Source: Escherichia phage HermannAdler_Bas98. Taken from it: a stretch of 64,000 nucleotides of DNA. Location of the stretch: the sequence record PQ850608.1; one strand, written 5' to 3'. Below, piece after piece: positions 1 through 64,000 of the stretch. Position 1 is the first letter of the stretch; the number at the start of each line of letters is the position of its first letter. The position numbers and the translations under genes are program-made. Under the pieces are notes generated by a model. That model saw only the letters and a list, made by a program, of their open reading frames with translations, was not told the DNA's origin and did no database searches.

Positions 1-240
1 TTCATCATTAACCAAAATGATAATTATTCTGGCGAATTTGATGAACACAAGTGTATGCTTGGATTTGATTCAGCAGAAGAAGCGAAAGAAGCTTATCAGG
101 CGTCATTTGGTAACGGTTGGAACGGATTTGACTCAATCCACGAATTGGATGTCAACTCATTCAAGGAGTGGTTGAAGGGTGATTGCTCTCAAGCATATGG
201 AGCACTCAACAATCCTACTAATTCACCGAAGCAAGGTTGA
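1..240 (+). CDS. 3' end of an upstream virion gene, possibly portal protein C-terminus
   Basis: Frame 1 is open from base 1 to TGA at 238-240. It lies directly upstream of a Mu F/SPP1 gp7-like gene, the usual portal position. No diagnostic motif seen. Confidence 0.3.
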   Translation, partial: FIINQNDNYSGEFDEHKCMLGFDSAEEAKEAYQASFGNGWNGFDSIHELDVNSFKEWLKGDCSQAYGALNNPTNSPKQG

Positions 241-241
241 T

Positions 242-1093
242 ATGGCTTTTAAAGCTTCGAAAAAACGTGAACGCCGCTTACCCGATAGAGTCGGGCGCGG
301 CAGTCCGATAATCCCATCCAACGCAATCGCGATGGCCTATCGTCGTGAGATGAAAGGTCTTTGCTATGCGATGATTGACGACTATCAAGAAGGAATTGCT
401 GAGTGGCTTGAAAAGAAGCAGGTAAAAAAATTCTTTGCGCAAGACTCTGCTGATTCAACTTTTCAAACCTTGATGAAGCGCCTTCAACTGAAATGGGCAA
501 AAGCATTCGCCCGTGTCGGGTCAAAGATTGCCGCAGATTTCATCAAGTCAGTTGAAAAGGGCGCGACTTCTGCTACATTTGCAAGTCTTAAATCTGCAGG
601 AATAGAAGCGCCAAAAGCCACATATAATAAATTCGTTGAGAACACTCTTAAAACAAGCGAGACGTTCAACACGACTTTAGTGACTAAGGTTGGCGAGGAT
701 ATTCACAACAGGGTGTACGAAGCGGTGATGCTTTCGCTGACTTCGCCAGACCCAGCGCAACAAGGCACGTCCGGCATTCAGGCGGCATTAAGGCATGTAA
801 AACACTTCTCTGCAAAACGCGTAGACCTTATCGCCAAAGACCAAACGAGCAAACTTTATTGCGTATTAAGTGATGAAAGAATGCGACAGAATGGCGTTGA
901 GGAATTTGAGTGGGCGCATTCAGGAGCAGGAAAAGAGCCGCGAATATCGCATGAGCATGTCGATGGGATGAGATTCAAGCTTGATGACAAACGCTTATGG
1001 GAAGTAGGTGGAGAACTTAAGTTCAAAAAGGGTGACATCGGTCCTCCTGGATGGGCGATACACTGCAAGTGCAGAAAAATACCAATTATCTGA
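242..1093 (+). CDS. head morphogenesis protein (phage Mu F / SPP1 gp7 family)
   Basis: 284 aa. C-terminal RISHEHVDGMRFKLDD ... GWAIHCKCR resembles the Mu F-like minor head protein signature. The ATG at 242 follows the upstream stop; the track ORF start at 179 would overlap it. Confidence 0.75.
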   Translation: MAFKASKKRERRLPDRVGRGSPIIPSNAIAMAYRREMKGLCYAMIDDYQEGIAEWLEKKQVKKFFAQDSADSTFQTLMKRLQLKWAKAFARVGSKIAADFIKSVEKGATSATFASLKSAGIEAPKATYNKFVENTLKTSETFNTTLVTKVGEDIHNRVYEAVMLSLTSPDPAQQGTSGIQAALRHVKHFSAKRVDLIAKDQTSKLYCVLSDERMRQNGVEEFEWAHSGAGKEPRISHEHVDGMRFKLDDKRLWEVGGELKFKKGDIGPPGWAIHCKCRKIPII

Positions 1094-1100
1094 GGTCATT

Positions 1101-2021
1101 ATGACGATACCAATCAACACATTCCCTCTATCTGGACAAACTCCAGTCTTGCCTGCGGTGTATGCTAATGGCTTGGCAATTGTCTCAGAATTCACTTCTG
1201 ATAAAAACTTGATTGTTCCACTGAGCCCGCCGCTTGCATCAGGGTATAACTCAGTAGGTCAATTCTTTATGATTGGAAATGATGGCGATTCGACCAGCAA
1301 GCCTAATCTGACATTGTCTGTACCTAAGATGGACATCACAGACGTTCAAACTGGCTTGACTGCATCAACAATCACCATTGCTTTTGGAGAAGCGGTGATT
1401 ATAGGAATGGAGTCTGGAGGGTCCAAGAATGCTGTCGCCGTTAAGGTAGTCAAATCCATCGACAACCAATACACGTTACCAGCTGCGACGGCTTCCGTTC
1501 TCGGCGGCGTCAAAATAGGAAGCGGAATAAGCGTCGCAGGTGACGGTACAATTAGCGTCACCCAATACTCATTGCCGATTGCGTCAGCATCTACTTTAGG
1601 CGGCGTAAAGGTCGGTACAACTCTATCAATTGATGGTTCCGGTGTGCTTAACGCAGCGGAAAGCACCGTCCAGAATGCCACGAACAGTGTTAGCAATCCT
1701 CCAACCACTTTGGTTAATCTGGCGACCTTAAACCTTCCTGCAGGAAAGTGGCTTGTGACGGCAAGTCAGTTGACTGTCGCGACAGCAGGAATTCAAGCGA
1801 ATACCGGAATTACATCCAAATTGTCAACAAGCGATTCAGATATTACGGATGATGCATTTACGATGTCAGCTGGCATTCGGGCTGCAGGTCGTTTCGGCGG
1901 CAATATTCCAACAAAGATAATTACTCTTGCCGCTCCTGGCGATGTGTATCTAAACTATCAATGCACAGATGCGTTGACATCTACCGTTTACGGACAGATC
2001 ACCGCAATCAAGCTGAACTAA
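1101..2021 (+). CDS. fibre-like virion protein with tandem LGGVK(I/V)G repeats
   Basis: GAGG SD precedes ATG 1101. Two adjacent repeats (YTLPAATASVLGGVKIGSGISVAGDGTISV and YSLPIASASTLGGVKVGTTLSIDGSGVLNA) resemble tail/head-fibre repeats. The rest is Ser/Thr/Ala/Gly-rich. Confidence 0.55.
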   Translation: MTIPINTFPLSGQTPVLPAVYANGLAIVSEFTSDKNLIVPLSPPLASGYNSVGQFFMIGNDGDSTSKPNLTLSVPKMDITDVQTGLTASTITIAFGEAVIIGMESGGSKNAVAVKVVKSIDNQYTLPAATASVLGGVKIGSGISVAGDGTISVTQYSLPIASASTLGGVKVGTTLSIDGSGVLNAAESTVQNATNSVSNPPTTLVNLATLNLPAGKWLVTASQLTVATAGIQANTGITSKLSTSDSDITDDAFTMSAGIRAAGRFGGNIPTKIITLAAPGDVYLNYQCTDALTSTVYGQITAIKLN

Positions 2022-2031
2022 AGAGGAAGTT

Positions 2032-2169
2032 ATGCAAAAGATTATTCAGTCACGTTATGTTAAAGTGCGAAATATTAATTGCAACTCTTTGCTTTCTTGG
2101 AAATGGGCCGTTTACGACTCGATGTTAATTGGCGTTTTAGTTGCAGGAGTGCTATTTAATATTCACTGA
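2032..2169 (+). CDS. small hypothetical membrane protein (45 aa)
   Basis: AGAGGAAG SD 4 nt before the ATG. Hydrophobic C-terminus MLIGVLVAGVLF. Below the ORF-track size cutoff, read by hand. Confidence 0.3.
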   Translation: MQKIIQSRYVKVRNINCNSLLSWKWAVYDSMLIGVLVAGVLFNIH

Positions 2170-2196
2170 ATTCATCGGCAAAGGATTGCCGCGAGT

Positions 2197-2480
2197 TTTA
2201 TACGTATAATGACGTATCATCCGTATCAAGTAAGTTATTGTTTTCAAAAGAATCTTACGGATGATACGGATGATACGCGTTGCCGCCGTACTATATAGGA
2301 ATTCAAATAAATTAATTTAAAATTATATATCTAATTTAATTTTATTTTTTTATAAACTCTTATATATGAAAAGTATCCGTATCATCCGTATCATCCGTAG
2401 CACACCAGTGATAGCGCGGCTTATACACCGATACGGATAAAAATACGCCTCATTTTATCCGTATCATCCGTATCACACTA
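2197..2480. repeat. iteron/AT-rich element, copy 1
   Basis: The 9-bp unit ATCATCCGT (reverse ACGGATGAT) occurs in tandem at 2212-2228, 2255-2279, 2373-2400 and 2455-2476, with a degenerate copy at 2431-2447. These flank an A/T core at 2296-2370. The element is homologous in order and orientation to 54530-54782. Confidence 0.8.
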
Positions 2481-2532
2481 ATAAAGGCGCGGCTATATTG
2501 GTTGTTATACATATTCAAACCATAATTATTGT

Positions 2533-2561
2533 TTGCCTAAGTTTTTTTCATTAGATATAAT
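2533..2561 (+). promoter_or_regulatory. sigma70-type promoter for the scaffold/capsid operon
   Basis: TTGCCT, 17-bp spacer, TATAAT, about 24 nt upstream of the 2585 start. Confidence 0.6.
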
Positions 2562-2584
2562 ACACAATACTTATTTGAGGGTGG

Positions 2585-4006
2585 ATGCGAATGCAAACGG
2601 CACGCGAAATTGACAAAAATGGATTCTTGACGATTATGGGTTGTCCAATTTCGTCATTTGGCATTTTTGATTATTCTGCTGGTCAAGTCGGTCTTGATGG
2701 TGATCCGAATCGCATCGTAAAAGTCTATCGCCCTGAGTCAGCGGTGAAAGACCCCGAAGCGATAGATTCATTCAAAAATATCCCTTTCATCGACAATCAC
2801 GAAATGCTTTCTGGATTTGAAGGTGATGAGGATAACACAGCACCCGAAGAGTATGGAGTTGATGGCGTTCTGACTGGCAATGTTTATTATGACAAGCCAT
2901 GGATGCGCGGCGACCTTAAAGTGTTTAGCCGTCGTCTGAAGAAGGCCATTGATTCTGGAAAGGTTGACTTGTCTTTGGGCTATGACTGTGAATTCATCAT
3001 ACAGTCTGGAGAGTTTGACGGGCAGCCGTATGAAGTGGTGCAGACAACTCTTCGCGGCAACCACATTGCTCTCGTGGACGTTGGTCGAGTACCAGGTGCA
3101 CGGGTGCTGGATGGTCGTTGCTTTGACCATCTTTGTTTGACGACTGTAACACCATCCAACGAGGATTTAGACATGCCAAAACCGTTAAAAGGTAAAGCGC
3201 GTGATAATGCTGTTGAACAGCTGAAATCACTGATCCCTGCGCTCGAACAATTTCTGAACGAAGAGAGTACTGAAGCTGCTCATCAGGACGAAGTTGAAGT
3301 GAAAGCAGAAGAGAAGGACTCAACCGAAAATCGTGAAGAAGTAATGGTTGATCCAGAAGTCAAGGCAGAAGCAGAAGAAACCCCAGAAGGTGAAGAGAAG
3401 TTTGAAGTTGAAACTGAATCTCACGCTGGCGGCGAACTTCCGCAATTGATCAGCCAAATCGAAGCACTTATTGCAAAACTGAAAGGTGGCGCGGTAGGTG
3501 ATGAAGAAGAAGTTGAAGCCGAAGTCAAAGACGAAGAAGAAGTTGAAGTCAAGGCTGAAGATGTATCACCTTGCGACAAAGCTGAAGATGTGGTTAGCGG
3601 CCTGCAAAACAGCAACGTAAAGGGGGCTTCGGTCGAAAAAGATGACAAACCGACAAAAGCGGCGAAAGCGTCGCCAGGTCCAGCAAAAGGGGAACACTCA
3701 ATGGCATCTGATTCAGCAGTTGCTGCTTTCTACGCTGATTCTGCTCGTAAGAATAGCCTCTACCAGCGCCTGTCTAAAGTTGTTGGTGCCTTTGATCATG
3801 CAACTATGGACTCCAAGTCCGTAGCGAAATATGGCGCTAAAAAGTTAGGCTTGAAGTGCGTTGATGGTGCTGAGTTTGACGTGGTGGATAATTATCTGCG
3901 CGGCGTTGAGCACGGTCAAAAACAGCGTGTAGTCGCAAAACAAAAGGCCGCTGCGGATTCTGCAGCAACTGACGAAGCATTTGAAGCTTGGTTGAAAGGG
4001 GAATAA
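2585..4006 (+). CDS. prohead scaffold / maturation protease-like protein
   Basis: 473 aa. The N-terminal half (LRGNHIALVDVGRVPGARV) resembles the DUF2213 phage prohead protein family. The C-terminal half is strongly acidic with EVKAE-type repeats. It lies just before the capsid gene. Confidence 0.55.
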   Translation: MRMQTAREIDKNGFLTIMGCPISSFGIFDYSAGQVGLDGDPNRIVKVYRPESAVKDPEAIDSFKNIPFIDNHEMLSGFEGDEDNTAPEEYGVDGVLTGNVYYDKPWMRGDLKVFSRRLKKAIDSGKVDLSLGYDCEFIIQSGEFDGQPYEVVQTTLRGNHIALVDVGRVPGARVLDGRCFDHLCLTTVTPSNEDLDMPKPLKGKARDNAVEQLKSLIPALEQFLNEESTEAAHQDEVEVKAEEKDSTENREEVMVDPEVKAEAEETPEGEEKFEVETESHAGGELPQLISQIEALIAKLKGGAVGDEEEVEAEVKDEEEVEVKAEDVSPCDKAEDVVSGLQNSNVKGASVEKDDKPTKAAKASPGPAKGEHSMASDSAVAAFYADSARKNSLYQRLSKVVGAFDHATMDSKSVAKYGAKKLGLKCVDGAEFDVVDNYLRGVEHGQKQRVVAKQKAAADSAATDEAFEAWLKGE

Positions 4007-4008
4007 AC

Positions 4009-4626
4009 ATGACTTTCCAAACTAGTGTAGGCCGTCAATATACAACTGGCTTTCCTGGCGACATCGTTCGCGACGGCCCACAGCGTGGGAAGCCAGGTCG
4101 AATCGTTAGCGCCAACGATGGTGCAAACGTAAACGCCATCAGCCGTGTGTTCGGTTTTAAAGATGACGTATCTTTAATGGGTACTGGTCAAACCAAAACC
4201 TTGGGCGCGCAGGACTTTGAAGTTGAACTGGGCGGCACCAATTACTATGGCATCCTTGGCAACAGCAAGCGTTACGCTCTGTATGGCAACTCTACTGGTC
4301 CTTTGGGCGCCAGCATGGTTCTGCCTCAATATAGCGAAGGCGAGTTCTATGATATGTGCACGGGCCTCGTAGTTGAAGTATTCAACCCAAGCACCAGTCC
4401 GCAGACGCTGAACTACGGCGACCTGCTCGCTTATGTACCTAAAGGCATTTCCAGCGGTAACAACCCGAACAACTTGCCTATCGGTGCAATTATCGCCTAC
4501 ACTGGCTCACTGCCAACTGGCATGGTTGCCATTCCAGGCGGTATCGTGATTGACCCGACTGCTATTGCCCTTTCCGGCCCAAGCGTCCAGTCTTCCACTT
4601 ATACCACTGTACAATTGACTCGTTAA
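4009..4626 (+). CDS. putative head decoration/cement protein
   Basis: 205 aa between the scaffold and major capsid genes. ATG 4009 is preferred over the track start 3988. Assigned by position only. Confidence 0.35.
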   Translation: MTFQTSVGRQYTTGFPGDIVRDGPQRGKPGRIVSANDGANVNAISRVFGFKDDVSLMGTGQTKTLGAQDFEVELGGTNYYGILGNSKRYALYGNSTGPLGASMVLPQYSEGEFYDMCTGLVVEVFNPSTSPQTLNYGDLLAYVPKGISSGNNPNNLPIGAIIAYTGSLPTGMVAIPGGIVIDPTAIALSGPSVQSSTYTTVQLTR

Positions 4627-4640
4627 TAGGCAGGTGAATA

Positions 4641-5780
4641 ATGACTCGCATTAGCCAAACACACTCTCGCCTCCCAGCGAGCAAGGTGCGCCCTTTTGAT
4701 ATGCAATCCGTCACCGACGCGGCTGTTTCCCAGCTTGCTCGTATCGGTATTGTGTTTGATTCCGCGATTGTGCGTGATCAGATTGAGCACTTAAACCGTG
4801 CAGGCGCTTTTCGCGTAGGTGACGCCGCGTTTACTGCGCCGCAGACTACTCCGTCAATCCCGACCCCGTTGCAGTTCCTGCAGCAGTGGTTGCCTGGCTT
4901 CGTCAAAATCATGACCGCTGCTCGTAAAATCGACGAGCTGGTTGGTATTGATACTGTTGGTCAGTGGGAAGATGCAGAAATCGTTCAGGGTATCGTTGAA
5001 CCAGCTGGCACCGCAGTTGAATATGGTGATTTCACCTCTATTCCTCTGGCAAGCTGGAACGTAAACTTTGAACGTCGTTCTATCGTTCGTGGCGAAATGG
5101 GCATGGCAGTTGGTATGCTGGAAGAAGGCCGCGCGTCTGCGATGCGTCTGAACTCCGCAGAAACCAAGCGCCAGCAGGCTGCTGTATCTCTGGAAATCAT
5201 GCGTAACGCAATCGGCTTCTATGGTTGGTACAACGGGAATAACCGCACGTTCGGATTCCTGAATGATCCAAACCTGCCAGCGGCGATGACTTCCAACACC
5301 ACTTCCGGCTGGGCTACTGCGACCTTCCAACAGGTTACTGCAGACATCCGTTTGATGGTTCGTCAAATTCGTGTGAACTCTCAGGACCAGATTGATCCAG
5401 AGAAGGTTGACATGACTCTTGCGCTGCCGACTAACTCTATCGATTGGCTGTCCAACACCACTGACTTCGGTATTTCTGTACGTGACTGGATCACCCAGAC
5501 TTATCCGAAGATGAAGATCAAATCTGCACCGGAACTCAACGGCGCACTTGGCAGTGACCCGACTTTCTTGAACGTGGCATACCTGTACGCTGATCACATT
5601 GATTCCTCAATCGATGGCTCAAGCGATGATGGTTCCGTATTCAGTCAGCTGGTTCAGACCAAGTTCATGACTCTGGGCGTTGAAAAGCGTGCTAAGAGCT
5701 ATGTCGAAGACTACGCAAACGCAACAGCAGGCGTTCTGCTCAAGCGTCCTTTCGCAGTCGTCCGTATGACTGGTATTTAA
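4641..5780 (+). CDS. major capsid protein
   Basis: 379 aa following scaffold and decoration genes. Codon choice looks highly biased (ctg, cgt, ggt). A stable hairpin follows at 5806-5835. Size and position fit an HK97-fold major capsid protein. Confidence 0.7.
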
Positions 5781-5805
5781 TTGCTGTGATTACACAGTAA
5801 AACAC

Positions 5806-5835
5806 ATGGGGCGTGGTCGAAAGGCTTCGCCCCAT
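5806..5835 (+). promoter_or_regulatory. stem-loop after the major capsid gene
   Basis: ATGGGGCG ... CGCCCCAT, an 8-bp stem. No U-tract, so it is more likely an mRNA stabiliser or partial terminator. Confidence 0.45.
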
Positions 5836-5895
5836 ATCAATAGACCTCAAGGGCTGTAGGGGCTTATCTGAGGCTTATATAAATAGGACTACAAA

Positions 5896-6360
5896 ATGTC
5901 AAAATACATCGTTTCAACTATGTCTATGTCAGTTAACTACACTTTCTATACGGAAGTGAAAGAAAACCCGAATGCAAAAGCTGGTTCAGGCGCTCTTCCA
6001 AATATTCGCAAACAGATTCTAATCAAGGGCGGCGCTGGTCTTACTTCAGCAACTTCCGGCTTTGGTGAAATGGCAAAAGGCGCTGACGGTGCACCTTTGT
6101 GGACTCCTGAAGGAATCGTCACCGTTGTAAGCGATGCAGATTTTGAGCATCTGAAAGATCATCACGTGTTTAAGCAGCATCTTGAAAAAGGTTTGGTGAA
6201 AGTCGTAAATCACGACATTGTTGGCAATCACAAGGCCGTCGCTAAAGAAGTTCGCGGCATGTCAGACGACCCGTTTGCGCCTATGACGCGCGAAACTGCT
6301 GACAAGCGCATCAAGGTCAAATTGAGCGGCGACCAAGAAGATGATTTATTCCGCGTTTAA
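5896..6360 (+). CDS. hypothetical virion-module protein
   Basis: 154-aa ORF in the head module. No recognisable motif. Confidence 0.45.
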   Translation: MSKYIVSTMSMSVNYTFYTEVKENPNAKAGSGALPNIRKQILIKGGAGLTSATSGFGEMAKGADGAPLWTPEGIVTVVSDADFEHLKDHHVFKQHLEKGLVKVVNHDIVGNHKAVAKEVRGMSDDPFAPMTRETADKRIKVKLSGDQEDDLFRV

Positions 6361-6374
6361 ATAAGGTGAATGCC

Positions 6375-6830
6375 ATGTCATTAGATTACGAAAAGTTCAG
6401 AATTAAATTTCCACAGTTTGCTGATCAGGTCAAATTCCCTGACGCAACACTTCAAGTATTCTATGACATGGCATGTGAATTTATTGAATCACAAGACAGT
6501 CCTTGTCGTGTTTTAAATGGCAGTAAATTGGAGCTGGCATTGGAATATATGACGGCTCATCTTTTATGCATAGCCGCAGACCAACAAGTGTCTGTGTCTT
6601 CTGGTGACGGAGTTGAACAAGGCGGCTTCGTGACTGGCGCAACAATTGGTGACATCACAGTGAACAAAGTCGCGCCGCCTGCGAGTGATGGCTGGGAATA
6701 CTGGCTATCAAGCACTCCATATGGCATGGCGCTGTGGGCGCTTCTTCAAGCACTGGCCGTTGGCGGCTTGTCATTCGGCGGTCTTCCAGAGCGTGAGGGA
6801 TTTCGTAAAATTGGTGGGGTGTTCTGGTGA
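6375..6830 (+). CDS. head-tail connector / head completion protein (DUF4054-like)
   Basis: N-terminus MSLDYEKFRIKFPQFAD resembles gp6-type connector proteins. Start may be ATG 6375 or GTG 6366. Confidence 0.4.
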   Translation: MSLDYEKFRIKFPQFADQVKFPDATLQVFYDMACEFIESQDSPCRVLNGSKLELALEYMTAHLLCIAADQQVSVSSGDGVEQGGFVTGATIGDITVNKVAPPASDGWEYWLSSTPYGMALWALLQALAVGGLSFGGLPEREGFRKIGGVFW

Positions 6831-7213
6831 GGATTCCTGGCGTAAACTTATATCGAGTTGCGACAAAGGTTATCGGTCGCCAACCGATTCAATATTACAT
6901 GTACAAGGGGCGCACCCTTGATAAGATGCGCAACTATGCCACTACATATGAAGAACCAATCACCTTACTTGCTTCGGTGCAGGCTGTACTTCGAAACCAA
7001 TACGTTGAGCTTGGCTTAGAGCTTCAAAAGAACTATGTCAAAATCTGGGTGGACAAAGACGTTGTTGACCTTGACCGCGACGCTTCCGGCGACTATTTTG
7101 TGTTTGGTGGCAAAACGTACAAGATGGAAGATGAAACGACATGGTTTGACCAAGATGGTTGGACGTCTTGCCTTGCCGTGGAAGTAAAACAAAGCTTTCC
7201 AGTGTCTACTTGA
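6827..7213 (+). CDS. hypothetical head-tail joining protein
   Basis: 128 aa. GTGA start/stop overlap with the upstream gene. Assigned by position only. Confidence 0.4.
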   Translation: MRIPGVNLYRVATKVIGRQPIQYYMYKGRTLDKMRNYATTYEEPITLLASVQAVLRNQYVELGLELQKNYVKIWVDKDVVDLDRDASGDYFVFGGKTYKMEDETTWFDQDGWTSCLAVEVKQSFPVST

Positions 7214-7220
7214 GGTGTAT

Positions 7221-7796
7221 ATGACAGATGTCGACCTGATTGACATGCTGGCAACGCGAATTGAAGAAGGTCTGGCGGCGTATAGTCGTGCAGACCTTTC
7301 TGCTGTTCCGGTCCAGAAAAAATACCAACCGACTCAACAGGGCATTCCGACTGGTGATCAGATTTGGTTTAACCTTTTATTCTCAGTCCCATTCGGTTGG
7401 TCAATGAGAAAGAATGAATTTGTCAATGATGAATCTCAATTCGTTAATGGCAAATTTAAAGATATTGAAGATCAGATATATGCAACACGTTTTCAAATTA
7501 GCGGCTTATTTCCAGAAGTTCCTGGCAATCCAGAAAAGCCTACGGCTAATGACGTTTTGACTTATTTAGCAAGATTCATAACCCACAAGGCTAATTTGAG
7601 GGATTGGTTTAAAAGGCATCAAGCTTCAGTATATAGAGTCGACATGAACAACAATGAAAAGTTCTATGACGACATGTCTCAGTTTGAATCGTTTCCTTCT
7701 TTTGATTTGGTAATCCTTCACAGAAACGCAATTTCAATTGACACGCCTGCTGTTGCAAGAGCTGTTAATAACGATTTAGGCGATATTCCGGTGTGA
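7221..7796 (+). CDS. hypothetical head-tail joining protein
   Basis: ATG 7221 lies 5 nt after a TGAGG SD. The track start GTG 7215 is less likely. Confidence 0.4.
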   Translation: MTDVDLIDMLATRIEEGLAAYSRADLSAVPVQKKYQPTQQGIPTGDQIWFNLLFSVPFGWSMRKNEFVNDESQFVNGKFKDIEDQIYATRFQISGLFPEVPGNPEKPTANDVLTYLARFITHKANLRDWFKRHQASVYRVDMNNNEKFYDDMSQFESFPSFDLVILHRNAISIDTPAVARAVNNDLGDIPV

Positions 7797-7797
7797 T

Positions 7798-8283
7798 ATG
7801 ACAAAATCAAAAATGATAGAAAAACAGATAAAGGCGCTTCAATCGATGAAGGGTCTTACTGTTGAAGCAGGATGGTTTGATTCTACCAGATACCCTTCAG
7901 AAACTGGTGGGGAAGGAATGTTGGTGTCAGAAGTCGCGCGGCTTAATGAATTTGGTCACATAGCCGTTTTGAACTTTGGGCAAGGGCCAGTCAGGGTAGA
8001 AGTGCCACCCAGACCATTCATGAGATATGCCTATGAATTATTCGTTAGTGAGCGCAGTGAAATAGAGAATAAAATTGCTAAAAAGATTTTTTCCGGTAAA
8101 ATAGACGCTAGACAGGCATTAGGTCAGATTGGGCTTGCGATGGAAGCAAAGATTGTCGAATCAATTAAAAACGGACCTTGGCAAAGAAACGCCAGATATA
8201 CCGTGCGTGTGAAAGGATTCGACAAACCTTTAATTCACAGCGGCCTTATGTGGCAATCTGTCAACAGCCAAGTCATTAAATAA
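7798..8283 (+). CDS. tail completion / virion morphogenesis protein (HK97 gp10-like)
   Basis: 161 aa. NEFGH ... VPPRPFMR is reminiscent of HK97 gp10 / Mu G-type proteins. It lies immediately before the sheath gene. Confidence 0.4.
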   Translation: MTKSKMIEKQIKALQSMKGLTVEAGWFDSTRYPSETGGEGMLVSEVARLNEFGHIAVLNFGQGPVRVEVPPRPFMRYAYELFVSERSEIENKIAKKIFSGKIDARQALGQIGLAMEAKIVESIKNGPWQRNARYTVRVKGFDKPLIHSGLMWQSVNSQVIK

Positions 8284-8295
8284 GAGGACACCGAC

Positions 8296-9834
8296 GTGAT
8301 CAGTCAATCTCGTTATATTAAAATTGTATCAGGGGTCGGAGCAGGCGCGGCTGTTGCAGTTCGCAAACTGTCGCTTCGCATCATGACTTCCAATACAGTT
8401 CTGCCGCCAGGCATTGTCGCAGAATTTTCAACTGCTGATGCCGTTGGATCATATTTCGGTTTTTCTTCCGAAGAATACAAGCGTGCAGCACTGTATTTCG
8501 GATTCATCAGCAAGCAAATCAACTCGCCTGATTCAATCAGCTTTTCTCGCGTTGTATCCACGGCGATTCCTGCAATGGTTATCGGCGACACTGAGCCTAA
8601 AACGCTTGCTACTTTCCAGGCATTCACTGGCGCTATCTTAAGCATCACTTATGACGGCACAGACTACCTGACTGACGCCATCAACCTTTCAGCGGCAACA
8701 AGTCTTGCCAACGTAGCGGAACTTTTGGAAACGGCAATCAACACTAAGTTTGCAGCAGAAGGTGGCACGTCGGTGCCTGCACTTGCTGATGCAGAAGTGT
8801 ATTGGAATGCCAACACCCAGCAGTTCACTTTGGAAGCCGCTACGTCGACCGCTGGCGCTGGAAACCTTTCGATTAACGTCACAGGTCAACCGACAGACCC
8901 ATCTCAGGCGCTTGGTTGGACGACTACTGGCACCGTTACGGTTGCTGGCCAGGGTGTAGCAAGTCCGGTAGAAGCCATCGCGGCATCTGTGGAGATTTCC
9001 AACAACTTTGGCTCATTCCTTTTCGCTGGAGCAGACCGAACGCTGGAAGAAATCACAGCCGTTGCAGCTTGGACTCACTCGCAGAACAACATGTACATGT
9101 ATCTGTTCTCGACTGCATTCGCCAACATCGGCTCATACTATACCGCGTTGAAAGGTTACTCAGGCGTTGGTATGATGATCCGTGCAACTAACCTCGCGAA
9201 TGATTACATCGACCAGGCACCTGCTGAAATTCTCGCGGCGACAAACTATAACACTGTAAATGCAACTCAAAACTACATGTATTATCAGTTTGAAACGCGA
9301 AATGTAACCGTATCGACTGATTCACGCGCAGATACTGCTGATCAAAACCGTGCAAACTATATCGGTGCGACTCAGCAAGCTGGTCAAACTCTCGCGTTCT
9401 TCCAGCGTGGTGTTCTGATGGGCGGGTCTACCGCAGCAGTTGATATGAACACTTATGCCAACGAGATGTGGCTTAAATCTGCTATCACTTCTCAGCTGTT
9501 CAGCATGTTCTTGAATCTTGGTCGCGTGCCTGCAAACGAAGAAGGCAAAGCAACTGTACAAGCAATGATTCAAGTTGCTGTTGACAATGCGAAGGTTAAC
9601 GGCACCATCTCTGTCGGTAAGGCGCTGACGGAAATCCAGAAACAGTACATCACGCAAACTTCCGGTGATAACACTGCTTGGCGGCAGGTTGAGACTATCG
9701 GTTATTGGTTGACTGTCGATTTTGACACTGAAACCACTTCCGATAACCGCACCGAATACTATGCAACATACACGCTAATCTACTCTAAAGATGATGCTGT
9801 GCGTCGCGTTGAAGGTCGTGACGTTCTTATTTAA
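8296..9834 (+). CDS. tail sheath protein
   Basis: 512 aa, GTG start. N-terminus SRYIKIVSGVGAGAAV resembles DUF3383-type sheath proteins. A tube gene follows. Confidence 0.7.
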   Translation: MISQSRYIKIVSGVGAGAAVAVRKLSLRIMTSNTVLPPGIVAEFSTADAVGSYFGFSSEEYKRAALYFGFISKQINSPDSISFSRVVSTAIPAMVIGDTEPKTLATFQAFTGAILSITYDGTDYLTDAINLSAATSLANVAELLETAINTKFAAEGGTSVPALADAEVYWNANTQQFTLEAATSTAGAGNLSINVTGQPTDPSQALGWTTTGTVTVAGQGVASPVEAIAASVEISNNFGSFLFAGADRTLEEITAVAAWTHSQNNMYMYLFSTAFANIGSYYTALKGYSGVGMMIRATNLANDYIDQAPAEILAATNYNTVNATQNYMYYQFETRNVTVSTDSRADTADQNRANYIGATQQAGQTLAFFQRGVLMGGSTAAVDMNTYANEMWLKSAITSQLFSMFLNLGRVPANEEGKATVQAMIQVAVDNAKVNGTISVGKALTEIQKQYITQTSGDNTAWRQVETIGYWLTVDFDTETTSDNRTEYYATYTLIYSKDDAVRRVEGRDVLI

Positions 9835-9840
9835 ATAATT

Positions 9841-9858
9841 GCCGCCGTAACTGGCGGC
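9841..9858 (+). promoter_or_regulatory. stem-loop between the sheath and tube genes
   Basis: GCCGCC-gtaact-GGCGGC. No U-tract. Confidence 0.35.
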
Positions 9859-9881
9859 CATCTCTCTGAGAGGAATCTGTA

Positions 9882-10349
9882 ATGATTAACGTTTCCGGTT
9901 TTGGCGCTTCGATTCGTTTGGTAGCATCAAACACTTTCCCTAATGGTGTGACCCTTTCTGATTTTGCAGATGATGCTGATCCGATTGACGCGCCGGACCT
10001 GCAAATCTCTGAGGCTGCAATGGGCCTTAACGGTGACTTAGTAGTGTGGAACCGTGCAAACCCGCTTGAAGTAGGTGTGAACATCATCCCTACTTCTGAA
10101 AGTGATGTCAACTTGGACGTTCTTGCAGCCGCAAACCGCGTAGGCAAGCGCAAGAACTCCGCAAAAGACGTGATCACACTTGTGCTGACTTATCCTTCTG
10201 GAATGGTTATCACGCTAAACAAAGGCACCTTGACAACTGGTTCAGTAATTCCTGGCATCCAGTCTCAAGGTCGTGTGAAAACACGTCAATATCGCTTCAA
10301 GTTTGAGAACGTAGTCAAAACTGGCGTGAGCAACCAAGAGATTTTATAA
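9882..10349 (+). CDS. tail tube protein
   Basis: 155 aa directly after the sheath gene. It has a paralog at 11300-11797. Confidence 0.65.
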   Translation: MINVSGFGASIRLVASNTFPNGVTLSDFADDADPIDAPDLQISEAAMGLNGDLVVWNRANPLEVGVNIIPTSESDVNLDVLAAANRVGKRKNSAKDVITLVLTYPSGMVITLNKGTLTTGSVIPGIQSQGRVKTRQYRFKFENVVKTGVSNQEIL

Positions 10350-10678
10350 TGTATCAAATACCACTTGACAGCGTACCTAACCAGAATATCAGCTTTAACG
10401 TTGACGGTGCATATTGGCAGTTGCACATTTTTGCCGCTATCGAGCATATGTGTGCCGACGTATATCGCAATGGTGAACTTTTGATTCAAGGGGTGCGCTG
10501 TTTTGGTGGTATCCCAATGGTGCCTTATAAGTATCTCATGATTGGGTACGGTAATTTCATTTTCGACAGCGTACCTGATTATGAAAGGTTTAACTCTGGC
10601 GGCTGTAATCTATATTACATGTCAGAATCTGAGTTGGCTGAATTCCAGGCCACTGCTGAAGCGGAGTTTGCAATTTGA
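10349..10678 (+). CDS. hypothetical tail protein
   Basis: 109 aa. TAATG overlap with the tube gene stop. Confidence 0.45.
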   Translation: MYQIPLDSVPNQNISFNVDGAYWQLHIFAAIEHMCADVYRNGELLIQGVRCFGGIPMVPYKYLMIGYGNFIFDSVPDYERFNSGGCNLYYMSESELAEFQATAEAEFAI

Positions 10679-11031
10679 CAACTCTAACCATTGAAGTGAA
10701 CGAAAATAATGACCTTTTTCTACCTGATGGAAGAAACTTAAATATTCTTTCAGGAGAAAAAGCGATGGTGCAAGTAATCAAGGCCGCGCATCAGATGCGA
10801 CTTGGTGAAGACTTGTACGATATAGAAAACGGGGTCGATTATTTGGGGACCGTTTTCAAGTCGCCCGTTGACGAAGACGGTGCGCGAAAGTCGATTGCAG
10901 ATGCTATTCTGAAGAAAGCAGACGTTGCCGGAATCGACTCATTGACTGTCACCATCCAAAACGGTATCCTTGGATTCACTGCAGAAGTGGTGACTATTTA
11001 TGGCGAACGTATAAAGGTGAGTAATCAATAA
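10675..11031 (+). CDS. hypothetical tail/baseplate protein
   Basis: 118 aa. TTG start in a TTGA overlap. ILSGEKAMVQVIKAAHQMRLGEDLYDIENG loosely resembles gp25/W-type baseplate proteins. Confidence 0.35.
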   Translation: MTTLTIEVNENNDLFLPDGRNLNILSGEKAMVQVIKAAHQMRLGEDLYDIENGVDYLGTVFKSPVDEDGARKSIADAILKKADVAGIDSLTVTIQNGILGFTAEVVTIYGERIKVSNQ

Positions 11032-11297
11032 TGGCACAAGTAATTCATTTTGCAAATGGCGTCATGAAATTTGGCGAAAAATTTGAAGACGCATCAGAGC
11101 TGTTTAATAAGAAGGTTGAGCCTGTTACAGAAATCAAAGAGCAGGTCGAAGAAAAGTCCGTTGAACAAAAACTCGATTTTGATTCCATGAGCGTTTCAGA
11201 ATTGAAGTCTTATGCCAAAGAAAATGGCATCGACATCAAGGGTCTTTCTTATAAGGATGAAATTCTTGCTGCAGTTAAATCTGCATCTGCGGAGTAA
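11031..11297 (+). CDS. hypothetical acidic protein
   Basis: 88 aa. TAATG coupling to the upstream gene. Confidence 0.45.
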   Translation: MAQVIHFANGVMKFGEKFEDASELFNKKVEPVTEIKEQVEEKSVEQKLDFDSMSVSELKSYAKENGIDIKGLSYKDEILAAVKSASAE

Positions 11298-11299
11298 AC

Positions 11300-11797
11300 A
11301 TGGTCAATATTAGTGGATTTGGCACAAGCATTAGAATTGTCGCTCTTCAATCTTTTCCTGTTGGGCTGAATATCAGTTCTTTGTCTGATGACCAGGATTC
11401 GCTAATTATTGAGGAAGTTGAATCAGTAGGTTATCAACTTACTTACGACGGCGGCATTTGCATATACGACAAAGCCGCCGTCGTTCGCGTATCCATTGCG
11501 GTCATTCCAAACACTGAAGATGACATAAATCTTAAGCTTTTATTATCTGCCCGTAAAGGTGGATTCAAGTGGTTGCCAATTCAGGATGTGACATCGATGC
11601 TCATTACATATCCTGACGGTGGAAGGGTGGCATTCTCTAACGGAACGATAATCAGCGGTCCGCTTGGTGACTCCATAGAGCAATCAGGCCGTCGCAAGAC
11701 AAACCGATACACATTTGTGTTTGCCAGCTACGGTGGCGCACAGAGCACGTCTCAAATTGCCAAGGGCGTGGTGCAAAGCATATTGGGGTCCATTTAA
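11300..11797 (+). CDS. tail tube-like paralog (possible tube initiator / baseplate tube)
   Basis: MVNISGFGTSIRIVALQSFPVGL... aligns by eye with MINVSGFGASIRLVASNTFPNGV... of 9882-10349. The later block IPNTEDDINLKLL matches IPTSESDVNLDVL. Confidence 0.6.
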   Translation: MVNISGFGTSIRIVALQSFPVGLNISSLSDDQDSLIIEEVESVGYQLTYDGGICIYDKAAVVRVSIAVIPNTEDDINLKLLLSARKGGFKWLPIQDVTSMLITYPDGGRVAFSNGTIISGPLGDSIEQSGRRKTNRYTFVFASYGGAQSTSQIAKGVVQSILGSI

Positions 11798-12330
11798 TGG
11801 CTATCGATTTACTGTCATATAGTCTATCAAACAGAAGCTTCACGATAAAGAGCTTCAACCTTGGAGAAGTATCCACGCTTGGATGGGCCATAGTCAACGT
11901 CAAAATAAGACTCCAAGCGAAGATATTCAAAAACCAAAGGGAAGACGGCAGCTATATTGTCGATGGCAGAGTAAAGATGCCGCGAATACTCACTGTCACC
12001 GTGATAGCTCAGACGAAAAGCGCATCAGATGCAATAGCTAAGATGTTGCAAAACAGGTCGACTATATACACAATTAATTCCCGTGGTCTAATATTCGAAC
12101 GTATGGTGCTGCAAAATAACAACTTCAGCCAGGACGCTGACAATATAACGTCTCAGCCCATACAATTGGTCTTCCATGAGATATTAACACAGCAGGATGT
12201 GTCTATTCAAACAGCGCAGGCAGGCGACTCAACAGTAATAGAGCGCGGCATTGCATACATAAAAGAAACTTCTGCCAGCGTCACTGGCGTCGCTACAAAG
12301 GTGATGAATGGTATCAAGGGGATGTTCTGA
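11797..12330 (+). CDS. hypothetical tail protein
   Basis: 177 aa, translationally coupled (TAATG). Weak similarity in pattern to the next gene. Confidence 0.45.
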   Translation: MAIDLLSYSLSNRSFTIKSFNLGEVSTLGWAIVNVKIRLQAKIFKNQREDGSYIVDGRVKMPRILTVTVIAQTKSASDAIAKMLQNRSTIYTINSRGLIFERMVLQNNNFSQDADNITSQPIQLVFHEILTQQDVSIQTAQAGDSTVIERGIAYIKETSASVTGVATKVMNGIKGMF

Positions 12331-12890
12331 TGGACTTCGTTTCGATTCTGCTTTCTGGTCAATCTTTGACCATAACGAATGAGTCAACAGGTCTTCCTGT
12401 CTGGACAAGGCTTTCACCTGTTTCTGCAGAAATAACATCCCCAGCAGAAACAACTCAATTCCCTCTTGCTGGTACAGCCATGCAGGTTGTCGAAGTATCA
12501 AGCACGTCATCAGTAAGCAATTTACAGGCGGCAAAGGTTGTAATGCCAGCCCATATGGCGTTAAACGTAATTTGCAATGACCAGTCTACAATTGAAAATA
12601 TCATAAATTCATTTGATGATGACGAAGTCACATTTTCAATAACTTCACGAAGCATCATTGCCAGTAAAATGTCGATGTCCGACGTTGAAATAACCCAGTC
12701 AGAAGAAAACTTGAATGGAGTCTCAATAGTAATAACTTTCGAGCAAACGTCATTTAGCATTCAAGGAAGCTTCGACCCTAAACAATCTGCAGACGAATCA
12801 TCAAATGGTGTTGCTATTAAAGAACCAGTCAGTTTGACTACAACTGTGAGTTCGTTATATAATAAAATAAAATCAACAGTAGGAATATAA
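12330..12890 (+). CDS. hypothetical tail protein
   Basis: 186 aa. ATGA-type overlap with the upstream gene. Confidence 0.45.
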   Translation: MDFVSILLSGQSLTITNESTGLPVWTRLSPVSAEITSPAETTQFPLAGTAMQVVEVSSTSSVSNLQAAKVVMPAHMALNVICNDQSTIENIINSFDDDEVTFSITSRSIIASKMSMSDVEITQSEENLNGVSIVITFEQTSFSIQGSFDPKQSADESSNGVAIKEPVSLTTTVSSLYNKIKSTVGI

Positions 12891-12891
12891 A

Positions 12892-13308
12892 ATGAAGATC
12901 ACCAACAAACAAACTGGTCGTACAGTAGAAATTAAAATCAGCAAAATGACTGCGATGGAAGGCTGGAATATTCAGCGTCGCTTTGTCGAATTTGCAATGT
13001 CGAAAGACCCTGCGTTTCGTTCAGAGTATACGATGGAAGTGTTGAGCTTCGCAAAAGTCGAGCTTGATGTGGGCCAAGAAATCCCATTAAGCACTGGTGC
13101 ACTAATTGACAACCATCTTGGTGACTGGGAAAACCTTAAAGAAGTCTTCGAAGCAGTCCTCATGGAGAACGGTATAAACCCAGATACTCACGCCGAGCGT
13201 GAAGGCTACTGGGAACAAGCTGGCGGCGAAATGGCTGCAGCATTCATCGGCGAATCGATGCGATTAATCGCGCCATTCCTCAGCGGCGAGACTCCAAACA
13301 AGGGGTAA
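12892..13308 (+). CDS. putative tail assembly chaperone
   Basis: 138 aa immediately upstream of the tape measure gene. Assigned by position only. Confidence 0.4.
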   Translation: MKITNKQTGRTVEIKISKMTAMEGWNIQRRFVEFAMSKDPAFRSEYTMEVLSFAKVELDVGQEIPLSTGALIDNHLGDWENLKEVFEAVLMENGINPDTHAEREGYWEQAGGEMAAAFIGESMRLIAPFLSGETPNKG

Positions 13309-13311
13309 ACT

Positions 13312-15492
13312 GTGTCTGACTCATTAGAAAAATTTGTGCTTCAATATACGGTGGACTTGAAAGAGTCCATCAATCGTCTTGAGCAATTGCAAGATAAGGT
13401 TGATCAGACAAACAAAAAGGCAAAATCCGCTGGCAAAGATTTCTCTGGAGCATTCAAAGATGTTTTTGGCGAGCTAAAGCCGCTTACTGGTGAGCTAGGG
13501 TCAATTGACGGAATACTTGCGCGGCTGACATATCGTTTTGCCGCGCTCGTTCCTGTTGTCGCAGGATTGGCAGTCGTCGTCAAATCCATCGTTGATGTTC
13601 GAAAAGAATACGAAGCGCAAAGAAAGCTTGGTTTTGAAGCCGGACTCTCTCCAATGGGTGTCGAACAACTACAACGACAGTTGAATGAAAGTTCAGGTGG
13701 CATCCTTGGCGCACAGGGGTCGCGAGACTTAATCAGCAAAGCTTCTAATCTGGCATTCAATGCATACACCAACCCCGATGTGATGAACAAGGACAACTTG
13801 TTGTTGAACAAGATGGGGACAAGTCCTTTCAACAGTAACGGCGGCATCAAAGACACGAATCAGCTGCTTGATGAAATTGGAACAAAGCTGAGAAGTGTGA
13901 ATGAGCAAACCGCTCGTGCTATTGGTGCTCTGGCAGGTTTTACCGCCGATGAAGTCCGCGCCCTTCGCGAGCGCAACCAGTCTGTGAAAGAAAGCACACG
14001 CATAAGCGATGAGGAAACGGCAAAGCTGCAGCGCCAACAAGCTGCTCTTGAGACTATACGAAATAGTATGGGGCAAATTCAAGAAGATTGGCGGCGTATT
14101 GAGCTGGTTATCGGTGAAAACGTCATGCCTGCATTCTCGACGCTTGTCAGCAAAACCGCCGATACAGTCGAAGGATTCCAGATGATGTTCCAAAGAATGT
14201 CTGACGGATGGAGCGAATTTGTCGACAATTTCATCGCTGACTTGAAACACCCGTTTGATAAACAGGCGGCTGTTAACGAGCGTCACGAGCGTGCCGTTGA
14301 TAGATGGATCACGCAGATGGCCGAAGGCGATGTGAAACGCCAGAGGAACCAGGAGCAAAACGCAGCTGAACAACGTTCTGCGCAAGCACTTTTCACTCGC
14401 GATATAAACCTGTTTTCAAGCGCCGTTTCAACATTTGCTGGCGTCATTGATGAGCGACAAGCATGGGCTGCATGGGCTGGTGAAATAGGACGAAGCGCAG
14501 GTCAATCTGCTATGCCTGGAACACCAGCACTAAGTACTGGCGCGACCGTAGGTAACAACTTGGGATCAGGCAATCCGACCGCTTACGACTCAATCTATGA
14601 GGAAGCATCCAAGCGTTATGGAATCCCTGTTGCGATGATGAAGGCCGTAACAGAAGTCGAATCTGGATTCAACCCAAATGCCGTAAGCGGAGCAGGTGCG
14701 ACCGGACTGATGCAAATCATGCCTTCCAACTTCAAGGGTCTTGGTATCACAGACGGCAACGACCCTAGACAAAACATTATGGGCGGCGCTCAACTGTTGA
14801 AAGAGTATTTAAACGCTGCCAACGGCGATTGGAATCTTGCGCTGACGATGTATCACGGTGGCTACGACCGCAGCGGCTGGGGCAAGAATACACGCGCTTA
14901 TCCTGGAAAGGTCATGGCCGCTCTCGACCGACAATCCAATGGTGAGTATGCCACGGCAGCGCCGCAAGGTGCACCAGTTACTCCAGTACTTAGCGGTAGC
15001 GGAGCGGAAGCACCAAAGGGAAGCTATGCACCAGTACAAGGCCAATCGCGCCAAACGGTGCAATACAGGCAATTGCAAGAAGCCATTGCAGGATACCTGA
15101 ACGTACCAGTTGAGCAGTTGATGCAGGGACAAGTCAACAAAGGTGATATTGACTTTGCTCAAACTTACCTTAAGCTTGGAACGCAAAGGGATTATATTAA
15201 AAATATGCAGCTGGCTTCAACTCCAGGTGTAAGACCGAACATTCAAGCCGAAGCGATGAAAAACGCTCGTCTTGCTGCATTCCAACTTGAAGCATTCCAG
15301 AAATACGGCGGCGACCTTTCCGCGAATAGTCGACCTGGTGGGCGTGATATTACTATGGGTCAGAAAAACGTTGTCATCAACGTCAACGGCGCTCAAGACC
15401 CACGCAGCACGGCATTCGAAACGAAACGGGTGCTTGAACAAGATGATATCAACGACATAAACAACCTTACTGCTACACCTTTGAAGTGGTGA
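13312..15492 (+). CDS. tail tape measure protein with lytic transglycosylase (SLT) domain
   Basis: 726 aa, GTG start, helical N-terminal part. SLT signature YGIPVAMMKAVTEVESGFNPNAVSGAGATGLMQIMP. Confidence 0.8.
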   Translation: MSDSLEKFVLQYTVDLKESINRLEQLQDKVDQTNKKAKSAGKDFSGAFKDVFGELKPLTGELGSIDGILARLTYRFAALVPVVAGLAVVVKSIVDVRKEYEAQRKLGFEAGLSPMGVEQLQRQLNESSGGILGAQGSRDLISKASNLAFNAYTNPDVMNKDNLLLNKMGTSPFNSNGGIKDTNQLLDEIGTKLRSVNEQTARAIGALAGFTADEVRALRERNQSVKESTRISDEETAKLQRQQAALETIRNSMGQIQEDWRRIELVIGENVMPAFSTLVSKTADTVEGFQMMFQRMSDGWSEFVDNFIADLKHPFDKQAAVNERHERAVDRWITQMAEGDVKRQRNQEQNAAEQRSAQALFTRDINLFSSAVSTFAGVIDERQAWAAWAGEIGRSAGQSAMPGTPALSTGATVGNNLGSGNPTAYDSIYEEASKRYGIPVAMMKAVTEVESGFNPNAVSGAGATGLMQIMPSNFKGLGITDGNDPRQNIMGGAQLLKEYLNAANGDWNLALTMYHGGYDRSGWGKNTRAYPGKVMAALDRQSNGEYATAAPQGAPVTPVLSGSGAEAPKGSYAPVQGQSRQTVQYRQLQEAIAGYLNVPVEQLMQGQVNKGDIDFAQTYLKLGTQRDYIKNMQLASTPGVRPNIQAEAMKNARLAAFQLEAFQKYGGDLSANSRPGGRDITMGQKNVVINVNGAQDPRSTAFETKRVLEQDDINDINNLTATPLKW

Positions 15493-15496
15493 TAAT

Positions 15497-16369
15497 TTGA
15501 AAAAGAGAATCCTTAAAGTCACCTTATCTATGCCGGATGGCACAAGCCAAGTGCTTGATGAAGGATTGATGCTTAGATGCCGAATCAAAAAGGCAGCACT
15601 TTCCGTGCAAAATAAGGCCACAATCGAAGTCGCAGGATTGACAGGGTACTTGAGAGAGTACCTGCTTTCCAACTTCACCGCATTCAACAAACGTCTGCGT
15701 GATCAAGGCCAATTGGCGGCGAATTACGTCAACGTAACAATTGAAGCTGGATATAGAGAAGGCAACGTTGTTAGCAGCAACTTGGTATACAAGGGACAGG
15801 TGACGACTGTCGAGATAACAGCGCCGCCGCCGAACATCGTCATACGCATCACTTGCTACACCAACCAGATAAACAGGACTAAGTTTATCACTCAAGCTGC
15901 ACCGTCAAACCCAACCTTCAAAGAGTTTGTGGAGTGGTCAGCAAAGCAAATGGATATTGATACTGTTATATGCGATACGTCGATTAACAATCAACGTCTT
16001 GTGAACCCAGGCCGAACAACATATGTTGCAGCAGCCTTGCTGCTTGAGATTCAGAACTATCAAAGGAACTCTATTGCGGCATATATCGATGATGATACGC
16101 TCATCGTCAAGGATAAAGACAAAATTCTGAATCCAGAACAGATAACGGTGATTGAGGAATTTGTCGGAATACCGATGTGGAACGAGTGGGGCGCTGACTT
16201 CACTTGCATGTATAACGCGGATTTGAAGCTTGCCCAAGGTGTGAAATTCAAATCAGTCTTAAACCCAAGCTTGAACGACACCACATTCGTCATCATGCAA
16301 CTTGAATATGATTTAGCAAGTCGTGATGACATATTTACGGTGACGGGCGGCGTTGCACCATCGGCCTAA
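15497..16369 (+). CDS. hypothetical baseplate/hub protein
   Basis: 290 aa, TTG start, directly after the tape measure gene. Assigned by position only. Confidence 0.35.
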   Translation: MKKRILKVTLSMPDGTSQVLDEGLMLRCRIKKAALSVQNKATIEVAGLTGYLREYLLSNFTAFNKRLRDQGQLAANYVNVTIEAGYREGNVVSSNLVYKGQVTTVEITAPPPNIVIRITCYTNQINRTKFITQAAPSNPTFKEFVEWSAKQMDIDTVICDTSINNQRLVNPGRTTYVAAALLLEIQNYQRNSIAAYIDDDTLIVKDKDKILNPEQITVIEEFVGIPMWNEWGADFTCMYNADLKLAQGVKFKSVLNPSLNDTTFVIMQLEYDLASRDDIFTVTGGVAPSA

Positions 16370-16371
16370 AT

Positions 16372-16893
16372 ATGAGAAAGAATAAAGTAATTGAGTTGTT
16401 TGGAGTTACTTATGAAATACATCAATTCAGCGCAATAGATGCGTTTGAAATGGTTGATGCGATAAGCATATTAACTCCACTTGAATTATTAAGTGAATGT
16501 CATGTTATTAAATATGACGGAACTAAAGTCAGGTTGAATTCTGAGAAGGCCATCAGTGAAGAAGTGAAAAGTGTGCCAAATCACTTGCCGCCCAACCTTG
16601 TATTGAAAGTTCTAATGGAAGCGGTAAAGAAGCACAATTTTGGATTCCTCAGTGATTGGAAAGGCACTAAGATTCCAAATAGATTCTTGGCTGATGTTCC
16701 GACCGTAGAGCCTAATTATCTTGAGCCGATGGTTGCAAGCCTAATAAACAATGGTCTTGCTTCGTTAAAAGAATTGGAAGAATATTATTCATTGCGTGAT
16801 GCATTCGCTATGTTTGATGGACTAATAGCAAAATCACTTAATGAAGCCTACTCAAACGAAGCTGCCATTAAAGAATCAAAGTCAAATCGCTAA
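16372..16893 (+). CDS. hypothetical baseplate-module protein
   Basis: 173-aa ORF with no motif. Confidence 0.4.
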   Translation: MRKNKVIELFGVTYEIHQFSAIDAFEMVDAISILTPLELLSECHVIKYDGTKVRLNSEKAISEEVKSVPNHLPPNLVLKVLMEAVKKHNFGFLSDWKGTKIPNRFLADVPTVEPNYLEPMVASLINNGLASLKELEEYYSLRDAFAMFDGLIAKSLNEAYSNEAAIKESKSNR

Positions 16894-16903
16894 AATATTG
16901 CTT

Positions 16904-16952
16904 ATAGACTCCTTATAGATTATAATTTGTTGATCAGATATAAGGAGTCTAT
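16904..16952 (+). promoter_or_regulatory. RBS-sequestering hairpin upstream of the spike gene
   Basis: A perfect 13-bp inverted repeat, ATAGACTCCTTAT (16904-16916) and ATAAGGAGTCTAT (16940-16952). The 3' arm contains the AAGGAG SD and the first two bases of ATG 16951. Confidence 0.6.
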
Positions 16953-17679
16953 GATGGCAGAAAAGTTAACCCAACTTACAAGCCCCAACCAAACTGACAA
17001 ATCAAGTATGTTTGCCGCGCTGCAGGGAATGCTGGACCGTGGCAAGTATACCACTGACGGCATGATTCCTGCACAAGTAATATCTTATGACCGCAAACAG
17101 AATTTAGCAGTCATAAAGCCTGTTATTCATTTCGTAAGTCTTGATGATAAACCAGTGGAGCGTCAACCACTGGTGTCAATTCCTGTATTGGCAATCGGCG
17201 GCGGCGGCTTCGTAATCAACTTTCCTCTGAAAGAGGGTGATTTGGGCTGGATATTCGCTGGCGACCGCGAGTTGTCGACATTCCTTGAAGAATTGAAGCC
17301 GACCGCGCCTACCAATGGCCGCGCGAAAACTTTCGCTGATGGACTGTTCATACCGGATGTATTTCGAAAATACACCATAAGCGGAGAGGATGCAGGCTCA
17401 ATGGTGATCCAGTCACTCAGCGGCGCTGTCCGCATTGCATTAAGTGATGACTCGATAAACATAACTGCATCGGCTGGAGTAAATGTGAAAACACCAATAA
17501 CCACTATCGACCAACAATTGATAGTTAATGGAAAGGCAACGTTCAATGGTGGTATAGAAGGGAAAGAAGGAACGACGGCAACGCTTCCGACTGGTACAAC
17601 AATCGGCGGCACAAATGTATCCACTCACGGTCACATAGGTAACGGACCTGGAAACAGAACTGGGGATATGATAGAATGA
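16951..17679 (+). CDS. baseplate central spike protein
   Basis: AAGGAG SD before ATG 16951. The N-terminal domain (IPAQVISYDRKQNLAVIKPV, GDLGWIFAGDRE) resembles gpV/gp138-type spikes. The C-terminus is Gly/Thr-rich and ends in STHGHIGNG. Confidence 0.55.
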   Translation: MMAEKLTQLTSPNQTDKSSMFAALQGMLDRGKYTTDGMIPAQVISYDRKQNLAVIKPVIHFVSLDDKPVERQPLVSIPVLAIGGGGFVINFPLKEGDLGWIFAGDRELSTFLEELKPTAPTNGRAKTFADGLFIPDVFRKYTISGEDAGSMVIQSLSGAVRIALSDDSINITASAGVNVKTPITTIDQQLIVNGKATFNGGIEGKEGTTATLPTGTTIGGTNVSTHGHIGNGPGNRTGDMIE

Positions 17680-18947
17680 GTGCACAATATTCTTACATAG
17701 TAAGCACTGGTGTAATAACCATCGACACAGCCGATTTGCTGGCTGACGTTCAAAGTGAATGGATTGAGTCATTAGGGGTCGGGCTTGACGTTGATGCCTC
17801 GACACCGCAAGGCACCCTAATCGCGACAGAGACTTTGGCAAGAACTTCAGTCATGAAGAACAACGCCGAGCTGGGAAGTCTCATCAACCCTAATTATTCA
17901 TATGGCGTATACCTTGATGCCATCGCGGCATTGCTTGGTATTGAGCGAACGAAAAACATCAGCACGATGTTGAAAGGAATTACCGCAGAAGGAACGCCGC
18001 TGTTGGAAATTCCTGCTGGAAGTTTGCTGACGGATTCAAACGGTACATACTGGTATGTTCTTGAAGACGTTCAAATCACTTCGACTGGCAAGACAAGCAA
18101 TATGACTCTTGCATCAAAAGAGTATGGCTCATTTACTGTTGCACCTGATGAAGAGTTTACCGTGGTGCAAGGATATGACGTCATCGGATGGTCAAGAACG
18201 TATTCAACATCAGCAACGACGACCGTACCAGGTACGCAATACATGGGCGACGGAGCGTTAAAGGCCGCTCGCGTTAAGCGCCTTTACCAGCAGGGAATTG
18301 CATCGCTTGGTGCTATTCGCGCTCGCGCCATGTCGGTCGACGGCGTGGAATCGGTGATGGTCGTAGAGAACGACACGGGATTGCCTGGAACGGTGCGCGG
18401 CATCACCTTTTCAACGCCTAACGGTGTCTGGGTGTGCGCAAGCGGAACGTTCGATAAGCAAGTCTTTGCTGAGACTATTTTCAAGGCAAAGATGGGTGGC
18501 CAGCCGTGGGACTTTGGTGCTACCAACCAGGGTGATCCAGTCAACTCGCCTGATGGAATAGAAGTTGTCGACGAAGAATCGCAACTGTCTTATTTCGTAA
18601 AGTTCAACACTGCTGTCATATATGACTTGTATGTCGATATTACTGTTGTAAGAGGCACCGCAACCGCCGATGCCGAATCTATTATTGCCGCTGTGTTGAA
18701 TTACGGTAATGGAAATTTTAACGGCGAGCAAGGATATGCAGTGGGCCAATCTCAATCTTCTTTTGAGATTGCTTCAGCAGTGTCTTGCGAGTATCCAGGT
18801 CTGTACATCAAAGATTGCAAAATTGCAGCAGTAAAAAGCGGACAGGCAGCGCCAAATTATCCATCCGATTACGGCAGCGAGTGGATTGCCAACCCTTGGG
18901 ATAAGGCGAATACTATGCGCGGCTTCATCAACGTTAAATTTGTGTGA
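17676..18947 (+). CDS. baseplate J-like wedge protein
   Basis: 423 aa. ATGA overlap with the spike gene. Size and position are typical of gpJ/gp47 homologs. Confidence 0.5.
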   Translation: MSAQYSYIVSTGVITIDTADLLADVQSEWIESLGVGLDVDASTPQGTLIATETLARTSVMKNNAELGSLINPNYSYGVYLDAIAALLGIERTKNISTMLKGITAEGTPLLEIPAGSLLTDSNGTYWYVLEDVQITSTGKTSNMTLASKEYGSFTVAPDEEFTVVQGYDVIGWSRTYSTSATTTVPGTQYMGDGALKAARVKRLYQQGIASLGAIRARAMSVDGVESVMVVENDTGLPGTVRGITFSTPNGVWVCASGTFDKQVFAETIFKAKMGGQPWDFGATNQGDPVNSPDGIEVVDEESQLSYFVKFNTAVIYDLYVDITVVRGTATADAESIIAAVLNYGNGNFNGEQGYAVGQSQSSFEIASAVSCEYPGLYIKDCKIAAVKSGQAAPNYPSDYGSEWIANPWDKANTMRGFINVKFV

Positions 18948-18953
18948 GGAACT

Positions 18954-21692
18954 ATGCAAAAGTTTGACACAAACCTGTTGCAAAACCTTAAGTGGATGCA
19001 GAACAATGCACCAAACATTACATCTTTGGTGCAAAAGAAAAGTGACTGGTATGAAAGATACCAAGATCAGTTTTGGACTGACTGGTACAATAACATTTTT
19101 AACATTGACACTTGTGATGCAATGGGCATTTATATTTGGTGCGACATTCTTTGCATACCAAGAGACTTTGTGGACTTAAGCAATTATGAGCACAACTGGG
19201 CGTTTGGACCGACGCGCGACAACTTTGAAGGTGCGGACAACATCGGCGGCAACTTCTTTGGTGCTGGCGGGAAGGTTGTAAAGAATATCGAAGAAGCGCG
19301 CATACTTCTTAAGCTTCGTTATCTGACGCTTACAAGTGATGGTCGCATCGAAAGTATCAACCGCATGCTTAAGTGGATTTTCAACCGTGGAGAGGCTTGG
19401 GATTACTCTTCATCACGCTACGCATACGTGACCGACAACACTCAAGGTGCGGTGTCTTCATCTGAATCAACAAATGGATCATTCCTTCTATACGACTGGC
19501 AGGGGTCGACTGAGATTCAGCACGATTATAAGCAGATACTTTTAAGCCATGGCAACAACGCCGGACTGACTATCAGCGGAGTGTCAGGCACCGTGTCACG
19601 GATGGCGCACCCAGATTGGTACTCATGGGGGAATGGTTCCGGCACAGGTCTTGTCGGCGGCGACACCAGACAGTATGGTGGGCCTGATTACTATGGGCAG
19701 TTGTGTGGTGATTACCCAGGCGAGGCCATAGAGAATTTTGCCAACGCAGTAAGGGTCATCAAGACGGCTTCAAGCGGTGATCCTGTGTATTCTTTGGCCA
19801 ATAATCCAAGTGCCAAATCAATTTCGCTTCCTTCGCAGGCTGGCGTCAACGTTTGCTATAGCTTCTACATAAAGGTGCTTTCTGAAAATGTCGCTTCTGT
19901 TTCTGTTACAGAGAATAGTGATGCATCGAGTAATGGAAAGCTGTTTGACCCCGTCACTGGCCAGTTCAACTTGGACCCGTCATTGAGTTATTTCATCAAA
20001 GGCAAATTCGATGGAGTAAGAAGGGAATCAAACCGTGGTGGCATAAAAGCAATTGGCGGCGATTGGTATCGAATCTGGATTGTAGAGCAGACGGCAACCG
20101 CTGCTTCTGGAGTAAGTACCAGCTTTTCAATAGAGTTGAAGGCGACTGCCGCTGGATCAACTCAAACTCGTGAATTGCCTGAAGGGTCTGATGCTCTTTT
20201 GTTTGGATACTCGATTTGCGTCTGCGACCCTGTTCAGAATCCAAATGGACCTGAGCCTTATTTTTATGGAACGCAAAACCCTCCTTCTGACGGAACAGCA
20301 ATCCTGTCTGTAACGGCGGGAACACTCAATAACATCTCCTGTGCAAACGGACCGCTGACGACAAGAAACGGTGTGGTTGGCGAGTCATTCATGCAACCTG
20401 GCTCATCACTTGCATACTCTGGCTCAATCGGTGGCTACCCGTACCCAGGGAACGCCACGCTGATTGCAGAGACTGATGGAATCAGACGCTCATGGAACGT
20501 TAGCAGGCTGGATGGAGTACCGCCGCCGCCGACCGCCGACTATTACATGGAATACGTCATCGGACCTTATTTCGCCAACAACCTGTCTGACAACTTTAAG
20601 ACGCTAGTTGGCGACAGGAATGAAGGATTCTTGCCAGCAAATGCCGGAATACGTTGGCAGCTTTACCAAGAAGTCGCAGACTTATCTGATATTGATTTGA
20701 CCGTCAGCAACATAACAGACACGCGAGTAGGATTCGAAACGGAAGGTGTCGCATGGATTAACACTGACGGCATCATCAGAGTTGGCGGCATTAACGAGTG
20801 GCCGCTGAACAACTTCAACGGTGTGATACGCCAGCTTGAATCTTTGAAAGGTGTAAACCAGGTCGTCGACGGCGCACTTGTCAACGACTATTCAATCTCA
20901 AAAGCATCAAGAGATGACTTTGGTCGTGAAATACCACGCGCGCCAATCACTAACTATTGGCGCTACACACAGCCAAATGACGGTACATCTTTTGGCAATA
21001 TCATTGAGGATGGCGCAAACACTGTCACAGCGACGCCAATCAGCGGTGCGCCCAACCAGTTCCCATCATTCAAGCTTTCCGCTACAATAGGGACTGTGCC
21101 AGCATCCGGTTATGCACGCGCTGTGCTTGCTACTAAATACACTGGCACCCTGACTGGCCCTTTGTCATTTATCGCAATAGTCAAAAACAACACGGTTAAC
21201 GGTCAAAAACTTTTTGTAACTGTACCGGATGGGATGGGTGGCTATATCCCTAAATTCTACAACATAGGCGCAGGTGATTTGCAACGTATCGAAATTGACC
21301 TTGCCGCTGAGATTGTTGAAGGCGCTACCTGGGATGGATCAACAGGCGGCATCAGCATCGGTTTGATATCAGGGAAAGACTTGCCGACCGAAGTTGGTAC
21401 GACTCTTGAACTTGATATTTTAAGCTTGATGCTTGTGTCTGGTAGTACGATGAATGCGCTTGCAATTTCAACAAGCGAAGATTTTGCAAAGAAAACTGCG
21501 ACTTCTATATACATCAAAAACCCAGGATCACTTGCCACTGGAGTTCAATTGATTGCTTCTAATGGTGATGTTGTAGCAACAGTAAACTTTCCGAGAAGTG
21601 CTGCTGGTGGTTATGTTTCAAGCATGAACATAACTGACTTAACTGGTGATTGGGCATCAACCCTTTTATCAAAAATTAAATACATCGTGTAG
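18954..21692 (+). CDS. baseplate-attached tail fibre/wedge protein (DUF2612-like N-terminus)
   Basis: 912 aa. N-terminus NLKWMQNNAPNITSLVQKKSDWYERYQDQFWTDWYNNIFNIDT resembles DUF2612 tail proteins. It has a long C-terminal extension. Confidence 0.5.
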   Translation: MQKFDTNLLQNLKWMQNNAPNITSLVQKKSDWYERYQDQFWTDWYNNIFNIDTCDAMGIYIWCDILCIPRDFVDLSNYEHNWAFGPTRDNFEGADNIGGNFFGAGGKVVKNIEEARILLKLRYLTLTSDGRIESINRMLKWIFNRGEAWDYSSSRYAYVTDNTQGAVSSSESTNGSFLLYDWQGSTEIQHDYKQILLSHGNNAGLTISGVSGTVSRMAHPDWYSWGNGSGTGLVGGDTRQYGGPDYYGQLCGDYPGEAIENFANAVRVIKTASSGDPVYSLANNPSAKSISLPSQAGVNVCYSFYIKVLSENVASVSVTENSDASSNGKLFDPVTGQFNLDPSLSYFIKGKFDGVRRESNRGGIKAIGGDWYRIWIVEQTATAASGVSTSFSIELKATAAGSTQTRELPEGSDALLFGYSICVCDPVQNPNGPEPYFYGTQNPPSDGTAILSVTAGTLNNISCANGPLTTRNGVVGESFMQPGSSLAYSGSIGGYPYPGNATLIAETDGIRRSWNVSRLDGVPPPPTADYYMEYVIGPYFANNLSDNFKTLVGDRNEGFLPANAGIRWQLYQEVADLSDIDLTVSNITDTRVGFETEGVAWINTDGIIRVGGINEWPLNNFNGVIRQLESLKGVNQVVDGALVNDYSISKASRDDFGREIPRAPITNYWRYTQPNDGTSFGNIIEDGANTVTATPISGAPNQFPSFKLSATIGTVPASGYARAVLATKYTGTLTGPLSFIAIVKNNTVNGQKLFVTVPDGMGGYIPKFYNIGAGDLQRIEIDLAAEIVEGATWDGSTGGISIGLISGKDLPTEVGTTLELDILSLMLVSGSTMNALAISTSEDFAKKTATSIYIKNPGSLATGVQLIASNGDVVATVNFPRSAAGGYVSSMNITDLTGDWASTLLSKIKYIV

Positions 21693-21702
21693 AGGAACGG
21701 CA

Positions 21703-23490
21703 ATGCCAACACTTATTAACAGACCTTTCGCGCAAAGCGGTGATGTATCCGTGGTGCCGGATGCAAGCCCAAGCGGTTATGTGAACTTCCAGCGCGGCTA
21801 CACCCCTGACTATGCACTTGCGCTGGAAGCCGGAAACGTCGCTGCGAAAGCAGTTGAACGTGAGTCGATGAACTGGTTGCTGAATCTGATCACCGACAAC
21901 CTTATGTTCATCCAGGACCACGGCGCTCAACAGTATTTCTCGTCTGACTTGAAGCCAGATGGATACCCGAAAAATGCCATCGTTGTCAGCAACTCTGGCA
22001 CCCCTTCAGCGCCTGAATGGCGCATTTTCCAGAGCGTGGTTGACGGCAACACCAGCGCAGTACCAGCTAACGGCGAAACGGAATCTTGGCAAGAATTGAC
22101 GCTGCCTAGCGAAGCGCGAAAATATATTCCTATGCCTGCTGGCGGCGATGCGCAAAACCCGTATTTTGTTCGCGGACTGATTTCAAACTTTGTGGACTTT
22201 GATAATATCACGACTTCCACAACTATTGTTATTCAATCTGACGCAGTCGCCGCTCTATGCTCTAACATCCCGAACGCGGTTGGTGCGACGAAGGTTGCAG
22301 GTCGTCTACAGGTTTGCGCTTGGCAGGTTGATGCGCAGACTTTCGCCCTGCAACAATACACGTCAATGAACGGATATGTTTTCACCCGCTCTTATACGTC
22401 TGGTGCTTGGAGTGCTTGGATTCAAAATGCAACTGTTCAAGACGTGCAAATCGGCACGCCGAATCTTGCATCAGGTAAAGGCGCACAAGATATAATCCTT
22501 ACCGTTCCGGCAGGTTATGCATGGCCGCCGTCAGCAGGTAGTCGCCTGACAATTGTCAATGATGTAACGACTACCGGACCTGTTACCGTGACCATTGGTG
22601 CAAACAAAGTTGCAGTCCTTGGATTCGACGGCGGCGAGCTGCCAGCAGGGTCCATCGTCGGCCTTCTTCCTTTTACTATTATTTATGACGGCACCGTTTG
22701 GCGTCTTCTTCAAGCATTCGGCGCGGCGCAAATCGGTGTCGATGCTAGTGAGCCGCAACAGTTTGTTACAAAGCGCCAACTCGATGCTCTGGCCGCGAAG
22801 TTGATCACTATGGGTGATGTGTTCGAAGTCGGTGAGACTCGATTCTTGACTAATGGCACCAACCCAAATACTAAACTGGGCGCTTACGGTCAGGTATGGA
22901 CCAGATTGCCTGATAACATGGTCATCAGGACGTCTGGCACGGCAAGAAACGGTCTTGACACTGGAGGTGCAGACTCTGTTACTCTTACTGCCGCCATGCT
23001 TCCTCTGCACAATCACAGCGTGAACATAACTACGCGACAAAGTGGTCCATGGTCCAATACCACTGGAGACGCAGGCAACCATAACCACACAGGCGATACC
23101 AGTCAAAACGGTGCTCACGTGCACGGAATGGATTCAGCAGGTAACCACCACCATGACAGTAGCTGGGGTGAAGCAAATACGAATGATGCGCGGTATGGCG
23201 TGTATGATGGGACGCACAACAACTTCGGAAGTCGAAAGGGCGGCGACTGGGACAACTATAAATACAACACCTCAACTAACGGCAACCACGTTCACAATAT
23301 TCAATCTTCTGGGTCACACACTCATGGGTTGAATATAAATTACGCTGGCAATCACAGCCATGGATATACCCTCCCCGCTCACACTCACGATGTGGTCGGT
23401 AACACTGGCGATGCAGGGCAGTCCGTCCCAACGGCTGTTTCAACTCTGCCGCGATATGTCGTCTTGAACGGCTGGTACAGAAGCGCATAA
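21703..23490 (+). CDS. tail fibre protein with His-x-His repeat tip
   Basis: GAGG SD before ATG 21703. The C-terminal ~130 aa contain at least 7 HxH motifs (HNHS, NHNHT, AHVHG, NHHHD, NHVHN, SHTHG, NHSHG, AHTHD), as in metal-binding fibre tips. Confidence 0.65.
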   Translation: MPTLINRPFAQSGDVSVVPDASPSGYVNFQRGYTPDYALALEAGNVAAKAVERESMNWLLNLITDNLMFIQDHGAQQYFSSDLKPDGYPKNAIVVSNSGTPSAPEWRIFQSVVDGNTSAVPANGETESWQELTLPSEARKYIPMPAGGDAQNPYFVRGLISNFVDFDNITTSTTIVIQSDAVAALCSNIPNAVGATKVAGRLQVCAWQVDAQTFALQQYTSMNGYVFTRSYTSGAWSAWIQNATVQDVQIGTPNLASGKGAQDIILTVPAGYAWPPSAGSRLTIVNDVTTTGPVTVTIGANKVAVLGFDGGELPAGSIVGLLPFTIIYDGTVWRLLQAFGAAQIGVDASEPQQFVTKRQLDALAAKLITMGDVFEVGETRFLTNGTNPNTKLGAYGQVWTRLPDNMVIRTSGTARNGLDTGGADSVTLTAAMLPLHNHSVNITTRQSGPWSNTTGDAGNHNHTGDTSQNGAHVHGMDSAGNHHHDSSWGEANTNDARYGVYDGTHNNFGSRKGGDWDNYKYNTSTNGNHVHNIQSSGSHTHGLNINYAGNHSHGYTLPAHTHDVVGNTGDAGQSVPTAVSTLPRYVVLNGWYRSA

Positions 23491-23498
23491 GGTGATTT

Positions 23499-24143
23499 AT
23501 GATTAATGCAAACGTAATATCTAAAGGGACCGGATGCAGCATGGATGTTGCTGAAAAATGGGTCGACCCCTTCAAGCAGGCTTGTGAGCACTACGGAATC
23601 AAAAGCAAGAATGCCATCGCTGCGCTGCTTGCAAACGTAGGAGTGGAAACAGGCAGTCTGAAGACCTTTGTGGAAAACCTGAATTATTCCGCTCAAGGTC
23701 TTGCTAATACGTGGCCTAGCCGTTACAGCGCCAGCGGTCGTTTCGGTGGCGCACCAAACTCCTTGGCATTGTCGATTGCCCGTAAACCAATGGAAATCGC
23801 CAATAATACATATGCAAACCGAATGGGAAATGGTTCGGTAGCATCTGGCGACGGTTGGAAGTACCGTGGCCGTGGTGCCATTCAGCTGACTGGAAAGGAT
23901 AACTATGCAGAGTATTCAAAGCAATCAGGGTATGACGCATTGAATAACCCTGACATTTTGACTGAGCCGAAATACATTGCTGACAGCGCGGCATGGTTCT
24001 TCAAGAACAGCGGTTGCATTCCACTTGCCGATGCGGGCGCATTTGATTCGACCGTGAAGCGGATTAACGGGGCCGCGCCAAATACGGCTAACCATGGGGA
24101 TTTGCGACGGAAGCGTTACAAGGAAGCACTAGCAGTTATGTAA
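23499..24143 (+). CDS. endolysin, glycoside hydrolase family 19 (chitinase-like)
   Basis: KYRGRGAIQLTGKDNY matches the GH19 signature. Last gene of the rightward late cluster, followed by a terminator. Confidence 0.85.
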   Translation: MINANVISKGTGCSMDVAEKWVDPFKQACEHYGIKSKNAIAALLANVGVETGSLKTFVENLNYSAQGLANTWPSRYSASGRFGGAPNSLALSIARKPMEIANNTYANRMGNGSVASGDGWKYRGRGAIQLTGKDNYAEYSKQSGYDALNNPDILTEPKYIADSAAWFFKNSGCIPLADAGAFDSTVKRINGAAPNTANHGDLRRKRYKEALAVM

Positions 24144-24144
24144 G

Positions 24145-24174
24145 AAAAGGCCCATATGGGCCTTTGTTTATTTT
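24145..24174. terminator. bidirectional intrinsic terminator
   Basis: AAAAGGCCCATATGGGCCTTTGTTTATTTT lies between the converging endolysin gene and the minus-strand cassette. Confidence 0.75.
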
Positions 24175-24398
24175 ACGGCTTCAACCTGGACGGGCGGCGC
24201 GGAACTTGTATCGATGTCTGGCAAGTCGAAGTAATACCCCGCCATGCCAATCACGCCAACAATCGCGGCCCGTGCCACCTTGTTGCTAATTGACTCCCCA
24301 ATAAGCTTTACCAACAGGGACAAGATTTGAGACGTCAAAGCCTTTTTCAGCCTTTTGTTTTCTTCCAAATCTTTCTGCATAACTACCACCCATGTCAA
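24168..24398 (-). CDS. small membrane protein (76 aa), function unknown
   Basis: One hydrophobic segment, AAIVGVIGMAGYYF. ATGA overlap with the upstream gene. Part of a self-contained cassette. Confidence 0.5.
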   Translation of the reverse strand: MTWVVVMQKDLEENKRLKKALTSQILSLLVKLIGESISNKVARAAIVGVIGMAGYYFDLPDIDTSSAPPVQVEAVK

Positions 24399-24937
24399 CG
24401 CACATCCTGTGTCTTAACATTACCTGAAGCATCTCTTAATGGCAGTGGATAGTAGGCCATTTGGTAGTCTGATACGCCTTCAACATGATAAAACACGATT
24501 ACGTCTTTGCTGTTGATGAGCATGTTAACGACATCTGATTTATCTTCTGGAGTGAGTATGAGTGCGCCGCCTGTCCTGCTGTCTACTGCAACAGGGTATG
24601 TCTTATCGACAAGGCCGCTGTCCAATGTATTATACCTGACAACGATTTCAGGGGCATCAACTTTTGCAATTGACATTCCGAACACAAACGACACGACTTG
24701 GCGACCGCGATCATTCATTACGCACATCTTTTCCTTGTCAAACCTTTCCTTTATCACATCGTATTTATTCCAGCAAAATTCGAACGATTGGCCGTTGTTA
24801 AAATATCTCGTTAACACTTTGGCATTACTATTTGGCGGCGTAAACATACTTTCAGCCGCTGCACTTTTGGTGAAGAACAAAACTGTCAGCATAGCCATGA
24901 TGATGATCAAAACAATCTTTAAGTTTTTCGATTTCAT
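24395..24937 (-). CDS. secreted or membrane-anchored protein (180 aa), function unknown
   Basis: N-terminal signal/anchor MKSKNLKIVLIIIMAMLTVLFFTKSAAAES. Own promoter upstream at 24969-24996. Confidence 0.55.
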   Translation of the reverse strand: MKSKNLKIVLIIIMAMLTVLFFTKSAAAESMFTPPNSNAKVLTRYFNNGQSFEFCWNKYDVIKERFDKEKMCVMNDRGRQVVSFVFGMSIAKVDAPEIVVRYNTLDSGLVDKTYPVAVDSRTGGALILTPEDKSDVVNMLINSKDVIVFYHVEGVSDYQMAYYPLPLRDASGNVKTQDVR

Positions 24938-24968
24938 TATAATTCACCTTTTGATTACGAATATTAAT

Positions 24969-24996
24969 AGTATAGGCCGAAGGTTTTGAAAGTAAA
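24969..24996 (-). promoter_or_regulatory. sigma70-type promoter for the 24937-24168 cassette
   Basis: Minus strand: TTTACT, 16-bp spacer, TATACT. Confidence 0.5.
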
Positions 24997-25007
24997 TAAG
25001 GCGAAAG

Positions 25008-25040
25008 GTAAATAAAAGAAAAGCCGGAGATTTCCGGCTT
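25008..25040 (-). terminator. intrinsic terminator after the ligase gene
   Basis: Minus strand: AGCCGGA-aatc-TCCGGCT followed by TTTTCTTTTATTT. Confidence 0.7.
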
Positions 25041-25113
25041 TATGTATACACTGTATATTAAATTCTATAAAACGACGCGATAGATTATCCGCACCAATTA
25101 CTTATCTAGTGTC

Positions 25114-26091
25114 TTAAAAATACTCCATATCGGTAATATCACGGAAGCATTTATACAAAGCAGAGCGCGGCACGTCGACGATGCCAAAGTTAAAGAATTT
25201 ATACGTTAGGTATTTATCGCGATAGTTCTCGCGATTCTCCCAAAGCATTTTACGCTCTGCCATAGGCATTGAACCAGCGGAGACGCGGAAAGGAATCATT
25301 TCACCTTTCTCATCCACATATTTTGGATTGACGACTACGAATGAGCCAAGGTATCCTTTCGCAACTAAACCTTCAGCCTCTTTTGAACGCTTGGTGCGAC
25401 CCAATTCGTCAATGAATGCTTCGTTGTTGTTCTCCATCATCTCAACGAAGTCTATGATCAACCCTTCTTCATCGGTCCACGGCTTGTCCTTCCACACATC
25501 ACGTGACTTCGGCGTCGCGCGGCCATGCTTATATTTGCCCGTCCAAGACTTGCCATACAAGCCTTCATAGCCAAGCTGGTCTGCTTCGATTTGCATTGCC
25601 GCGTACTGGTCCATATTTTCGATGTTGCGATATTCGAGAGCGCGAAGGAATGGACGTCGGCCATGGTCAATGAGATGTTGATTGACCTCAGCAACACGTC
25701 GATTGTACTTCTCATAACGGGCCGAGAATGGCAAATCAGGTTCGCTAAAGTCATCAAACACCCACCATGTAAAGTTAGTGATTGCATCAGTGTTCATGCA
25801 TGCAGTATAGGCCTGTTGCATGACGTTCTTGTCATTTGGATTGCCGTCGATTAGCTCTCCATCAAGTCCGTGAATTAATTCACCCAAGAAGAGGAACTCT
25901 TTTTTGATTTGAATGTTGCGCAGCGCCATGCCGGACGTGCCCATTGGCAAGTTGTCATACGCCATTGCGCGTATGCCATCGACCTTGAATGACAATCCGC
26001 AAGGCAGCGGCACGTCTTCGCCGCGCTCGATTATTTGCTTACGCTGGCAACCCTTCATTGGTTTTAATGCTTTGATTTCTCCTGCCATCAC
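25114..26091 (-). CDS. ATP-dependent DNA ligase
   Basis: Motif I SFKVDGIRA (KxDG), plus LDGELI, EGLYGK and DVWKDKPW motifs in the canonical order. Confidence 0.85.
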   Translation of the reverse strand: MMAGEIKALKPMKGCQRKQIIERGEDVPLPCGLSFKVDGIRAMAYDNLPMGTSGMALRNIQIKKEFLFLGELIHGLDGELIDGNPNDKNVMQQAYTACMNTDAITNFTWWVFDDFSEPDLPFSARYEKYNRRVAEVNQHLIDHGRRPFLRALEYRNIENMDQYAAMQIEADQLGYEGLYGKSWTGKYKHGRATPKSRDVWKDKPWTDEEGLIIDFVEMMENNNEAFIDELGRTKRSKEAEGLVAKGYLGSFVVVNPKYVDEKGEMIPFRVSAGSMPMAERKMLWENRENYRDKYLTYKFFNFGIVDVPRSALYKCFRDITDMEYF

Positions 26092-26681
26092 TCAAACTCC
26101 TTATTCATCACTTGTTCCAGCGCATAGGCGTAATCCTGATCAGTCGATTTGATAAACGTGCCGTTGTACATGACGCCTTTGCGGTCTTTGATGTCTTCGT
26201 AGGCAGCTTGCGCACAGTCGGATAAGCGAAGGCCATAATCATGAGCTACGCCGGAAAGGTAATCGACTGCGGCCATGATGGTGACGTCAATATCCATGGT
26301 TTGATTCTTGGCAATAGCATCACCAAGTCGTCCAAGGGTCTTTGCCAGGCGAAGGATAAATGAATGAGGGTGAGCGCCTTTATCAGCGCAACCGCCGCCA
26401 TTAATGTTTTCGATTTCAGCACCGTTTTGCGCTGCCAGGATGGTCAACACAACAAGGCAATCGCCAATGTCGTCCTTAATTGCAGCTTGCAAGTCACAGA
26501 TGGCCTGCTCTGTATATCCAATTTCAGGGTCGAAGAACACAAGGTCATGGAGTTGATCAACGTGGTCGGTTAACTCCCCAAACTCGCTGATAAGCTTCGG
26601 GTATTGGTCCTTAAGGTCGCAACCTTGGATGATGTTACGGTCAGAAGCCCACTGGCGAATGTTTGCATAAATCTGTTTCAT
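26088..26681 (-). CDS. MazG-like nucleotide pyrophosphohydrolase
   Basis: All-alpha pattern with LISEFGELTDHV and DDIGDCLVVLTILA, typical of MazG/HisE-type NTP-PPases. Confidence 0.6.
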   Translation of the reverse strand: MKQIYANIRQWASDRNIIQGCDLKDQYPKLISEFGELTDHVDQLHDLVFFDPEIGYTEQAICDLQAAIKDDIGDCLVVLTILAAQNGAEIENINGGGCADKGAHPHSFILRLAKTLGRLGDAIAKNQTMDIDVTIMAAVDYLSGVAHDYGLRLSDCAQAAYEDIKDRKGVMYNGTFIKSTDQDYAYALEQVMNKEFE

Positions 26682-27196
26682 TTATTTTCCTTTGATGCAT
26701 TGAATTGATCGATTTTTATTTTAGCCTGATTATAAGTATCAATCAAGCCATTAACTTTCTCTTTTAATCGATTTGTTTCTGCGGCGAACTGAACAAGAAA
26801 TCTGACATCTTCTTCTGATAGTCCACAGTTTCCTTCTGGGATAGAGAGGCGTCCAGTGGTCGCAGAGTCGGGCACACTCCTGAGTAACTCACGGGAGCAG
26901 CTGAGTTGCTCGCGCAGCTTGATATTCCCAGACTTGTAACGAGCAATAGTGTCATCAGCAACCAGTTGCGCTTCCTGGCGACCTTTCTCATATGCCGATG
27001 CCGATTCAACCTGTAAAGATGCAATTTGCTCTTCGAGTGCATTTATCTTGTCCTTACGCTCATTAAGCGATGTCAGATATTGATTATCCTTGGCCAGTGA
27101 TGCGTTGGTTTGCTGCAGGTCTTCAACGTATGATCCAGCGGCAAACGCGCCAACAAGGGCCAGAATCTTCAGGAGCGGTACAATTCTTTCTATCAT
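26678..27196 (-). CDS. i-spanin (Rz-like)
   Basis: N-terminal TMD IVPLLKILALVGAFAAGSY followed by long coiled-coil-like sequence. A lipoprotein ORF is embedded in the +1 frame. Confidence 0.6.
   Translation of the reverse strand: MIERIVPLLKILALVGAFAAGSYVEDLQQTNASLAKDNQYLTSLNERKDKINALEEQIASLQVESASAYEKGRQEAQLVADDTIARYKSGNIKLREQLSCSRELLRSVPDSATTGRLSIPEGNCGLSEEDVRFLVQFAAETNRLKEKVNGLIDTYNQAKIKIDQFNASKENK
26764..26955 (-). CDS. o-spanin (Rz1-like lipoprotein) embedded in the i-spanin gene
   Basis: MTLLLVTSLGISSC gives a lipobox-like ISSC. 63 aa, lying entirely inside 26678-27196 in another frame. Confidence 0.5.
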   Translation of the reverse strand: MTLLLVTSLGISSCASNSAAPVSYSGVCPTLRPLDASLSQKETVDYQKKMSDFLFSSPQKQID

Positions 27197-27205
27197 GATG
27201 CACCA

Positions 27206-27236
27206 GATAAATAAAAGGCCGCCAATCGGCAGCCTT
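27206..27236 (-). terminator. intrinsic terminator after the SSB-like gene
   Basis: Minus-strand 9-bp stem with one G-U pair (AAGGCUGCC/GGCGGCCUU), then UUUAUUUAU. Confidence 0.6.
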
Positions 27237-27253
27237 GTTGATTTGATTGTCGA

Positions 27254-28114
27254 TTAAAACTCTTCTGCGTCGGTCGGAGTTTCATTGACAGGACCAGCGG
27301 CACCGCTTGCTTCTTCCTGCTTGCTGCGGTCGATGTTGACGTTGCCGCCCACTACGTCATTGTGGAATGCCTTGGCGACTTCGTACAGACCTTTGTCCTG
27401 CACCAGACCTTCCAACTCAAACTTCAGAACGGACCAGGTGTTGCCGTCTTTGGACTGAGATGCAGTGCCCATGCGAACAATGTTCATAAAGGTCGGCGGC
27501 GTTTTCAGGCCCTGCGGAGTCTGAACTTTCTTCTGCTGCAGAGCGGTCATCAGCATGCGAGACGGCTTGATCATGGAAGAAGTCAGGGACAGCATTGCGC
27601 TACCAAATTCACCCGTTTCTTCGTTCAACAGAATCACGAAGTGGTTACGTGTATCTGCATAGTAAGGAGATTTCTTCTCGTGCACTTTGCCGTTTTCGTC
27701 CGGCACAAATACCTTACCGTTGATCTCAACAGCGCGGCCTGCCGCGACTTCTGCATCAACGTGCTCTTTGGTGAATTCACCTTTAAAGCCTTTATCGTCG
27801 GACTCGCGACCGCCCCAAAGGATGAAGGTGCGTTTGAATGCGCAAGGGATGATCTGCACGCCTTTCTTGCCGTCATACAACTCACCAGTGACGGTGTTGT
27901 ACAGCATGCCAGCTTTTGCGCCAGGAACGTGTTTAGGATCATCTTCGTCGACCATAGGTGACATCTTCTGCAGGACGACGATAAAAGGAATGGCATACGC
28001 ATCGGCATCGGCACCTTCAAAACCAGCGCCAAAATCGGTCATGTCGACAAAATCAGCCATAGCGGACATCTGGGTGTTTTTCACTGCAACTTCGGTGGTT
28101 TCTTTCTTAGACAT
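27254..28114 (-). CDS. putative ssDNA-binding/annealing protein with acidic C-terminal tail
   Basis: 286 aa ending ...ETPTDAEEF. An acidic tail with a terminal Phe occurs in T7 gp2.5-type SSBs. The gene sits in the replication module. No fold-level evidence. Confidence 0.3.
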   Translation of the reverse strand: MSKKETTEVAVKNTQMSAMADFVDMTDFGAGFEGADADAYAIPFIVVLQKMSPMVDEDDPKHVPGAKAGMLYNTVTGELYDGKKGVQIIPCAFKRTFILWGGRESDDKGFKGEFTKEHVDAEVAAGRAVEINGKVFVPDENGKVHEKKSPYYADTRNHFVILLNEETGEFGSAMLSLTSSMIKPSRMLMTALQQKKVQTPQGLKTPPTFMNIVRMGTASQSKDGNTWSVLKFELEGLVQDKGLYEVAKAFHNDVVGGNVNIDRSKQEEASGAAGPVNETPTDAEEF

Positions 28115-28173
28115 TTGATATTTTCCTATAGTATCAAGTTTCGTGGCAACCTGATTTCAAGATAAAGGTTAAA

Positions 28174-28731
28174 TTACTTTTTGCTTTTAGGCAAGGTTAT
28201 TTTAGCTTCTTTGTATTCAAAAACGCTAATATCTTCACTAACTGGATTGCCTGCTTCCAGCTGTTCTTTTACAAACGACTTCAGTGTAGCAGAATGAACG
28301 CCTTGTTTCAATGTGGCTTCAACACCATCTTCACGCAGCGCGGCAACAATCTCTTGCGCCTGTTCGATTTCTTCGCGACCGAACTCAGCCGTGACGCTGG
28401 ACTTGATCAGGCCGCCGTAACCGTTGTTGACAAGCCAATCGAAAACTTTTAATTCGTTTTCTTTCTTGATCGAAGCATTCACCTTGGACTCGACCTTGAT
28501 TTTGGTCTTGTCCTCAAGCTTGATCTCAGACACGCCAAGCTCCTCCATAACGCCAGGAAGCAGAACAGTTTTGATTTCACTGATGCGCTGCTTTTGCATA
28601 TCAGCTTCATCTTCAAGCTCTGTCAAAGCCTCTTGGCGTTCTGCCAGTTCAGATACTAAGCGCGCAAGGCGCTCTTGAATGCTCTCAGGAGCGACCTGCG
28701 GCAAATCATCTTCCCAATTAATATTGCTCAT
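28174..28731 (-). CDS. hypothetical coiled-coil protein
   Basis: 185 aa. N-terminus is heptad-like (ERLARLVSELAERQEALTELEDEADMQKQRISEIK). Confidence 0.45.
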   Translation of the reverse strand: MSNINWEDDLPQVAPESIQERLARLVSELAERQEALTELEDEADMQKQRISEIKTVLLPGVMEELGVSEIKLEDKTKIKVESKVNASIKKENELKVFDWLVNNGYGGLIKSSVTAEFGREEIEQAQEIVAALREDGVEATLKQGVHSATLKSFVKEQLEAGNPVSEDISVFEYKEAKITLPKSKK

Positions 28732-28991
28732 ATTTTACCTTCTTGCATTAACCCTTCAACACGGGTCATTTGATAACGTTCAGGTTTCCAAGCAGCCAAA
28801 GCCTTCTCAGCGCCTTTTAAGGTTTTATACGCCTTGATGCCAGGCATAATAACGGTATTCACCCCAGCACCGTTGCCATGATCAAACTCTTTAACAACGC
28901 GAAACATTCCGTCAATTTCTTTGACCAAAAGACGTTTGAAAGCGATTGCGCCAGTAGCTTCATTTTTGTAACGTTCAAGGATGCGTACCAT
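28728..28991 (-). CDS. hypothetical protein
   Basis: 87 aa. ATGA overlap with the downstream gene. First gene after promoter 29024-29052. Confidence 0.5.
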   Translation of the reverse strand: MVRILERYKNEATGAIAFKRLLVKEIDGMFRVVKEFDHGNGAGVNTVIMPGIKAYKTLKGAEKALAAWKPERYQMTRVEGLMQEGKI

Positions 28992-29023
28992 TTTGTATTC
29001 CTCTGTTTCGTTTCGATGAAGTA

Positions 29024-29052
29024 ATTATGACTCATCTTCCGTGACAAGTCAA
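29024..29052 (-). promoter_or_regulatory. sigma70-type promoter
   Basis: Minus strand: TTGACT, 17-bp spacer, CATAAT. The downstream box TTCATCGAAACGAA is shared with the promoter at 36170-36198. Confidence 0.55.
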
Positions 29053-29065
29053 ATTATTTTTGATA

Positions 29066-30589
29066 TTAATTCATCTTTTTGCCGTCGAGGATGTGATCAG
29101 CAAGCATAGATTTCATGCTCAGTGAACGCTGAATTTCTTCGTCGATGGTATCAACACCAATAAAATCAACATACAACACGCTTGATTTGGTGCCGATGCG
29201 GTGATTTCGGTCTTCGGATTGCTTGCGCAACTCGTTGTCATAGTTGCAAGAATAATAGATTGCCAAGTCAGCGGCGGTAAGCGTGATTCCGATGCCTGCC
29301 GCAGCTGCGTGACACACCAACACTTGCGTTCCACCGTTCTCGACTGTGTTTTTCTGGAAGTCATCAATCAAGAACTCGCGCTGCTCTTTTGATGTTTCAC
29401 CGTTGTACGCACCAGTGACCACGCCTTCAGACTCAAGCCAATCCTTAATCTGGTTCATCTCTTCCTTAAAGATGGCCCACACGATGAATTTGCGCTCTGG
29501 GTCGTCTTCCAGCACCCCTTCCACATAGTCCTTAAAGGCCGTGAATCGTGGGTTGTCTTCCATGTAGACCATCTCATCATACACCTTAACAAAGCCTGAT
29601 GTCACCTGCTTCATCTTGGTGCGAGATGCGATCATCTCAAACTTAACGTTTTCTTCTTCGCCTTTGTACTCCATCAAATAGTTGTACTCATTCTTGAGTT
29701 CATCGTAGACATCGCGCTGCTTAGGCGACAACTCGAAGTCGATAAACTTGTACACCTTCTCTGGAAGGTCCGGCAAGTATTCCGCTTTTGTCGCGCGGAA
29801 ATAGTGCGGCTCCATCAGCCGGATAAGCTTGTCAAGGTTTTTGTACATCGGTCGACCAAACTGGTCTTTGCGCGGCACTTGCGGAATGCCATAACCGTTG
29901 CCGCCGATTTTCTTGAGAATGGCCTGCATCTCTGGGTCGTGCGCTTCAAGTAGAACTGTGAATTCAGAGTTGAATGCACGGAACGATTTGGTGCCAAGCA
30001 AGCCAGCTTCAAGGAAGTGATATTGCATGTAAATATCAGCAGGCGAGCGTGGCAGCGGCGTACCAGAAAGGATTCGACGGGCCTTTGCCAGCCGTCCCAA
30101 TTCCACAACCTTGATGGAGCGTTTGGCTGTGTTATTTTTGATACGCGTCGATTCATCAATGATCATCAAACAGCGGTATTTCTTCAAGACCGACTCAATG
30201 TGTTGATAACCGACTGGTGTGTTGACGGTGTCAATGTTGAATGAGAAGATGCGCGCAGGCACTTCGCCTTCAGGGTAGTGATCAGCAAACATCTTCTCCC
30301 AAAGCGCCTTGCCCTTTTTAGTCTTCATCTTGTCATTGCCGCGCCAGTAATGCCCAATCCACTTGATGGAAAGGTGCTCTGGCGCTTCACGACGAATCCA
30401 GTTTGAGTGGACACCGTTTGGAGCAATAACAACCATGGCATCAAACGCGCCAGCAGTGAAGTGCTTTTCAAACTCTGCCAAAGCAGTCCAGGTTTTGCCA
30501 AGACCCTGCTCCATAAAATAAGCAAAGTATTTTCTGCGGCCTGCTTTATCAAGCGCCAATAATTGGTGGCGCATTCCTTGTGTTTTCAT
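29066..30589 (-). CDS. SNF2-family helicase / DNA translocase
   Basis: Motif I EQGLGKTWTA, motif II IIDESTRIKN, motif VI QSEDRNHRIG. Confidence 0.85.
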   Translation of the reverse strand: MKTQGMRHQLLALDKAGRRKYFAYFMEQGLGKTWTALAEFEKHFTAGAFDAMVVIAPNGVHSNWIRREAPEHLSIKWIGHYWRGNDKMKTKKGKALWEKMFADHYPEGEVPARIFSFNIDTVNTPVGYQHIESVLKKYRCLMIIDESTRIKNNTAKRSIKVVELGRLAKARRILSGTPLPRSPADIYMQYHFLEAGLLGTKSFRAFNSEFTVLLEAHDPEMQAILKKIGGNGYGIPQVPRKDQFGRPMYKNLDKLIRLMEPHYFRATKAEYLPDLPEKVYKFIDFELSPKQRDVYDELKNEYNYLMEYKGEEENVKFEMIASRTKMKQVTSGFVKVYDEMVYMEDNPRFTAFKDYVEGVLEDDPERKFIVWAIFKEEMNQIKDWLESEGVVTGAYNGETSKEQREFLIDDFQKNTVENGGTQVLVCHAAAAGIGITLTAADLAIYYSCNYDNELRKQSEDRNHRIGTKSSVLYVDFIGVDTIDEEIQRSLSMKSMLADHILDGKKMN

Positions 30590-31008
30590 GACAATTCCTC
30601 TAAATACTTGATGATGTGATGAATAGTTCCCTTCACGATTATCTCACGTTGAACGTCTGCAGTATTATAACGCTTTAATTCAATAGAAGGGTGGACTAAA
30701 TAAAACATCTTCTCAGAATCAACCTTAAGCAAAACGAATGATGGGTATCGCCAATCATTCCACGAAGAAAGGAAGCTGCACTGTCCTTTCTCAAATGCAT
30801 TTCTGAAAGGTGCAGTGGTGGCCCTTGCAGGCCACGATTCAAAGAACTTCATTTCAAGCCAAAAGCCGCGCCCTTTCCGGTTGGTGCCGATTACGTCCGG
30901 CACGCCATCACCAGTCATTGACTCGATTCGTTGAAGCTTCAATACTGATTCTGAATGCTTCTTCAAAGGTACGAATATGTATTTCTGCTCACGGTTATTT
31001 GTTGCCAT
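30586..31008 (-). CDS. VRR-NUC domain nuclease
   Basis: PD-(D/E)xK core GVPDVIG ... GFWLEMKF. ATGA overlap with the SNF2 gene, a common pairing. Confidence 0.7.
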   Translation of the reverse strand: MATNNREQKYIFVPLKKHSESVLKLQRIESMTGDGVPDVIGTNRKGRGFWLEMKFFESWPARATTAPFRNAFEKGQCSFLSSWNDWRYPSFVLLKVDSEKMFYLVHPSIELKRYNTADVQREIIVKGTIHHIIKYLEELS

Positions 31009-33892
31009 CTGGATACACCTGTTTGATCACGTCAACGATGAACATGTCAATGCCTTCAAGCTTACGACCTTTCATCAGGAAGAATGCGCCGTTCCCGACG
31101 TTTTCAGCAATGTACTTCCCGTACTTCTGGAACTTCTCTGGACGAATCCTGAAGCGCATTGGCGAGTCGGTCGAGTCGTCTTTGCACATAAGGTCAATGA
31201 ACTGAGTCTCAAGCTTGTTTCCATACTGGTCAAACTCTGCGTAGCGGCCATCAGCTTGAAGACCCTTTTTAAGTTTGCCGTGCTTTGTATAAATGCCGCG
31301 CTCAAGACGTTTACGGATGCGTGTTGCTTCGTTCTCGTCCGCAAGCACTTTCTTTGTCAACTTGCCGATTACTATTGCGCGCTCGTCATCACCGACTTCC
31401 TTCATCTGGCGTATTGAAGCGCCGGACGTCACACCAATCAGATACGGGTCATTATACGCCCAGCCAAACTTTGTGTGCATCTCTGTAAGGTCGCCGTATT
31501 TGACTTCAGCATTGGCCAATGCGTCCTTTTGCTTCTGCGTTAAGGTTCCGGCTTCACGCGCTTCGATGTACTTCATCGCCTTCACCATTCCGTACCCTTT
31601 CGCGTTCATAATGCCGCCGATTAGCTTTCCGTTCGCGATTGTCCAGTTCATTGAAGAGTGATCAGGGTCGATTGGAACGTAATCCACGCCTTCCTTCGCA
31701 AGTTCACGTAATATCGCAATCGTCTGGTCTTCGTCCTTAGCAGCGCGTAAGCAGGCTGCGGCAAATTCCAACGGGTAGTGTCGCTTAAGCCACAATGTCC
31801 AGTAGGTCACGACCGCGTATGACACGGAGTGTGACTTGTTAAAGCCCCATGACCCGAACGTAGCCATCGCTTGCCAAAGCTTTCTTGCATCCGCTTCCGG
31901 TACTCCGTTATTGATTGCGCCTGCAACAAAGTCCTCGCCAAGCTTGTTAAAGTATTCTTCACCCTTACGGCCTGACATCGCCTTACGCACAGCTGACGTT
32001 TTCGCCCAGTCAAATGAACCAATCTCTTTAACCACGGCCATGATTTGCTCTTGGTAAAGAAACACGCCGTAAGTCTCTTTCAAGTACGGCTCAAGCTGCG
32101 GCACGTCGTACTCAATCGGCGCACGTCCTGCCGCGCGTTCAATGTATTTCTGGGCCATACCGGATGACAACGGGCCAGGTCGACCCAAAGCTGTCAGGTT
32201 GTCGATTTTGTTAAAGTTGTCGACGTGCACAAAGTTTGTTACTGAGCGTACAGCGTCACCTTCAAACTGGAAGATGCCTGACATCTTGTTTTCGTTAAGA
32301 ATGTCAAGTACGCTTTGATCATCAAGCTTGATTCCGTAGAGCGTTTCAGCATCAATAACGCCTGTATCAGAAATAATGCCGAGAGTACGAAGGCCCAGCG
32401 CATCAAGCTTCAAAAGGTTAAGGTATTCGCTGTCAGGCTTATCGATTTGTGCAATCCCTTCCGCAGTTACAGTACAGTAATCAGAGATTGGGTCATTACA
32501 CACAATGATTCCCGCTGCGTGAACACCTGTGTGAGACGGGTGAATCTCAAGGTCACCCATGCAACGCGCGGCGTCAGGATATTTCGCCACGAACTCTTGG
32601 CCCGTGGTCGTTGTTGCAAAGGTATCCTCCAGGCCGTGGCCATAACGGGCGTCACCTGACGAGTATTCAAGCAGTGCGTTTTTAATGTTGGCCGTTTCGT
32701 GGTATCCAATGTTGAACTTCTTACCAACCTGCGCCATTACTGAGTTGGCCTTAAGCGTGTTGATGTTGCCAAGCTTTGCAACATTCATTTCGCCGTATTT
32801 CTCTTTAAGATAATCAAACACCATATAGCGTTTGGTATCTTCAAAGTCGATGTCGATGTCAGGGAGGTCGGCGCGGCTTACGTCGATGAATCGGGCAAAC
32901 AGCAGCTTATACGGGATTGGGTCCACTTCCGTGATGCCGAGGCAATAGCAAACAAGTGAACCAGCCGATGAGCCGCGAGCAGGACCGACGAGCATTTTTG
33001 TTTTTGCGAATCGTACAAGGTCCGCTACTACCAGAAAGTATGAGTCGAAATCTTTCAGCTGAATCTGGTGAATTTCTTCGTTGAAGCGGTCCTCATATTC
33101 CTGAGTCCATTCTTTGATGTGACCTGCTTTGAGACGGTACTCCATCCCCTCACGCGCAAGCTTTACCATATCACCAGCAAGGTGGATAATCGGTGCCTTG
33201 CGTAATTTCAGGTCAAGTCCGACTATGCCGTTTGCTATGTCAACAGCATTGGCCGTTGCCTGATTCAGCTCATCTTCCGTCAAGATGCCTTTAAGCTGTT
33301 TGCGCAAGTCTTCCGCGTCAACGATGCAGTGCGGCTTGACCGTGTCGCGCACTTCCCAAGCATAAGCAAAGTCAACGTGCTCAGGTGAAGGCATGTGGTT
33401 GTATCCGGTTAAAACCAGCGGCCTTCCACCGCTACGATGAGCCAATGCCTGGCGCTTTGCCAAAAGGAACGATGATGGGTTGACGTCTATATAGTCGTAG
33501 TCCTCTGGCCGCAGCAACTCCACGGCACCGCCACAGAATTTAACGACGCCATCGAGCGCCCCGAACTCTGCACGGGTAAGTCCACCGCGCTGCGTTGCAA
33601 GTGTTGTAGCGTTGTAAAAAGATTTTAAGTCAAGGGCCAATATCCAAGCCTTCGGTTTGAATCCCTTTTTCGGGTCCGCATCAGGGTCGATGATTGGAAT
33701 CTCCATTCCAAACATAGGCTTAATATCATTTTTCTGGCATTCCTTTTCCCAGCGAACGTGACCCCATGTATTGTTATCAACTAATGCCGCGACTTCGCAG
33801 CCCAACTCTTTGAGCCGTGCTATAATTTCAGGATGCCGTCCATATACTTCTTTGAACGTGTAACCGCTGCGAACTCTCAATTGTGGAAACAT
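30995..33892 (-). CDS. dnaE: DNA polymerase III alpha subunit (DnaE-type)
   Basis: 965 aa. N-terminal PHP-like region. Signature GPARGSSAGSLVCYCLGITEVDP and DIDIDFE. Confidence 0.9.
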   Translation of the reverse strand: MFPQLRVRSGYTFKEVYGRHPEIIARLKELGCEVAALVDNNTWGHVRWEKECQKNDIKPMFGMEIPIIDPDADPKKGFKPKAWILALDLKSFYNATTLATQRGGLTRAEFGALDGVVKFCGGAVELLRPEDYDYIDVNPSSFLLAKRQALAHRSGGRPLVLTGYNHMPSPEHVDFAYAWEVRDTVKPHCIVDAEDLRKQLKGILTEDELNQATANAVDIANGIVGLDLKLRKAPIIHLAGDMVKLAREGMEYRLKAGHIKEWTQEYEDRFNEEIHQIQLKDFDSYFLVVADLVRFAKTKMLVGPARGSSAGSLVCYCLGITEVDPIPYKLLFARFIDVSRADLPDIDIDFEDTKRYMVFDYLKEKYGEMNVAKLGNINTLKANSVMAQVGKKFNIGYHETANIKNALLEYSSGDARYGHGLEDTFATTTTGQEFVAKYPDAARCMGDLEIHPSHTGVHAAGIIVCNDPISDYCTVTAEGIAQIDKPDSEYLNLLKLDALGLRTLGIISDTGVIDAETLYGIKLDDQSVLDILNENKMSGIFQFEGDAVRSVTNFVHVDNFNKIDNLTALGRPGPLSSGMAQKYIERAAGRAPIEYDVPQLEPYLKETYGVFLYQEQIMAVVKEIGSFDWAKTSAVRKAMSGRKGEEYFNKLGEDFVAGAINNGVPEADARKLWQAMATFGSWGFNKSHSVSYAVVTYWTLWLKRHYPLEFAAACLRAAKDEDQTIAILRELAKEGVDYVPIDPDHSSMNWTIANGKLIGGIMNAKGYGMVKAMKYIEAREAGTLTQKQKDALANAEVKYGDLTEMHTKFGWAYNDPYLIGVTSGASIRQMKEVGDDERAIVIGKLTKKVLADENEATRIRKRLERGIYTKHGKLKKGLQADGRYAEFDQYGNKLETQFIDLMCKDDSTDSPMRFRIRPEKFQKYGKYIAENVGNGAFFLMKGRKLEGIDMFIVDVIKQVYPDGNK

Positions 33893-34434
33893 TATTTACT
33901 CCAGATGTCATATACGCCAATTTGTTGGCAGACTTTGTGCAGTAATATTACGTCGTCTAATGCACGGTGCTTCTGTTCATATTTTCCGAAATATAATTCA
34001 TACAGCTCTTGAAGCTTAACTCTTCGGCCAAAAATAGGCAAGGTTTGCTCGACCGTACAAACGTTTATTTCTGGGAAATTAACATCATCAAGTGTAAGTC
34101 CTTCGCGCTGTAATGCATAATCAAGAATGTTTTTATCGAACGCATGGTTGTGCGCGATAGTGGCATCAGTTTTCTTGAAGATTTCTTTTAGCTGTGGAAC
34201 GAAGTTGATGAATGGTGGATTGCACTCAAGGTCTTCATTGGTTAATCCGGTAATCTTTGTAATGATTTCTTCAATCACAATTTCAGGATTAATTATGAAT
34301 TCAAACGTTTCAAGAATCTCTTTGCCGTCCGTCAACAGGCCTGCAAATTCAATAGGGCGCGGCTGCATTCCAAGCGGCGCTTTCGGGTGCACGGTCAGTC
34401 CGGTTGTTTCGAAGTCATAAGGGAGAAATAACAC
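33892..34434 (-). CDS. DnaQ-like 3'-5' exonuclease (proofreading subunit)
   Basis: Exo I YDFETTGL, Exo II AHNHAFDKNIL, Exo III HRALDDV. Overlaps the polymerase start by 1 nt. Confidence 0.85.
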   Translation of the reverse strand: MLFLPYDFETTGLTVHPKAPLGMQPRPIEFAGLLTDGKEILETFEFIINPEIVIEEIITKITGLTNEDLECNPPFINFVPQLKEIFKKTDATIAHNHAFDKNILDYALQREGLTLDDVNFPEINVCTVEQTLPIFGRRVKLQELYELYFGKYEQKHRALDDVILLHKVCQQIGVYDIWSK

Positions 34435-34445
34435 ATTAGCCTCCT

Positions 34446-34472
34446 ACAAAAAGGCCGCCCATTAGGACGGCC
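34446..34472 (-). terminator. intrinsic terminator after the VOC gene
   Basis: Minus strand: GGCCGUCC-UAAU-GGGCGGCC followed by UUUUUG. Confidence 0.65.
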
Positions 34473-34488
34473 ACAGATTCACGATTCG

Positions 34489-35040
34489 TTATACAGTGTA
34501 CGGAGTACCTTCTTGATTCAAGCGCACGATAAACTTCAAATCAACGCCGATGATTTCACGCGTATCAAAGATCACATAGTTGTAACGACGTTGGCCAGCG
34601 ATGTTTGGGTTGGTGTGAGAATCAGTTACGACTTCCTGTGCAACCTGAATGCCTTCTTCGCTAAAGAACTTACGCCATTCAGCAAGTTCAGCAGCAGTCA
34701 CGTGCATACCAAGGTGGCTGACCTGATTATCGTGCGCATCGAGCATGTCGATGTTTTCATTAATCCAGTTGCAACCTTTTGTGTAGTCAAGGATTTCAAG
34801 CTCAAGAGGCTTACCAGCGCCGCCATCAGTACCGTTGCCAGCCTGATAGTTGAAGCGCAAGTCAGCTTCATTGGTGCAATCGCCGCGCTGACCTTTAAAG
34901 TCATCAGCTTCAAATACGCGACCAGTAGCAACAACGTGATCATGGAACCACTCTGTCAGGCCGATTTTAGCCAGGAAGTCCTGAGCGCGTTGAGCATCTG
35001 GAATGGACAGGGCGATTTGTTCAATTTTAAAATGTGGCAT
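34489..35040 (-). CDS. VOC/glyoxalase-fold protein
   Basis: Two beta-alpha-beta-like halves (IEQIALSIPDAQRAQDFLAKIGL and VSHLGMHVTAAELAEWRKFF) with ELEIL and DLKFIV, as in the glyoxalase/bleomycin-resistance/dioxygenase superfamily. Confidence 0.5.
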   Translation of the reverse strand: MPHFKIEQIALSIPDAQRAQDFLAKIGLTEWFHDHVVATGRVFEADDFKGQRGDCTNEADLRFNYQAGNGTDGGAGKPLELEILDYTKGCNWINENIDMLDAHDNQVSHLGMHVTAAELAEWRKFFSEEGIQVAQEVVTDSHTNPNIAGQRRYNYVIFDTREIIGVDLKFIVRLNQEGTPYTV

Positions 35041-35060
35041 TTTGTTTCCTTAATTAAATA

Positions 35061-35276
35061 TTATTGATTAATTACTGTGTTGTCTTCGTCCTGTTTCTTT
35101 TCAGGAGCGGGTGTGACAACTTCAAATTTAGGTTTGGGTAATTCACCTTTAGCGCCTGGGACTTCAACGACAATCTTTTTGTCAGGCTCAACAGGATTTG
35201 GAACTTCAAATTTGATTGTGTATCCTAATACAACAAGAAGCACTAAACCGATTACCGCTACCCAGGCTTTGTTCAT
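35061..35276 (-). CDS. small membrane-anchored protein (71 aa)
   Basis: N-terminal TMD WVAVIGLVLLVVLGY followed by a Pro/Lys/Glu-rich tail. Confidence 0.5.
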   Translation of the reverse strand: MNKAWVAVIGLVLLVVLGYTIKFEVPNPVEPDKKIVVEVPGAKGELPKPKFEVVTPAPEKKQDEDNTVINQ

Positions 35277-35278
35277 GG

Positions 35279-35446
35279 TTATTCGCCCTTATCTTTGCCT
35301 TCTATGGAATAAGTCTCAATGGAACCGACGCGCTCGTGGTTAACCTTTGCGTTTTCGATTCTTATTACTTCAAATCCAACGCCTTCTTGATCAATCTTCA
35401 CTTCTGCCACGTCGCCAATCACTTCTACAACAACTTTGATAGTCAT
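35279..35446 (-). CDS. small hypothetical protein (55 aa)
   Basis: Read by hand: MTIKVVVEVIGDVAEVKIDQEG.... It exactly fills the gap between the SDR stop and the next start (TAACCATG junction). Confidence 0.35.
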   Translation of the reverse strand: MTIKVVVEVIGDVAEVKIDQEGVGFEVIRIENAKVNHERVGSIETYSIEGKDKGE

Positions 35447-35449
35447 GAT

Positions 35450-36133
35450 TTATTTCCCAAATGGAATATCAGTACCAGACATAAAGCGCCATGCGCCCGT
35501 AATTAAGATATGGCGAATGAAGTCAGCAATTACTTGCGGCTCAGTCTCCAATCCATTCATCAATGCCTTTTTCTGGTATTCAGCGGCGTATTCAGGAGTC
35601 CATCCGCGAGTCGCGCAAACAGCATCTTCAATCTGTTTAGACATACCAGTGCCGCGCAACTTGTTAGGACTAATAGAGAATACCGTGATGCCGTATTTAG
35701 GCGTAAGCTCGTGAGCCATCTGCTTGCTAATCATAAGCGCAGCAGCCTTGGATGCATTATAACACAAGCTGGACGTCATAGGAATATGCGCAGCGTTAGA
35801 AACGATATTGATCACAAAACCTTTGTTGTCGATAAGACTTTTCAGCGCGGCCTGAGTCGTGTTGACGAAAGAGAAGGCGTTGGTGTGCATAACGCGATTG
35901 AACTCTTCGTAGTTAACATCTTCGAACCAGTTGTTGGAGTTGACGCCAGCGCAGTTGATCAAGCCTTCTACATCATATGGGCTTAAAATTTCTTTCATCT
36001 GTTTAGCGTCGCGGACGTCATATCCGTATGCTGAATCGATTCCAAGCACGTTATGACCGTAAGCGCCAAGGGTGTCAAAAATAGATTTACCAAGACCGGA
36101 ATTGGAACCTGTTACAACAATTACTTTTTTCAT
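35450..36133 (-). CDS. short-chain dehydrogenase/reductase (SDR)
   Basis: Cofactor motif VTGSNSGLGKS (TGxxxGxG) and catalytic YNASKAA (YxxxK). Confidence 0.85.
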   Translation of the reverse strand: MKKVIVVTGSNSGLGKSIFDTLGAYGHNVLGIDSAYGYDVRDAKQMKEILSPYDVEGLINCAGVNSNNWFEDVNYEEFNRVMHTNAFSFVNTTQAALKSLIDNKGFVINIVSNAAHIPMTSSLCYNASKAAALMISKQMAHELTPKYGITVFSISPNKLRGTGMSKQIEDAVCATRGWTPEYAAEYQKKALMNGLETEPQVIADFIRHILITGAWRFMSGTDIPFGK

Positions 36134-36154
36134 TTATTTATCCTTTTTGGACTT

Positions 36155-36198
36155 CGTTTCGATGAGGTAAATATAACTCATCGAAACGCACAAGTAAA
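36155..36198 (-). promoter_or_regulatory. sigma70-type promoter with its -10 nested in a perfect 12-bp inverted repeat
   Basis: Minus strand: TTTACT (36198-36193), 17-bp spacer, TATATT (36175-36170). The inverted repeat CGTTTCGATGAG (36155-36166) and CTCATCGAAACG (36177-36188) brackets the -10. Confidence 0.55.
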
Positions 36199-37074
36199 CT
36201 ATTTATTGAAATTAATATTATGGGTGTTAACAAGACGTTCACACATGGCGCTATAAACACCATCGTCGTGTATTGAGTCTTCGTGCTTCAGGCCGCTGAT
36301 TGCGAAGCGTGTAAGCTTGACAATCTTAAGCTCGAACAGATGCCACATGTGGTAGTCTTCCGGTGTCTTCAAAGTTACGCCATTAGGGAACAACACCTGC
36401 ATAACCTGACCTACCATCACAGCGTTATCGCCATAAACGGCATTGCGCTCACGGAAGGTCGCGGCCATCGCATCAAGAATATCAGCAGCGGTTGCTGGGG
36501 CTTGTTGTTCAACTTCAACAAGTTTAGTCTCTTCTTTCCCTGTTGCACTTGGATCAACTGCTAATTGTTGCACCACTTCACCTGCCTTGCAAAGATTAAA
36601 TGTAAAGGCGATTTTATTTTGCGCCATGGAATTATAGTGCAAAGCTTCTTCTTGCATCCGCGCGAGTACGTCTTGTCGGTCGTCGAATACATTGATGATT
36701 CGATAATCGCCGTGCCGCAAAGCGTGCGATAGCCATGCAGATTTCATAATAGTTGATGGACGTTTGTCGCCATAGTCTCTCATCTTGATTGTAAATTCAT
36801 CAAAAGGGAAAACATTGTCCAGACGTTCAAAAGTCACTTGTCTGTATTTTTCTGGCCTTGCAGTCCAATATTCAACCGCCTCACCGCGAAGAGATGCCGA
36901 CTCTACTGCTGATGCAATGTGAGGATAGAACTGATCATAACCAATACCGCTGTGATAGTCATCATAGTCTGACAACGGACCTGCCACCTTGATGCGGTCT
37001 AAGCGCCAACGGTCATCAAACAGCGTTCCGTCAAGGTCGAATACGTTTAAGATTTCGCTGTTTTTAATGCTCAT
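36199..37074 (-). CDS. HAD-family phosphatase fused to an all-alpha NTP-pyrophosphohydrolase-like domain
   Basis: N-terminal half has HAD motif I VFDLDGTLF and motif IV NVFDDRQDV. C-terminal half (FRERNAVYGDN ... KIVKLTRF ... HEDSIHDDGVYSAM) has the pattern of phage MazG-like/DUF1599-type domains. Confidence 0.55.
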   Translation of the reverse strand: MSIKNSEILNVFDLDGTLFDDRWRLDRIKVAGPLSDYDDYHSGIGYDQFYPHIASAVESASLRGEAVEYWTARPEKYRQVTFERLDNVFPFDEFTIKMRDYGDKRPSTIMKSAWLSHALRHGDYRIINVFDDRQDVLARMQEEALHYNSMAQNKIAFTFNLCKAGEVVQQLAVDPSATGKEETKLVEVEQQAPATAADILDAMAATFRERNAVYGDNAVMVGQVMQVLFPNGVTLKTPEDYHMWHLFELKIVKLTRFAISGLKHEDSIHDDGVYSAMCERLVNTHNINFNK

Positions 37075-37880
37075 CCTTTTGATACTCCATCTTTAGCAAC
37101 TGGATTGTTGGTGATTGGCATTGCACTCCAAAACTGGATGCGCAACTCTTCTTGCTGTGCCGTGGTATCCATCCAATCACGATACCAAGGGCAATGGGCT
37201 TTGCCATGACGAGGAAACGCGCATTTACCCATACCGATGCATTGCGGCTGTAATAGTGGATTTGCCCACGGGTGCACCTTGAGGACTTCCGCAACCATTG
37301 CGCGGAATACTTCTTGATACTCGCCTTGGGTGCGCGTGCACAAGCGGTTTGACGCCATCTGCTGCAGCGTGCGCAAGTTGAACTTTGCCATGATATGCGT
37401 TTGCATATTAGAAGGCAACACGGCACGTGCATCTTGAATCTCTGCGCCAGCCGCGCGAAGCTCTTGGTATAGAGCGTCAATCGTGGCCATCGCATCATCC
37501 CACTTCTCTGCCAATGAGTGATTTCTTATGTGCACATCATCAAATGCATTTTCATCATTGCAGTCAAAAGGGTGCTCGAATGCCTTCGGACGAATCGCAT
37601 CAAATGCAGACGACTCCTGAGCGCGGCTGGTGCGTTCTTGATATGCGCCTGTGCGTGTGCGTACCATCTGATGGGTCATGTTCTTTGATACAGCTGTGAT
37701 ATCAAAGATATAGTCCACAAAGTCAAAAGGAGACCTGATTGTATCAAGCATGTAGCGCCAGTGCTCTTGCTTCTCTGATTCTGTCATCTCAGAGACTGGC
37801 TTACCAGTCATGCGCGTGTTCTTTGTTTCCAGCAAAAGGTCAAGTGCATCTTGGGTGTATCGAATTAATTCAACTTTCAT
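37071..37880 (-). CDS. thyX: flavin-dependent thymidylate synthase-like protein (divergent ThyX)
   Basis: Alignable by eye to ThyX: QMVRTRTGAYQERTSRA against the canonical QWFRHRIASYNELSGRY, and ARAVLPSNMQTHIMAKFNLRTLQQMASNRL against [29 protein letters not shown]. Extra Cys/His-rich C-terminus. Confidence 0.7.
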   Translation of the reverse strand: MKVELIRYTQDALDLLLETKNTRMTGKPVSEMTESEKQEHWRYMLDTIRSPFDFVDYIFDITAVSKNMTHQMVRTRTGAYQERTSRAQESSAFDAIRPKAFEHPFDCNDENAFDDVHIRNHSLAEKWDDAMATIDALYQELRAAGAEIQDARAVLPSNMQTHIMAKFNLRTLQQMASNRLCTRTQGEYQEVFRAMVAEVLKVHPWANPLLQPQCIGMGKCAFPRHGKAHCPWYRDWMDTTAQQEELRIQFWSAMPITNNPVAKDGVSKG

Positions 37881-37893
37881 TTTAATTATCCTA

Positions 37894-38340
37894 TTAACGG
37901 TAATTCACTAGTTGCTGATCACCAGAGAAGGTGCAATGATAAACGAATTGTGCGTTATAAAGCAACTGAAAACTTTTCTTTGGTTCATTATTAGAACTCA
38001 TTGATGTAAAGATTTCTGCACCAGAACGGTTTTCACCAATCAGGTTAATAAAGTCGCCAGTTGAACGAGGCTGAACGAAAGTGAAACGCTGCATCCACGG
38101 AGTCCGGTTGGCACCTTTTCCGGTGAATCCCTGAATCTGAATATTCAGACCTTCTTGCTCGTTCACACCGATGTAAGTGGTAATTGTTGCGCCAGTCGTC
38201 GCTGCAGTCTTGCCGTCCATCGCTTCGCAATCGTAAACAGCGATTGAATCGGAAGTACGGACAGCGGCTTCAGTCGCTTCCATATACATGGTTCCGAGAA
38301 TAGCAGTTGCGGCAAGCGCGATTCCAGTGATGCGTTTCAT
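37894..38340 (-). CDS. secreted protein, function unknown
   Basis: Signal-peptide-like N-terminus MKRITGIALAATAILGTMYMEATEA. 148 aa. Confidence 0.5.
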   Translation of the reverse strand: MKRITGIALAATAILGTMYMEATEAAVRTSDSIAVYDCEAMDGKTAATTGATITTYIGVNEQEGLNIQIQGFTGKGANRTPWMQRFTFVQPRSTGDFINLIGENRSGAEIFTSMSSNNEPKKSFQLLYNAQFVYHCTFSGDQQLVNYR

Positions 38341-38358
38341 TTTCGTTTCCTCTATGAG

Positions 38359-38404
38359 TTCTGCTTCAATGATTAAAGTATACGCCCATTGAAGCAGAAA
38401 GCAA
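38359..38404 (-). promoter_or_regulatory. sigma70-type promoter with its -10 nested in a perfect 13-bp inverted repeat
   Basis: Minus strand: TTGCTT (38404-38399), 16-bp spacer, TATACT (38382-38377). The inverted repeat TTCTGCTTCAATG (38359-38371) and CATTGAAGCAGAA (38387-38399) brackets the -10. Confidence 0.55.
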
Positions 38405-38405
38405 A

Positions 38406-39401
38406 TTATTTATTAGCAATATAAGCAAATTTTTGATAGTTATTTGCTTTGATGAGTTTTTCAACTTCAGCAAGGTCATGAGCGACGTCATCAAGCAAAA
38501 TGTTTCGCCAAGTAGCGAATCGACCGACACTAAATACGTTCAAATCCATGGTCAGTTGCAGGAGTAGAGCGTGTCGCAAGTCTTTCGGAATGTCGACAAT
38601 CTTGCCATACTTCTGGTCGACCTTTTCAACTTCTTCGAGAGCGATGTCACTCCATGATAGGCCAAAGGCTGTCAATACTTCGTCAACTTCTGCACGCAAC
38701 TTAATGTCACGGTAACGAGTAATGCCGCCAGCGGCTTCAACTGCGGCTTCACTTACGCTAACCAAAGGAATTGTTTCGATGATCAGCGTGTCACCAGTGA
38801 TTGATGCGCGGTAAGTTCTGACGGAGTAGTCAGGGAAGTAAATTGTCTGATACAACTCACACTTACGTTTAATCTTAAAGCGGTAAACACGAATGTTTGC
38901 TTTATCAAATGAAAAATCAAGCTTTTGATCAATCCCAGCCAGCTTCATCATAACTGGCAGCGGCGACGTGTTGATGATTGGCGTCTCGCTATAGCCGCAA
39001 AGAGTATCAACAGGAGTATTAAAGAATATGCGGTCGCCCAGTTTGTCGACAAGCTGATCATAAAAGTCATCAGGCGCAATATAACGCGTTGCAGTTTTAA
39101 GCTTCATGATTGAACGGCTGCCAAACTGATTGGTGACCTTCATGGAATACATATTGGCAAGGTTGATTGGACAATGGTCGTGGTAGTAGTTGCCGCGAAA
39201 ATACACAGCCTTGTCAACTGTCACGGCCTTAAAAGGGATTCCGGTAATACGGCTTACTTCTTCGCCGCGAAAGCGTAGCAGTGCCTTGTGCTGTGGCGCT
39301 CGCTCCCCTGCTTCGTACACAATAGAGTTCGGGAAGTGACACGCGGTGATAAGTCCTGCCAAACCGCCGCCGATAATCATTACAGGTTGTTTCATGTTCA
39401 T
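38406..39401 (-). CDS. FAD/NAD(P)-binding oxidoreductase
   Basis: N-terminal Rossmann motif VMIIGGGLAGLITA. C-terminal VGRFATWRNILLDDV resembles the tail of UDP-galactopyranose mutase/amine-oxidase-type flavoproteins. Confidence 0.55.
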   Translation of the reverse strand: MNMKQPVMIIGGGLAGLITACHFPNSIVYEAGERAPQHKALLRFRGEEVSRITGIPFKAVTVDKAVYFRGNYYHDHCPINLANMYSMKVTNQFGSRSIMKLKTATRYIAPDDFYDQLVDKLGDRIFFNTPVDTLCGYSETPIINTSPLPVMMKLAGIDQKLDFSFDKANIRVYRFKIKRKCELYQTIYFPDYSVRTYRASITGDTLIIETIPLVSVSEAAVEAAGGITRYRDIKLRAEVDEVLTAFGLSWSDIALEEVEKVDQKYGKIVDIPKDLRHALLLQLTMDLNVFSVGRFATWRNILLDDVAHDLAEVEKLIKANNYQKFAYIANK

Positions 39402-39425
39402 TTGTCCTTTGTGGGTGATATGAGA

Positions 39426-39454
39426 AGTATAATAGCTAAATTATTTTACAGCAA
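39426..39454 (-). promoter_or_regulatory. sigma70-type promoter for the oxidoreductase operon
   Basis: Minus strand: TTGCTG, 17-bp spacer, TATACT. Confidence 0.55.
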
Positions 39455-39480
39455 CAAGTCATTTCTATTTAGTACAGACG

Positions 39481-39507
39481 AAAAAAGACCCACAACAAGT
39501 GTGGGTC
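39481..39507 (-). terminator. intrinsic terminator after the K/A/E-rich protein gene
   Basis: Minus strand: GACCCACA-cttgt-TGTGGGTC followed by TTTTTT. Confidence 0.75.
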
Positions 39508-39535
39508 AATTACCGCTATATAACCGTCCTACAGG

Positions 39536-40381
39536 TTATTCCGCTTGATCACCGTCTTCGGCATCGTCGTTGGATTCAACATCGACAAACTCGATGTGGC
39601 CCATCTCTTCCAGCTTGCTCAGGTAGGAGCGAACGGAAGCGCCAAACAGCTGATCTTTAACTTTCTCGCCCAGCTCATCGATAGACTGCGCCACGCCAAC
39701 TTCGCCTTCTTTGATCGCCGCCAGAACGCGCCCACGGGTGGAGTGCTCCTGCGGCTGGCTCAGGCCGTTGCCAGTGTAGATGAAGTGAGTAGCTTTTGCA
39801 CGGCGCTGACCGTTTGCCTTTTTGGCAGCCTTGCGCTCTGCGATGGCTTTGCGACGTTCTTCAGCTTCTTTCTTACGCTGTTCTTTTTGCTGTTCTGCAG
39901 CTTCTTTCGCCGCGATCTTAGCAGCTTCACGCTCTGCCTTGCGTTTCGCTTTCGCTTCTTCTTTAGCCTTCTCTTTTTCGGCCTTTGCTGCAGCACGGGC
40001 TTGATCACGCTCTGCTTTCTTAGCAGCAGCTTGTTCAGCTTTCAGGCGCTTGGCTTCTTCTTTGGCCTTTGCCTTTTCGATTTCTTTTGCTGCTTTAGCG
40101 GCTTCACGCTCTGCTTTCTTAGCAGCAGCCTTTTCTGCACGCTCTTTAGCTTTCTTAGCTGCTTCTTCAGCACGCTTCTGAGCCTTCTCATCAGCAGCCT
40201 GTTTGCGCTTCAGCGCGGCTTCTTCACGCTTGGCTTGTTTTTCCTGCTCACGCTTCTGGCGTTTTTCTTCGGCTTCTTTCTTTTTAGCCAGGCGTTTTTC
40301 TTCAGCCACGCGACGACGTTCTGCTGCGGCTGCTTGTTTTTCTTCTTTAGATAATACTTTGATTGCTTCGGCCATATTCAC
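39536..40381 (-). CDS. K/A/E/R-rich charged-helix protein with globular C-terminal domain and acidic tail
   Basis: About 190 aa of near-continuous KAAEK/EEAKR low-complexity sequence, then about 80 aa of ordinary sequence ending DDAEDGDQAE. Own promoter and terminator. Confidence 0.6.
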   Translation of the reverse strand: MNMAEAIKVLSKEEKQAAAAERRRVAEEKRLAKKKEAEEKRQKREQEKQAKREEAALKRKQAADEKAQKRAEEAAKKAKERAEKAAAKKAEREAAKAAKEIEKAKAKEEAKRLKAEQAAAKKAERDQARAAAKAEKEKAKEEAKAKRKAEREAAKIAAKEAAEQQKEQRKKEAEERRKAIAERKAAKKANGQRRAKATHFIYTGNGLSQPQEHSTRGRVLAAIKEGEVGVAQSIDELGEKVKDQLFGASVRSYLSKLEEMGHIEFVDVESNDDAEDGDQAE

Positions 40382-40534
40382 AGTCCTTAAATAAATTAGT
40401 TTATTTTATATTCCCCGTTTGGGATAACTTAATTATGCCTTCAGTCGCCGCCAGTAGCAACTAAAAACTATGGCGGCAATGCCACTTTAATTAAACTGAT
40501 TTTCAGTTTTATTTTTCGTAAATTTACGTCAACA

Positions 40535-41719
40535 TTAACGCGCTTTCAAATCACGGTACACGGTCAGATTCTTCTTAGCACGGGTGATAGCGGTGTACAT
40601 CATCTTGGAGTACGGAACGCCGCGCAGGATTTCTTCCAGCACGCACACATTGTCCCACTCGCTGCCTTGCGATTTGTGCACCGTGATGACATAGCCATAG
40701 TCCATGCCTCCAACAGCGCGTTGCGCTTCTTTGCGCACTTCCTGATCAGTAGAGAAGGAAAGAGGATTGATCTTCACCTTTATATCTTTACCATCAGTTA
40801 ATGAACGTAAGTTGACATACATTATTTCATTCGACTCATCTTCATCCCTTTCGAAGTCCGGCACTGGCTCATAGCTAATAACAATCCCTTGCTCGCCATT
40901 ACAGAATCCTGGCCCGTGTTGGTTGAAGGTGCAAATAACCTTCTCACCGATTCCTGGCATTGGCGTTATACGTCCGCTCACTTGCCGTAATAATGAATTC
41001 CATTTATCTTTTGTGCTATTATAGGAGCAAATAATTTGATCATCTTCGCCCATGAATTTCTTCAATGCAGTAACGCGCGGCGATTCTGCCAATACTTTGA
41101 CGTCATCGTATTCACGCGGAGGAAGGCGGTTGCCTTGGCGCACGAAGAAGGAGGCGCGGATTATATTGGACTCTTTCCCTTGCCGCATGATTTCTGTTAA
41201 CAGTACGTCAACGGCATCTTCAGTAAAGTAGGCGGCGGCTTTTACCGGAGGGACTTGTCCAATGTCGCCTAATGCCAGGACAGGGATGCGGTGATCAAGA
41301 AGGCGCTCTGTGTCCCACTCGCCAACCATCGACGCTTCATCGAGTACAACAAGATGCGGCCTTTCATCCAGCTTTGACTTTCTCGAAAAGATTGGCTCAT
41401 TGTCGTCATTTACGCCGCGCACGTTATAGATGAACTGGTGAAGGGTCTTAGCGCCACGACAGCCTTTTTGCTTTAATCGGCTTGCAGCCTTTCCGGTCGG
41501 CGCAATATAGATAGCTCCATACTCACCGACACAACGGCGCACAATCTCGCGAGCAATAGAGGTTTTACCAGTCCCTGCATAGCCAGCAATGAAAAACACG
41601 CGCTTCGTCGTTTTACCGTCCTGCAATCGCTTGTACCATGCAACGGCTTTCTCGATGGCGTCGATTTGTTGCGCGTTAAACTGAATCACTGGCTCATCAT
41701 TAAATTCTGGAATGTTCAT
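40535..41719 (-). CDS. RecD-like / SF1 DNA helicase
   Basis: Walker A GYAGTGKTS, Walker B VVLDEASMV, C-terminal ITVHKSQGSEWDNV. Confidence 0.8.
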   Translation of the reverse strand: MNIPEFNDEPVIQFNAQQIDAIEKAVAWYKRLQDGKTTKRVFFIAGYAGTGKTSIAREIVRRCVGEYGAIYIAPTGKAASRLKQKGCRGAKTLHQFIYNVRGVNDDNEPIFSRKSKLDERPHLVVLDEASMVGEWDTERLLDHRIPVLALGDIGQVPPVKAAAYFTEDAVDVLLTEIMRQGKESNIIRASFFVRQGNRLPPREYDDVKVLAESPRVTALKKFMGEDDQIICSYNSTKDKWNSLLRQVSGRITPMPGIGEKVICTFNQHGPGFCNGEQGIVISYEPVPDFERDEDESNEIMYVNLRSLTDGKDIKVKINPLSFSTDQEVRKEAQRAVGGMDYGYVITVHKSQGSEWDNVCVLEEILRGVPYSKMMYTAITRAKKNLTVYRDLKAR

Positions 41720-42045
41720 TATAACTCCACTACGCTGTCAAGGTCCAGATATACTGGAATAAAATGGCAATCTTCTTTTCGTTCAAACATCTCACCATCA
41801 ACATGGCTGAAGAAAACAGTTGTGTTTGGTATCTTCCATCCTTTCTCGTCGCGCACTAAGTACGCCATGGATTCAACAGGGATGTACAGCGATACCGGAT
41901 TTGCGGCAAAAATAAATTTGATTCTGTCTGGTTGACCCAGAAATCGCATGATTGTTAGGCTTGAATTCAATCTTGTATTAAGGAAGGACTCAACGATTCC
42001 GACGTGTGTTGCACGTTCGCGTTGCTTCGTCTCTTTTTCGTTCAT
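41719..42045 (-). CDS. hypothetical protein
   Basis: 108 aa. First gene of the leftward operon from promoter 42084-42112. 1-nt overlap with the helicase start. Confidence 0.5.
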   Translation of the reverse strand: MNEKETKQRERATHVGIVESFLNTRLNSSLTIMRFLGQPDRIKFIFAANPVSLYIPVESMAYLVRDEKGWKIPNTTVFFSHVDGEMFERKEDCHFIPVYLDLDSVVEL

Positions 42046-42083
42046 TTCAGGCGACCTTTGTTAGTGCGGAAATATTTTCTGAT

Positions 42084-42112
42084 AGTATAATTGCAGATAT
42101 AGTATAAAGCAA
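42084..42112 (-). promoter_or_regulatory. leftward promoter of a divergent pair
   Basis: Minus strand: TTGCTT, 17-bp spacer, TATACT. Confidence 0.55.
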
Positions 42113-42148
42113 AGTAAATCGAAATTGTGAACTAAATGGTAAATATTG

Positions 42149-42176
42149 TTGACTTTGTATCACTCAATATTATACT
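42149..42176 (+). promoter_or_regulatory. rightward promoter of a divergent pair
   Basis: TTGACT, 16-bp spacer, TATACT, about 30 nt before the primase start. Confidence 0.6.
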
Positions 42177-42205
42177 GCAGGTATTGATCACCGAAGGAAA
42201 GAAAG

Positions 42206-43288
42206 ATGGCTAGTTTAAGAGAAGAAGCAAAAATAATCGAAGAGTTTTTGACGGAACTCCAAAGAGGCATTCCAGAAGACGAACGCGTCATGACCGTGTT
42301 TGCGCCTGAAGCGACAGTGCAGACTGACGAGCGCGGCAAGAAGATCAACAGCAGCTTCTGGCCTAAGCCTTGGAAGTTGGGCAAGTCGCTCATGCAGCAC
42401 CAAAACGGCTATGCGTGCATCAGTTCAATGCGTAAGTCTCCCAACCCAAAGACGGGTGAGATGCGATACTGGCGTACAGAGTCGGCCTTTGGTCACGGCA
42501 TGGCGATGATGGTCGACGACATCGGTCACGGTAAAGGGTCCAAAGGCGATTTAGATTTGGAATTCTTTTTTGAGCGACTGAAGCCGACTGTCATCGTCGA
42601 GACTTCACCGAACAACCACCAGCTTTGGTACTTCTTTAAAGAACCGATTGACCATCTTATTCAGTTCAAAGCGTTCCTTGGGTCTTTCGTTAACATGGTA
42701 CTCAAGAAGGGCGGCGACAACACGATTAAAGACGTAACGCGCGTGGGCCGTGTTCCTGGGTGCATCAACAACAAGCGTGTGACTCACGACGGCCCCTATA
42801 AATATGTCGATGAGAACGGCGACCCGTTCCGCTGCCGACTTGTCCATGCAGACTACTCATTGCGCTACACCATCGAAGACATTTGTCAGGCATTTGGCTT
42901 TCACGTCGTCATGCCGCAAAAGCGTGAGATTCAAATTGACGTCGATGAATACAAGTATGATGCTGTTTGGTATAAAATAGCCCAGCAGATTCTATCGCGC
43001 AACAAAATGGGTGAAGGGTCTGATGGCGACGTCATCGAGAACATGTCAGGCAAGTGCCGCATAATCTGTCCTTGGGGTGAAGAACACACCAACGGCGACC
43101 CGTATGGCGCTTACTTTCGCGGCCCTATTCCTGGTGCAGAACATGAGTTTGTGTTCGGTTGCGCCCACGACTGTCACCGGAAAGGGGAAGGCAAGAAAGG
43201 TTGGACTGCTTTTGTTGAAGCAATCGTCATGCCTTATATTGAGAATCAACTTGACATGATAAATCGTCGTGCAGGTGGCATAAAATAG
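42206..43288 (+). CDS. RepB'-like / archaeo-eukaryotic-type primase with C-terminal Cys/His cluster
   Basis: MMVDDIGHG and IVETSPNNHQLWYFF resemble the catalytic DxD and ETSPGN motifs of RSF1010 RepB'-type primases. C-terminus has CPWGEEH ... CAHDCH. Confidence 0.5.
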   Translation: MASLREEAKIIEEFLTELQRGIPEDERVMTVFAPEATVQTDERGKKINSSFWPKPWKLGKSLMQHQNGYACISSMRKSPNPKTGEMRYWRTESAFGHGMAMMVDDIGHGKGSKGDLDLEFFFERLKPTVIVETSPNNHQLWYFFKEPIDHLIQFKAFLGSFVNMVLKKGGDNTIKDVTRVGRVPGCINNKRVTHDGPYKYVDENGDPFRCRLVHADYSLRYTIEDICQAFGFHVVMPQKREIQIDVDEYKYDAVWYKIAQQILSRNKMGEGSDGDVIENMSGKCRIICPWGEEHTNGDPYGAYFRGPIPGAEHEFVFGCAHDCHRKGEGKKGWTAFVEAIVMPYIENQLDMINRRAGGIK

Positions 43289-43289
43289 T

Positions 43290-43317
43290 TTGCTTTTATT
43301 TTCATAGCAACTATAAT
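43290..43317 (+). promoter_or_regulatory. sigma70-type promoter
   Basis: TTGCTT, 16-bp spacer, TATAAT. Confidence 0.5.
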
Positions 43318-43346
43318 CATTTTATGAACTGAAGCAGAGGTGATTC

Positions 43347-43493
43347 ATGCAAAGCGAAGAATTGAACATCGAGGTTGAATGTCTGTTAAAGTCGTTAGAA
43401 CCTAAACCAGCAGAGCTTCCGACCCTTCAAGGAGTCATGGCTCACCATCAAGCGGCTGCGGCCCAACACTACTCTGAATTTGTTAAGGAATAA
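43347..43493 (+). CDS. small hypothetical protein (48 aa)
   Basis: Read by hand. AGAGGTG SD 5 nt upstream. Downstream of promoter 43290-43317. Confidence 0.35.
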   Translation: MQSEELNIEVECLLKSLEPKPAELPTLQGVMAHHQAAAAQHYSEFVKE

Positions 43494-43495
43494 AA

Positions 43496-43786
43496 ATGAA
43501 CGAACCAAAAATGATGACCGTTGAAGAAGCACAAAATCTTCGTGTTGAAAACGAGCTTAAGCTTGTCAACCAGATTCTTCCCTTGTTTGCAGGCTACGCA
43601 GTGGAGGAAGTTGTTGGTGCAATCCTTAACGTATCCACGCATGTCGCTATGAATCTTCAGGCCGAACGATTCAACACGCTGCTGACTATTAAAAACCTTA
43701 CGGTCAGTGCAACGTTCACCGTTGAGCCAGTCAATTTTGACGAAGCTTCAGCCGCGATTCAACAGCAAAGAGATCAAGAGGTGTAG
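43496..43786 (+). CDS. hypothetical protein
   Basis: 96-aa ORF, tightly packed with its neighbours. Confidence 0.5.
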   Translation: MNEPKMMTVEEAQNLRVENELKLVNQILPLFAGYAVEEVVGAILNVSTHVAMNLQAERFNTLLTIKNLTVSATFTVEPVNFDEASAAIQQQRDQEV

Positions 43787-43787
43787 C

Positions 43788-44051
43788 ATGGGCGCTTTCC
43801 GTAACGAGTTCATCTGGAACGTTACCAGCAATCTCTCGACCTGCCCTAACTGTGCAAGCGATGTTATCAAGGTGCGGCAACATCGCAACGCGGAGGAAGG
43901 TGCCTGGGAAGATGGCGACCTTGTAGAGTGCCAGTGCTGCTCTCATGAAGGAGTTGTTGAGCTTCAAGCTGGTGAAGGTTGCCCACCAGCAGAGCGCACA
44001 GCACGCGTTGAATGGGATGCGACAGACTCCATTGGTGATCCTCAACAGTAA
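43788..44051 (+). CDS. hypothetical zinc-ribbon protein
   Basis: CPNC ... CQCC pairs. ATG 43788 is preferred over the overlapping track start 43707. Confidence 0.45.
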   Translation: MGAFRNEFIWNVTSNLSTCPNCASDVIKVRQHRNAEEGAWEDGDLVECQCCSHEGVVELQAGEGCPPAERTARVEWDATDSIGDPQQ

Positions 44052-44069
44052 ATTTAGGTATAGATACTT

Positions 44070-44174
44070 ATGAAAGCCGTAAAGAAATACACATTAATCA
44101 TTTCCCTTGTTATCATCCTGGGGCTATTATATGTATTGGATATGGCATATTATTTGGCAGGGGTGAGTAAATGA
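44070..44174 (+). CDS. small hypothetical membrane peptide (34 aa)
   Basis: Read by hand. Hydrophobic core LIISLVIILGLLYVL. ATGA overlap with the next gene. Confidence 0.3.
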   Translation: MKAVKKYTLIISLVIILGLLYVLDMAYYLAGVSK

Positions 44175-44461
44175 ATATTGTAATTCTTTATGGTGAAAAT
44201 ATCAGCGATGACGACATCGAAGTTGCCGTTGATGTTTACGGTATCGATGAGGTGAAACGTGTTGAAGAAATTAGTGGCGCAAATCTCAATGAGATTGTCA
44301 AAGAAGCTGGCTGTCCTTCGGAAGAGATTCTGGTGGTTACTAACGATGACCTGTCTTCTATGGATCATTTGCGCCGCATCTTCACCGATTGCCAATACCT
44401 TCATGCTGTTCAATCAGTAAACAAATTGAGAAAGGCATACGCTGACCAATTTCCTTGCTGA
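44171..44461 (+). CDS. hypothetical protein
   Basis: 96 aa. Followed by terminator 44513-44537. Confidence 0.5.
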   Translation: MNIVILYGENISDDDIEVAVDVYGIDEVKRVEEISGANLNEIVKEAGCPSEEILVVTNDDLSSMDHLRRIFTDCQYLHAVQSVNKLRKAYADQFPC

Positions 44462-44512
44462 TAGTTCACCAGTTATATTGCTTTAAATTGAGTTTTACTA
44501 TATTAATATACA

Positions 44513-44537
44513 ACGCCAGATTTCTGGCGTTTATTTA
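44513..44537 (+). terminator. intrinsic terminator
   Basis: ACGCCAG-attt-CTGGCGT followed by TTATTT. Confidence 0.65.
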
Positions 44538-44597
44538 CCGCACCCTGAAAGGATATATCCATGCAACAATATAACAAAGCCGTATCAGGAGGATTAA

Positions 44598-46268
44598 ATG
44601 TCAATTAATAATGACAATCTTCCAGAGGATACAGGTGATGAATTTGGTGCAATCTTTGACGAAATTCAAGATGCAGGCGTTTCGGAAGAAATGCAGGCAG
44701 CAGAGCAGCAAGGCACCAGAGCTAAAATCAGCCTTCAACACAAAGCCGTTGAAAAAGATTCAGAGCGCATGGAATGCTACGGTGAAGAAGACTTGGTTGA
44801 AAGAGCACGCTTGCTCGCCTCACTTCAGGTAATCAAGTTCCCTCACTACAAGCCTACCAAAGATGACTTCGTTCTACAGGCAGACCGGACGAGTGACATG
44901 AACCGTTATGCGGTTTTCGACGCGTTGTTTGATAAGGGAAGTGGCGTTGTTCCATTCCCTCACAAAGATACTTTTCGTGGGCGCTTAGTCGACCATCGCG
45001 GCGAAACTTTCACCGACCGGACGTTGGAAGTCACAGAGATAGTTGCCGCTGTCGACGCAGCAGGTCTGTCCAACCCAAACTCACGTCAGGTAGCTCAATC
45101 CTATAAGGAATGGGCTATGCGTTATCAGCGTGACGACCTGATGGACTTCTTCTACAAGAAGCTGCCTGAATGGGACGGTACTGCGCGCATTGAGAAATAC
45201 CTTATCGAGCTATTCCGACCGTTCGATACAGAGTTAAACCGACAAATCGGTGTGTATTTTTGGCTATCGCTCTACAACCGACTGACCAACCCTGGCTGTC
45301 AAGCGCCAATCTCCATCGCGCTCATCGGCGGCCAGAACGCAGGGAAGAGTTATTTTAGCAAGCTACTTTGCGAAGCTATTATGAACGACCGCCACGCAAC
45401 ACCGATTCCGTTGAACTTAGCCGCGCAGAACTTCAACCCGTTCTTGCGAGCTATTACGGGTCGCTCAATTATCGCGAACGTCGGCGAGATGACAGGCTTT
45501 AAAAAGGCCGACATCGAAAACATGAAAGCATTCCTGACTAAGACGGAAGATGACCTGGACTTCAAATTTGAAGATACTCAGGTTAAACCACGCCAGTGGA
45601 TTGCTATCATGGACGGCAACGAATACGCAGGCATGCAGCGTGATGACACGGGCAACCGTCGTGTGTATCCTATCTTTGTTGGCCAACTCGCTGACAAGGA
45701 CGGGCAACCGAACTGGTCGAAAGATTTCCAAGCTGACCTTTCCACTTTGAAAGAAGACGTTTGGCAGTTGATGGCTGAGTGCGCTGCATGGATGGAGAAG
45801 CACGGCGAAGCAGGCTATAACGCGTTTGTTGGTGAAACATCTCGCATGCTTACTGAGTTCAGTAAAAACGAAATGGAACGTGCACGCGGCGTTATTCGTG
45901 ATGAGATGGTTGACAACGACCTTGTTGAAGTCGTCATCACCGCGCCTTATGACCGACATCACAGCGGACGCTGGCACATCACCAGTGGTGCTATTGCTAT
46001 GGGATTCAGAGCGAAGTGCGGCAAGTCGCCTTTCTCTCGTACCCTTGCGCCGCACATGTCGAAGCTTGGTTTTGAGCCTGCGACCTATCGCAACCAGCGC
46101 GGTTACTTTACGCCGCTGATTAAGAATGAAGCAGGGGAATACATTTCCGACTTGATGACCATCTTAGCGTATCTTATCCGTGATGAGTCTGACCCTGAAG
46201 ATATTGAATTCTTGAAGAAGGTTATCGAGCGTAAACGTTCTTTGGGAAGAGATAAGGATGAATTCTGA
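44598..46268 (+). CDS. VirE-like P-loop NTPase (primase-associated helicase candidate)
   Basis: AGGAGG SD. Walker A GGQNAGKSYF and DDTGNRRVYPIFV resemble the virulence-associated protein E / D5-type family. Confidence 0.65.
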   Translation: MSINNDNLPEDTGDEFGAIFDEIQDAGVSEEMQAAEQQGTRAKISLQHKAVEKDSERMECYGEEDLVERARLLASLQVIKFPHYKPTKDDFVLQADRTSDMNRYAVFDALFDKGSGVVPFPHKDTFRGRLVDHRGETFTDRTLEVTEIVAAVDAAGLSNPNSRQVAQSYKEWAMRYQRDDLMDFFYKKLPEWDGTARIEKYLIELFRPFDTELNRQIGVYFWLSLYNRLTNPGCQAPISIALIGGQNAGKSYFSKLLCEAIMNDRHATPIPLNLAAQNFNPFLRAITGRSIIANVGEMTGFKKADIENMKAFLTKTEDDLDFKFEDTQVKPRQWIAIMDGNEYAGMQRDDTGNRRVYPIFVGQLADKDGQPNWSKDFQADLSTLKEDVWQLMAECAAWMEKHGEAGYNAFVGETSRMLTEFSKNEMERARGVIRDEMVDNDLVEVVITAPYDRHHSGRWHITSGAIAMGFRAKCGKSPFSRTLAPHMSKLGFEPATYRNQRGYFTPLIKNEAGEYISDLMTILAYLIRDESDPEDIEFLKKVIERKRSLGRDKDEF

Positions 46269-46915
46269 TGAATAAAGCAATCAACATCGCTAAATTCTTT
46301 CAACATCTTGGTGAACTGAACAAAGAAAGTGACGTTCACGGCGAAGAAATGAACCGGATGATCTCAACCGTGTTGCGTGGCTTTGGTTATGATAAGGACT
46401 CAATCACTTGCAAGCGTACAAAGCTTGTTGATGAGTCTTATCTTTACTACGTAGAGCTGCGCATCGGGAAAGATGTGATGATCATTGACCCTAAACTGGA
46501 AGGGGCGCACTGTTTTGGCGCTCACCCTCGTGCGAGTGAATTCAAGGGGCGCGGTCGCAACCGAATCCAGAAGCTTGATGACGCAGGCGACTTGAACATT
46601 GCAATGTTCCTTAAAGAGTTCCTTGCGCTACCGAAGGTTGCATCATCCACTGGCCGTGATGACCCTTGCAAGATTGGATTCAGAACTAAAGATTTGCGCA
46701 ATGCGCTACGCAAGAAGGGATTTGTGCCTTCTTATGACAACGTCGCCGCGCTGATGGCTTCAATGGAGGAAGCTGAAGCAATGGATAAAGTGCGCGGCTA
46801 TTTCCTGAATACAGGCTTCACCATGTATGAATGGCACACGAAGGGATTGACTGTCGCCGACTTCATCTATTCATTAGAGCAGAAGTATGTACGCAATATG
46901 CAGGCCACAGGATAA
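46268..46915 (+). CDS. hypothetical protein
   Basis: 215 aa. TGATG overlap with the upstream gene. Confidence 0.5.
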   Translation: MNKAINIAKFFQHLGELNKESDVHGEEMNRMISTVLRGFGYDKDSITCKRTKLVDESYLYYVELRIGKDVMIIDPKLEGAHCFGAHPRASEFKGRGRNRIQKLDDAGDLNIAMFLKEFLALPKVASSTGRDDPCKIGFRTKDLRNALRKKGFVPSYDNVAALMASMEEAEAMDKVRGYFLNTGFTMYEWHTKGLTVADFIYSLEQKYVRNMQATG

Positions 46916-46954
46916 TTATCATCAAAATATTTGCTTTTCTGACGAGGTGATATT

Positions 46955-47179
46955 ATGATTAATTTAGACAGGATTGAGTTAGCACTTAGTACCTTAATCA
47001 AATATTACCAGTTTGCTTTTAAGGCTAGTTTGTTTGGCTTGTTCAATCCTCATCAAGCAGCAAAGGCGCGAAGCAATGCCAACCGCCTGCGCTGCACTGG
47101 TATAGTTATCCACGACCGGATATTGACAGAGGGTAGATTCAGCCATGAATACACAAGGGAGAATAACAAAGCAACGTAG
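46955..47179 (+). CDS. hypothetical protein
   Basis: 74 aa. GAGGTG SD. Confidence 0.4.
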   Translation: MINLDRIELALSTLIKYYQFAFKASLFGLFNPHQAAKARSNANRLRCTGIVIHDRILTEGRFSHEYTRENNKAT

Positions 47180-47354
47180 GGCTTTACAAGTCCTCATCCA
47201 CTACCTGTCACGCCTTTATCCAACGGCGCACGAGCAGAATCCAGCAACTGGTCATCTGTTTAAGCGCCGTAACCTTTCGCTAAAAACATTCGCTTTAATC
47301 CAACATGACCGCTACCTGGACGGGCGCTATTGCGGCCCGAAGGATTCTCTATGA
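47145..47354 (+). CDS. hypothetical basic protein
   Basis: 69 aa. Overlaps both neighbours. Confidence 0.35.
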   Translation: MNTQGRITKQRRALQVLIHYLSRLYPTAHEQNPATGHLFKRRNLSLKTFALIQHDRYLDGRYCGPKDSL

Positions 47355-47629
47355 TTACTACATACAAAGTATTCTTCGTCAAGTGCACATCATCTATTGA
47401 TGACCAATTTACTGCTGGCAAGAATTATCCCGTGATTTCTGAGTCAAAGCTAGATATAATCTTGAACGATCATGAAATCTATGAGCCGATGCCAGCGACT
47501 GCGTTTGATGTTATCGGTCACGTTCGGATTAAGACGAATGTTGAAACGATGCATGATCCGTTGTTCAAGAAGCAAATTAAGAATGCCATGCAAGACTTTT
47601 GCGCGGCTATGTTTAAATATTATAAGTGA
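47351..47629 (+). CDS. hypothetical protein
   Basis: ATGA overlap start at 47351, preferred over the track start 47330. Confidence 0.45.
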   Translation: MITTYKVFFVKCTSSIDDQFTAGKNYPVISESKLDIILNDHEIYEPMPATAFDVIGHVRIKTNVETMHDPLFKKQIKNAMQDFCAAMFKYYK

Positions 47630-47636
47630 GTTGAAG

Positions 47637-47858
47637 ATGAGCAAGAAAACCCTTAAGGCTGGCGACCGTATCCGTTGGGTATCAGGACAGCACATGCGTG
47701 CAGGCACCATCCTTGAGCTGGACGAATACCTTACCGATTCGCGCGGTCGTAATCACTACCGTGTAAGAATCGATACAGTAAAAGAAGATGACAAGTCGCT
47801 GGTTGGTGAAGTCGTCATTGTAACTCCACGTCAAATAAAGGCGGCTTGTGAAGCATGA
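47637..47858 (+). CDS. hypothetical protein
   Basis: 73 aa starting MSKKTLKAGDRIRW. The track ORF's upstream extension overlaps the previous gene. Confidence 0.45.
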   Translation: MSKKTLKAGDRIRWVSGQHMRAGTILELDEYLTDSRGRNHYRVRIDTVKEDDKSLVGEVVIVTPRQIKAACEA

Positions 47859-48010
47859 ATAAATATCAATTTAACGATAATAAAATCAGTAAGGCAGACG
47901 CAATCAAGCAGCTTCGCCGCGTACTTGAAGCCAGCGGCCATACGAAAGAGCGCGCACGCGTCCTAGCCAAAGAACATTATAAACGTTTTGTGTCACAAAT
48001 CAGAGGTTAA
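47855..48010 (+). CDS. small hypothetical protein (51 aa)
   Basis: Read by hand. ATGA overlap. Fills the gap before 48013. Confidence 0.35.
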   Translation: MNKYQFNDNKISKADAIKQLRRVLEASGHTKERARVLAKEHYKRFVSQIRG

Positions 48011-48012
48011 TT

Positions 48013-48507
48013 ATGATCATCCATCGCCCTTTAATGTTAAACAAAGAAGAGTGTGAAGAAATTTTACACGCATTGAGACGTGCAGAAGCAGATGTTAACC
48101 TTCGTGTAAGGGTAAGAGACTTCATCATGAAGGAGTTTGAAAGTGATGATGTTGACTATGCCATTGATGAATTGCTGAAGCGCAACGTCAAGGGTGCAAC
48201 AAGACCTATTCACCATCAATCACGTTGCGTACAAGTTCCTATTCAAACTTATGTTGATAAAAAGCCGCGCCTTAAGCCTGTTCCGGCTGATAAGATAGAA
48301 GTTGGTGACGTTATTGTTTGCGTATATTACGGCAGTCAGATTTTCAATGCTGTTGTGGTAAGGCGATACAGCATAAACGGTTGCCAATACATGGAAGTGA
48401 CAAACACAAAGAAAGAACCTGGCAGCTTGAACGTGGCTTACGCATTAAGTGAATGCAGCAGTCCTTCTTGCACTCTTTATAAGGTACTCGACCATGGCTC
48501 ATGTTAA
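48013..48507 (+). CDS. hypothetical protein
   Basis: 164-aa ORF. Confidence 0.5.
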   Translation: MIIHRPLMLNKEECEEILHALRRAEADVNLRVRVRDFIMKEFESDDVDYAIDELLKRNVKGATRPIHHQSRCVQVPIQTYVDKKPRLKPVPADKIEVGDVIVCVYYGSQIFNAVVVRRYSINGCQYMEVTNTKKEPGSLNVAYALSECSSPSCTLYKVLDHGSC

Positions 48508-48841
48508 AGACGAAGTGCTTTTTGGCGCAGAGATTAAGAAACGTGTCAGAGAAATGGCAGGAGAAGAAAGAATGAAGCCGTTGCGAAAAGGTTTTGATCA
48601 CATCAATGGCGTATCCGGCACGAAGGAGATGGGCGTGTTGGTAAAAGACATTCGCATTGGCGATGTCATGGTCATCGACCGACAAGCGCGCGTCGTTATC
48701 CAGGTGCAACCGAACGATGATGAAGGTTGTGTTCTATTGAAGCTGAAGAAGCTTTCATCCAGCCCAGCGAAGGCCGTCATCAAGAAGGTATGGCCCGAAG
48801 GATTACGCAAACTCATTCGTCGACCCGTGGAGAATGTTTAA
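48494..48841 (+). CDS. hypothetical protein
   Basis: ATG 48494 (MAHVKDEV...) is preferred over the track start 48449. Confidence 0.45.
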   Translation: MAHVKDEVLFGAEIKKRVREMAGEERMKPLRKGFDHINGVSGTKEMGVLVKDIRIGDVMVIDRQARVVIQVQPNDDEGCVLLKLKKLSSSPAKAVIKKVWPEGLRKLIRRPVENV

Positions 48842-49077
48842 TGGAAGATTATATTAACGCGATGTATATGGCATTCTATGTCGTGCAAATTCCCAATGGC
48901 GCGGTATTCTATGGCGAGTATACCTTTGACGTTCAATATGACGTTTCAGAGCGTACAGTGTTAACAAGGGAGCTAATCGCGGACCTTAAGGACGACATCA
49001 AGCGCGTCGCGCGGCAGCAGTTCAATTTAGATGACACCGTAATCGTTCGCATTACCGGAATAACAGAGGTGCAGTGA
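48841..49077 (+). CDS. hypothetical protein
   Basis: TAATG junction at 48841. 78 aa. Confidence 0.45.
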   Translation: MEDYINAMYMAFYVVQIPNGAVFYGEYTFDVQYDVSERTVLTRELIADLKDDIKRVARQQFNLDDTVIVRITGITEVQ

Positions 49078-49406
49078 TGACCCGTGATCAGATACTCGCC
49101 GCGCATGAGCGTGGGTTGATAAAGGAAGTGTGGAAGAAGGCCAATGCCTTTGCTGATTCTTATTACTTCTTAAAGAAGTGCATAAAAGAAAATGCAAGAA
49201 TGGGCAATACAGTATTGACTTTTAATCTTCTTTCTTATGGCGAAAAGCTTAATGCAATATATGCTTGTCGACTAGCCAGCATGAAGTTCGATAGAGGAAA
49301 TGACGGAGAGTTGACCATCTATCGATTCTCCCACAGGACGGGAGATACAAAGATAACAAGGACGCGTGACCAGATAGAGATTGACTTACTCCACTATGCA
49401 AAATGA
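49074..49406 (+). CDS. hypothetical protein
   Basis: 110 aa. ATGA overlap. Followed by the terminator-promoter cassette. Confidence 0.5.
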   Translation: MMTRDQILAAHERGLIKEVWKKANAFADSYYFLKKCIKENARMGNTVLTFNLLSYGEKLNAIYACRLASMKFDRGNDGELTIYRFSHRTGDTKITRTRDQIEIDLLHYAK

Positions 49407-49413
49407 ATATCAA

Positions 49414-49459
49414 AAAGGTGAGCTAAATGCTTGCCTTTTCTTTTATCAATACTTATACT
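49414..49459 (+). promoter_or_regulatory. terminator-promoter cassette, copy 1
   Basis: Hairpin AAAGGUGAGC-UAAAU-GCUUGCCUUU (two G-U pairs) plus a U-run. Its 3' arm supplies the -35 TTGCCT (49431-49436), then a 17-bp spacer and TATACT (49454-49459). Confidence 0.6.
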
Positions 49460-49491
49460 CTTTTCATCAAGACGAACAAGTGAGGTGAATT

Positions 49492-49809
49492 ATGATTTAC
49501 TTAGGAATGGACGAAGATGCGCACAAAGACCTTTCAAGGGTGCCAAACGTTAAGTTAGACACAGCCGTACACATCAAGCCTTGGCCAATCGTCCACCCAA
49601 ACGTAGTTGTACCAGTCGCGCCTGGCACGCGTTACGTGGCCATTGATGACGACGGAGTCATTCACTGTTATTCGGAAAAACCAAAGTACATAGAGCAATA
49701 TCACGGTTGGTTCTTGGATGAGCGTGCAATGGCGCGTTACTGCGGCGAAGTCGGTCTGGAAGGCTGGGGATTCAAGGCTAGTGAATCGTGTGTCGAGGTG
49801 CAATTATGA
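49492..49809 (+). CDS. hypothetical protein
   Basis: 105 aa. GAGGTG SD. First gene after promoter 49431-49459. Confidence 0.5.
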   Translation: MIYLGMDEDAHKDLSRVPNVKLDTAVHIKPWPIVHPNVVVPVAPGTRYVAIDDDGVIHCYSEKPKYIEQYHGWFLDERAMARYCGEVGLEGWGFKASESCVEVQL

Positions 49810-50024
49810 ATGCCGCGCTGGGTAAGCTGTCTTTCAACAAGCGTAATGAGCTGAGAATGGTGTCGCGCTTTCAACAAACATATTCATCACTAATAAAGAT
49901 TACAAATAAGGCCGACTCTCGTGTTTGCTCTAAAGAAGAATGGGAAGAATTGAACGAGCGTCGTAAACAATTACAACATGCCGCATTCAAGCTGCAGCAA
50001 TATGCTATGGAGTATGCAAAATGA
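49806..50024 (+). CDS. hypothetical protein
   Basis: 72 aa. ATGA overlap. Confidence 0.45.
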   Translation: MNAALGKLSFNKRNELRMVSRFQQTYSSLIKITNKADSRVCSKEEWEELNERRKQLQHAAFKLQQYAMEYAK

Positions 50025-50305
50025 AGATGCAAAGATGTCCCCATTGCTTGTCCACGATGCAGCTTACTGCTGAAGAATATTTACATCACGTTAACGTTTG
50101 TGAGGCTAATCCTGAAAACTCGACGCGTTACTATTATCATTATCACGCAGAAGCGGAAGATGGATCAGGCGCAACAGGCATCGTCACCACTAAAGAAATG
50201 GTGATAACTAAAAAGGCATATGAAAGCTTGCTGGAGACGATTAAAGAAGTTTCTGGCAAAGAAATCACCTGTATTAAATCTTTATCTTTCTTGCACGAGG
50301 TATAA
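50021..50305 (+). CDS. CCHC zinc-finger protein, paralog A
   Basis: MKMQRCPHCLSTMQLTAEEYLHHVNVCEANPENS parallels the N-terminus of the next gene. Confidence 0.5.
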   Translation: MKMQRCPHCLSTMQLTAEEYLHHVNVCEANPENSTRYYYHYHAEAEDGSGATGIVTTKEMVITKKAYESLLETIKEVSGKEITCIKSLSFLHEV

Positions 50306-50306
50306 A

Positions 50307-50690
50307 ATGAGAATGAAGCGTTGCCCTTACTGCCACGATGTGATGCATCTTCCACACGAAGAGTTTGTGCAGCACATGACTAACTGTGATAAGAATCCTA
50401 ATAGCGAAAGCCAACTTGAAGAAAGAATGTTTCTTGTGTCATTCAAAGCTTCTGCTTATGAAGTGCAACGGGCTTACGGCGCACCAAGTACGATTTACTG
50501 TCCAACAACATTGAGAAGCGACATCGACTCAATTCAGCTTGCGGCCTGGATTAACGTTAAGGAAGGCATCACGCCGCACTTTATTGCGCGCATCCAATCT
50601 CAGATTCTACAAATGAAGCGCGAATACAACCGTGACATCACTGAAGTGAAGGTGCTGTCTATCACGCCGATGAATAAGGAGTTGCCGTGA
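50307..50690 (+). CDS. CCHC zinc-finger protein, paralog B
   Basis: MRMKRCPYCHDVMHLPHEEFVQHMTNCDKNPNSE. ATG 50307 is preferred over the track start 50220. Confidence 0.5.
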   Translation: MRMKRCPYCHDVMHLPHEEFVQHMTNCDKNPNSESQLEERMFLVSFKASAYEVQRAYGAPSTIYCPTTLRSDIDSIQLAAWINVKEGITPHFIARIQSQILQMKREYNRDITEVKVLSITPMNKELP

Positions 50691-50947
50691 ACAAGGGTCC
50701 GATGACTAAGTTAGCCGTTGCCGCGCGGAAGCTTCGACAAGCCGTTAATGGGTCGCGGCCCGTGGCGTTAACACTCGACGATGCAAAGGCACTGGTAGAG
50801 CTACTCGACGAGCACAACCGACGCAAGAATCTGGAGAACACATTACGCTGGCGCGTTACTCCGAAAGGGCGGGAGAGCGAAAAGAAAGCTTACTTGCGGC
50901 GCAAACTAAGGTCGGTCGGCCTTCACGAAGAGGCGAAGAATATTTAA
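50687..50947 (+). CDS. hypothetical basic protein
   Basis: 86 aa. GTG start in a GTGA overlap, with an alternative ATG at 50702. Confidence 0.4.
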   Translation: MNKGPMTKLAVAARKLRQAVNGSRPVALTLDDAKALVELLDEHNRRKNLENTLRWRVTPKGRESEKKAYLRRKLRSVGLHEEAKNI

Positions 50948-50952
50948 TTCAA

Positions 50953-50997
50953 AAAGGTGAGCTAAATGCTTGCCTTTTTATTTGCCTGTATTATACT
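50953..50997 (+). promoter_or_regulatory. terminator-promoter cassette, copy 2
   Basis: The 29-nt block TCAAAAAGGTGAGCTAAATGCTTGCCTTT is the same as at 49410. -35 TTGCCT at 50970-50975, 16-bp spacer, TATACT at 50992-50997. Confidence 0.6.
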
Positions 50998-51025
50998 TAG
51001 TTCATCAAGCAAAGGAGAAATGATT

Positions 51026-51328
51026 ATGAGTTACGACGAAAGGTTTGGCAGAAGCGGATTATTTCATGACGCTGTACACAAAGACAGCAAAGATGTTGTC
51101 TGCGCATTCAAGGTTGATTCTTACGGTACGCTGAAACCATTTAAGGTCGGCGAAACATACAAGCTGTTTCACGGATGGTTGACGCGTCGCAACAACTTGC
51201 CTGACATGGAAGTCTGGTGGATAGAATACAAGGGTCAGGCTCATCGTTGCAAGGTTGTAGAGGTGCGCGGCGTGGAATACTATCAATCTGTTATCAGCGG
51301 CTTTGTTTTTAAAGAGGGTGAGCTATGA
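51026..51328 (+). CDS. hypothetical protein
   Basis: AAAGGAG SD at 51011-51017. ATG 51026 has better spacing than ATG 51020. The track start 50966 lies inside a terminator hairpin. Confidence 0.45.
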   Translation: MSYDERFGRSGLFHDAVHKDSKDVVCAFKVDSYGTLKPFKVGETYKLFHGWLTRRNNLPDMEVWWIEYKGQAHRCKVVEVRGVEYYQSVISGFVFKEGEL

Positions 51329-51510
51329 GTACCGAAGTCCACAACGCATCAGCCTTGGTCAGCTTTTACCGTAACAAAGGCGTGTCACTCGTTAAAACGC
51401 CGCAAGGCATGCTGTTCTTTGGCACGCGCTTCCTTAAGGCTTCGGAGCGTGAAACGCTGTCCAAGTTCGACCAGAAAACATTACACGCAGTTTGGAGAAG
51501 ACAACCATGA
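51325..51510 (+). CDS. hypothetical protein
   Basis: 61 aa. ATGA overlap. Confidence 0.4.
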   Translation: MSTEVHNASALVSFYRNKGVSLVKTPQGMLFFGTRFLKASERETLSKFDQKTLHAVWRRQP

Positions 51511-51743
51511 CATCCAACCTTAAGGCCCGTTTATTATTCATCAAGCCGCATGTGCCGTATAAGATTAGTAAGCGCACCTGGCTTAACATTTACAACCGCA
51601 GCGGCGACCGTTGTTTGTACAAGGCGAAGCGGCGCAAGAAGGTATATTTAAAGGCTGTGATGTCGCAGCCAGTCGATGCATTCATCGTCGGCGAAAATGA
51701 ATTATCAATCGGCTATCAAATTGAACTCGGAGTAAAGAAATGA
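51507..51743 (+). CDS. hypothetical basic protein
   Basis: ATGA overlap start at 51507. Confidence 0.4.
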   Translation: MTSNLKARLLFIKPHVPYKISKRTWLNIYNRSGDRCLYKAKRRKKVYLKAVMSQPVDAFIVGENELSIGYQIELGVKK

Positions 51744-52243
51744 AAATCGAACAACTCGAAGCAGTATTGGAAATGGCTGTTAAAGCAGGCGCAATCAAAA
51801 GCTGGCATCGCGAGAAGTCGGATGACGCCGCGCACTTTTGTCGCAACTTCTATATCGTTGGCAACCTTAATGACCACTACACCATCGAGTGGTATACTAA
51901 TATGATGACGCTTAAGTCGCGCACCATGGAGCTTTGGTGCAATGACATTTGCTTATCCAACACTCATCCATCCTACGACGTGGCATTGGCATTCTATTAC
52001 GGAAGTCATCAACCAGTAGCCCACATTGGTGAGAAGCACGAACACCTGAAGGCGGGACCAGAAGATTCAATGGAAGGTTGGATTGAATGGTCTGGCGGCA
52101 AGAATCCGGTGCCTGGTAAAAAGGTCATGTTGATGTGGAGGAATGGCGCAAAGTCATCATACGCTTTCAATTCAAAAGGATACATATGGACTCACGACGG
52201 AAGCACCCATGACATCATTGCTTATCGCGTCGTGGAGGAATAA
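51740..52243 (+). CDS. hypothetical protein with C-terminal GGxNPVPGK...AYRVV domain
   Basis: C-terminus WIEWSGGKNPVPGKKVMLMW ... DIIAYRVVEE is paralogous to the C-terminus of 53125-53550. Confidence 0.5.
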   Translation: MKIEQLEAVLEMAVKAGAIKSWHREKSDDAAHFCRNFYIVGNLNDHYTIEWYTNMMTLKSRTMELWCNDICLSNTHPSYDVALAFYYGSHQPVAHIGEKHEHLKAGPEDSMEGWIEWSGGKNPVPGKKVMLMWRNGAKSSYAFNSKGYIWTHDGSTHDIIAYRVVEE

Positions 52244-52584
52244 TGGAAGAGCAAGAAGGCCGTGAGCTAACGTTCGATGAACAGATGGCCGAACTTCAGC
52301 GCACATCGCCGCTGCGCGGTAAGGTTGTTGACATCGAGGCAAGCGAATCCAACCTCACCCAGTGGCGGCTCATGTGCACCAGCGCAGGCAAAGAGTTGTC
52401 AAGCTTCAAAGTCGGTCAGTCTTATTTGCTTTATGAGGCAAAAGGACTTATTATTGATGGAAGGCAAATCGTCTTCACTGTAGTCAGCGGAATGCGTTGG
52501 TTCGTGAAGCGTGATGTCGAGGGTCGTGACATGTTTGTCGCAGGCTTTCCAGAAACAAGATTCCAATTGGAGAAGGTTAAATGA
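52243..52584 (+). CDS. hypothetical protein
   Basis: 113 aa. TAATG junction. Confidence 0.45.
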   Translation: MEEQEGRELTFDEQMAELQRTSPLRGKVVDIEASESNLTQWRLMCTSAGKELSSFKVGQSYLLYEAKGLIIDGRQIVFTVVSGMRWFVKRDVEGRDMFVAGFPETRFQLEKVK

Positions 52585-52913
52585 AATTGAAATGGTATGT
52601 GGACCCTGAGCCGACAGGCTCATACAGGTCATTCCAACGTCGCGGCTGGCCGATTTGTTACAGCGGCAATCCCGATAAAGAAGACTGCGAGGTGCTTGCC
52701 GCGATAGTAAGTCTTAATCATGACGGCTATGAAGGCCACTACGCGAGAGCAACCAACCTTCGTCTCAAGGTGCGCATCCATTTCAAGGTCGCAGGCGAGG
52801 ACCGCACCGGACTCTCCAAGGAAGAGTTCAGCAGCATTGCCGAAGCAAAGGCATGGCTCAAGGCGTTCTACAAGAACAATCCTAAATTTTATCCAACTAA
52901 GGGTGCATTATGA
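52581..52913 (+). CDS. hypothetical protein
   Basis: 110 aa. ATGA overlap. Confidence 0.45.
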   Translation: MKLKWYVDPEPTGSYRSFQRRGWPICYSGNPDKEDCEVLAAIVSLNHDGYEGHYARATNLRLKVRIHFKVAGEDRTGLSKEEFSSIAEAKAWLKAFYKNNPKFYPTKGAL

Positions 52914-53128
52914 CCGATAATCAATACGCAGTCGGGCAACGTGACATCGAGCAACTCGACGAGGGCGGCTATTATACGCGCCACATCTATGCCATGACTC
53001 ATGAAGGACTTTACAGCAAGTCGGACATCGCCGCTGAACTGGCCCATCGTGACTTGCAAATTGACCTTCTCAAGATAGAAATTCAAAACTTACGCAACAC
53101 CCTGTTAAACACCTGGAGCTTAAAATGA
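52910..53128 (+). CDS. hypothetical protein
   Basis: 72 aa. ATGA overlap. Confidence 0.4.
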   Translation: MTDNQYAVGQRDIEQLDEGGYYTRHIYAMTHEGLYSKSDIAAELAHRDLQIDLLKIEIQNLRNTLLNTWSLK

Positions 53129-53550
53129 TACAGCGTTACGACCTGACATATGACGTGGCATCAGACGATTTCGCCGTCACTCCCGTTCCAGAAAGTCATG
53201 AAGGACGTTTTGTTGCATATGAGGACTATGAATCACTACTCAAGCTTAATGAGTCGCTAACAAAAGAGATTGAGCAATACCGCGAGCGCATCAAAGCCGC
53301 TGAAGATGTTATCAAGCTTTTTAGCGAGGCTGTTGAGAAATACAAGGAGCGCAACGTGCCGATTAAGGAGGAAGCGTGGACCGTGTGGTTTGGTGGCGTG
53401 AATCCGGTGCCTGGGAAGATGGTTGAGTTTGAATTACTCAACGGTTATAAATCAAAAGGTGCTGTTCCTTCGGATAGTTTGACATGGGATAAAGTCACAA
53501 GCCCGACTGGTGCAAAGATTGTTGCTTATCGGGTCGTTAAGGAGGGGTGA
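53125..53550 (+). CDS. hypothetical protein with C-terminal GGxNPVPGK...AYRVV domain
   Basis: C-terminus WTVWFGGVNPVPGKMVEFEL ... KIVAYRVVKEG. Shares the DNA block gaatccggtgcctgg with 51740-52243. Confidence 0.5.
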   Translation: MIQRYDLTYDVASDDFAVTPVPESHEGRFVAYEDYESLLKLNESLTKEIEQYRERIKAAEDVIKLFSEAVEKYKERNVPIKEEAWTVWFGGVNPVPGKMVEFELLNGYKSKGAVPSDSLTWDKVTSPTGAKIVAYRVVKEG

Positions 53551-53999
53551 TGGGTAACAAGCTTATCGCCGCTGGTTGGGCCATACCGAAGTGGGCTCAT
53601 CGTGCGCACTACTTTGATGAAGGAGAAGTGCAAAGCCTTTGCGGTCGCGCAACATACTTTGGTGATGAGCGCGTCAGCGGCGATTACATCGACTCGCTTT
53701 TAGGCAAAGGTGATTGCAAGAAATGTCAGGATATATTAAGAGATATTCTAACGCAAAAAGGACTGCTTGAGCTTGATGAGTCGGAGGAAGTAATAGAGCT
53801 TAAGCTTGAAGCCAATCACCTTATTAATATGTTCAAGAATTATTACTCAACGAATATGCGCTCAAAGATGCGTGAGGAAGTAATAAAAGAGGTGCTCACT
53901 TACAATCCGTTAAGGATGAATAAAACTAAACTGAAGAAGTTTAATGCAATAGTAAGAAAGGAATTTAGACGGCTTGGAGTGAAGAATTTTATATTTTAA
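53547..53999 (+). CDS. hypothetical protein (possible zinc ribbon)
   Basis: 150 aa. SLCGR ... CKKC. Last gene before terminator 54016-54040. Confidence 0.45.
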   Translation: MMGNKLIAAGWAIPKWAHRAHYFDEGEVQSLCGRATYFGDERVSGDYIDSLLGKGDCKKCQDILRDILTQKGLLELDESEEVIELKLEANHLINMFKNYYSTNMRSKMREEVIKEVLTYNPLRMNKTKLKKFNAIVRKEFRRLGVKNFIF

Positions 54000-54015
54000 T
54001 TATGATTAATGTTAA

Positions 54016-54040
54016 GAGGGCCGATTGGCCCTTTTTATTT
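54016..54040 (+). terminator. intrinsic terminator ending the small-gene array
   Basis: GGGCC-gatt-GGCCC followed by TTTTTATTT. Confidence 0.7.
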
Positions 54041-54151
54041 GCCTGTGTAATGGGAGGCTTTTGTGGTTATTTACGATTCAAGGCTGTAATTTAAGAGAGC
54101 GAAAATATTATAATAATTTATCAAGATTATTGCATATTGTGGCAATCAACG

Positions 54152-54782
54152 TTTATACGTATTTATGACAGTTTAATCCACTAAATAATACGGATAGAAC
54201 AGTGAGGAAAATACAGCGGTGTATTTTAGTGTAAATATTGAATCAAAAATAAATAATTATGGTGCTATTATATACGCAGATTGTTTGTAATTTATAGGAT
54301 ATTTTATCGTGGAGTATTGGCTAACGGTGCGTTAGCCGTGGGTCTTGGTGCTTGTGGTGTTGATGCTCAGAATTTTAATAATGTTTTTAGTTTTAGTAAT
54401 CGTAGTCAATGATGATACGTATAAGAAAATGAGAGTCACCCCTTCACAGGATATTGTACCGTGGCCCTGTGGTGCGCCGCGCCTGGGATTGCTGGTATAC
54501 ACTGGTGCTATTTTGCCGCGAAGGCAGTCATTCATACGTATCATGACGTATCATTGGGCTATTGATTTATAAGGAAAAATACGCTGATACGGATGATACG
54601 GGTGCAAACATAATATATATAGAATTCCAGAAAATTAATTAACTCCATTTTGAATTAATTTAAATTAATTTTTTTCTACATCCTCATACTTATACTAAAC
54701 TTATATTCATACGTATCATCCGTAAGATATAAGTAAAAACAAGGACTTGCGGCAATACGGATGATACGTCATGATACGCTTC
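54152..54782. repeat. iteron/AT-rich element, copy 2, with outlying half-sites
   Basis: ATACGTATCATGACGTATCAT at 54533-54554, GATACGGATGATACGG at 54586-54602, an A/T core at 54605-54677, CATACGTATCATCCGT at 54708-54724, ATACGGATGATACGTCATGATACG at 54755-54778. Outliers are TTTATACGTATTTATGAC at 54152-54169 and AATACGGATA at 54187-54196. Confidence 0.8.
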
Positions 54783-54943
54783 GACCAGCCAGCAGCGGCT
54801 AAGTCATTGATTTGCATAGCAAGCGGCGAAAGGGATGGATTTCTTTTATACGTATCAAACAGTACACCACGCACCACGGTCCGCAATCCTATTTGCAATA
54901 TGATTTGTGTACGTTTATAGCCATAATGAACATCAATCTGCAC

Positions 54944-54972
54944 TTGAATATAATGTCCATCCATTGTATAAT
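54944..54972 (+). promoter_or_regulatory. sigma70-type promoter upstream of the TerS-like gene
   Basis: TTGAAT, 17-bp spacer, TATAAT. The predicted start site lies just before the first ATTTGCACTAT pair. Confidence 0.5.
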
Positions 54973-54992
54973 TCACACTATTAATTTGCACT

Positions 54993-55481
54993 ATGGGATT
55001 TTGCACTATGAGTCAAGATTATGTAGCGATGCCTGAAGACTTTGAAGACCCGCGATTCGCAGAGCACAATCAGGCTTTATTCGATGAGTTCATTGACCTT
55101 GTTATTCAGGGTCATGACATGCGCGCAGCTTTTGCACTAGTATTTGGAATGGAAGTTGCAACGGATAACTACACTGGCCAGCGAATCCTTTGCACGCAAC
55201 GCAATCCATACTACAAGATGCGCTTCAAAAAGCGTATGGAAGAGATGCCACTCAAGGATTTGTGGAGCGTAAAAGGTGCAATTCACAATTTGGTCAAGCT
55301 TGTGCGTGATCCAGAAGTCGCGGCGTCAGCCAAGCTTAATGCTATTCGTGAACTGAATATCATCTACGGCATCACGATGATTGATGAAAACGGCAATAGT
55401 AAAATGGGCCGTTCTATGGACGATTTCTACAAGGATTTTGGAGAGGCTGCCAAAGAAGGAGAGCAATTCTCCCGCCACTAG
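54993..55481 (+). CDS. small-terminase-like protein (tentative)
   Basis: HDMRAAFALVFGM ... QRNPYYKMRFKKRMEE ... DLWSVKGAIHNLVKLVRD ... AKLNAIRELNIIYGI has the HTH plus oligomerisation-helix pattern of TerS proteins. The start may instead be ATG 55008. No adjacent large terminase. Confidence 0.4.
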   Translation: MGFCTMSQDYVAMPEDFEDPRFAEHNQALFDEFIDLVIQGHDMRAAFALVFGMEVATDNYTGQRILCTQRNPYYKMRFKKRMEEMPLKDLWSVKGAIHNLVKLVRDPEVAASAKLNAIRELNIIYGITMIDENGNSKMGRSMDDFYKDFGEAAKEGEQFSRH

Positions 55482-55500
55482 CCAATTTGCACTATAAAAC

Positions 55501-55534
55501 GGCCCTAGAACACATGTTCTCCACTTCTAGGGCC
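55501..55534. terminator. 10-bp-stem hairpin (minus-strand terminator, possibly bidirectional)
   Basis: GGCCCTAGAA, 14-nt loop, TTCTAGGGCC. On the minus strand it is followed by GUUUUAUAG. Confidence 0.5.
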
Positions 55535-55595
55535 ATCGGTAATACGACGGGGAAGGTCGCACCCATAAACGCGTTAGAAAGTGTATTATTATAAG

Positions 55596-55859
55596 TCATC
55601 TTTTAGTCGCTTTACGTAACAATTTACGACCTTCAACCGTCCAATCGAACGACTCCACCAGCAGATTCGCACTATAACCTAAGACGATGCGCCCTTTCTC
55701 GTTATCGACCCGCCAACAAGTCTCGAATAGCATTCGATTTGCACTATTAACTATTGCCGCAACGCGCGTAGGGTAAGCGCAATTTGCACTATGGTCGTAA
55801 AGGGATAAGGTGCGACCACTTCCGATGGACAATGTAGCGATGAGAATAAGCGTATTCAT
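55596..55859 (-). CDS. hypothetical protein with hydrophobic N-terminus
   Basis: 87 aa starting MNTLILIATLSIGSG. Carries three copies of the ATTTGCACTAT motif on the opposite strand, each read as SAN. Confidence 0.4.
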   Translation of the reverse strand: MNTLILIATLSIGSGRTLSLYDHSANCAYPTRVAAIVNSANRMLFETCWRVDNEKGRIVLGYSANLLVESFDWTVEGRKLLRKATKR

Positions 55860-55880
55860 AAGCCACCAATTTGCACTATG

Positions 55881-55902
55881 AAAAGCGACCCCGAAGGGCC
55901 GC
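55881..55902 (-). terminator. intrinsic terminator after 55910-56536
   Basis: Minus strand: GCGGCCC-UUCG-GGGUCGC (one G-U pair) followed by UUUUCAU. Confidence 0.6.
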
Positions 55903-55909
55903 CATTCGA

Positions 55910-56536
55910 TTAGATAATCTGGAAGGTGTAGGACTTGTTGCCGAACTCGAAGTTCAAGCGTCCAGCTTCTTTAAGCTTCATGCGGAAGCGAATGTGCTTG
56001 CTATCCGGTAATCCCAGCGCGGCGAAGGCTACGCGGACCGATTTGAACTCGCCTACACCCTCGACCATAACGCCGTTACGGGTGAGACGCTTTTGCGCCA
56101 CTTCCTTATTATCCCAACTTTTTGCAATACCTTCGCTATTCGAACGGCGATGGGAAGGAGTTCCATTTTGCACTACGCAATTTGCACTATCGTTTAAGCC
56201 GCTCTTAACGAAGGCTTCATACTCTTCATCGCTCATCGCGTCGAGTTCTTCCTGGGTCGGCTCAGCCTTTTTAACGACCGCACGCGCCTTATGCGTTTTT
56301 ACATCACTGGACACTTCCTCACGCGGCTTCGCGTCGGGAATGGGCGATTCGTTGGACGGCTCATCGAGCGCGTTTAAGGACTCGATTAACGCGATTACGC
56401 GAGTCTCGGCGGTCCGGCGGTCCGCAAATTTCTTAATCGGCTTCGAACCGGAATTTGCATTATAAAATGCAACGAGGTCGGCGGTCTTAGTTGCGATAAC
56501 GTCGCCGCTAGTAGAAAAGCGATTTAAGCTAACCAT
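55910..56536 (-). CDS. hypothetical protein
   Basis: 208 aa. RBS context TAGGAGTTTATTATGG is shared with 56617-56931. CpG-rich codon usage. Confidence 0.5.
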   Translation of the reverse strand: MVSLNRFSTSGDVIATKTADLVAFYNANSGSKPIKKFADRRTAETRVIALIESLNALDEPSNESPIPDAKPREEVSSDVKTHKARAVVKKAEPTQEELDAMSDEEYEAFVKSGLNDSANCVVQNGTPSHRRSNSEGIAKSWDNKEVAQKRLTRNGVMVEGVGEFKSVRVAFAALGLPDSKHIRFRMKLKEAGRLNFEFGNKSYTFQII

Positions 56537-56616
56537 AATAAACTCCTATTTGTTAGGGCGCTAGGCGCGAAAGAATTTTATTAAAGCGCCGCGCACGACG
56601 CTCTAAAAATCCTCTC

Positions 56617-56931
56617 TTACTCTTCGTCGTCTTCGATTAATTCGAGGGCGAAGGCGTAAGCTTTGCTATCGTAATTAACTAAAACGGCGAGTTCGAACTC
56701 GTTAATAAACGCCGTTTTACCGCATAAATTTAATTCCGCATCGACTTCGAAGAATCCGTTTTCGTCGCGCTCTAAGCGAGAAGCAGCGAGTTGCTCGATT
56801 ACCGTCGCGTCGTTAATTTCTTCGCCTAAGCGAACGCCGGAGAATTTCGCGAGAATTTCGCCGTAAGTAAGCGTAACGCCCTGGACTTCGGCGGCGGCGT
56901 TTTCGAGGGTAAAGCGGGTAACGATAGCCAT
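56617..56931 (-). CDS. small acidic protein (104 aa)
   Basis: Ends LIEDDEE. Driven by the minus-strand copy of the promoter-leader cassette. SD is AGGAG. Confidence 0.55.
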   Translation of the reverse strand: MAIVTRFTLENAAAEVQGVTLTYGEILAKFSGVRLGEEINDATVIEQLAASRLERDENGFFEVDAELNLCGKTAFINEFELAVLVNYDSKAYAFALELIEDDEE

Positions 56932-56955
56932 AATAAACTCCTAGTTGGGAGAGGC

Positions 56956-57038
56956 GTTAACGACCTATTCGTTAACTCATCCCGTCCCGATATGAGTACA
57001 TTATAATATAGTGTAGAAAAAAGTAAAGCACTTTTTCG
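56956..57038 (-). promoter_or_regulatory. promoter-leader cassette P3 (minus strand)
   Basis: Minus strand: AAAAAGTGCTTTACT, 16-bp spacer, TATAAT, then CATATCGGGACGGGATGAG, then hairpin GTTAACG-AATAGGT-CGTTAAC (56976-56956), then AACTAGGAG SD. Confidence 0.65.
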
Positions 57039-57071
57039 ATAAAAATGCGATAAATTATTTTATCTTTTTTC

Positions 57072-57117
57072 TTTACTTCTTCGTACACTCGCGTATACTT
57101 GTTTATATCGAGACGGG
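57072..57117 (+). promoter_or_regulatory. promoter-leader cassette P1
   Basis: TTTACT (57072-57077), 16-bp spacer, TATACT (57094-57099), then TATATCGAGACGGG (57104-57117). Confidence 0.65.
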
Positions 57118-57155
57118 CGATGGCCCTTTCTTCTACTAGCATCGGGAGCTTTATT

Positions 57156-57458
57156 ATGACTACTTTAATCTCTTCCATCCTTACTTACGACGAAGACCGC
57201 TTAACCGTTCGCTCTCTTATCGCCGCCGTTAACGCGGAACTAGAATCTAGCGCCATTAAGGTCCGCGCGGTCGCCTTCATCGGCCTTTCCTTCGACGATA
57301 TGAAGTATGCCGAACGTAGCGCCATCCGCTTCGCGAAGACCGACGACGAAGCCGTTACCCTTATCGAGACGGTTACGCCGCGCGGCGAAGCGTTAATTAT
57401 CGTCGAGTATATCGACGTAGAAGGCGATAAATCTTATAAACATTTTATCGCAGAATAA
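57156..57458 (+). CDS. small acidic protein (100 aa)
   Basis: GGGAG SD before ATG 57156. Downstream of cassette copy P1. The track start 57099 lies inside the promoter. Confidence 0.55.
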   Translation: MTTLISSILTYDEDRLTVRSLIAAVNAELESSAIKVRAVAFIGLSFDDMKYAERSAIRFAKTDDEAVTLIETVTPRGEALIIVEYIDVEGDKSYKHFIAE

Positions 57459-57459
57459 C

Positions 57460-57542
57460 GAAAAAAGTGCTTTACTTCTTCGTACACTAAGACTATAATG
57501 TTTTATATCGAGAGGGGATGAGGTAGCGAATAGGTCACTACC
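57460..57542 (+). promoter_or_regulatory. promoter-leader cassette P2
   Basis: AAAAAAGTGCTTTACT, 17-bp spacer, TATAAT (57494-57499), then TATATCGAGAGGGGATGAG, then hairpin GGTAGCG-AATAGGT-CACTACC (57522-57542), then AACTAGGAG SD. Confidence 0.65.
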
Positions 57543-57566
57543 CTCCCGACTAACTAGGAGAATATT

Positions 57567-57857
57567 ATGATTACTTTAGCCGCTATCCGTTCCGCTCGCG
57601 TCGAAACTTCCGAAAACTCTAACGTATTTGGCGAAAAACTTAAAAACGTTTATCTCTTTAACGTAGATGCGACTATCGAGGAGCTTCACAGTCCTATCGA
57701 TTTTAGCGAATTTACGGAACTCGAAGAGGAAGATATTTCTACCTTCCGCGTTACTATCGAAGGCAAGGTTTATTTTGCTACGGAGTTCGGCGGCGAATAT
57801 CTCGCGGTATCCGAAGGCGAAGGCCGTTACTCTTTCTTTAAAATCGTTTCCTTATAA
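57567..57857 (+). CDS. small acidic protein (96 aa)
   Basis: TAGGAG SD. Downstream of cassette copy P2. Followed by terminator 57877-57902. Confidence 0.55.
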   Translation: MITLAAIRSARVETSENSNVFGEKLKNVYLFNVDATIEELHSPIDFSEFTELEEEDISTFRVTIEGKVYFATEFGGEYLAVSEGEGRYSFFKIVSL

Positions 57858-57876
57858 TACCCTTCCGTTACTAATA

Positions 57877-57902
57877 GGCCGCGCTTAGTCGCGGCTTTTC
57901 TT
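57877..57902 (+). terminator. intrinsic terminator
   Basis: GCCGCG-cttagt-CGCGGC followed by TTTTCTT. Confidence 0.65.
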
Positions 57903-58021
57903 CGTCCCTATCTCGATGCGCTCCTACGCGAAAACTCCTTTATCCTTCCCTTCGTCGTCGCATAATCTTCTTCGAGATGCGTCTTAGTTCGCATAACAGG
58001 TATTACGTTAAATGGAGAACA

Positions 58022-58102
58022 TCGCGTAAGTCCTTGTTTTATATAGACACCTATATCGGACCGTTAGGGCGGGTCGCGTAAGTCGTTGTTTTATAAAGGC
58101 AC
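58022..58102 (+). repeat. 29-bp direct repeat pair
   Basis: TCGCGTAAGTCCTTGTTTTATATAGACAC (58022-58050) against TCGCGTAAGTCGTTGTTTTATAAAGGCAC (58074-58102). Confidence 0.8.
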
Positions 58103-58220
58103 AAAACTTTCCCTTCGTTCCGAACTAAAACGAGAAATATGCCGACCCTTCGCCCGAAAATAGTACGTATGCGAAATTACATTCATCTCGAATAATCCCT
58201 CCCGATATTATCCTACACGC

Positions 58221-58283
58221 AATCATTCGCTTTCGAATCATTATGCTTCATATTATTATGCGTCGAATCATTCGCTTTCGAAT
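58221..58283 (+). repeat. 18-bp direct repeat pair, internally palindromic
   Basis: AATCATTCGCTTTCGAAT at 58221-58238 and 58266-58283. Each contains ATTCG-CTTT-CGAAT. Confidence 0.8.
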
Positions 58284-58498
58284 TGTAACGCTGGAAACTG
58301 TAACGTCGATTGATTATTGCGTTCGTGTGGTTTTTATGGCATGGGTCTTTTGGTGCGTTTTGCTACTTGATGGAATTTGCGGTACACTAATCAAAATACG
58401 ACACATTTGGTCCACTAACTTTTCAAAGAAAAAGTCCTAGACAGTACCGTACTATTTTGTACCCACAGGAAATTTGCAGTACACTCCTGAGCGGCAGG

Positions 58499-58526
58499 CA
58501 AAATAAAGGGCCGCACTAAGCGACCC
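58499..58526 (-). terminator. intrinsic terminator after 58556-58936
   Basis: Minus strand: GGGUCGC-UUAGU-GCGGCCC (one U-G pair) followed by UUUAUUUU. Confidence 0.6.
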
Positions 58527-58555
58527 ACGATTCACGGTTAAATCAGCAACACCCA

Positions 58556-58936
58556 CTATTCGCTCTTATGGGCATCACCAAAGCCATCCGCAATCTGGCT
58601 GATCAATGATTCAATGGACACAGTTTTACCAATTGATCGAGCGGTAATAGCAAGCATATTATCAATCAAACCATGATTGGATGCATATGGTCCAGGTTTT
58701 GAATCATCTTCAGGACAACCAAAAAGCTGGTCGCGCAAACTTTCGAGAGAACGCTCAATATTTTCCAGCTTCTCTTCTAAATCAGATTGGCGACGTAAAA
58801 CCCATGTTAAGTCTCGGTTGCCGACTTCCAATCCATCGAAATCGCAAGCTGGAACGTCAATTTTAATACTTGGATTAAAAGCAGTACCGCTGCCTTTAGT
58901 ATATTTGTGGTGATTGCGATCAATAGTTTGTGACAT
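58556..58936 (-). CDS. hypothetical protein
   Basis: ATG 58936 (MSQTIDRN...) is preferred over the track start 59002. Followed by terminator 58499-58526. Confidence 0.5.
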   Translation of the reverse strand: MSQTIDRNHHKYTKGSGTAFNPSIKIDVPACDFDGLEVGNRDLTWVLRRQSDLEEKLENIERSLESLRDQLFGCPEDDSKPGPYASNHGLIDNMLAITARSIGKTVSIESLISQIADGFGDAHKSE

Positions 58937-59030
58937 ATCATTACCTTTAATATTTGGGTGATTAACAATAACTATAATAAAGCCGCATAGCGCGGCATTC
59001 AAATCGGTTTGTTAATTGTAACGATTGAAT

Positions 59031-59126
59031 TTACTTATCCAACCAATCAATAAGCGCAATCATAGCAACAACAAATACTGCGCTGATTGCTAATATGATC
59101 AAGAACATCACAAAATCAACATTCAT
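59031..59126 (-). CDS. small hydrophobic peptide (31 aa)
   Basis: MNVDFVMFLIILAISAVFVVAMIALIDWLDK, the distal part of track ORF 59031-59309. Overlaps the end of the upstream gene by 11 nt. Confidence 0.3.
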   Translation of the reverse strand: MNVDFVMFLIILAISAVFVVAMIALIDWLDK

Positions 59127-59352
59127 CAATCGATACCAATTGTGCAGGGTCGCCGGATACAGTTGCGCCGATGATACCCATATGAGAGAAAAATTCTGAA
59201 TAAACTTCTTTCCAGTACTTGCGCGCAGCTTTCTGGGCTTGCCCTTTGCGCTTGTAGCTTTTACCTTGGAAGATGAAGCGGTCGTTTGCTGCGTTATATT
59301 CCACCACACCTTCCAGCCATTGTAAGAAAGCTACTGATTCATTTTGATTCAT
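59116..59352 (-). CDS. hypothetical protein
   Basis: 78 aa. Preferred over the overlapping frame 59031-59309 on amino-acid composition. Confidence 0.45.
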   Translation of the reverse strand: MNQNESVAFLQWLEGVVEYNAANDRFIFQGKSYKRKGQAQKAARKYWKEVYSEFFSHMGIIGATVSGDPAQLVSIDEC

Positions 59353-59359
59353 GTTAACC

Positions 59360-59755
59360 TCAACAATCTAATAAGAAAATTTTTAACCAGCTTTCTGCAA
59401 CCTCGCGGCCCGTAGCCAATCGGTCGGTATTTTCCATTGGTCTGGATTTACCGCATGGCAATCCTTTCTGTAGTTGTGTCCCACTGCCAATTCTTATCCA
59501 AATTTCCCCATCCTTGTCGACGTAGGCTTGGCAACCCATAATATCAAGTCTACTCATTAGGGTGTTAAAAACCTTGAGCCTTTCTTTGGCGATGTTGGCT
59601 GTTCCTCCATTTCTTGGACCACGGCGATTAACAGTCCGCTTCACAACCGGAATATCATTGGTGCGTCGCGGCTTGGGGCGGTAGTAGGCTTCTTCACCAG
59701 GAGTGACACCTGGCGTCAGTTCGCGCTTAAGCGCCTTTTCAATATCAATGATCAT
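59360..59755 (-). CDS. hypothetical basic protein
   Basis: 131-aa ORF. Confidence 0.45.
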   Translation of the reverse strand: MIIDIEKALKRELTPGVTPGEEAYYRPKPRRTNDIPVVKRTVNRRGPRNGGTANIAKERLKVFNTLMSRLDIMGCQAYVDKDGEIWIRIGSGTQLQKGLPCGKSRPMENTDRLATGREVAESWLKIFLLDC

Positions 59756-59758
59756 GAT

Positions 59759-59857
59759 TTATGCCGCAGCAGCGTGGATGATTGCGTAAACTATGCCAAA
59801 CAGGGCAACAACACAAACTGTGCCCCAAAATGCAAAGCGTCGTGCCTCTTTATCCAT
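59759..59857 (-). CDS. small hydrophobic peptide (32 aa)
   Basis: Read by hand: MDKEARRFAFWGTVCVVALFGIVYAIIHAAAA. Fills the gap between flanking genes. Confidence 0.3.
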   Translation of the reverse strand: MDKEARRFAFWGTVCVVALFGIVYAIIHAAAA

Positions 59858-60146
59858 TAGAGCCTTCTCCGCTGTTAATGTTGTCCAGAATCAAGGTTGG
59901 AATTTCATCTTGAGTCCTGACTTTGTAATGCGAAGGCATTTTGCTTTCTAACAATGCTTGTTCAGCTTCTCCCTTTGTCTCAAAGAGCGGGATGCACCAA
60001 TCAACTGCATTGCCGTGTTCATCACCCTTGACGGCTTTCAAAAAGACAAGGCGCTTGTCTTCAGGGTCGATGCCGCAAATTAAGTATTTTGGAAGAGCTT
60101 TTGCTTTTTGAGCTTTATCAATATCTTCAAATTTCATTTCATTCAC
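59850..60146 (-). CDS. hypothetical protein
   Basis: 98 aa. First gene after promoter 60168-60195. Confidence 0.5.
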   Translation of the reverse strand: MNEMKFEDIDKAQKAKALPKYLICGIDPEDKRLVFLKAVKGDEHGNAVDWCIPLFETKGEAEQALLESKMPSHYKVRTQDEIPTLILDNINSGEGSNG

Positions 60147-60167
60147 CTCACTTGTTAACGTATAATG

Positions 60168-60213
60168 AGTATAACTTAATAGTGAATAAAGTAAAGGCGC
60201 TTTTCAGCGCCTT
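60168..60213 (-). promoter_or_regulatory. terminator-promoter junction after the fibre gene
   Basis: Minus-strand hairpin AAGGCGC-tgaaaa-GCGCCTT. Its T-tract runs into -35 TTTACT (60195-60190), then a 16-bp spacer and TATACT (60173-60168). Confidence 0.55.
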
Positions 60214-60220
60214 GAGTGAA

Positions 60221-62554
60221 TTATTTCGCTGCTTTCAGCGCGGCTATCTCTGCCTCTAGTGACTCGACCTTTTTCATCAACTCCTGCACCACGTGCATCG
60301 TATCCAAAAGCATAGGTGTGGTGTCAAGTTGCTTTTGCTCGACCTCTACACCTTCACTCGGATAAAACTTCACCGTTTTTACATACAACGGGTCGATTAT
60401 CTCTGCTTTTTGAGCGATGATGCCCCTTCTTACCCTTTCCTTTTCATCATTGTTGTAGATGAACGTTACATACTCCAGCGATGAAAGGTTGCTCCATGCT
60501 TTTTCAACCGTTCCTGGTTGTATGTCATGCTTCAAATTCTCATCAGAGATGGCATTCTTCTGAAGAGTGTAAAAGCTATCTGATCCAAGAATTGACACAG
60601 AGAAAAATACATCATGAGAGTTAGGCTGTATGTTCATCCTTGTCTGGTACTGAGCGTTGTCATCACCAACAACAAGCCAAGTCCCCTGCGCAAAACTTCC
60701 GTTATTATTATGGATCAAACCGTGATGAAGAGTGGTTGCATAGCCTGTATCTACTTGTTGACCGCCGCTGAAAAGGCTGTTGAATGCATAGTTTTGACCT
60801 ATTGACTGTCTCACCGTTGCATAAGTGCCGATTCTTGTGCCAGTCTCGCTCCAAGACATGAGACTTCCATATCTCGCAGCAAATCTGTCACTGCTAAGGG
60901 TGCCCGCATCGTCAAATGCAAGGTCTTTAGTCACCCCTTTTGTTTTATTGTACACAGACAGGATTGCATAATAAAACCCATCCATGTATGCATCACACCG
61001 CAATCCAGCATCCGCTTCAACAACAGCACCAATTTTGTATTGTGCTCTTACCTGCCCTGAAGATGCCTTGACTCCTGAACCTGGGCGAACAGCATCAGCA
61101 TTGATTACTTGCCATTGCGTATTCGCGGCAACAAATCCACCCGATGCACGAATCACCCAAACGCCGACAAAGTTGCGCGGAACGATTTCCGCTGCTGAAC
61201 GACCATAAACAGGACTGCAGCGAGAAGCGTCAAAGTTTGTTTGTATGAATCTTGACCCAGAGCCTGCTGCCGCAGGAGAGTCACCCGAAGTTATTGACTG
61301 AAAAGCACCATTAGTTGCCACCTGGCTTGGTGCAGAAGCCAGCGTCACCATTGTGTGCGGCGCTGCGTAAGTTATATTTGGCGCGCCTGATTCAGACACG
61401 ATACCGTTGGCTGATGAATTACCGCCATCACCTCTTCCAAACAAGGCCTGTATGGAACCAGTTTGAACACCGTTCCTGTCAGGCACTCGAAACGTCGTCG
61501 TTCCGTTACCCAGAGAATACTTGCCGCGTTTCGCTGGGTCCGCTAACCAATCTGCATCTGCAATAGGTGAAAGCATTTGCGCATACGCCCAAAGCTCAGG
61601 CCAATCCGCTCGATTCAGCAATTGCCCATCAGCAACGACTTCATACGGTTGAATATATGCACGACTGTCGCGTAAGTGGAAGTCGCCGACGCCATAGTTC
61701 ATAACACCGTTCATGCTTGGGCCAACGGTGCCTGTGTTTACTAAGTTCTCAACCCAACGCTTGGTCGCGGCATCATAATCGTTAACTGGGTCACCAGCCA
61801 GTGGCGTTGAACCTTGTGGGCGAATATTTAACCATGCTTGCGCATTATCTGCTGAGCCTGTGCCGCCCATGGAAGTTGGAACGATGTCTTGATCAGCAAC
61901 AGTCCCGAATCCAAAAGCAGACTTCATCCCTTGGATTGTCGTTTGGCCTGTGCCGCCATTAGCTACTGGGATTATGCTTGACTCGGAATAAATCATGACC
62001 CAAGGAGACCATGATTGAGTTTCCATGGTGAATCTTCTTTGATATGTATTGTTGGAATCGAATGTCGTATATCGCTGAATGCAACTTTCTGATATAACGC
62101 CTGTCTGCAATACTTCTAATACTCCTGCTTGCTGCGCAGGGTAATTCAAAGCTGAAGATGCACCACCGTTTGAATTTTGGAAGTACTGCCCAAACCAAGT
62201 CCCTGTAAGCGCATTAAGATTCATGCCGGATGGAACAATCCCAAAGTTTCGGACAGTACCCGTCAAAGTCGCGGCAGTTGTTCGAATGGAAAGCATATCG
62301 CCAGCCTCCCATGCACGCGCTGCAGTTCCTTCCTGTGCACGCTGTACTGTCAGCACGTTTCCAACCACGGCTGTTACTGTGACGATTTCGAATTGGAGGC
62401 CTGTTGCAGCGTCGACGATTGTCGCCACTACACGCTCATTTGCACTCAAGGTCGGAAAGCCCGACCCTGAGCGAATTGTGATTGTGGTGTCTGAAGTCGT
62501 CATTGGTTGGGCAAGCGCGACCTCAAAGTTGTTTTTGAATATTAGCCTTGGCAT
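60221..62554 (-). CDS. tail fibre/spike protein with C-terminal intramolecular chaperone (peptidase S74-type) domain
   Basis: 777 aa. N-terminus TTITIRSGSGFPTL ... VQRAQEGTAARAW is typical of fibre anchor domains. Also PVANGGTGQTT and MGGTGSA. The C-terminus has SDENLKHDI (Ser-Lys dyad context) and a terminal coiled coil. Confidence 0.7.
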   Translation of the reverse strand: MPRLIFKNNFEVALAQPMTTSDTTITIRSGSGFPTLSANERVVATIVDAATGLQFEIVTVTAVVGNVLTVQRAQEGTAARAWEAGDMLSIRTTAATLTGTVRNFGIVPSGMNLNALTGTWFGQYFQNSNGGASSALNYPAQQAGVLEVLQTGVISESCIQRYTTFDSNNTYQRRFTMETQSWSPWVMIYSESSIIPVANGGTGQTTIQGMKSAFGFGTVADQDIVPTSMGGTGSADNAQAWLNIRPQGSTPLAGDPVNDYDAATKRWVENLVNTGTVGPSMNGVMNYGVGDFHLRDSRAYIQPYEVVADGQLLNRADWPELWAYAQMLSPIADADWLADPAKRGKYSLGNGTTTFRVPDRNGVQTGSIQALFGRGDGGNSSANGIVSESGAPNITYAAPHTMVTLASAPSQVATNGAFQSITSGDSPAAAGSGSRFIQTNFDASRCSPVYGRSAAEIVPRNFVGVWVIRASGGFVAANTQWQVINADAVRPGSGVKASSGQVRAQYKIGAVVEADAGLRCDAYMDGFYYAILSVYNKTKGVTKDLAFDDAGTLSSDRFAARYGSLMSWSETGTRIGTYATVRQSIGQNYAFNSLFSGGQQVDTGYATTLHHGLIHNNNGSFAQGTWLVVGDDNAQYQTRMNIQPNSHDVFFSVSILGSDSFYTLQKNAISDENLKHDIQPGTVEKAWSNLSSLEYVTFIYNNDEKERVRRGIIAQKAEIIDPLYVKTVKFYPSEGVEVEQKQLDTTPMLLDTMHVVQELMKKVESLEAEIAALKAAK

Positions 62555-62592
62555 TTTACGGTCCTCGTTTTGTCGACAACCGTATTATAACC

Positions 62593-62934
62593 TTAATTTC
62601 TTTTGAGAGGAATATGACGGTGGCCGCCATTATTTGGTTTAATAATGAGCATAAAAACGATTAGAAAGATGATGGCTGATATACTTAATTCAATCAGCGC
62701 GGCTTGAGATATAGATTGATCTTCATGATACTGCTTTTGCATTTCCGCTTTCTTCTGAGCGCAAACTTCAGGTGATATGTAATCTCCTTTTGAGTTGCCA
62801 TAATAAATTTCGCCGTTTTCAGAAATCAGTCTGCCGCAAATATCCGTTTCAGCCTTTGCACTTGACATCATAATAACGGTGCCGATAATAGCGGCGATGG
62901 TCCAAATTAACAGTTGTGATAAAGTGTTGTTCAT
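62593..62934 (-). CDS. membrane protein with signal peptide and C-terminal TMD
   Basis: AGAGG SD before ATG 62934. N-terminus LLIWTIAAIIGTVIMMSSAKAE. C-terminal TMD LSISAIIFLIVFMLII. Confidence 0.5.
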   Translation of the reverse strand: MNNTLSQLLIWTIAAIIGTVIMMSSAKAETDICGRLISENGEIYYGNSKGDYISPEVCAQKKAEMQKQYHEDQSISQAALIELSISAIIFLIVFMLIIKPNNGGHRHIPLKRN

Positions 62935-63130
62935 GATAACCTCTTTAAATTCCCTTCCCATTTCGGGAAGGGTGATAATCATTTTACGCGAAAGAATAGG
63001 CGCGTGCCACACAGCGAGTCCCAACGGCCCTCACCATCCCATATCGACCCAACACCAGCAGTGATTGGGCCAGCAGAATTGGCGGCATTGGCCCAGGCGA
63101 GACGTTTCAACTTCCAACTGCACCAACGAT

Positions 63131-63364
63131 TCACAGTTCGCCTCCAGACTGCAAAATCAGACCCGCATAGAGGATTGCCAGAGCTAAAGGCGCACCGCTT
63201 CCAGCCTCTCTATTCTCTTTAATTTGAAGCGTGTCCTTAAGGAATTGCAATTGAACGTTGAATTCATTTTCAATCCCAAGCACCACGGCCAATTCTTTTA
63301 CAGAATCTGCATATGCCTTATCTAGCACTTCTTTTGGTACTTTTAAAGTTAATTCACTTGCCAT
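63131..63364 (-). CDS. hypothetical protein
   Basis: ATG 63364 (MASELTLKV...) is preferred over the track start 63382. Confidence 0.4.
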   Translation of the reverse strand: MASELTLKVPKEVLDKAYADSVKELAVVLGIENEFNVQLQFLKDTLQIKENREAGSGAPLALAILYAGLILQSGGEL

Positions 63365-63575
63365 TTTCTTTCCACTCCACAAATGTGCTGCCGCTTGTTT
63401 CTCTGTTTAGCAGGTATCTGCCGCGCATCCCATGAAGGCTGAACTCAACCGTCGATGGATTAGATTTTGAAAGCCATATAGGTTGCCCGTCGAATGGACC
63501 GCCTACGCATGTATATTTCGCTTTTGGCTCACTCCTTTTGGGACGTTTTGCCCGCTCTTTGATTGATAGTCTCAT
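63354..63575 (-). CDS. hypothetical basic protein
   Basis: 73 aa. 1-nt overlap with the upstream gene. Confidence 0.45.
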   Translation of the reverse strand: MRLSIKERAKRPKRSEPKAKYTCVGGPFDGQPIWLSKSNPSTVEFSLHGMRGRYLLNRETSGSTFVEWKENGK

Positions 63576-63790
63576 CAGTCTTCACCTTGAGATTCCAGAC
63601 AAGTAAGGACAAGCCACGTCATCGGAAGAATCAAAACCAGAGAAATGAGGGACCAGATAGACCAGCACAAGATGACAGACTTAAATGTGTGAACGTCGCC
63701 AAACGCAGCAGTAAAACAGAATCCCATTACGAATGCAATAGCTGTGGAATGGTTATCTATGGCTTTGATGGCACGGTCGATGAGTTTCAT
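63575..63790 (-). CDS. two-TMD small membrane protein (holin-like topology)
   Basis: 71 aa with hydrophobic stretches AIAFVMGFCFTAAFG and VILCWSIWSLISLVLILPMTWLVL and a charged C-terminus. First gene after promoter 63817-63844. Confidence 0.4.
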   Translation of the reverse strand: MKLIDRAIKAIDNHSTAIAFVMGFCFTAAFGDVHTFKSVILCWSIWSLISLVLILPMTWLVLTCLESQGED

Positions 63791-63816
63791 ATTACCTCCG
63801 GTTTTGAGTTAATATG

Positions 63817-63844
63817 ATTATAACGCAGACTTTCAGAAAGGCAA
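63817..63844 (-). promoter_or_regulatory. sigma70-type promoter for the leftward operon 63790-58556
   Basis: Minus strand: TTGCCT, 16-bp spacer, TATAAT. Confidence 0.55.
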
Positions 63845-63863
63845 ACTTTTTGTGAATTTTAAT

Positions 63864-63892
63864 CAAAAAAATGGCCAGAAAAAATCTGGCCG
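63864..63892 (-). terminator. intrinsic terminator for a gene beyond the window end
   Basis: Minus strand: GGCCAG-atttttt-CTGGCC followed by ATTTTTTTGA. Confidence 0.6.
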
Positions 63893-64000
63893 AAAGATCA
63901 CCCTTTATCCACTACTAAGCTGGAATCATAATTTTACTTGATATAGCTTGTACAAGCAAACTATAATATGAATAAAATATTAACACATAATTGGAAATTC

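Follow-up and report, generated by a model that had tools for sequence, protein, structure and literature searches.

Paired mirror-symmetric iteron elements of a Wifcevirus as candidate replication origins, one of them with a probable chromosome end in its A/T-rich core

What is the function of a gene-poor, repeat-bearing element directly ahead of the small terminase gene of a phage, and why does the same genome carry a second element of the same design ahead of its head protease gene? The window considered here, a stretch of 64,000 nucleotides from Escherichia phage HermannAdler_Bas98 (PQ850608.1), covers the greater part of a Wifcevirus genome. This E. coli myophage has ~68.4 kb of DNA, of which about 4.4 kb, including the large terminase gene, lie outside of the window. 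The nearest record is that of ManiWeber/Bas99 (98.5% identity), which has been deposited as circular. Wifcevirus is distantly related to the Pseudomonas PB1-like phages (PMC11990801), and the phage group as such consists of virulent myophages of Gram-negative bacteria. In the following, the element upstream of the small terminase gene terS is referred to as T, and its paralogue upstream of the head protease gene as H. Both had been described as lying 52 kb apart, a spacing that results from the start point of the window, since in the real genome of ~68.4 kb H is found ~16.2 kb to the right of T. For PB1-like phages, replication origin and packaging signal are unassigned and the genome ends are disputed (PMC12390725, PMC12345254), while the solved small terminase of phage E217 has no known DNA target (PMC9611059). 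No description of T/H elements was found in the searchable literature.

The repeats of both elements can be recognized by simple word statistics. The 8-mer CGTATCAT occurs 14 times in the window compared with 2.0 ± 1.5 expected occurrences (none of 100 shuffles reached 14), and 13 of these copies belong to H (2176-2500) or its paralogue T (54405-54860). Likewise, the most spatially clustered 7-mers in an unbiased scan of the window are these same words at T and H, with the exception of one overlapping word placed at 1846. No other 100-bp stretch of the entire 64 kb, moreover, is as A/T-rich as the A/T cores of the two elements (0.84 and 0.83, followed by 0.76), the core of T ranking second. 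The repeats share the core word CGTATCA and are arranged in tandem with a period of 9-10 bp; the term iteron, by which they had been introduced, is apt.

Read from left to right, T begins with an outlying reverse iteron TGATGATACGTATAAG (54405-54420), followed by a GC box TGGTGCGCCGCGCCTGGG (54470-54494, forward strand), similar to a box present in Serratia phage MyoSmar, two tandem forward iterons ATACGTATCAT and GACGTATCAT (54534-54554) and two tandem, core-adjoining reverse iterons GATACGGATGATACGG (54584-54602). The core itself (54603-54707, 82% A+T), a proposed DNA-unwinding centre, contains the box TATAGAATTC at 54618-54627. On its right side it is adjoined by the forward iteron(s) ATACGTATCATCCGTAAGA (54709-54727), beyond which three reverse iterons, AATACGGAT, GATACGTCAT and GATACGC (54755-54779), and an outlying forward iteron ATACGTATCAA (54848-54860), kept in all relatives compared, are located. 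All blocks named in the original prediction are indeed present, but its block list, correct as far as it went, had overlooked the two outlying iterons at 54405-54420 and 54848-54860. In addition, it had pointed to half-sites about 370 bp upstream (54152-54196). These weak sites, TTTATACGTATTTATGAC and AATACGGATA, do exist at 54152-54169 and 54186-54196, but belong to a lineage-specific flank, as this DNA is restricted to the window phage and Bas99 and replaced by unrelated sequence in other Wifceviruses.

Regarding the surroundings of T, the upstream array of small early-type genes is closed, as had been supposed, by a terminator hairpin (GGGCC-GATT-GGCCC followed by T5; 54018-54036, forward strand), which was read from the sequence and has an annotated terminator at the equivalent place in phage WFH. 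On the other side, terS is preceded by the expected sigma-70-like promoter (TTGAAT, 17-nt spacer, TATAAT; 10/12 consensus) at 54944-54972 on the forward strand. Short reading frames around T, including a 53-aa frame at 54771-54929 that is annotated in phage Mansfield as well as four small calls in Bas99, were rejected as genes; they coincide in part with iterons, and the left-side ones occupy non-conserved DNA. An Rfam scan of 53800-55200 (E ≤ 1) gave no match and hence no sign of a known structured RNA.

The sister element H (2176-2500) displays the same design. A hairpin (2176-2191) is followed by forward iterons (2200-2231), reverse iterons (2258-2280), an A/T core of 90% A+T (2290-2372), and again forward (2375-2399), reverse (2429-2447) and forward iterons (2457-2478), all of them ahead of the sigma-70-like head-protease promoter (2533-2561; 10/12 consensus). 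Over ~290 bp, T and H align with 76% identity, so that calling them near-identical had been an overstatement. Among seven Wifceviruses, H is 98-99% identical, which matches the conservation of the head protease gene, and the gene upstream of H is less conserved than H itself (84-94%, 7 genomes). H is the better conserved of the two copies and has no reported genome end. A function that is common to T and H and unrelated to DNA ends explains this combination of shared design, strong conservation and lack of a reported end most simply.

A further motif class of both elements, recurring across lineages, is oriented with respect to the core. In T, the three boxes to the right (54746-54828, with starts at 54749, 54795 and 54823) follow the consensus YYGCGGCAA and are all in forward orientation, and the left-side boxes at 54476, held by the GC box, and 54515 are in reverse orientation (GCCGC). 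Correspondingly, H carries GCCGC at 2188 and 2282 and GCGGC at 2416 and 2489. Counting the boxes within ~350 bp of the core in 14 elements gave GCGGC for all 48 on the right side and GCCGC for 29 of the 32 on the left side (Fisher p = 1e-18); a genome-wide search for such a GCGGC/GCCGC polarity revealed none. As two motif classes flip at the core, a process that starts there and runs both ways is suggested rather than one-way packaging.

If T and H are origins, the question arises to which type they belong. Neither DnaA boxes (TTWTNCACA) nor GATC were found in T or H, which does not conform to an origin of the DnaA or iteron-plasmid type, and the one IHF-like match obtained in T and H is not meaningful alone. 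GC skew and cumulative skew gave no origin signal in the window; skew tracks gene orientation only and is hence silent on origins. A closer match is offered by the SaPI origin, which is located directly downstream of rep and contains 6-12 short iterons and an A/T-rich centre, with at least two iterons per side of the centre in opposite directions (PMC9371898). This layout of opposed iteron sets around an A/T core is found in both T and H. SaPI Reps, in turn, are self-loading helicases that read the short iterons by a C-terminal winged helix (PMC9371898).

A candidate iteron-binding protein of this kind is encoded in the window at 44598-46268 (forward strand; gene referred to as rep below), a VapE/Rep-like SF3 helicase of 556 aa (Pfam PF05272). 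Its sequence matches that of SaPI1 Rep1 (PDB 7PDS) with E = 4e-11, and 7PDS is also the best fold match of its structure model (pLDDT 91), the alignment covering ~480 columns and nearly the whole Rep1 chain (E = 3e-16, TM 0.62). Residues 436-504 of the model, with the order helix-strand-helix-helix-strand-strand, form a predicted C-terminal winged helix, and the protein can hence be regarded as a Rep-type SF3-like helicase in which this domain is probably present. A RepB-type DNA primase (42206-43288, forward strand; Pfam PF16793, E = 2e-36) is its likely partner.

In most relatives, the helicase gene and T are closer together than in the window. In the window, rep ends at 46268 and T occupies ~54400-54860, with ~8.3 kb of small genes in between. 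In MyoSmar, all Pbunavirus loci and several metagenomic lineages, by comparison, rep ends ~900-1000 bp before terS and T is located between the two; with two integrated elements of bacterial genomes included, the range is ~650-1000 bp. This rep-T-terS adjacency is seen in most relatives, small-gene arrays being inserted only in Wifcevirus and Pantoea phage Kyle, and H never adjoins rep. A cassette of rep, element and terS, with iteron words of its own, even resides beside integrases in the genomes of Cupriavidus and Caballeronia (Burkholderiales, two integrated elements). The idea of paired origins, one of several that had been put forward for the two copies, fits the anatomy in terms of SaPI-type design, Rep-like helicase and mirror symmetry, and it is from these features that we infer an iteron-binding protein, melting of the core and a start of replication at T and H.

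T is further distinguished by a probable chromosome end. In phages Mansfield (PhageTerm), WFH and WFC, the virion left end corresponds to the junction between positions 54646 and 54647 of the window, inside the core of T, and base 1 of all three records aligns to 54647. This end is at the same time the left boundary of a direct terminal repeat of ~3.7 kb. For Wifceviruses WFH and WFC, a terminal repeat of 'about 3.7 kb' was described by Korf et al. (2019, PMC6563267), and the ends of Mansfield are given in its genome announcement (PMC6753283). WFH and WFC have been deposited with both repeat copies, which reveals the junction ...AATTAACTCC^ATTTT... (the caret marking the end). By homology with these relatives, the cut motif of the window reads TTAACTCC^ATTTT (54639-54651, forward strand; end between 54646 and 54647), and the equivalent of the direct terminal repeat extends over ~3.7 kb from 54647 to 58350 (forward strand) with GGGTCTTT^TGGTGCG as right boundary. 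The latter corresponds to 58350 for Mansfield and WFH and lies ~83 bp further for WFC; it was recognized as an exact 18-bp pair in a regular-expression search, a general direct-repeat search giving no match.

The cut is separated by 44 bp from the core-proximal reverse iterons on its left and by 62 bp from the core-proximal forward iteron on its right, which places it within ~10 bp of the midpoint of the A/T core. No variation is seen among 12 Wifceviruses in the core of the cut motif, AACTCCATTTT, and its extended form AAATTAACTCCATTTTGAA is retained intact by a metagenomic relative with a TerS of only 65% identity; the exact 13-mer TTAACTCCATTTT has a single occurrence in the window. The start of terS (55008-55481, forward strand) follows 361 bp to the right of the cut. 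Its product, previously addressed as TerS-like, is a true small terminase homologue matching PDB 7UXE (E = 7e-34), the small terminase decamer of phage E217 (PMC9611059).

These data bear directly on the main alternative explanation of T as terminase recognition site of the pac or cos type. Here, the repeats would bind ring-shaped TerS with one helical turn per subunit, TerS would position the large terminase at TTAACTCC^ATTTT, and packaging would proceed rightward through terS; H would then be a second, uncut TerS site acting as synapsis partner (T4 gp16-like), in regulation or as decoy. As for known sites of this type, the end lies within the element, judged by homology to relatives: the virion left end of three Wifceviruses falls into the core, and that of Kyle and MyoSmar into the corresponding position. 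The confirmed small terminase gene is closely downstream, too, by 360-390 bp in three genera with terminal repeats and by ~616 bp in Pbunavirus, and T and terS are linked in every lineage examined. That this linkage is kept even in Wifcevirus and Kylevirus, where rep is separated, slightly favours a link of T with the terminase. In addition, pacL-pacC-pacR of SPP1 provides a precedent for binding sites that flank a cleavage site (PMC9611059), and a 9-10-bp period would suit the neighbouring helix-turn-helix domains of a TerS decamer. The homologous TerS of E217, however, displayed no appreciable DNA binding in vitro (PMC9611059). Moreover, the cut motif was searched for in H and is absent there; being T-specific, it implies that the iterons common to T and H are not themselves the cleavage signal. 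Known pac and cos sites are polar, whereas T is mirror-symmetric in two motif classes and has a second full copy in the genome. For this copy, which has no reported end and is the more conserved one, TerS binding offers no ready function; sharing the design of T, H is awkward for a terminase site but explained naturally as a second origin. Since also the anatomy and the Rep-like helicase can be accounted for without TerS, we consider recognition by the terminase a doubtful explanation of the repeats, albeit one to be taken seriously. The role of a packaging landmark, once proposed for both copies, applies to T, with the virion left end of relatives in its core, but not to H.

Which parts of the elements are under constraint can be judged from comparison within the genus. 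The right half of T, which lies within the terminal repeat, is highly conserved, and the left half occurs in at least three unrelated sequence types among Wifceviruses. Every left-flank type nevertheless retains the core-adjoining reverse pair CGGATGATACGGAT and forward blocks farther out. In an alignment of 12 Wifceviruses, from which the closest relative Bas99 was left out, the core-adjoining reverse iterons are kept in 12 of 12 genomes despite unrelated flanking DNA, and the ~80-bp insertion with the forward pair 54534-54554 is found in the window phage only. Searches of IMG/VR with the exact 17-mer CGTATCATCCGTATCAT retrieved Wifcevirus contigs and scattered single hits resembling chance. 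As this word is genus-specific, more distant relatives had to be found via proteins.

The original prediction depended on the recurrence of the paired arrangement in relatives, and such a T/H pair is in fact conserved in at least five lineages, each with its own repeat word common to both copies. In Pantoea phage Kyle, whose TerS shares 43% identity and whose record includes both copies of a 3,603-bp repeat, one element straddles the repeat boundary and its paralogue lies upstream of the head protease gene, both with the different word GGTTATT. Pbunavirus (PB1/PS44) exhibits the pair with GGTAATTTGG-type words, Serratia phage MyoSmar, for which a PhageTerm repeat is available, with the words TACTTTTCG/AAGTAA, and a metagenomic lineage with TTGCGG words. 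When T and H of the same genome were aligned locally (12 genomes from five lineages), scores of 58-130 were obtained, compared with ~21 ± 3 (maximum 38) for a shuffled null; T of one lineage aligned to H of another scored 20-31. Likeness within but not across lineages is what would be expected for a shared, lineage-specific binding protein. The iteron word differs by lineage, and all phage proteins, TerS included, diverge in parallel: one lineage (L140) has the same word, with 55% identity in the Rep C-terminal domain and 65% in TerS, another one (L141) has a changed word, and both proteins diverge in step. Co-variation thus agrees with either of them as binding partner, as does the position of T between the two genes in most lineages. 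The position of the end recurs as well. In Kyle and MyoSmar, the repeat boundary is located in the core of their own T, ~30-40 bp from one array, and the corresponding point is also where several Pbunavirus records (PS44, Ab27 and others) start, these being deposited starts of genomes whose ends are disputed (PMC12390725, PMC12345254).

The concerted evolution of T and H within lineages could also result from a duplication which is kept alike by gene conversion, either as recombination hotspot or as relic of a mobile element, with repeats that do not bind any protein; that the left flank of T is a recombination breakpoint, occupied by three or more unrelated types of sequence, would be in line with such a history. 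Yet, at least five lineages preserve the order and orientation of the blocks in sequences that can no longer be aligned, the core-proximal iterons outlast complete replacement of the flank, H is as conserved as an essential structural gene, and the strict GCGGC/GCCGC polarity would be left unexplained. Gene conversion without protein binding is therefore deemed very improbable.

Transcriptional control has to be considered likewise, as T and H could serve as enhancer platforms for a phage transcription factor co-regulating the promoters of terS and the head protease gene. Each element is placed between a terminator-like hairpin and a sigma-70-like promoter with 10/12 matches that is invariant in relatives, and this placement is kept in Kyle, PS44 and MyoSmar. 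These two promoters are the only ones that were retained from the promoter and terminator scans around T and H, on the basis of their 10/12 matches and their invariance in relatives, because promoter-like hits overall were not above chance, which itself speaks against this possibility. The elements, furthermore, are 300-450 bp long, the ~100-bp A/T core in their middle is 200-300 bp away from the promoters, and their symmetry refers to the core and not to the promoter. In the integrated elements, the cassette is located between rep and terS with no head operon nearby, and no candidate regulator was identified. An enhancer function thus seems quite improbable.

The best explanation, to which we assign a probability of about one half, is that T and H act as two Rep-loaded, bidirectional origins, T in addition holding the terminase cut site. 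According to this model, the iterons with their CGTATCA core would be read by the C-terminal winged helix of the Rep-like helicase (44598-46268). Because the arrays flanking the core point in opposite directions, a helicase ring would assemble at each flank of the ~100-bp A/T core, and the two rings would melt it. Outward priming would then fall to the RepB-type primase (42206-43288), possibly with the mirror-oriented YYGCGGCAA boxes as start sites. At T, the terminase would cut at TTAACTCC^ATTTT in the core, creating the packaged left end and the start of the ~3.7-kb repeat.

If T and H are read as origins, the cut near the middle of the core has to be accepted as coincidental unless coupling is postulated in addition. 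Either it is an inherited coincidence of two signals in one ~1-kb spacer, or the two processes are coupled. That origin firing and formation of the chromosome end are mechanically coupled at T is, in our view, unlikely, but a concrete model can be formulated. Re-replication from T, placed exactly at the left boundary of the repeat, would open a bubble across these ~3.7 kb, one sister duplex would be cut at the left fork, within the melted core at TTAACTCC^ATTTT, and its counterpart at the right boundary, and both neighbouring genomes of the concatemer would thereby gain a complete terminal repeat. Pbunaviruses, packaging by headful, would use the same site as pac start.

Phage therapy makes wide use of PB1-like phages and their enterobacterial relatives, of which synthetic versions are now being built. 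For them, T and H represent conserved candidates for origin and packaging signal with exact coordinates and with lineage words that can be mutated or swapped. In a wider context, a replication module of staphylococcal satellites, consisting of a Rep-type self-loading helicase and a bipartite iteron origin, appears to be present in two copies in virulent Gram-negative myophages that form a large group. Should there be a mechanism behind the common position of origin centre and chromosome end, it would bear on how long terminal repeats are generated, and the coupled model, if true, would give an origin-driven answer to the long-standing problem of terminal-repeat duplication during packaging.

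Among known systems, the pac site of SPP1 and the cos site of lambda (cosQ-cosN-cosB) resemble T in that the cut precedes terS by no more than a few hundred bp and has repeated words for protein binding on either side; according to the annotation of Mansfield, similarity to SPP1 extends to the large terminase of this group. Both sites, however, are polar and unique with unrelated left and right parts, whereas the sides of T mirror each other and a second copy lies 16 kb away. Besides, exact ends and a 3.7-kb terminal repeat are found here instead of headful packaging or cohesive ends. With regard to duplication, SPP1 possesses oriL and oriR, which are bound by G38P, and P4 possesses ori and crr, which are bound by the alpha primase-helicase. 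In both cases, two distant, homologous iteron elements are served by one initiator, one of them being in or near the replication genes and the other one in a late region. T and H resemble these two-site systems, but initiator families and iteron layouts differ, and neither of the two is known to have a genome end inside an origin. At the concatemer junction of T7, short-repeat arrays (SRL/SRR) adjoin the terminal repeat, and end formation needs origin-like promoters close to the ends. In T7 as in T, short-repeat arrays flank the boundary of a direct terminal repeat, and the idea that local DNA synthesis is required to make terminal repeats fits both; the T7 repeat, on the other hand, comprises 160 bp, the arrays do not consist of iterons mirrored about an A/T core, and a Rep-type helicase is not known to take part.

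In case of T4, a 'twin ring pac synapsis' of gp16 between related sequences in genes 16 and 19 has been proposed (PMC9611059). This likewise involves two related small-terminase targets some kb apart in one genome, but the T4 sites are intragenic, short and without flanking A/T cores, and fixed ends do not exist. The closest resemblance in anatomy is that to the SaPI/PICI origin (Ubeda et al.; Qiao et al. 2022, PMC9371898), in which, as in T and H, two element-specific iteron sets flank an A/T centre. The phage helicase is a Rep1 homologue, the primase is encoded by a separate gene, the element lies directly 3' of the rep-like gene in most relatives, and the iteron word varies by lineage. In contrast to SaPIs, the host of the elements is a virulent myophage of ~68 kb and not a satellite, and two copies are present per genome. 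The words of T and H comprise 7-11 bp with a period of 9-10 bp compared with 5-6 nt for SaPI iterons, mirror-oriented GCGGC boxes are added, and the core of one copy holds a virion end. The element of the window, moreover, is 8.3 kb away from rep, and the likeness on the phage side derives from sequence and structure model. T and H are thus best filed as candidate origins of the SaPI Rep/iteron type, to which the duplication, the setting in a large group of virulent myophages, the mirror GCGGC motif and the chromosome end in the middle of one copy are new.

Besides the iterons, a second class of motif with the consensus YYGCGGCAA is found in both iteron elements of the phage, T (54405-54860, upstream of terS) and its paralogue H (2176-2500), and its orientation switches exactly at the A/T-rich core in all 14 elements examined. 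In T, GCCGC boxes are located left of the core at 54476 and 54515, and GCGGC boxes right of it at 54749, 54795 and 54823; the corresponding positions in H are 2188 and 2282 on the left and 2416 and 2489 on the right. Over the 14 elements, each of the 48 boxes right of the core is in forward and 29 of the 32 left of it are in reverse orientation, the loci sharing the pattern of the window being L045-L052, L066, L101 and L140-L143. This motif is kept across lineages with differing iterons, and the boxes may be start sites of the RepB-type primase (42206-43288).

Another protein possibly belonging to this machinery is encoded at 46268-46915 (+), overlapping the stop codon of the Rep-like helicase gene. 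This 215-aa protein is without family match and is kept in the relatives' loci L140 and L141 as well as in Pantoea phage Kyle, and in L141 its homologue is the final gene ahead of the T element. It could be a helicase partner. The 53-aa reading frame at 54771-54929 (+), annotated as a gene in Wifcevirus Mansfield (CPT_Mansfield_001), starts within the reverse iterons of T, and the spacer of the nearest relative, Bas99, carries four more small gene calls; all of these are probably not genes. The Bas99 record (PQ850618) was deposited as circular with its small terminase labelled hypothetical; the public record closest to Bas98 therefore carries no annotation of terS or of the 3.7-kb terminal repeat.

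According to alignments with relatives, the unique sequence is hypervariable at its right end, in the DNA immediately to the left of the chromosome end (window 54041-54602), with at least three unrelated sequence types in a single genus, and Bas98 carries here an insertion of ~80 bp bearing additional iterons. This DNA abutting the cut site looks like a recombination breakpoint. The right boundary of the terminal repeat (58350/58351) lies in a region with repeats of its own (58221-58485), namely two copies each of AATCATTCGCTTTCGAAT (58221, 58266), TGTAACG (58284, 58299) and ATTTGCRGTACAC (58375, 58472). This region also appears conserved, since the right boundary of Kyle has words of the AATCATT type as well as GTACACTAATCA. 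Furthermore, TGGTGCG occurs at the right boundary (58351) and again at 54470, with the left end lying 177 bp further to the right. Outside its two elements, the top 7-mer cluster of Kyle is AAAGCTG (8 copies in 600 bp; genome ~55479-56080, L051 ~35480-36080), in or near gene gp079.

The three-part cassette of Rep-like helicase, iteron element and TerS homologue found in the phage group is also present in integrase-bearing integrated elements of Cupriavidus pauculus (PJRP01000009; L142, 6001-8854) and Caballeronia sp. (JALQDQ010000018; L143, 6001-8859). The iterons of these elements consist of the words CTTAAGTG and GTAACTC. A motif common to their cores is AAATGCAAA, after which comes a short GC box of the CCCGNCGG type. 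These elements may be satellite-like islands akin to the phage group of Bas98.

Follow-up and report, generated by a model that had tools for sequence, protein, structure and literature searches.

The left half of the direct terminal repeat (DTR) of this E. coli myovirus, a member of Wifcevirus, carries a probable cis-acting DNA signal that is under selection at the level of DNA and is kept in related phages. The signal is the 11-mer ATTTGCACTAT (variant form ATAGTGCAAAT; consensus W-T-T-Y-G-C-A-C-T-A-Y), hereinafter M, of which about 9–13 independent copies are maintained on one strand in the terminus-proximal 1–1.5 kb of the DTR. A literature search with the motif string returned nothing relevant to M. 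We propose that the array probably serves as a directional signal, either in DNA packaging or in protecting the genome end, and the specific reading that we favor, to which we assign a probability of roughly 35%, is a directional packaging signal read by the terminase via its small subunit, TerS.

The motif array and its genomic setting

In the window (the whole 64-kb stretch of DNA that was analysed), the exact 11-mer occurs six times, always on the + strand, against 0.04 occurrences expected, and none of 100 shuffles reaches six. With one mismatch allowed, both strands of the window yield 11 matches against 2.0 expected, of which ten are on the + strand within 54891–56463, and the single − strand match is at 36634. 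Likewise, the core T[TC]GCACTA, in which GCACTA is invariant, is found ten times on the + strand within 54986–56182 and once on the − strand elsewhere in the 64 kb. The enrichment and strand clustering noted by the first-pass annotation thus hold when counted genome-wide against shuffles. All six of its exact copies are present on the + strand, as are its four near-copies (54998/54999, 55665, 56165/56166, and 56453); however, its list was incomplete, having overlooked the copies at 54891 and 55130 and a weak one at 56120. The 9/11 match that it mentioned at 62438 exists, the frequency of such matches being at chance level. Avoidance of M outside the array is not significant in an underpowered comparison (1 observed vs ~3.5 expected, p ~0.12–0.16). 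The features of the region are as follows:

54647..58350, no strand: DTR of 3.7 kb, with the left physical terminus at 54647
54891..54901, +: weak M copy ATTTGCAATAT, not kept in other Wifcevirus genomes
54927..54972, +: two overlapping predicted sigma-70-like promoters upstream of the TerS gene (TGAACA-16-TATAAT and TTGAAT-17-TATAAT; 10/12 matches each)
54984..54994, +: exact M, the first of two tandem copies within the TerS leader, invariant in 13 genomes
54999..55009, +: M copy TTTTGCACTAT, second of the tandem pair, its 3' bases being the first two of the TerS start codon
55008..55481, +: TerS gene (E = 7e-34 to PDB 7uxe; Mansfield annotation)
55130..55140, +: M copy TTTTGCACTAG in the TerS gene, encoding AFALV, invariant in 13 genomes
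55485..55495, +: exact M, intergenic, beside the U-tract of a terminator on the minus strand
55501..55534, −: intrinsic terminator hairpin of gp003 (-26.8 kcal/mol on the minus-strand RNA, then UUUU; WFH annotation)
55596..55859, −: gp003, 87 aa, with a signal-peptide-like N-terminus; contains three M copies and the single Chi
55655..55662, −: sole canonical Chi, GCTGGTGG, in the DTR, 2 nt from the M copy at 55665
55665..55675, +: M copy ATTCGCACTAT; most relatives have ATTTGCACTAT here
55737..55747, +: exact M, the one copy whose codon position (NSAN) is homologous in Kyle and PA1
55782..55792, +: exact M
55869..55879, +: exact M, intergenic, beside the U-tract of a terminator on the minus strand
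55885..55902, −: intrinsic terminator hairpin of gp004 (-18.0 kcal/mol on the minus-strand RNA, then UUUU; WFH annotation)
55910..56536, −: gp004, 208 aa, with no assigned function; a neighbor of TerS kept family-wide
56120..56130, +: weak M-like copy TTTTGCAATAC
56166..56176, +: M copy TTTTGCACTAC, encoding VVQN, in a hypervariable linker of gp004; missing from ECML-117 and RCIP0319
56180..56190, +: exact M, 14 nt after the preceding copy
56453..56463, +: weak M copy ATTTGCATTAT, encoding NAN, which varies among relatives
58375..58399, +: conserved element ATTTGCGGTACACTAATCAAAATAC, distinct from M, 25 nt beyond the right DTR boundary

The left end of the DTR is set by the records of Mansfield and WFC, both of which begin at 54647, and its right end by the PhageTerm DTR end of Mansfield (3673) and the end of the WFH record, both of which map to 58350; a terminal repeat of ~3.7 kb has been published (PMC6563267, PMC6753283). 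The array lies at +245 to +1815 nt from the left terminus, with its first copy at ~245 nt and strong copies from 337 nt onwards. The earlier proposal, that a recognition array with strand polarity lies close to an end of the genome, is upheld, and the array is now placed inside the DTR. Its flank toward the terminus is AT-rich, and short palindromes sit at the left DTR boundary. The distance from the terminus to the start of the TerS gene is near-constant in three genera (361, 357, and 388 nt), which suggests a functional coupling of terminus and terS.

The gene first described as TerS-like codes for a true small terminase subunit, its PDB match 7uxe being the TerS decamer of phage E217. The tandem M copies said to overlap its start sit in the 5' leader downstream of both predicted promoters, and cover only the first two bases of the start codon. 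The product of gp003 looks secreted and is found too in Serratia phages without M, and gp004 gave only insignificant matches against PDB. The genes converge across the array. The GC-rich hairpins reported after both copies of the extended form CCAATTTGCACTAT do exist; they are, however, the terminators of these minus-strand genes, as they are less stable on the + strand RNA (-17.2 and -10.2 kcal/mol, respectively) and have their U-runs on the minus-strand RNA, where the supposed 5-nt spacer is the U-tract.

Selection on the DNA and distribution among relatives

Seven of the 13 M copies lie within ORFs, six of these being antisense to the host gene, and together the copies occupy all three reading frames, genes of both strands, and intergenic DNA. 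Their spacings are irregular (14–355 nt, over a spread of 0.9–1.5 kb), and helical phasing is absent in three lineages (Rayleigh test, 10–11 bp; R 0.04–0.15, p > 0.5). The use of all frames and strands, this absence of phasing, and the positional turnover of the copies between relatives indicate that selection acts on the DNA. Silent and intergenic variation is accordingly lower inside strong M copies than outside (4/47 vs 94/417, p = 0.024), and M copies use rare codons (AGT 10%, AAT 33%). The Ser-Ala-Asn reading claimed for the copies within the minus-strand genes applies to four of the six, and fails for those at 56166, which uses another frame, and 56453. A protein-level Ser-Ala-Asn repeat is ruled out by the three frames, the unrelated peptides, the rare codons, and the lack of SAN enrichment in the proteome. 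The suggestion of a centromere-like site finds no support either, the copies being neither tandem nor regularly spaced, nor helically phased.

The core, strand, place, and copy number of M are matched in the Pantoea phages Kyle and PA1 and in the metagenomic L153, which form with Wifcevirus one monophyletic TerS clade to which M is confined. Conservation in relatives and constraint at silent sites, both proposed earlier as checks on the motif, are therefore found. Strand polarity is complete in each lineage (13/13, 11/11, 10/10, and 6/6 on one strand), and in Kyle all nine copies fall within 580–1476 of the 69.5-kb genome. The tandem pair in the TerS leader is specific to Wifcevirus, with Chi sites found there in Kyle, PA1, and L153. 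Throughout the M clade, TerS is the sole common DTR-encoded protein besides the family-wide gp004.

Serratia phages, whose hosts belong to the same order, lack M, which favors a phage-encoded reader. Neither M nor a comparable de novo polar array was found beside TerS in L154, PS44/Pbunavirus, or XcP1, nor was an array of the Pseudomonas-type Chi GCTGGCGC in Pbunavirus PS44; the TerS zone has only a Chi cluster in MyoSmar and Hera, and GC-rich one-strand words in Maja and L168. The TerS identities are 48% for L154, 43% for Kyle, 41% for Pbunavirus, and 36% for the DTR-forming Serratia phage MyoSmar. Among the matches listed by two scans of viral contigs for a gapped M pattern, unrelated phages showed no M array; with one exception, the hits outside the M clade were tandem repeats or coding repeats rich in Ala/Ser/Thr. 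The exception is a family of phi29-like 13.8-kb contigs with the reverse-complement M word in their terminal inverted repeats, which we judge coincidental, as these are gut Firmicutes phages picked by the search pattern itself. A corresponding scan of bacterial genomes also returned no M arrays among the matches listed; an 811-nt contig labeled 'Xanthomonas pisi' is a Wifcevirus contaminant.

One of the first suggestions was the promoter of a phage-specific transcription factor; given this organization, it is extremely improbable that such a factor, or a phage-specific RNA polymerase, uses M as all or part of its promoter. The ending ...CACTAT loosely recalls the 3' half of SP6/T7-type promoters, and the minus-strand NATAGT resembles a -10 hexamer. 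However, the genes converge and yet the copies share a single strand; most copies are inside ORFs or antisense to these, and their positions turn over between relatives. Furthermore, the annotation of Mansfield, the most fully annotated relative, lists neither a phage RNA polymerase nor a sigma factor. The earlier statement that M is not itself a sigma-70 promoter stands, as the sigma-70-like promoters are at the expected positions and none coincides with M. The mapped promoters of the related phage 14-1 are sigma-70-like or have a CTGGG motif, not M (PMC10914365).

An alternative that we consider unlikely is that M is an array of sites bound by a phage protein that is peculiar to the clade and has no part in packaging, viz., iterons or single-strand initiation sites of an end-proximal origin, or operator or silencing sites for early DTR genes. 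Direct repeats in one orientation, as seen in M, are typical of iterons, the DNA beside the array at the terminus is AT-rich, and the phage encodes RepB-like and primase-helicase proteins; however, iterons are regular, clustered repeats in non-coding DNA beside an unwinding element, and most M copies are irregularly dispersed within ORFs over 1–1.5 kb. The tandem pair just after the predicted promoters has an operator-like position, but it is confined to Wifcevirus, M is asymmetric, unlike typical dimeric operators, and the region also contains a palindromic family, distinct from M, that already has the look of the operator set. As for the protein itself, the window phage and Kyle alone share several uncharacterised proteins, one of which (215 aa) is encoded directly after the primase-helicase gene. 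About six real proteins are common to these two phages and missing from MyoSmar and PS44, none with a match in Pfam, NCBIfam, PHROGs, or PDB, and the lineage-restricted proteins show no detectable DNA-binding domain.

Virion DNA with single-strand nicks is seen in T5 and in the Pseudomonas phages tf and LUZ24, and M might by the same token mark strand-specific sites nicked by a phage nickase. The confinement of M to one strand, its asymmetry, and its length, which approximates that of known nick consensus sequences, agree with this; nevertheless, M matches the tf/LUZ24 consensus TACT/RTGMC weakly, about 12 nicks clustered in 1.5 kb of each repeat would be without precedent or rationale, and the literature covered on this genus and its relatives makes no mention of nicks, making this reading very unlikely. 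A DnaA box or a T5-type injection-stop site is ruled out by sequence and architecture, with M departing from TTWTNCACA at its own invariant bases.

Terminase and Chi-like readings

Several observations point to the terminase, acting through TerS, as the most likely reader of M: the array is near the terminus, brackets the TerS gene with copies in its leader, inside it, and downstream of it, is restricted to a TerS clade, is strictly polar, and is under DNA-level selection. In the proposed mechanism, the array would mark the TerS-proximal genome end and give that end its direction, with packaging proceeding from the left terminus to the right, as the analogy with lambda, SPP1, and P22 suggests, and with the array presumably required in cis. 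It might be a pac/cosB-like loading zone for the terminase beside the left cut site; alternatively, it might be a polar signal of the cosQ type, which the translocating motor would read on entering the terminal repeat and preparing the final cut. In either case, many copies would make recognition near-certain even if single copies were often missed.

Other observations count against the terminase. The known TerS sites are compact (under ~300 bp) and often helically phased or bent, whereas the M array is irregular and extends over 0.9–1.5 kb, and close homologs of TerS, namely those of L154, Pbunavirus, and MyoSmar, occur without a comparable array. Ectopic M is not significantly avoided, and other elements are present at the DTR boundaries. 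One of these is the AATTTGC[G/A]GTACACT pair (58375 and 58472) that had been noted as related to M: the pair is real but separate from M, since it lacks the GCACTA core and lies just outside the right DTR end. Its Kyle counterpart, CAGTACACTAATCAGAAT, is 31–48 nt outside the DTR end of that phage, and either this right-boundary element or the left-boundary palindromes could be the true cleavage signals. Finally, the homologous TerS of E217 showed no appreciable DNA binding in vitro (PMC9611059).

The sole Chi of the DTR is conserved in all Wifcevirus loci examined and has the orientation that is active on RecBCD coming in from the left terminus (for the orientation rule, see PMC12315714); together with three one-mismatch variants in the window, it is on the array strand, with none on the opposite strand. 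The acidic gp005, found in Wifcevirus alone, is a candidate RecBCD inhibitor whose gain may have accompanied the loss of Chi in this genus. In Kyle, PA1, and L153, M is interleaved with, and nested inside, 7–9 true Chi sites of the same strand, which are oriented for activity on RecBCD entering at that terminus, and a Chi cluster occupies the corresponding zone in the Serratia relatives. Such clusters in the DTRs of Kyle, PA1, and the Serratia phages suggest that the repeats recombine by a route that depends on RecBCD. These co-oriented clusters of true Chi in the same zone bear out one part of the initial Chi-like suggestion; M itself, however, differs from GCTGGTGG and is not the E. coli Chi.

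The main rival, somewhat less probable than the terminase reading, is that M is a Chi-like polar signal on one strand, read by a helicase-nuclease or recombination machine and distinct from the wild-type RecBCD-Chi interaction. Such a reader, of the host or the phage, would enter at or track from the TerS-proximal end, and the effect would be that less of the linear genome is degraded as it enters or replicates, or that recombination of the terminal repeats is promoted, yielding concatemers. The anatomy of M is that of Chi, with an asymmetric high-information core in dispersed, irregular, and unphased copies near a DNA end that turn over and are indifferent to frame, gene strand, and exact position. 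It is present in some related lineages and missing from others, a pattern typical of accessory signals, and terminal clustering of Chi is documented in the phages LLS and MD8 (PMC12315714). Against this, M bears no resemblance to GCTGGTGG, the form of Chi in enteric hosts, and tracks the phage lineage rather than the host: the M clade is monophyletic and the Serratia phages have Chi without M, whereas the true Chi clusters do follow the Enterobacterales hosts, Serratia phages included. Furthermore, to our knowledge, E. coli has no other sequence-regulated end-processing enzyme, the lineage-restricted proteins offered no candidate reader, and the matches listed from unrelated phages and bacterial genomes include no M array. 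Rather doubtful, in turn, is the more specific version in which M is a second kind of Chi-like word for a novel helicase-nuclease or recombination machine, phage-encoded or of Escherichia/Pantoea, that would be used with or instead of Chi in the terminal repeat for protecting the genome end and driving repeat-mediated concatemer formation.

Implications and comparison with known systems

Wifcevirus comprises fast-growing coliphages that have lately entered the BASEL model collection, and the related Pbunavirus phages are widely used in phage therapy (PMC11990801). Recoding, rebooting, or minimising such genomes must preserve a signal hidden in the coding DNA of the DTR. If the terminase reads M, this TerS family, whose solved member showed no in vitro DNA binding, would have its first defined packaging signal; if M is Chi-like, it would reveal a new sequence-regulated pathway of end processing. 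With the co-oriented Chi clusters in the DTRs of Kyle, PA1, and the Serratia phages, the 'terminal Chi cluster', a recent finding in lambdoid phages, is extended to virulent DTR myoviruses.

Among the terminase sites, lambda cosB and cosQ and P1 pac resemble M in being repeated, short, asymmetric words with polarity, located by terS and the cleavage site, with cosQ being read directionally by the translocating terminase. The same features recur in SPP1 pacL/pacR and P22 pac (PMC9611059). All these sites differ from M in covering tens to ~300 bp with 1–7 elements that are often phased or bent, whereas M has 9–13 unphased copies that extend over 0.9–1.5 kb, lie mostly in other genes, and turn over. 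The FtsK KOPS, GGGNAGGG, and the SpoIIIE SRS are likewise short asymmetric words that direct DNA-tracking motors, for which copy number and polarity matter rather than exact position; however, these occur genome-wide with a skew, and M is limited to ~1.5 kb and is essentially absent elsewhere.

The terminal Chi clusters of the lambdoid phage LLS and the Pseudomonas phage MD8 (Zheng et al., 2025, PMC12315714) resemble M in that an asymmetric word is found in many copies near one end, nearly all of them on one strand and irregularly placed in coding DNA. The parallel extends to the genuine Chi clusters that share the zone and strand of M in Kyle, PA1, and L153, but these are in the DTRs of virulent myoviruses, and M is not GCTGGTGG and follows the phage lineage. 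The injection-stop region of T5 (Davison, preprint 10.1101/866236) is comparable as a conserved, cis-acting, repeat-rich zone in the long DTR of a virulent coliphage. That region, however, is untranslated, lies at the inner end of the repeat, and contains inverted repeats, palindromes, and paired DnaA boxes, whereas M consists of one asymmetric word that lies largely within coding DNA and in the half of the repeat next to the terminus.

A polar array in the terminal repeat

The phage is a Wifcevirus (92-97% identity to WFC, WFH, ECML-117, Mansfield, and Bas99-101), an E. coli/Shigella myovirus with a genome of ~68 kb; phages of this kind carry a ~3.7-kb direct terminal repeat (DTR; PMC6563267; PMC6753283). 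Since window position 54647 is the first base of both the Mansfield and WFC records, and the Mansfield DTR ends, like the WFH record, at 58350, we place the DTR at 54647-58350. The short word M (consensus W-T-T-Y-G-C-A-C-T-A-Y) occupies its left half, at +245 to +1815 nt counted from the left physical end, amid the following features:

54927-54972: two predicted sigma-70-like promoters upstream of TerS
55008-55481: small terminase subunit gene (terS; E = 7e-34 to the TerS decamer of Pseudomonas phage E217, PDB 7uxe)
55910-56536, minus strand: gp004, 208 aa, PHROG 4730
56617-56931, minus strand: gp005, 104 aa, strongly acidic (22 D/E vs 7 K/R)
~57000-57100: predicted divergent promoter pair serving the leftward operon gp005-gp004-gp003 and rightward genes

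On sequence grounds, 55008-55481 encodes a true small terminase subunit, and a tandem M pair (54984/54999) sits in the leader of this gene. Across the 64 kb of the window there are six exact matches to the 11-mer ATTTGCACTAT (0.04 expected), always on the + strand (54984-56190). Allowing one mismatch yields 11 matches (2.0 expected), of which 10 are + strand copies within 54891-56463 and the other is a - strand match at 36634; likewise, the 8-mer core T[TC]GCACTA has 10 + strand copies within 54986-56182 and a single - strand copy elsewhere. A relaxed scan of the window recovers 13 copies, all on one strand (two-sided binomial p = 0.0002). The core is asymmetric, the flanks hold no information content, and the irregularly spaced copies show no helical phasing. 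The copy coordinates of the first-pass annotation are correct, but it overlooked 54891, 55130, and the weak copy 56120. Its reading of every genic copy as Ser-Ala-Asn holds for four of six and fails for the other two, and the GC-rich hairpins it had tied to 'extended' copies are actually minus-strand intrinsic terminators, the spacer being their U-tract. A promoter role for M was rejected: no copy coincides with the sigma-70-like promoters, and most copies lie in or antisense to ORFs.

Lineage distribution and selection on DNA

TerS homologs were found in 358 phage records, and a neighbor-joining tree of TerS unites the four M-bearing lineages (Wifcevirus, Kyle, PA1, and the metagenomic L153) in one clade.

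M copies and Chi sites (Chi, the RecBCD-regulating site of enteric bacteria; CCACCAGC is its complement), with TerS identity to the window
Window (E. coli): M 10 (8-mer core) or 13 (relaxed); Chi, 1 exact and 3 one-mismatch
Kyle (Pantoea): TerS 43%; M 9 (core) or 11 (relaxed), all at 580-1476; Chi (CCACCAGC) 9 at 255-1972
PA1 (Pantoea): TerS 40%; M 10; Chi 7
L153 (metagenome): TerS 52%; M 5-6; Chi 7
MyoSmar, Hera (Serratia): TerS 36%; M 0; Chi cluster, 4 exact in MyoSmar
PS44/Pbunavirus, XcP1, Maja, L154, and others: TerS 31-48%; M 0; Chi none

The Kyle record has an exact 3,603-bp DTR; its core copies are all on the TerS strand, and the remainder of the 69.5-kb genome has none on either strand. 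M is under selection as DNA, not as protein. Copies are found in genes of both strands and in intergenic DNA, and yield SAN, NAN, VVQ, AFAL, LALQ, SHY, or IVR in differing frames; only the NSAN copy (window 55737, Kyle 1077, PA1 6739) occupies a homologous position. In the SAN copies, Ser is encoded by AGT and Asn by AAT, which account for 10% of Ser codons and 33% of Asn codons, respectively, and the tripeptide occurs three times in the 87-aa gp003 vs twice in 10,425 residues elsewhere. Copies 56166/56180 fall in a hypervariable gp004 linker that is replaced in two Wifcevirus genomes. The eight strong copies hardly vary among 13 Wifcevirus genomes, with 4/47 silent and intergenic positions variable inside them vs 94/417 outside (p = 0.024). 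Given these frame, turnover, invariance, flank, and spacing results, the maintained property of M is its number, zone, and polarity, not its position.

gp004 adjoins TerS in Wifcevirus, Kyle, PA1, L153, L154, MyoSmar, Hera, XcP1, and Pbunavirus, and its C-terminal segment (...EFKSVRxAFxALxLPDSKHIRFR...) is highly conserved. An 811-nt contig of 'Xanthomonas pisi DSM 18956' (NZ_JPLE01000260.1, Contig_265; 96% identity to window 54737-55547) is a Wifcevirus fragment, most likely a contaminant of a bacterial assembly. The record of Pseudomonas phage PS44 (NC_028939.1) contains two copies of the TerS region, at 602-1171 and at 60998-61567. The latter is internal and not at the record end, which looks like an assembly or permutation artifact and not a terminal repeat. 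Five IMG/VR contigs of ~13.8 kb (L082, L201, L214, L228, L234), phi29-like podovirus genomes with terminal inverted repeats, carry GTGGACGAT(T/A)GTGCAAA four times in the first ~95 nt; this includes the reverse complement of the M core, a resemblance that is probably coincidental because relatives infect gut Firmicutes.

Candidate readers and boundary elements

The M array is best regarded as a polar signal that acts in cis at the genome end or in packaging. We found no description of the motif in the papers searched, including those on Wifcevirus and on Mansfield. The restriction of M to one clade favors a phage-encoded reader. We tentatively propose, with a probability of roughly 0.35, that it is a terminase signal, which TerS or the terminase would read near the terminus. 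Consistent with this, the array is near both the terminus and terS, the terminus and the TerS start are a conserved distance apart (361 nt in Wifcevirus, 357 nt in Kyle, 388 nt in MyoSmar), and TerS is the only plausible DNA-handling DTR protein common to the whole M clade. Against it, the array is dispersed without phasing, some phages have a homologous TerS without the array, and E217 TerS showed no appreciable DNA binding in vitro (PMC9611059). An iteron, initiation-site, or operator array is unlikely, and nick sites are very improbable. Among lineage-restricted phage proteins, no candidate reader was found.

Further elements lie near the DTR boundaries. A palindromic family GATGATACGTATCATC/CGTATCATGACGTATCAT (window 54146-54860) fills a ~1-kb non-coding stretch across the left boundary; as it recurs in a second intergenic region (2200-2460), it resembles a set of operators for a dimeric regulator. 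Two nested pairs of perfect inverted repeats (54537-54554/54761-54778 and 54588-54600/54712-54724) center ~10 nt from the terminus. A short AT-rich palindrome contains or adjoins the left terminus both here (54647-54664, TTTGAATTAATTTAAA) and at the Kyle junction (unique-region end plus 1-30; ATAAATTCACT...AGTGAATTTAT). The element AATTY-N4-GTACACTRATCARAAT (window 58375-58399 and 58472-58487; Kyle 3626-3651), conserved in Wifcevirus and Kyle 25-50 nt outside the right boundary, has look-alikes in PA1 and L153 at the corresponding distance and may help to specify terminus formation; it bears a loose resemblance to M with its halves parted by 4-5 nt. In Wifcevirus and Kyle, CAGTACAC is also present ~200 nt inward of the left terminus.

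Chi sites in the terminal repeats

CCACCAGC on the top strand is active for RecBCD coming from the left end (PMC12315714). One-strand canonical clusters of 4-9 sites were observed as follows:

Kyle, 255-1972
PA1, 5861-7433
L153, 1625-3322
MyoSmar, 6653-6993
Hera, ~5737-6950

These lie within DTRs of virulent Pantoea/Serratia myoviruses, oriented for RecBCD from the TerS-proximal terminus. The rest of the Kyle genome has four sites on the same strand and two on the opposite one; MyoSmar has four within a 340-bp stretch of its DTR and one elsewhere. The Chi zone encloses the M zone. Only 2 nt separate the single exact Chi of the window (55655-55662) from an M copy; this Chi and the three one-mismatch variants are all on the array strand (0 opposite). 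The anatomy of M and these accompanying sites favor M being itself a Chi-like signal, a reading somewhat less probable than the terminase signal; it would require a reader beyond those known, and M tracks phage lineage, not host.

Other one-strand GC-rich words occur near TerS, with no opposite-strand copies: GCGCGGCT in the TerS relative L168 (9-2552, n = 6) and GCGCGGCGA in Burkholderia phage Maja (5742-8615, n = 7, one mismatch allowed). These may be host-specific Chi-like sequences. The acidic gp005, found in Wifcevirus only among the genomes compared, is speculatively a candidate DNA mimic or RecBCD inhibitor; such activity could, equally speculatively, explain the loss of most Wifcevirus Chi sites.

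Recombination between P1 terminal repeats requires RecA and RecBCD (PMC12315714), and we infer that Chi clusters in the DTR promote survival that depends on RecBCD and the formation of concatemers through the repeats. Terminal Chi clustering was already known in the lambdoid phage LLS (PMC12315714); its occurrence in the DTRs of virulent myoviruses widens it beyond lambdoid phages.

Follow-up and report, generated by a model that had tools for sequence, protein, structure and literature searches.

The pre-early region of T5 and BF23 (Demerecviridae), the closest analogue of the locus reported here, lies within a kilobase-scale direct terminal repeat and consists of two inversely oriented operons with host-type promoters, followed by a terminator and then by a non-coding, repeat-rich inner border. 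Its genes are mostly small, variable and of unknown function. In T7, the genes expressed first are small acidic anti-restriction genes (ocr, gene 0.3), transcribed from strong host-type promoters at the end that enters the cell. More widely in the Autographiviridae, sensitivity to restriction is decided by the sites that the leading region carries (PMC12455610), while T5 resists type I, II and III systems unless the repeat has sites, experiments with T5/BF23 having found restriction to work only with sites in the terminal repeat (PMC10644984). The long terminal repeat of Bacillus phage SPO1 likewise houses a host-takeover module, in which small early genes are clustered and have strong promoters. 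Coding-independent selection on DNA words is familiar as well: phages avoid palindromes and restriction sites, and CTAG is rare in enterobacteria. Known cases extend over whole genomes, act on 4-6-mers and reach moderate strength.

We analysed a window of 64,000 nucleotides from Escherichia phage HermannAdler_Bas98 (PQ850608.1), a Wifcevirus sequence that is 98% identical to phage WFC. Wifcevirus is a myovirus unrelated to T5 and a distant relative of Pbunavirus, and it shares the layout described above for T5, although its terminal repeat measures ~3.7 kb (Korf 2019) versus about 10 kb and also holds the small terminase gene. One collapsed copy of the repeat is present in the window at 54648–58350, placed by alignment of the Mansfield repeat_region 1–3673. 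Its inner boundary falls at 58350 by the PhageTerm mapping of Mansfield, or at 58431 by comparison of the two WFC end copies, which are identical over 3,784 bp. The terminase gene (TerS, 54993–55481, plus strand; phrog_4783) matches the solved small terminase 7UXE with an E-value of 6e-34 and is annotated as terminase small subunit in Mansfield. The TerL-proximal two-thirds of the repeat form a compositional island that comes as close as 100–200 bp to one physical end of the virion DNA; in the other copy of the repeat, the island lies 0.8–1.7 kb away from its end.

The original prediction described a CpG-rich change in composition over about 55.5–58.3 kb, which proved both real and stronger than claimed. 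CpG observed/expected is 1.93 in 55482–58350 versus 1.09 in the rest of the window, and reaches 2.0–2.4 in the core (56300–58200). Hand counts of 14, 5 and 6 CpG in three 120-nt windows were exact, and only 2% of such windows outside the repeat contain at least 14. The words singled out as frequent are indeed so, with TCGA at 13.2 per kb in the island versus 4.1 elsewhere, CGCG at 11.2 versus 4.7 and TTCGAA at 2.1 versus 0.25. A sliding-window GC check had also been proposed, but in our composition analysis the GC content of the island is no different from that in the rest of the window.

Sharper and more diagnostic than the CpG excess is the depletion of CA/TG, whose relative abundance is 0.47 in the island and 0.15–0.3 in its core, versus 1.18 elsewhere. 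We know of no organism with a CA/TG relative abundance near 0.2. In the core, 72 CA+TG were observed where 278.6 were expected (P 2.5e-49), while CG (210 versus 110 expected) and CTAG (7 versus 0.63) are enriched; TA is raised as well (1.12 in the island versus 0.67 elsewhere). In 600-nt windows, the CA/TG score falls to 0.23–0.33 in the core, whereas windows outside the repeat have a mean of 1.19 (sd 0.10) and a minimum of 0.80. Compared with known oligonucleotide avoidance, a single dinucleotide pair is depleted here 4–6-fold in a sharply bounded block of ~2 kb, and CTAG, normally avoided, is 11-fold enriched. T7-like phages differ in avoiding specific sites, as opposed to a whole dinucleotide. 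T5 likewise has no CA/TG exclusion (0.94), though CpG is raised in its repeat (1.31 versus 0.74), and the SPO1 repeat, which serves a different host and has no homology to the island, is compositionally normal.

The bias acts at the DNA level: it is present in every codon phase, on both strands equally and in non-coding spacers. The six common codons CTG, TTG, GTG, TCA, ACA and CCA are not used once in the three acidic genes of the island, which contain 3–6 TG or CA each, where re-encoding their proteins with the usual codons of the phage predicts 13–25 per gene (z about -3.4 to -6.4); TerS is normal in the same test. Among amino acids, under-use affects His, Gln, Cys, Trp and Met. One could instead attribute the pattern to selection on very highly expressed early messages, avoiding NTG starts and TGA in all frames, avoiding the sites of toxin endoribonucleases (e.g. 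ACA) or adjusting translation speed. Exclusion of TG does eliminate ATG, GTG and TTG in every frame, the sense strand has 0–1 ACA per acidic gene, the island coincides with the putative early transcription units, and CpG in island genes is concentrated at codon 3-1 junctions. We nevertheless regard selection at the RNA or translation level as quite improbable, as CA and TG are depleted equally on the sense strand with genes in both orientations, untranscribed and non-coding spacers and the region past the terminator are also depleted, the chosen codons (TTA and CTC, with no CTG) are poor for translation in E. coli, and amino acid content is itself skewed.

All five open reading frames of the original prediction lie where it placed them, arranged in two operons (leftward g104, g208, g87; rightward g100, g96). 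The leading gene of the leftward operon, g104 (56617–56931, minus strand), encodes 104 aa with a pI of 4.07 and a net charge of -15; g100 (57156–57458, plus strand; 100 aa) and g96 (57567–57857, plus strand; 96 aa) have pI values of 4.65 and 4.40 and net charges of -7 and -10, so that the three proteins of ~100 aa are indeed acidic. The other two are basic: g208 (55910–56536, minus strand; phrog_4730) encodes a two-domain protein of 208 aa, and g87 (55596–55859, minus strand) one of 87 aa (pI 9.7) whose N-terminus resembles a signal peptide and which contains three SAN repeats, features that recur in its homologue in Pantoea PA1. A proposed common ribosome-binding context, TAGGAG[T/A][T/A]TATTATG, holds for g208, g104 and g96, while g100 has GGGAGCTTTATTATG. 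The proposed promoter cassette occurs in three copies, all within the island and none elsewhere in the window, as divergent predicted promoters of a consensus-like sigma70 type: P_L (57000–57027, minus strand; TTTACT-16-TATAAT), P_R1 (57072–57099, plus strand; TTTACT-16-TATACT) and P_R2 (57471–57499, plus strand; TTTACT-17-TATAAT).

A hairpin at 55501–55534, between the convergent TerS gene and g87 operon, is real (10-bp stem, -16.9 kcal/mol, z -3.4) and, carrying a terminator annotation in WFC and WFH, is likely a bidirectional terminator; the left edge had been drawn at this motif-plus-hairpin, but composition as far as 56300 is merely intermediate. In this left part (55482–56299), CG observed/expected is 1.3–1.7 and TG/CA 0.5–1.0, with a gradient within g208 and g87 (in g208, 4.8 CA+TG per 100 nt in codons 1–70 and 9–10 in codons 71–209). 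On the right, the rightward operon ends in an intrinsic terminator (57876–57897, plus strand) annotated in Mansfield, WFC and WFH. The degenerate repeats into which the island was said to fade were found beyond it at 57898–58350, as a pair of 29-nt direct repeats together with four inverted repeats that are imperfect, and 58350 is in addition the inner boundary of the terminal repeat. This non-coding region is CA/TG-poor to ~58200 (over its length CG 43 versus 20.5 expected, TG 12 versus 24.8, CA 15 versus 28.6). By position it would correspond to the T5 injection-stop region, although it differs from the T5 border in having no DnaA boxes.

The small acidic genes turn over as cassettes. g104 has three matches among 1.84 billion representatives, with a homologue in PA1 but none in ECML-117 and RCIP0319, and g96 exists in two allele classes in the genus (61–65% identity). 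None of the three acidic orphans matched a Pfam, PHROG, NCBIfam or PDB family. The g96 structure model, mostly beta (pLDDT 71.6), is the sole usable one among them, the AF2 model of g104 being unusable (pLDDT 45), and a fold search with it recovered its own orthologue and no further structural neighbour. The suggestion that these proteins are DNA mimics is thus not supported by sequence or model, and they differ from the T7 case in resembling neither Ocr nor any solved protein in sequence or fold. By contrast, g208 is 98–100% identical within the genus and has homologues in 355 phage records; it is ancestral to the Pbunavirus-like supergroup, and searches of PDB and Pfam found nothing that matches it, even when a diverse profile was used. 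Unlike T5, Wifcevirus yielded no homologues of A1, A2 or Dmp, and no nuclease-like protein was detectable in the repeat by family and profile searches.

Each of the nine Wifcevirus genomes that we examined has the island. It lies inside the repeat, flush with one edge, in Wifcevirus, in Myosmarvirus (MyoSmar, MTx) and in a further contig whose terminal repeat is an exact one of 3,603 bp, and it was also found in Pantoea PA1. Myosmarvirus and two Pantoea-type (Kylevirus-like) lineages show this geometry too, despite sequence divergence and gene turnover; the signature is common to three genera at one repeat position, or to two or three genera beyond Wifcevirus. Across 1.04 Mb of DNA from other related phages no such island was found (window minimum 0.55). 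The signature survives loss of g104, replacement of the g96 allele and a 500-bp insertion; in MyoSmar the island stops ~250 bp past the terminator, while in Wifcevirus it grades into g208. In one Serratia phage genome, the SMP paralogue inside the island has 2.8 CA+TG per 100 nt versus 13.5 for the one outside, a five-fold gap which indicates that position, not protein, decides composition.

These comparisons bear on the proposal that the island was acquired horizontally and still has the composition of its foreign donor. In favour, its use of dinucleotides departs strongly from the typical signature (delta* 0.20 versus a median of 0.04), and the small genes are orphans. Acquisition is nonetheless largely refuted, and we consider it very improbable: the same signature occupies the same repeat position in three genera, it outlasts gene gain, loss and replacement and grades into the vertically inherited g208, the Serratia paralogues differ within one genome by position alone, and no mobility genes or tRNA are present. 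The shared geometry across genera despite divergence and turnover points to an island kept by selection.

A local mutational bias, arising without selective purpose from copying or repair of the terminal repeat, is a further explanation that we judge very unlikely, if less so than acquisition. In phages with direct terminal repeats the repeat is duplicated each generation by a special synthesis step, transitions at CA/TG would give CG and TA, and residual CA/TG is less conserved than CG or TA (77.5% versus 89%). However, unchanged GC demands balanced opposite transitions, the repeat is affected only in part, with TerS in the same repeat normal, boundaries are sharp and follow gene organisation, and the repeats of T5 and SPO1 show no bias. 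The per-site loss rate of CA/TG is no higher in the island than in its flanks.

It is also conceivable, though unlikely, that replication, packaging or ejection imposes a requirement in cis at the genome end. CTG is the site used by the primase of E. coli, and gyrase preferentially cleaves between T and G; exclusion of such sites could keep the end single-stranded for concatemer formation, or the DNA packaged last and ejected first could need a particular mechanical property. In three genera the island directly adjoins a physical end, no trinucleotide is depleted as much as CAG/CTG (6 versus 63.6 expected), coding and non-coding DNA are affected on both strands, and the phage has a primase and a polymerase of its own. 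Against this, all eight CA/TG-containing trinucleotide pairs are depleted, with no single motif, and the extent of the island tracks the early transcription units with their promoters and terminators instead of being set by distance from the end. A need for stiffness is hard to square with the enrichment of TA, the most flexible step, and the second repeat copy puts the island 0.8–1.7 kb from its end.

The explanation we favour, tentatively and with slightly less than even confidence, is that the island is an immediate-early, 'pre-early'-type module at the leading end of the genome that is concealed at the level of its sequence. Host RNA polymerase would read it from the three strong sigma70-type promoters, and selection on the DNA itself would keep the segment nearly free of CA/TG, with CG and TA instead. 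Most likely this is because the island would be exposed in the cell ahead of any phage protection, and removal of CA/TG would delete recognition or attack sites of sequence-dependent nucleases. In keeping with selection, residual CA/TG turn over faster than CG or TA, and new variants creating CA/TG occur at 0.84 of expectation in the core versus 1.14–1.36 in the flanks, a weak signal (p 0.03). Early products may then shield the remaining genome, the fast-evolving acidic proteins being prime candidates. The logic is that of T5/BF23, and the layout matches the first-step-transfer repeat of T5. A host-takeover or anti-defence role, as originally predicted, is supported by this context, namely the repeat position, the promoters, the T5-like layout, the cassette turnover and published broad restriction resistance.

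Wifcevirus isolates of the BASEL collection resist EcoKI, EcoCFT_I, EcoRI, EcoRV and EcoCFT_II and are strongly sensitive only to EcoP1_I (AGACC), a breadth published with no known mechanism of protection and one that, going beyond T7, reaches type II and one type III system. Counting both orientations, the genome has 30 EcoRI, 14 EcoRV, 87 CACAG and 90 AGACC sites. The repeat has no EcoRI, EcoRV or EcoAI-type site, 0–1 EcoKI and 0–1 CACAG sites, and 4–7 AGACC sites in both orientations. EcoP1 is the single system whose sites in the repeat can be cleaved, and the phenotype fits the T5 rule, over six systems and mainly through the contrast of EcoCFT_II, whose motif is inferred from site counts, with EcoP1_I. 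The rule is not universal, since Tequintaviruses resist EcoPI although their repeat has sites (BF23 study, PMC10644984). Serratia islands contain several EcoRI sites, EcoRI being irrelevant in that host. CA/TG-free recoding may account for resistance to most restriction enzymes. Yet among possible recognition words the ban raises absent 5-mers only from 9% to 22% and absent 6-mers from 46% to 55%, leaving absent 6-bp palindromes unchanged, which seems a small return for costly recoding.

This small return favours a different view, on which some early function of the phage destroys host DNA, or silences it, by an activity that needs CA/TG steps; the early module must survive this in the same cytoplasm, the remaining genome being guarded by delayed entry or a later inhibitor. 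A bias at the dinucleotide level is easier to reconcile with a very unspecific nuclease or binder than with classical restriction enzymes, and the life cycle of these phages is reported to be extremely fast. The same problem exists in the closest analogue, as T5 workers call the escape of T5 DNA from its own pre-early A1 nuclease unclear. We hold such self-immunity to be as unlikely as the requirement in cis, given a repeat with no detectable nuclease-like protein or A1, A2 and Dmp homologues, and a genome whose remainder, normal in CA/TG, would have to be protected separately; nor is Wifcevirus known to degrade host DNA.

Overlapping the island and TerS is an array of ten same-strand copies of ATTTGCACTAT with at most one mismatch (54891–56463, plus strand), which accounts for 10 of the 11 matches in the window (shuffle mean 2). 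Every Wifcevirus locus keeps the array, as does Pantoea PA1, and it is a candidate for binding by a protein that serves packaging or regulation.

The CpG-rich segment at 55482-58350 was confirmed by computation. Hand counts of 14, 5 and 6 CpG proved exact, and CpG observed/expected is 1.93 across the segment against 1.09 in the rest of the window, reaching 2.0-2.4 in a core at 56300-58200. The words TCGA, CGCG and TTCGAA, noted as frequent, are enriched 2.4- to 8.5-fold, and the claim of a distinct composition is borne out by a δ* of 0.20 in the island, compared with values in the rest of the window whose median is 0.04 and maximum 0.11. GC content was rejected as a discriminator, being the same in the island as in the rest. 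The full dinucleotide table revealed that the dominant feature, missed in the original prediction, is the exclusion of CA/TG, whose symmetrised relative abundance amounts to 0.47 across the island and 0.15-0.3 within the core versus 1.18 elsewhere, while that of TA is 1.12 in the island versus 0.67 elsewhere. The 1,900-bp core holds 72 CA+TG where the rate in the rest of the window predicts 278.6 (P = 2.5e-49), along with 210 CG (110 expected) and 7 CTAG (0.63 expected). CAG/CTG is depleted ten-fold, and word counts found no TCAA, CAAT, TCAG, CATG or CCAC. Windows of 600 nt score 0.23-0.33 for CA/TG in the core, compared with a minimum of 0.80 over the other 54 kb (mean 1.19, sd 0.10). GATC is also absent from the island of the window, yet its avoidance was not considered a consistent feature, because relatives hold 0-3 copies. 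Two further segments, 2001-2750 and 24751-25250, reach a CpG observed/expected of 1.85-2.0 at 35-36% GC with normal CA/TG, and were rejected as the same phenomenon, this being a small-denominator effect. The interval 37500-39500, within the replication-gene block by synteny with the related phage Bas101, ranks second in the window for dinucleotide deviation (δ* 0.10-0.11 versus the median of 0.04).

The open reading frames, protein charge, shared RBS context, left-edge hairpin and right-edge repeats were all found as originally described, and the promoter cassette is present in three copies. A leftward operon of g104 (56617-56931), g208 (55910-56536) and g87 (55596-55859) ends at a hairpin (55501-55534), a rightward operon of g100 (57156-57458) and g96 (57567-57857) ends at a terminator (57876-57897), and the border of the terminal repeat described below is taken up by 450 bp of non-coding DNA containing direct and inverted repeats. 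The three near-consensus sigma70-type promoters, at 57000-57027 (-), 57072-57099 (+) and 57471-57499 (+), consist of TTTACT, a 16-17 bp spacer and TATAAT or TATACT, with upstream A-tracts.

The constraint acts on the DNA itself and not on proteins or codons. Taken together, g104, g100 and g96 contain no CTG, TTG, GTG, TCA, ACA or CCA codon and a single GCA, although such codons account for 21-35% of their families across the long genes of the phage. If these proteins are recoded at the usual codon frequencies of the phage, each gene should have 17-25 TG and 13-16 CA, against 3-6 of either observed (z about -3.4 to -6.4). The amino acids whose every codon contains CA or TG (His, Gln, Cys, Trp, Met) are used 2-5-fold too rarely in these acidic proteins, and spacers without coding show the same shifts, two-fold. 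The promoters conform as well, with TTTACT in place of TTGACA at -35. On the sense strand CA is depleted as much as TG in genes of either orientation; selection at the level of RNA fits less well than a constraint on DNA. Composition is normal in the small terminase gene (TerS, 54993-55481) and in the first gene past the repeat.

Placement of the island followed from comparison with related genomes. The interval 55400-58500 shares 97.7% identity with Escherichia phage vB_EcoM_WFC and 91-97% with about 25 further genomes of Wifcevirus, a genus of 66-72-kb myoviruses of E. coli and Shigella distantly related to Pseudomonas Pbunavirus. Records that include the two ends of the genome (WFC, WFH) give two matches to the region. 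The direct terminal repeat predicted by PhageTerm at 1-3673 of the Mansfield record aligns to 54648-58350 of the window, and the two end copies in WFC are identical across 3,784 bp, ending at window position 58431, in keeping with a reported terminal repeat of about 3.7 kb (Korf et al.). From left to right the repeat comprises an AT-rich stretch, TerS (a bona fide small terminase, E = 6e-34 to 7UXE), a strong hairpin and, as its entire remainder, the island, whose signature fades 100-200 bp short of the boundary. Since the island fills the repeat to near its edge, the virion DNA terminates at one of its physical ends in CA/TG-free sequence. The vB_Eco4M-7 record starts at the island edge, but was not counted as evidence because its synthetic-genome paper gives no terminus data. 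A stretch with 33-36% GC (53750-55000) straddles the left repeat boundary and contains two consensus-like promoters upstream of TerS, at 54927-54972.

Horizontal acquisition, which had been proposed from the composition, is contradicted by the distribution of the island. Presence is not patchy: all nine Wifcevirus genomes examined carry it, each with CG at 1.86-1.97 and CA/TG at 0.41-0.59, and the signature holds where g104 is missing (two genomes) or present as a shorter allele (three), where F13 has an insertion of 500 bp, and across both allele classes of g96. No integrase, transposase or tRNA gene was found at the island. The gene g208 is not foreign: phage records with a homologue number 355, among them Pbunavirus and phages of Xanthomonas, Ralstonia, Pantoea and Serratia. 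In other genera the block occupies the same repeat position. In Pantoea phage PA1 (g208 46% identical) about 2 kb of sequence beside the g208 homologue is CA/TG-poor (TG/CA 0.28, CG 2.2), and Serratia phage SMP has such a block of 1.7 kb (TG/CA 0.17-0.29); in MyoSmar and MTx, with PhageTerm repeats of 3,559 and 3,566 bp, a block of about 1.8-2.0 kb sits flush with one repeat edge, and in a viral contig of 73,168 bp, a remote relation of PA1, the block reaches the edge of an exact terminal repeat of 3,603 bp. Of the 79 viral-contig loci where a g208 relative occurs, none outside these lineages has the block. It was not found in Pseudomonas 14-1 or Xanthomonas XcP1, no island lies within 10 kb of the g208 homologue in the Pseudomonas, Xanthomonas and about 65 metagenomic relatives, and 1.04 Mb of other relatives contain no window with CA/TG below 0.55.

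The g208 family separates gene from place. SMP carries two paralogues with 2.8 CA+TG per 100 nt inside the block versus 13.5 outside, and within g208 of the window codons 1-70 have 4.8 per 100 nt and codons 71-209 have 9-10. (The SMP paralogues lie at 7605-8639 and 12167-12670 of L004, the SMP locus; the longer, outside the repeat island, has an extra 130-aa N-terminal extension, and the shorter opens the island operon.) Composition is thus a property of place, kept through long divergence, which rules out a relic of a donor signature and makes selection the most economical cause; mutational bias fits the data less well. Within the genus, the direction of change is as expected, hinting faintly that selection is still operating. 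The signature is not a general trait of long terminal repeats, as the T5 repeat has raised CpG only and the SPO1 repeat shows no anomaly. The literature searched holds no description of CA/TG-poor or CpG-rich phage repeats, and a conserved CA/TG exclusion appears new to it.

Known systems offer a likeness in organization. The first-step-transfer repeat of T5 and BF23 shares with these phages a long direct terminal repeat (here in the Mansfield/WFC mapping, MyoSmar, MTx and a third lineage) and, at the sequence level, two inversely oriented operons with sigma70 promoters, a terminator and a non-coding, repeat-rich inner border. Unlike in T5, no repeat-encoded Wifcevirus protein matches A1, A2, Dmp or any phosphatase or nuclease family in Pfam, PHROG or NCBIfam. 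The module is an early region of the T5 type, set in a terminal repeat, but in a new form that shows no homology to it. No DnaA box was found in the border region of the repeat.

The opposite side of the repeat from the island carries TerS and ten copies of the motif ATTTGCACTAT on one strand. Packaging usually starts near terminase recognition sites; if it begins at the TerS/ATTTGCACTAT side, the island-flush end would be packaged last and ejected first. Read from that end, the g104-g208-g87 operon runs inward, as does the whole operon in MyoSmar. We infer that the island lies at the leading end; with a copy of the repeat at each end of the genome, the module is close to the leading end whichever end that is. 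The ten ATTTGCACTAT copies (at most one mismatch, 54891-56463, plus strand) extend over the start codon of TerS and over the intergenic hairpin, translate as 'SAN' three times in g87 and also in g208, and could be a binding array for terminase (pac) or a regulator. The array is kept in all Wifcevirus loci, and eight copies adjoin the g208/g87 homologues of PA1 (L003, the PA1 locus, 8610-9309); it was not found in Myosmarvirus, 14-1 or XcP1. Immediately beyond the repeat lie two copies of AATTTGC[A/G]GTACACT (58374-58391 and 58470-58487), of which GTACACT is common to the three early promoter cassettes and AATTTGC to the ATTTGCACTAT motif.

The position of the module bears on a published phenotype. 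In the BASEL work, Wifcevirus isolates resist all tested restriction systems except EcoP1_I, which its authors find puzzling, as EcoCFT_II sites are as many as EcoP1_I sites and no protection is known. Our site counts for Bas101 equal the BASEL table exactly (EcoRI 30, EcoRV 14, EcoKI 7, EcoAI-type 2, AGACC 90). BASEL gives the EcoCFT_II recognition sequence only in a figure, and we took it as CACAG from the counts, this being the only 5-mer that fits those published for the whole genomes of both Bas101 (87) and Bas01 (51). The repeats of the window and Bas101 contain no EcoRI, EcoRV or EcoAI-type site and 0-1 EcoKI sites, where expected counts are near or below one for these four of the six systems (0.2-1.1 each), and 0-1 CACAG (one versus about 5 expected), together with five AGACC sites in both orientations. 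Type III enzymes require an inverted site pair. Restriction therefore succeeds only with the system whose sites persist in CA/TG-free DNA. As with T5 and BF23, insensitivity to restriction unless cleavable sites lie in the repeat fits all six systems, a correlative agreement between published plating and the present site map whose weight lies mainly on EcoCFT_II versus EcoP1_I; Tequintaviruses themselves disobey the rule for EcoPI (PMC10644984). A T5-like early module in a terminal repeat with cleavable sites only for EcoP1_I offers a concrete explanation of the resistance, and the four or five small island genes become candidates for a broad anti-restriction function.

A host-takeover or anti-defence role, as originally suggested, remains plausible and gains positional, architectural and phenotypic support. 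The acidic proteins g104, g100 and g96 (pI 4.07-4.65, net charge -7 to -15), which judging from their promoters alone would be expressed early, resemble DNA mimics of the Ocr/ArdA type in being small and strongly acidic, but differ in having no sequence membership in any known anti-restriction family. They are orphans with no sequence match in Pfam, PHROG, NCBIfam or PDB and no detectable paralogy among them. A deep profile search of 1.84 billion representatives returned three relatives of g104, whose structure model is unusable (pLDDT 45). The model of g96 (pLDDT 71.6) suggests a beta-rich domain with a reproducible fold and no PDB or BFVD neighbour except its own orthologue. Highly conserved and with two predicted domains, g208 had no PDB or Pfam match with a single sequence or a six-genus profile, a search for its homologues brought up near-identical sequences only, and g87 looks exported. 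Rfam had no match across 54000-59500, NCBIfam none that was meaningful, and leader hairpins downstream of the promoters were no better than shuffles (z -0.4 to -1.6). Gene content varies: g96 has two allele classes (61-65% identity, N-terminal 37 residues invariant), g104 is missing in ECML-117 and RCIP0319, and a shorter form occurs in Mansfield, kaset and F13, the last of which has an internal duplication of about 300 bp, and ECML-117 and F13 have an additional 69-aa gene after g96. Counter-defence loci typically show such a pattern, here acidic genes that turn over rapidly beside a g208 that does not vary, and a function of this kind is putative.

There are possible explanations for the choice of CA/TG. 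The pair is excluded 4-6-fold in a sharply bounded block, across genera, in codons, amino acids and non-coding DNA alike, which to our knowledge is among the strongest local compositional constraints in a bacterial virus. The ban causes a significant but modest loss of recognition words in general (absent 5-mers 22% versus 9%, absent 6-mers 55% versus 46%, 6-bp palindromes unchanged), and generic avoidance of restriction sites was rejected as a full explanation, the effect being too small. Cis requirements of end replication or packaging fit the data less well. The exclusion implies an unknown CA/TG-dependent activity on incoming phage DNA, and its dinucleotide grain hints at one of very low specificity, the host's or the phage's own. 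CA/TG is probably the cheapest strand-symmetric pair to ban in coding DNA, because only rare amino acids depend on it. One speculative reading, which we hold to be rather unlikely, is that the reduced dinucleotide alphabet of the leading 2 kb or so is a new kind of sequence-encoded immunity against a near-dinucleotide-specific activity, either an early function of the phage that destroys or silences host DNA or an uncharacterised enterobacterial defence. Composition itself, rather than a protein or base modification, would then be the protective device. T5 workers note that they do not know by what means T5 DNA is spared by the pre-early nuclease of the phage; in the present phages, an activity of their own would give a different answer to that question of pre-early DNA survival. 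A synthetic reboot system exists for vB_Eco4M-7, making recoding experiments feasible now, and the CA/TG signature can be used to find leading-end modules in other phages. We know of no description of a compositional distinction in the T5 repeat, where a weaker one marks the leading region: in L008, the T5 genome, CpG observed/expected is 1.31 across the repeat (1-10219) versus 0.74 in the adjacent 10 kb (10220-20000), with no CA/TG depletion.
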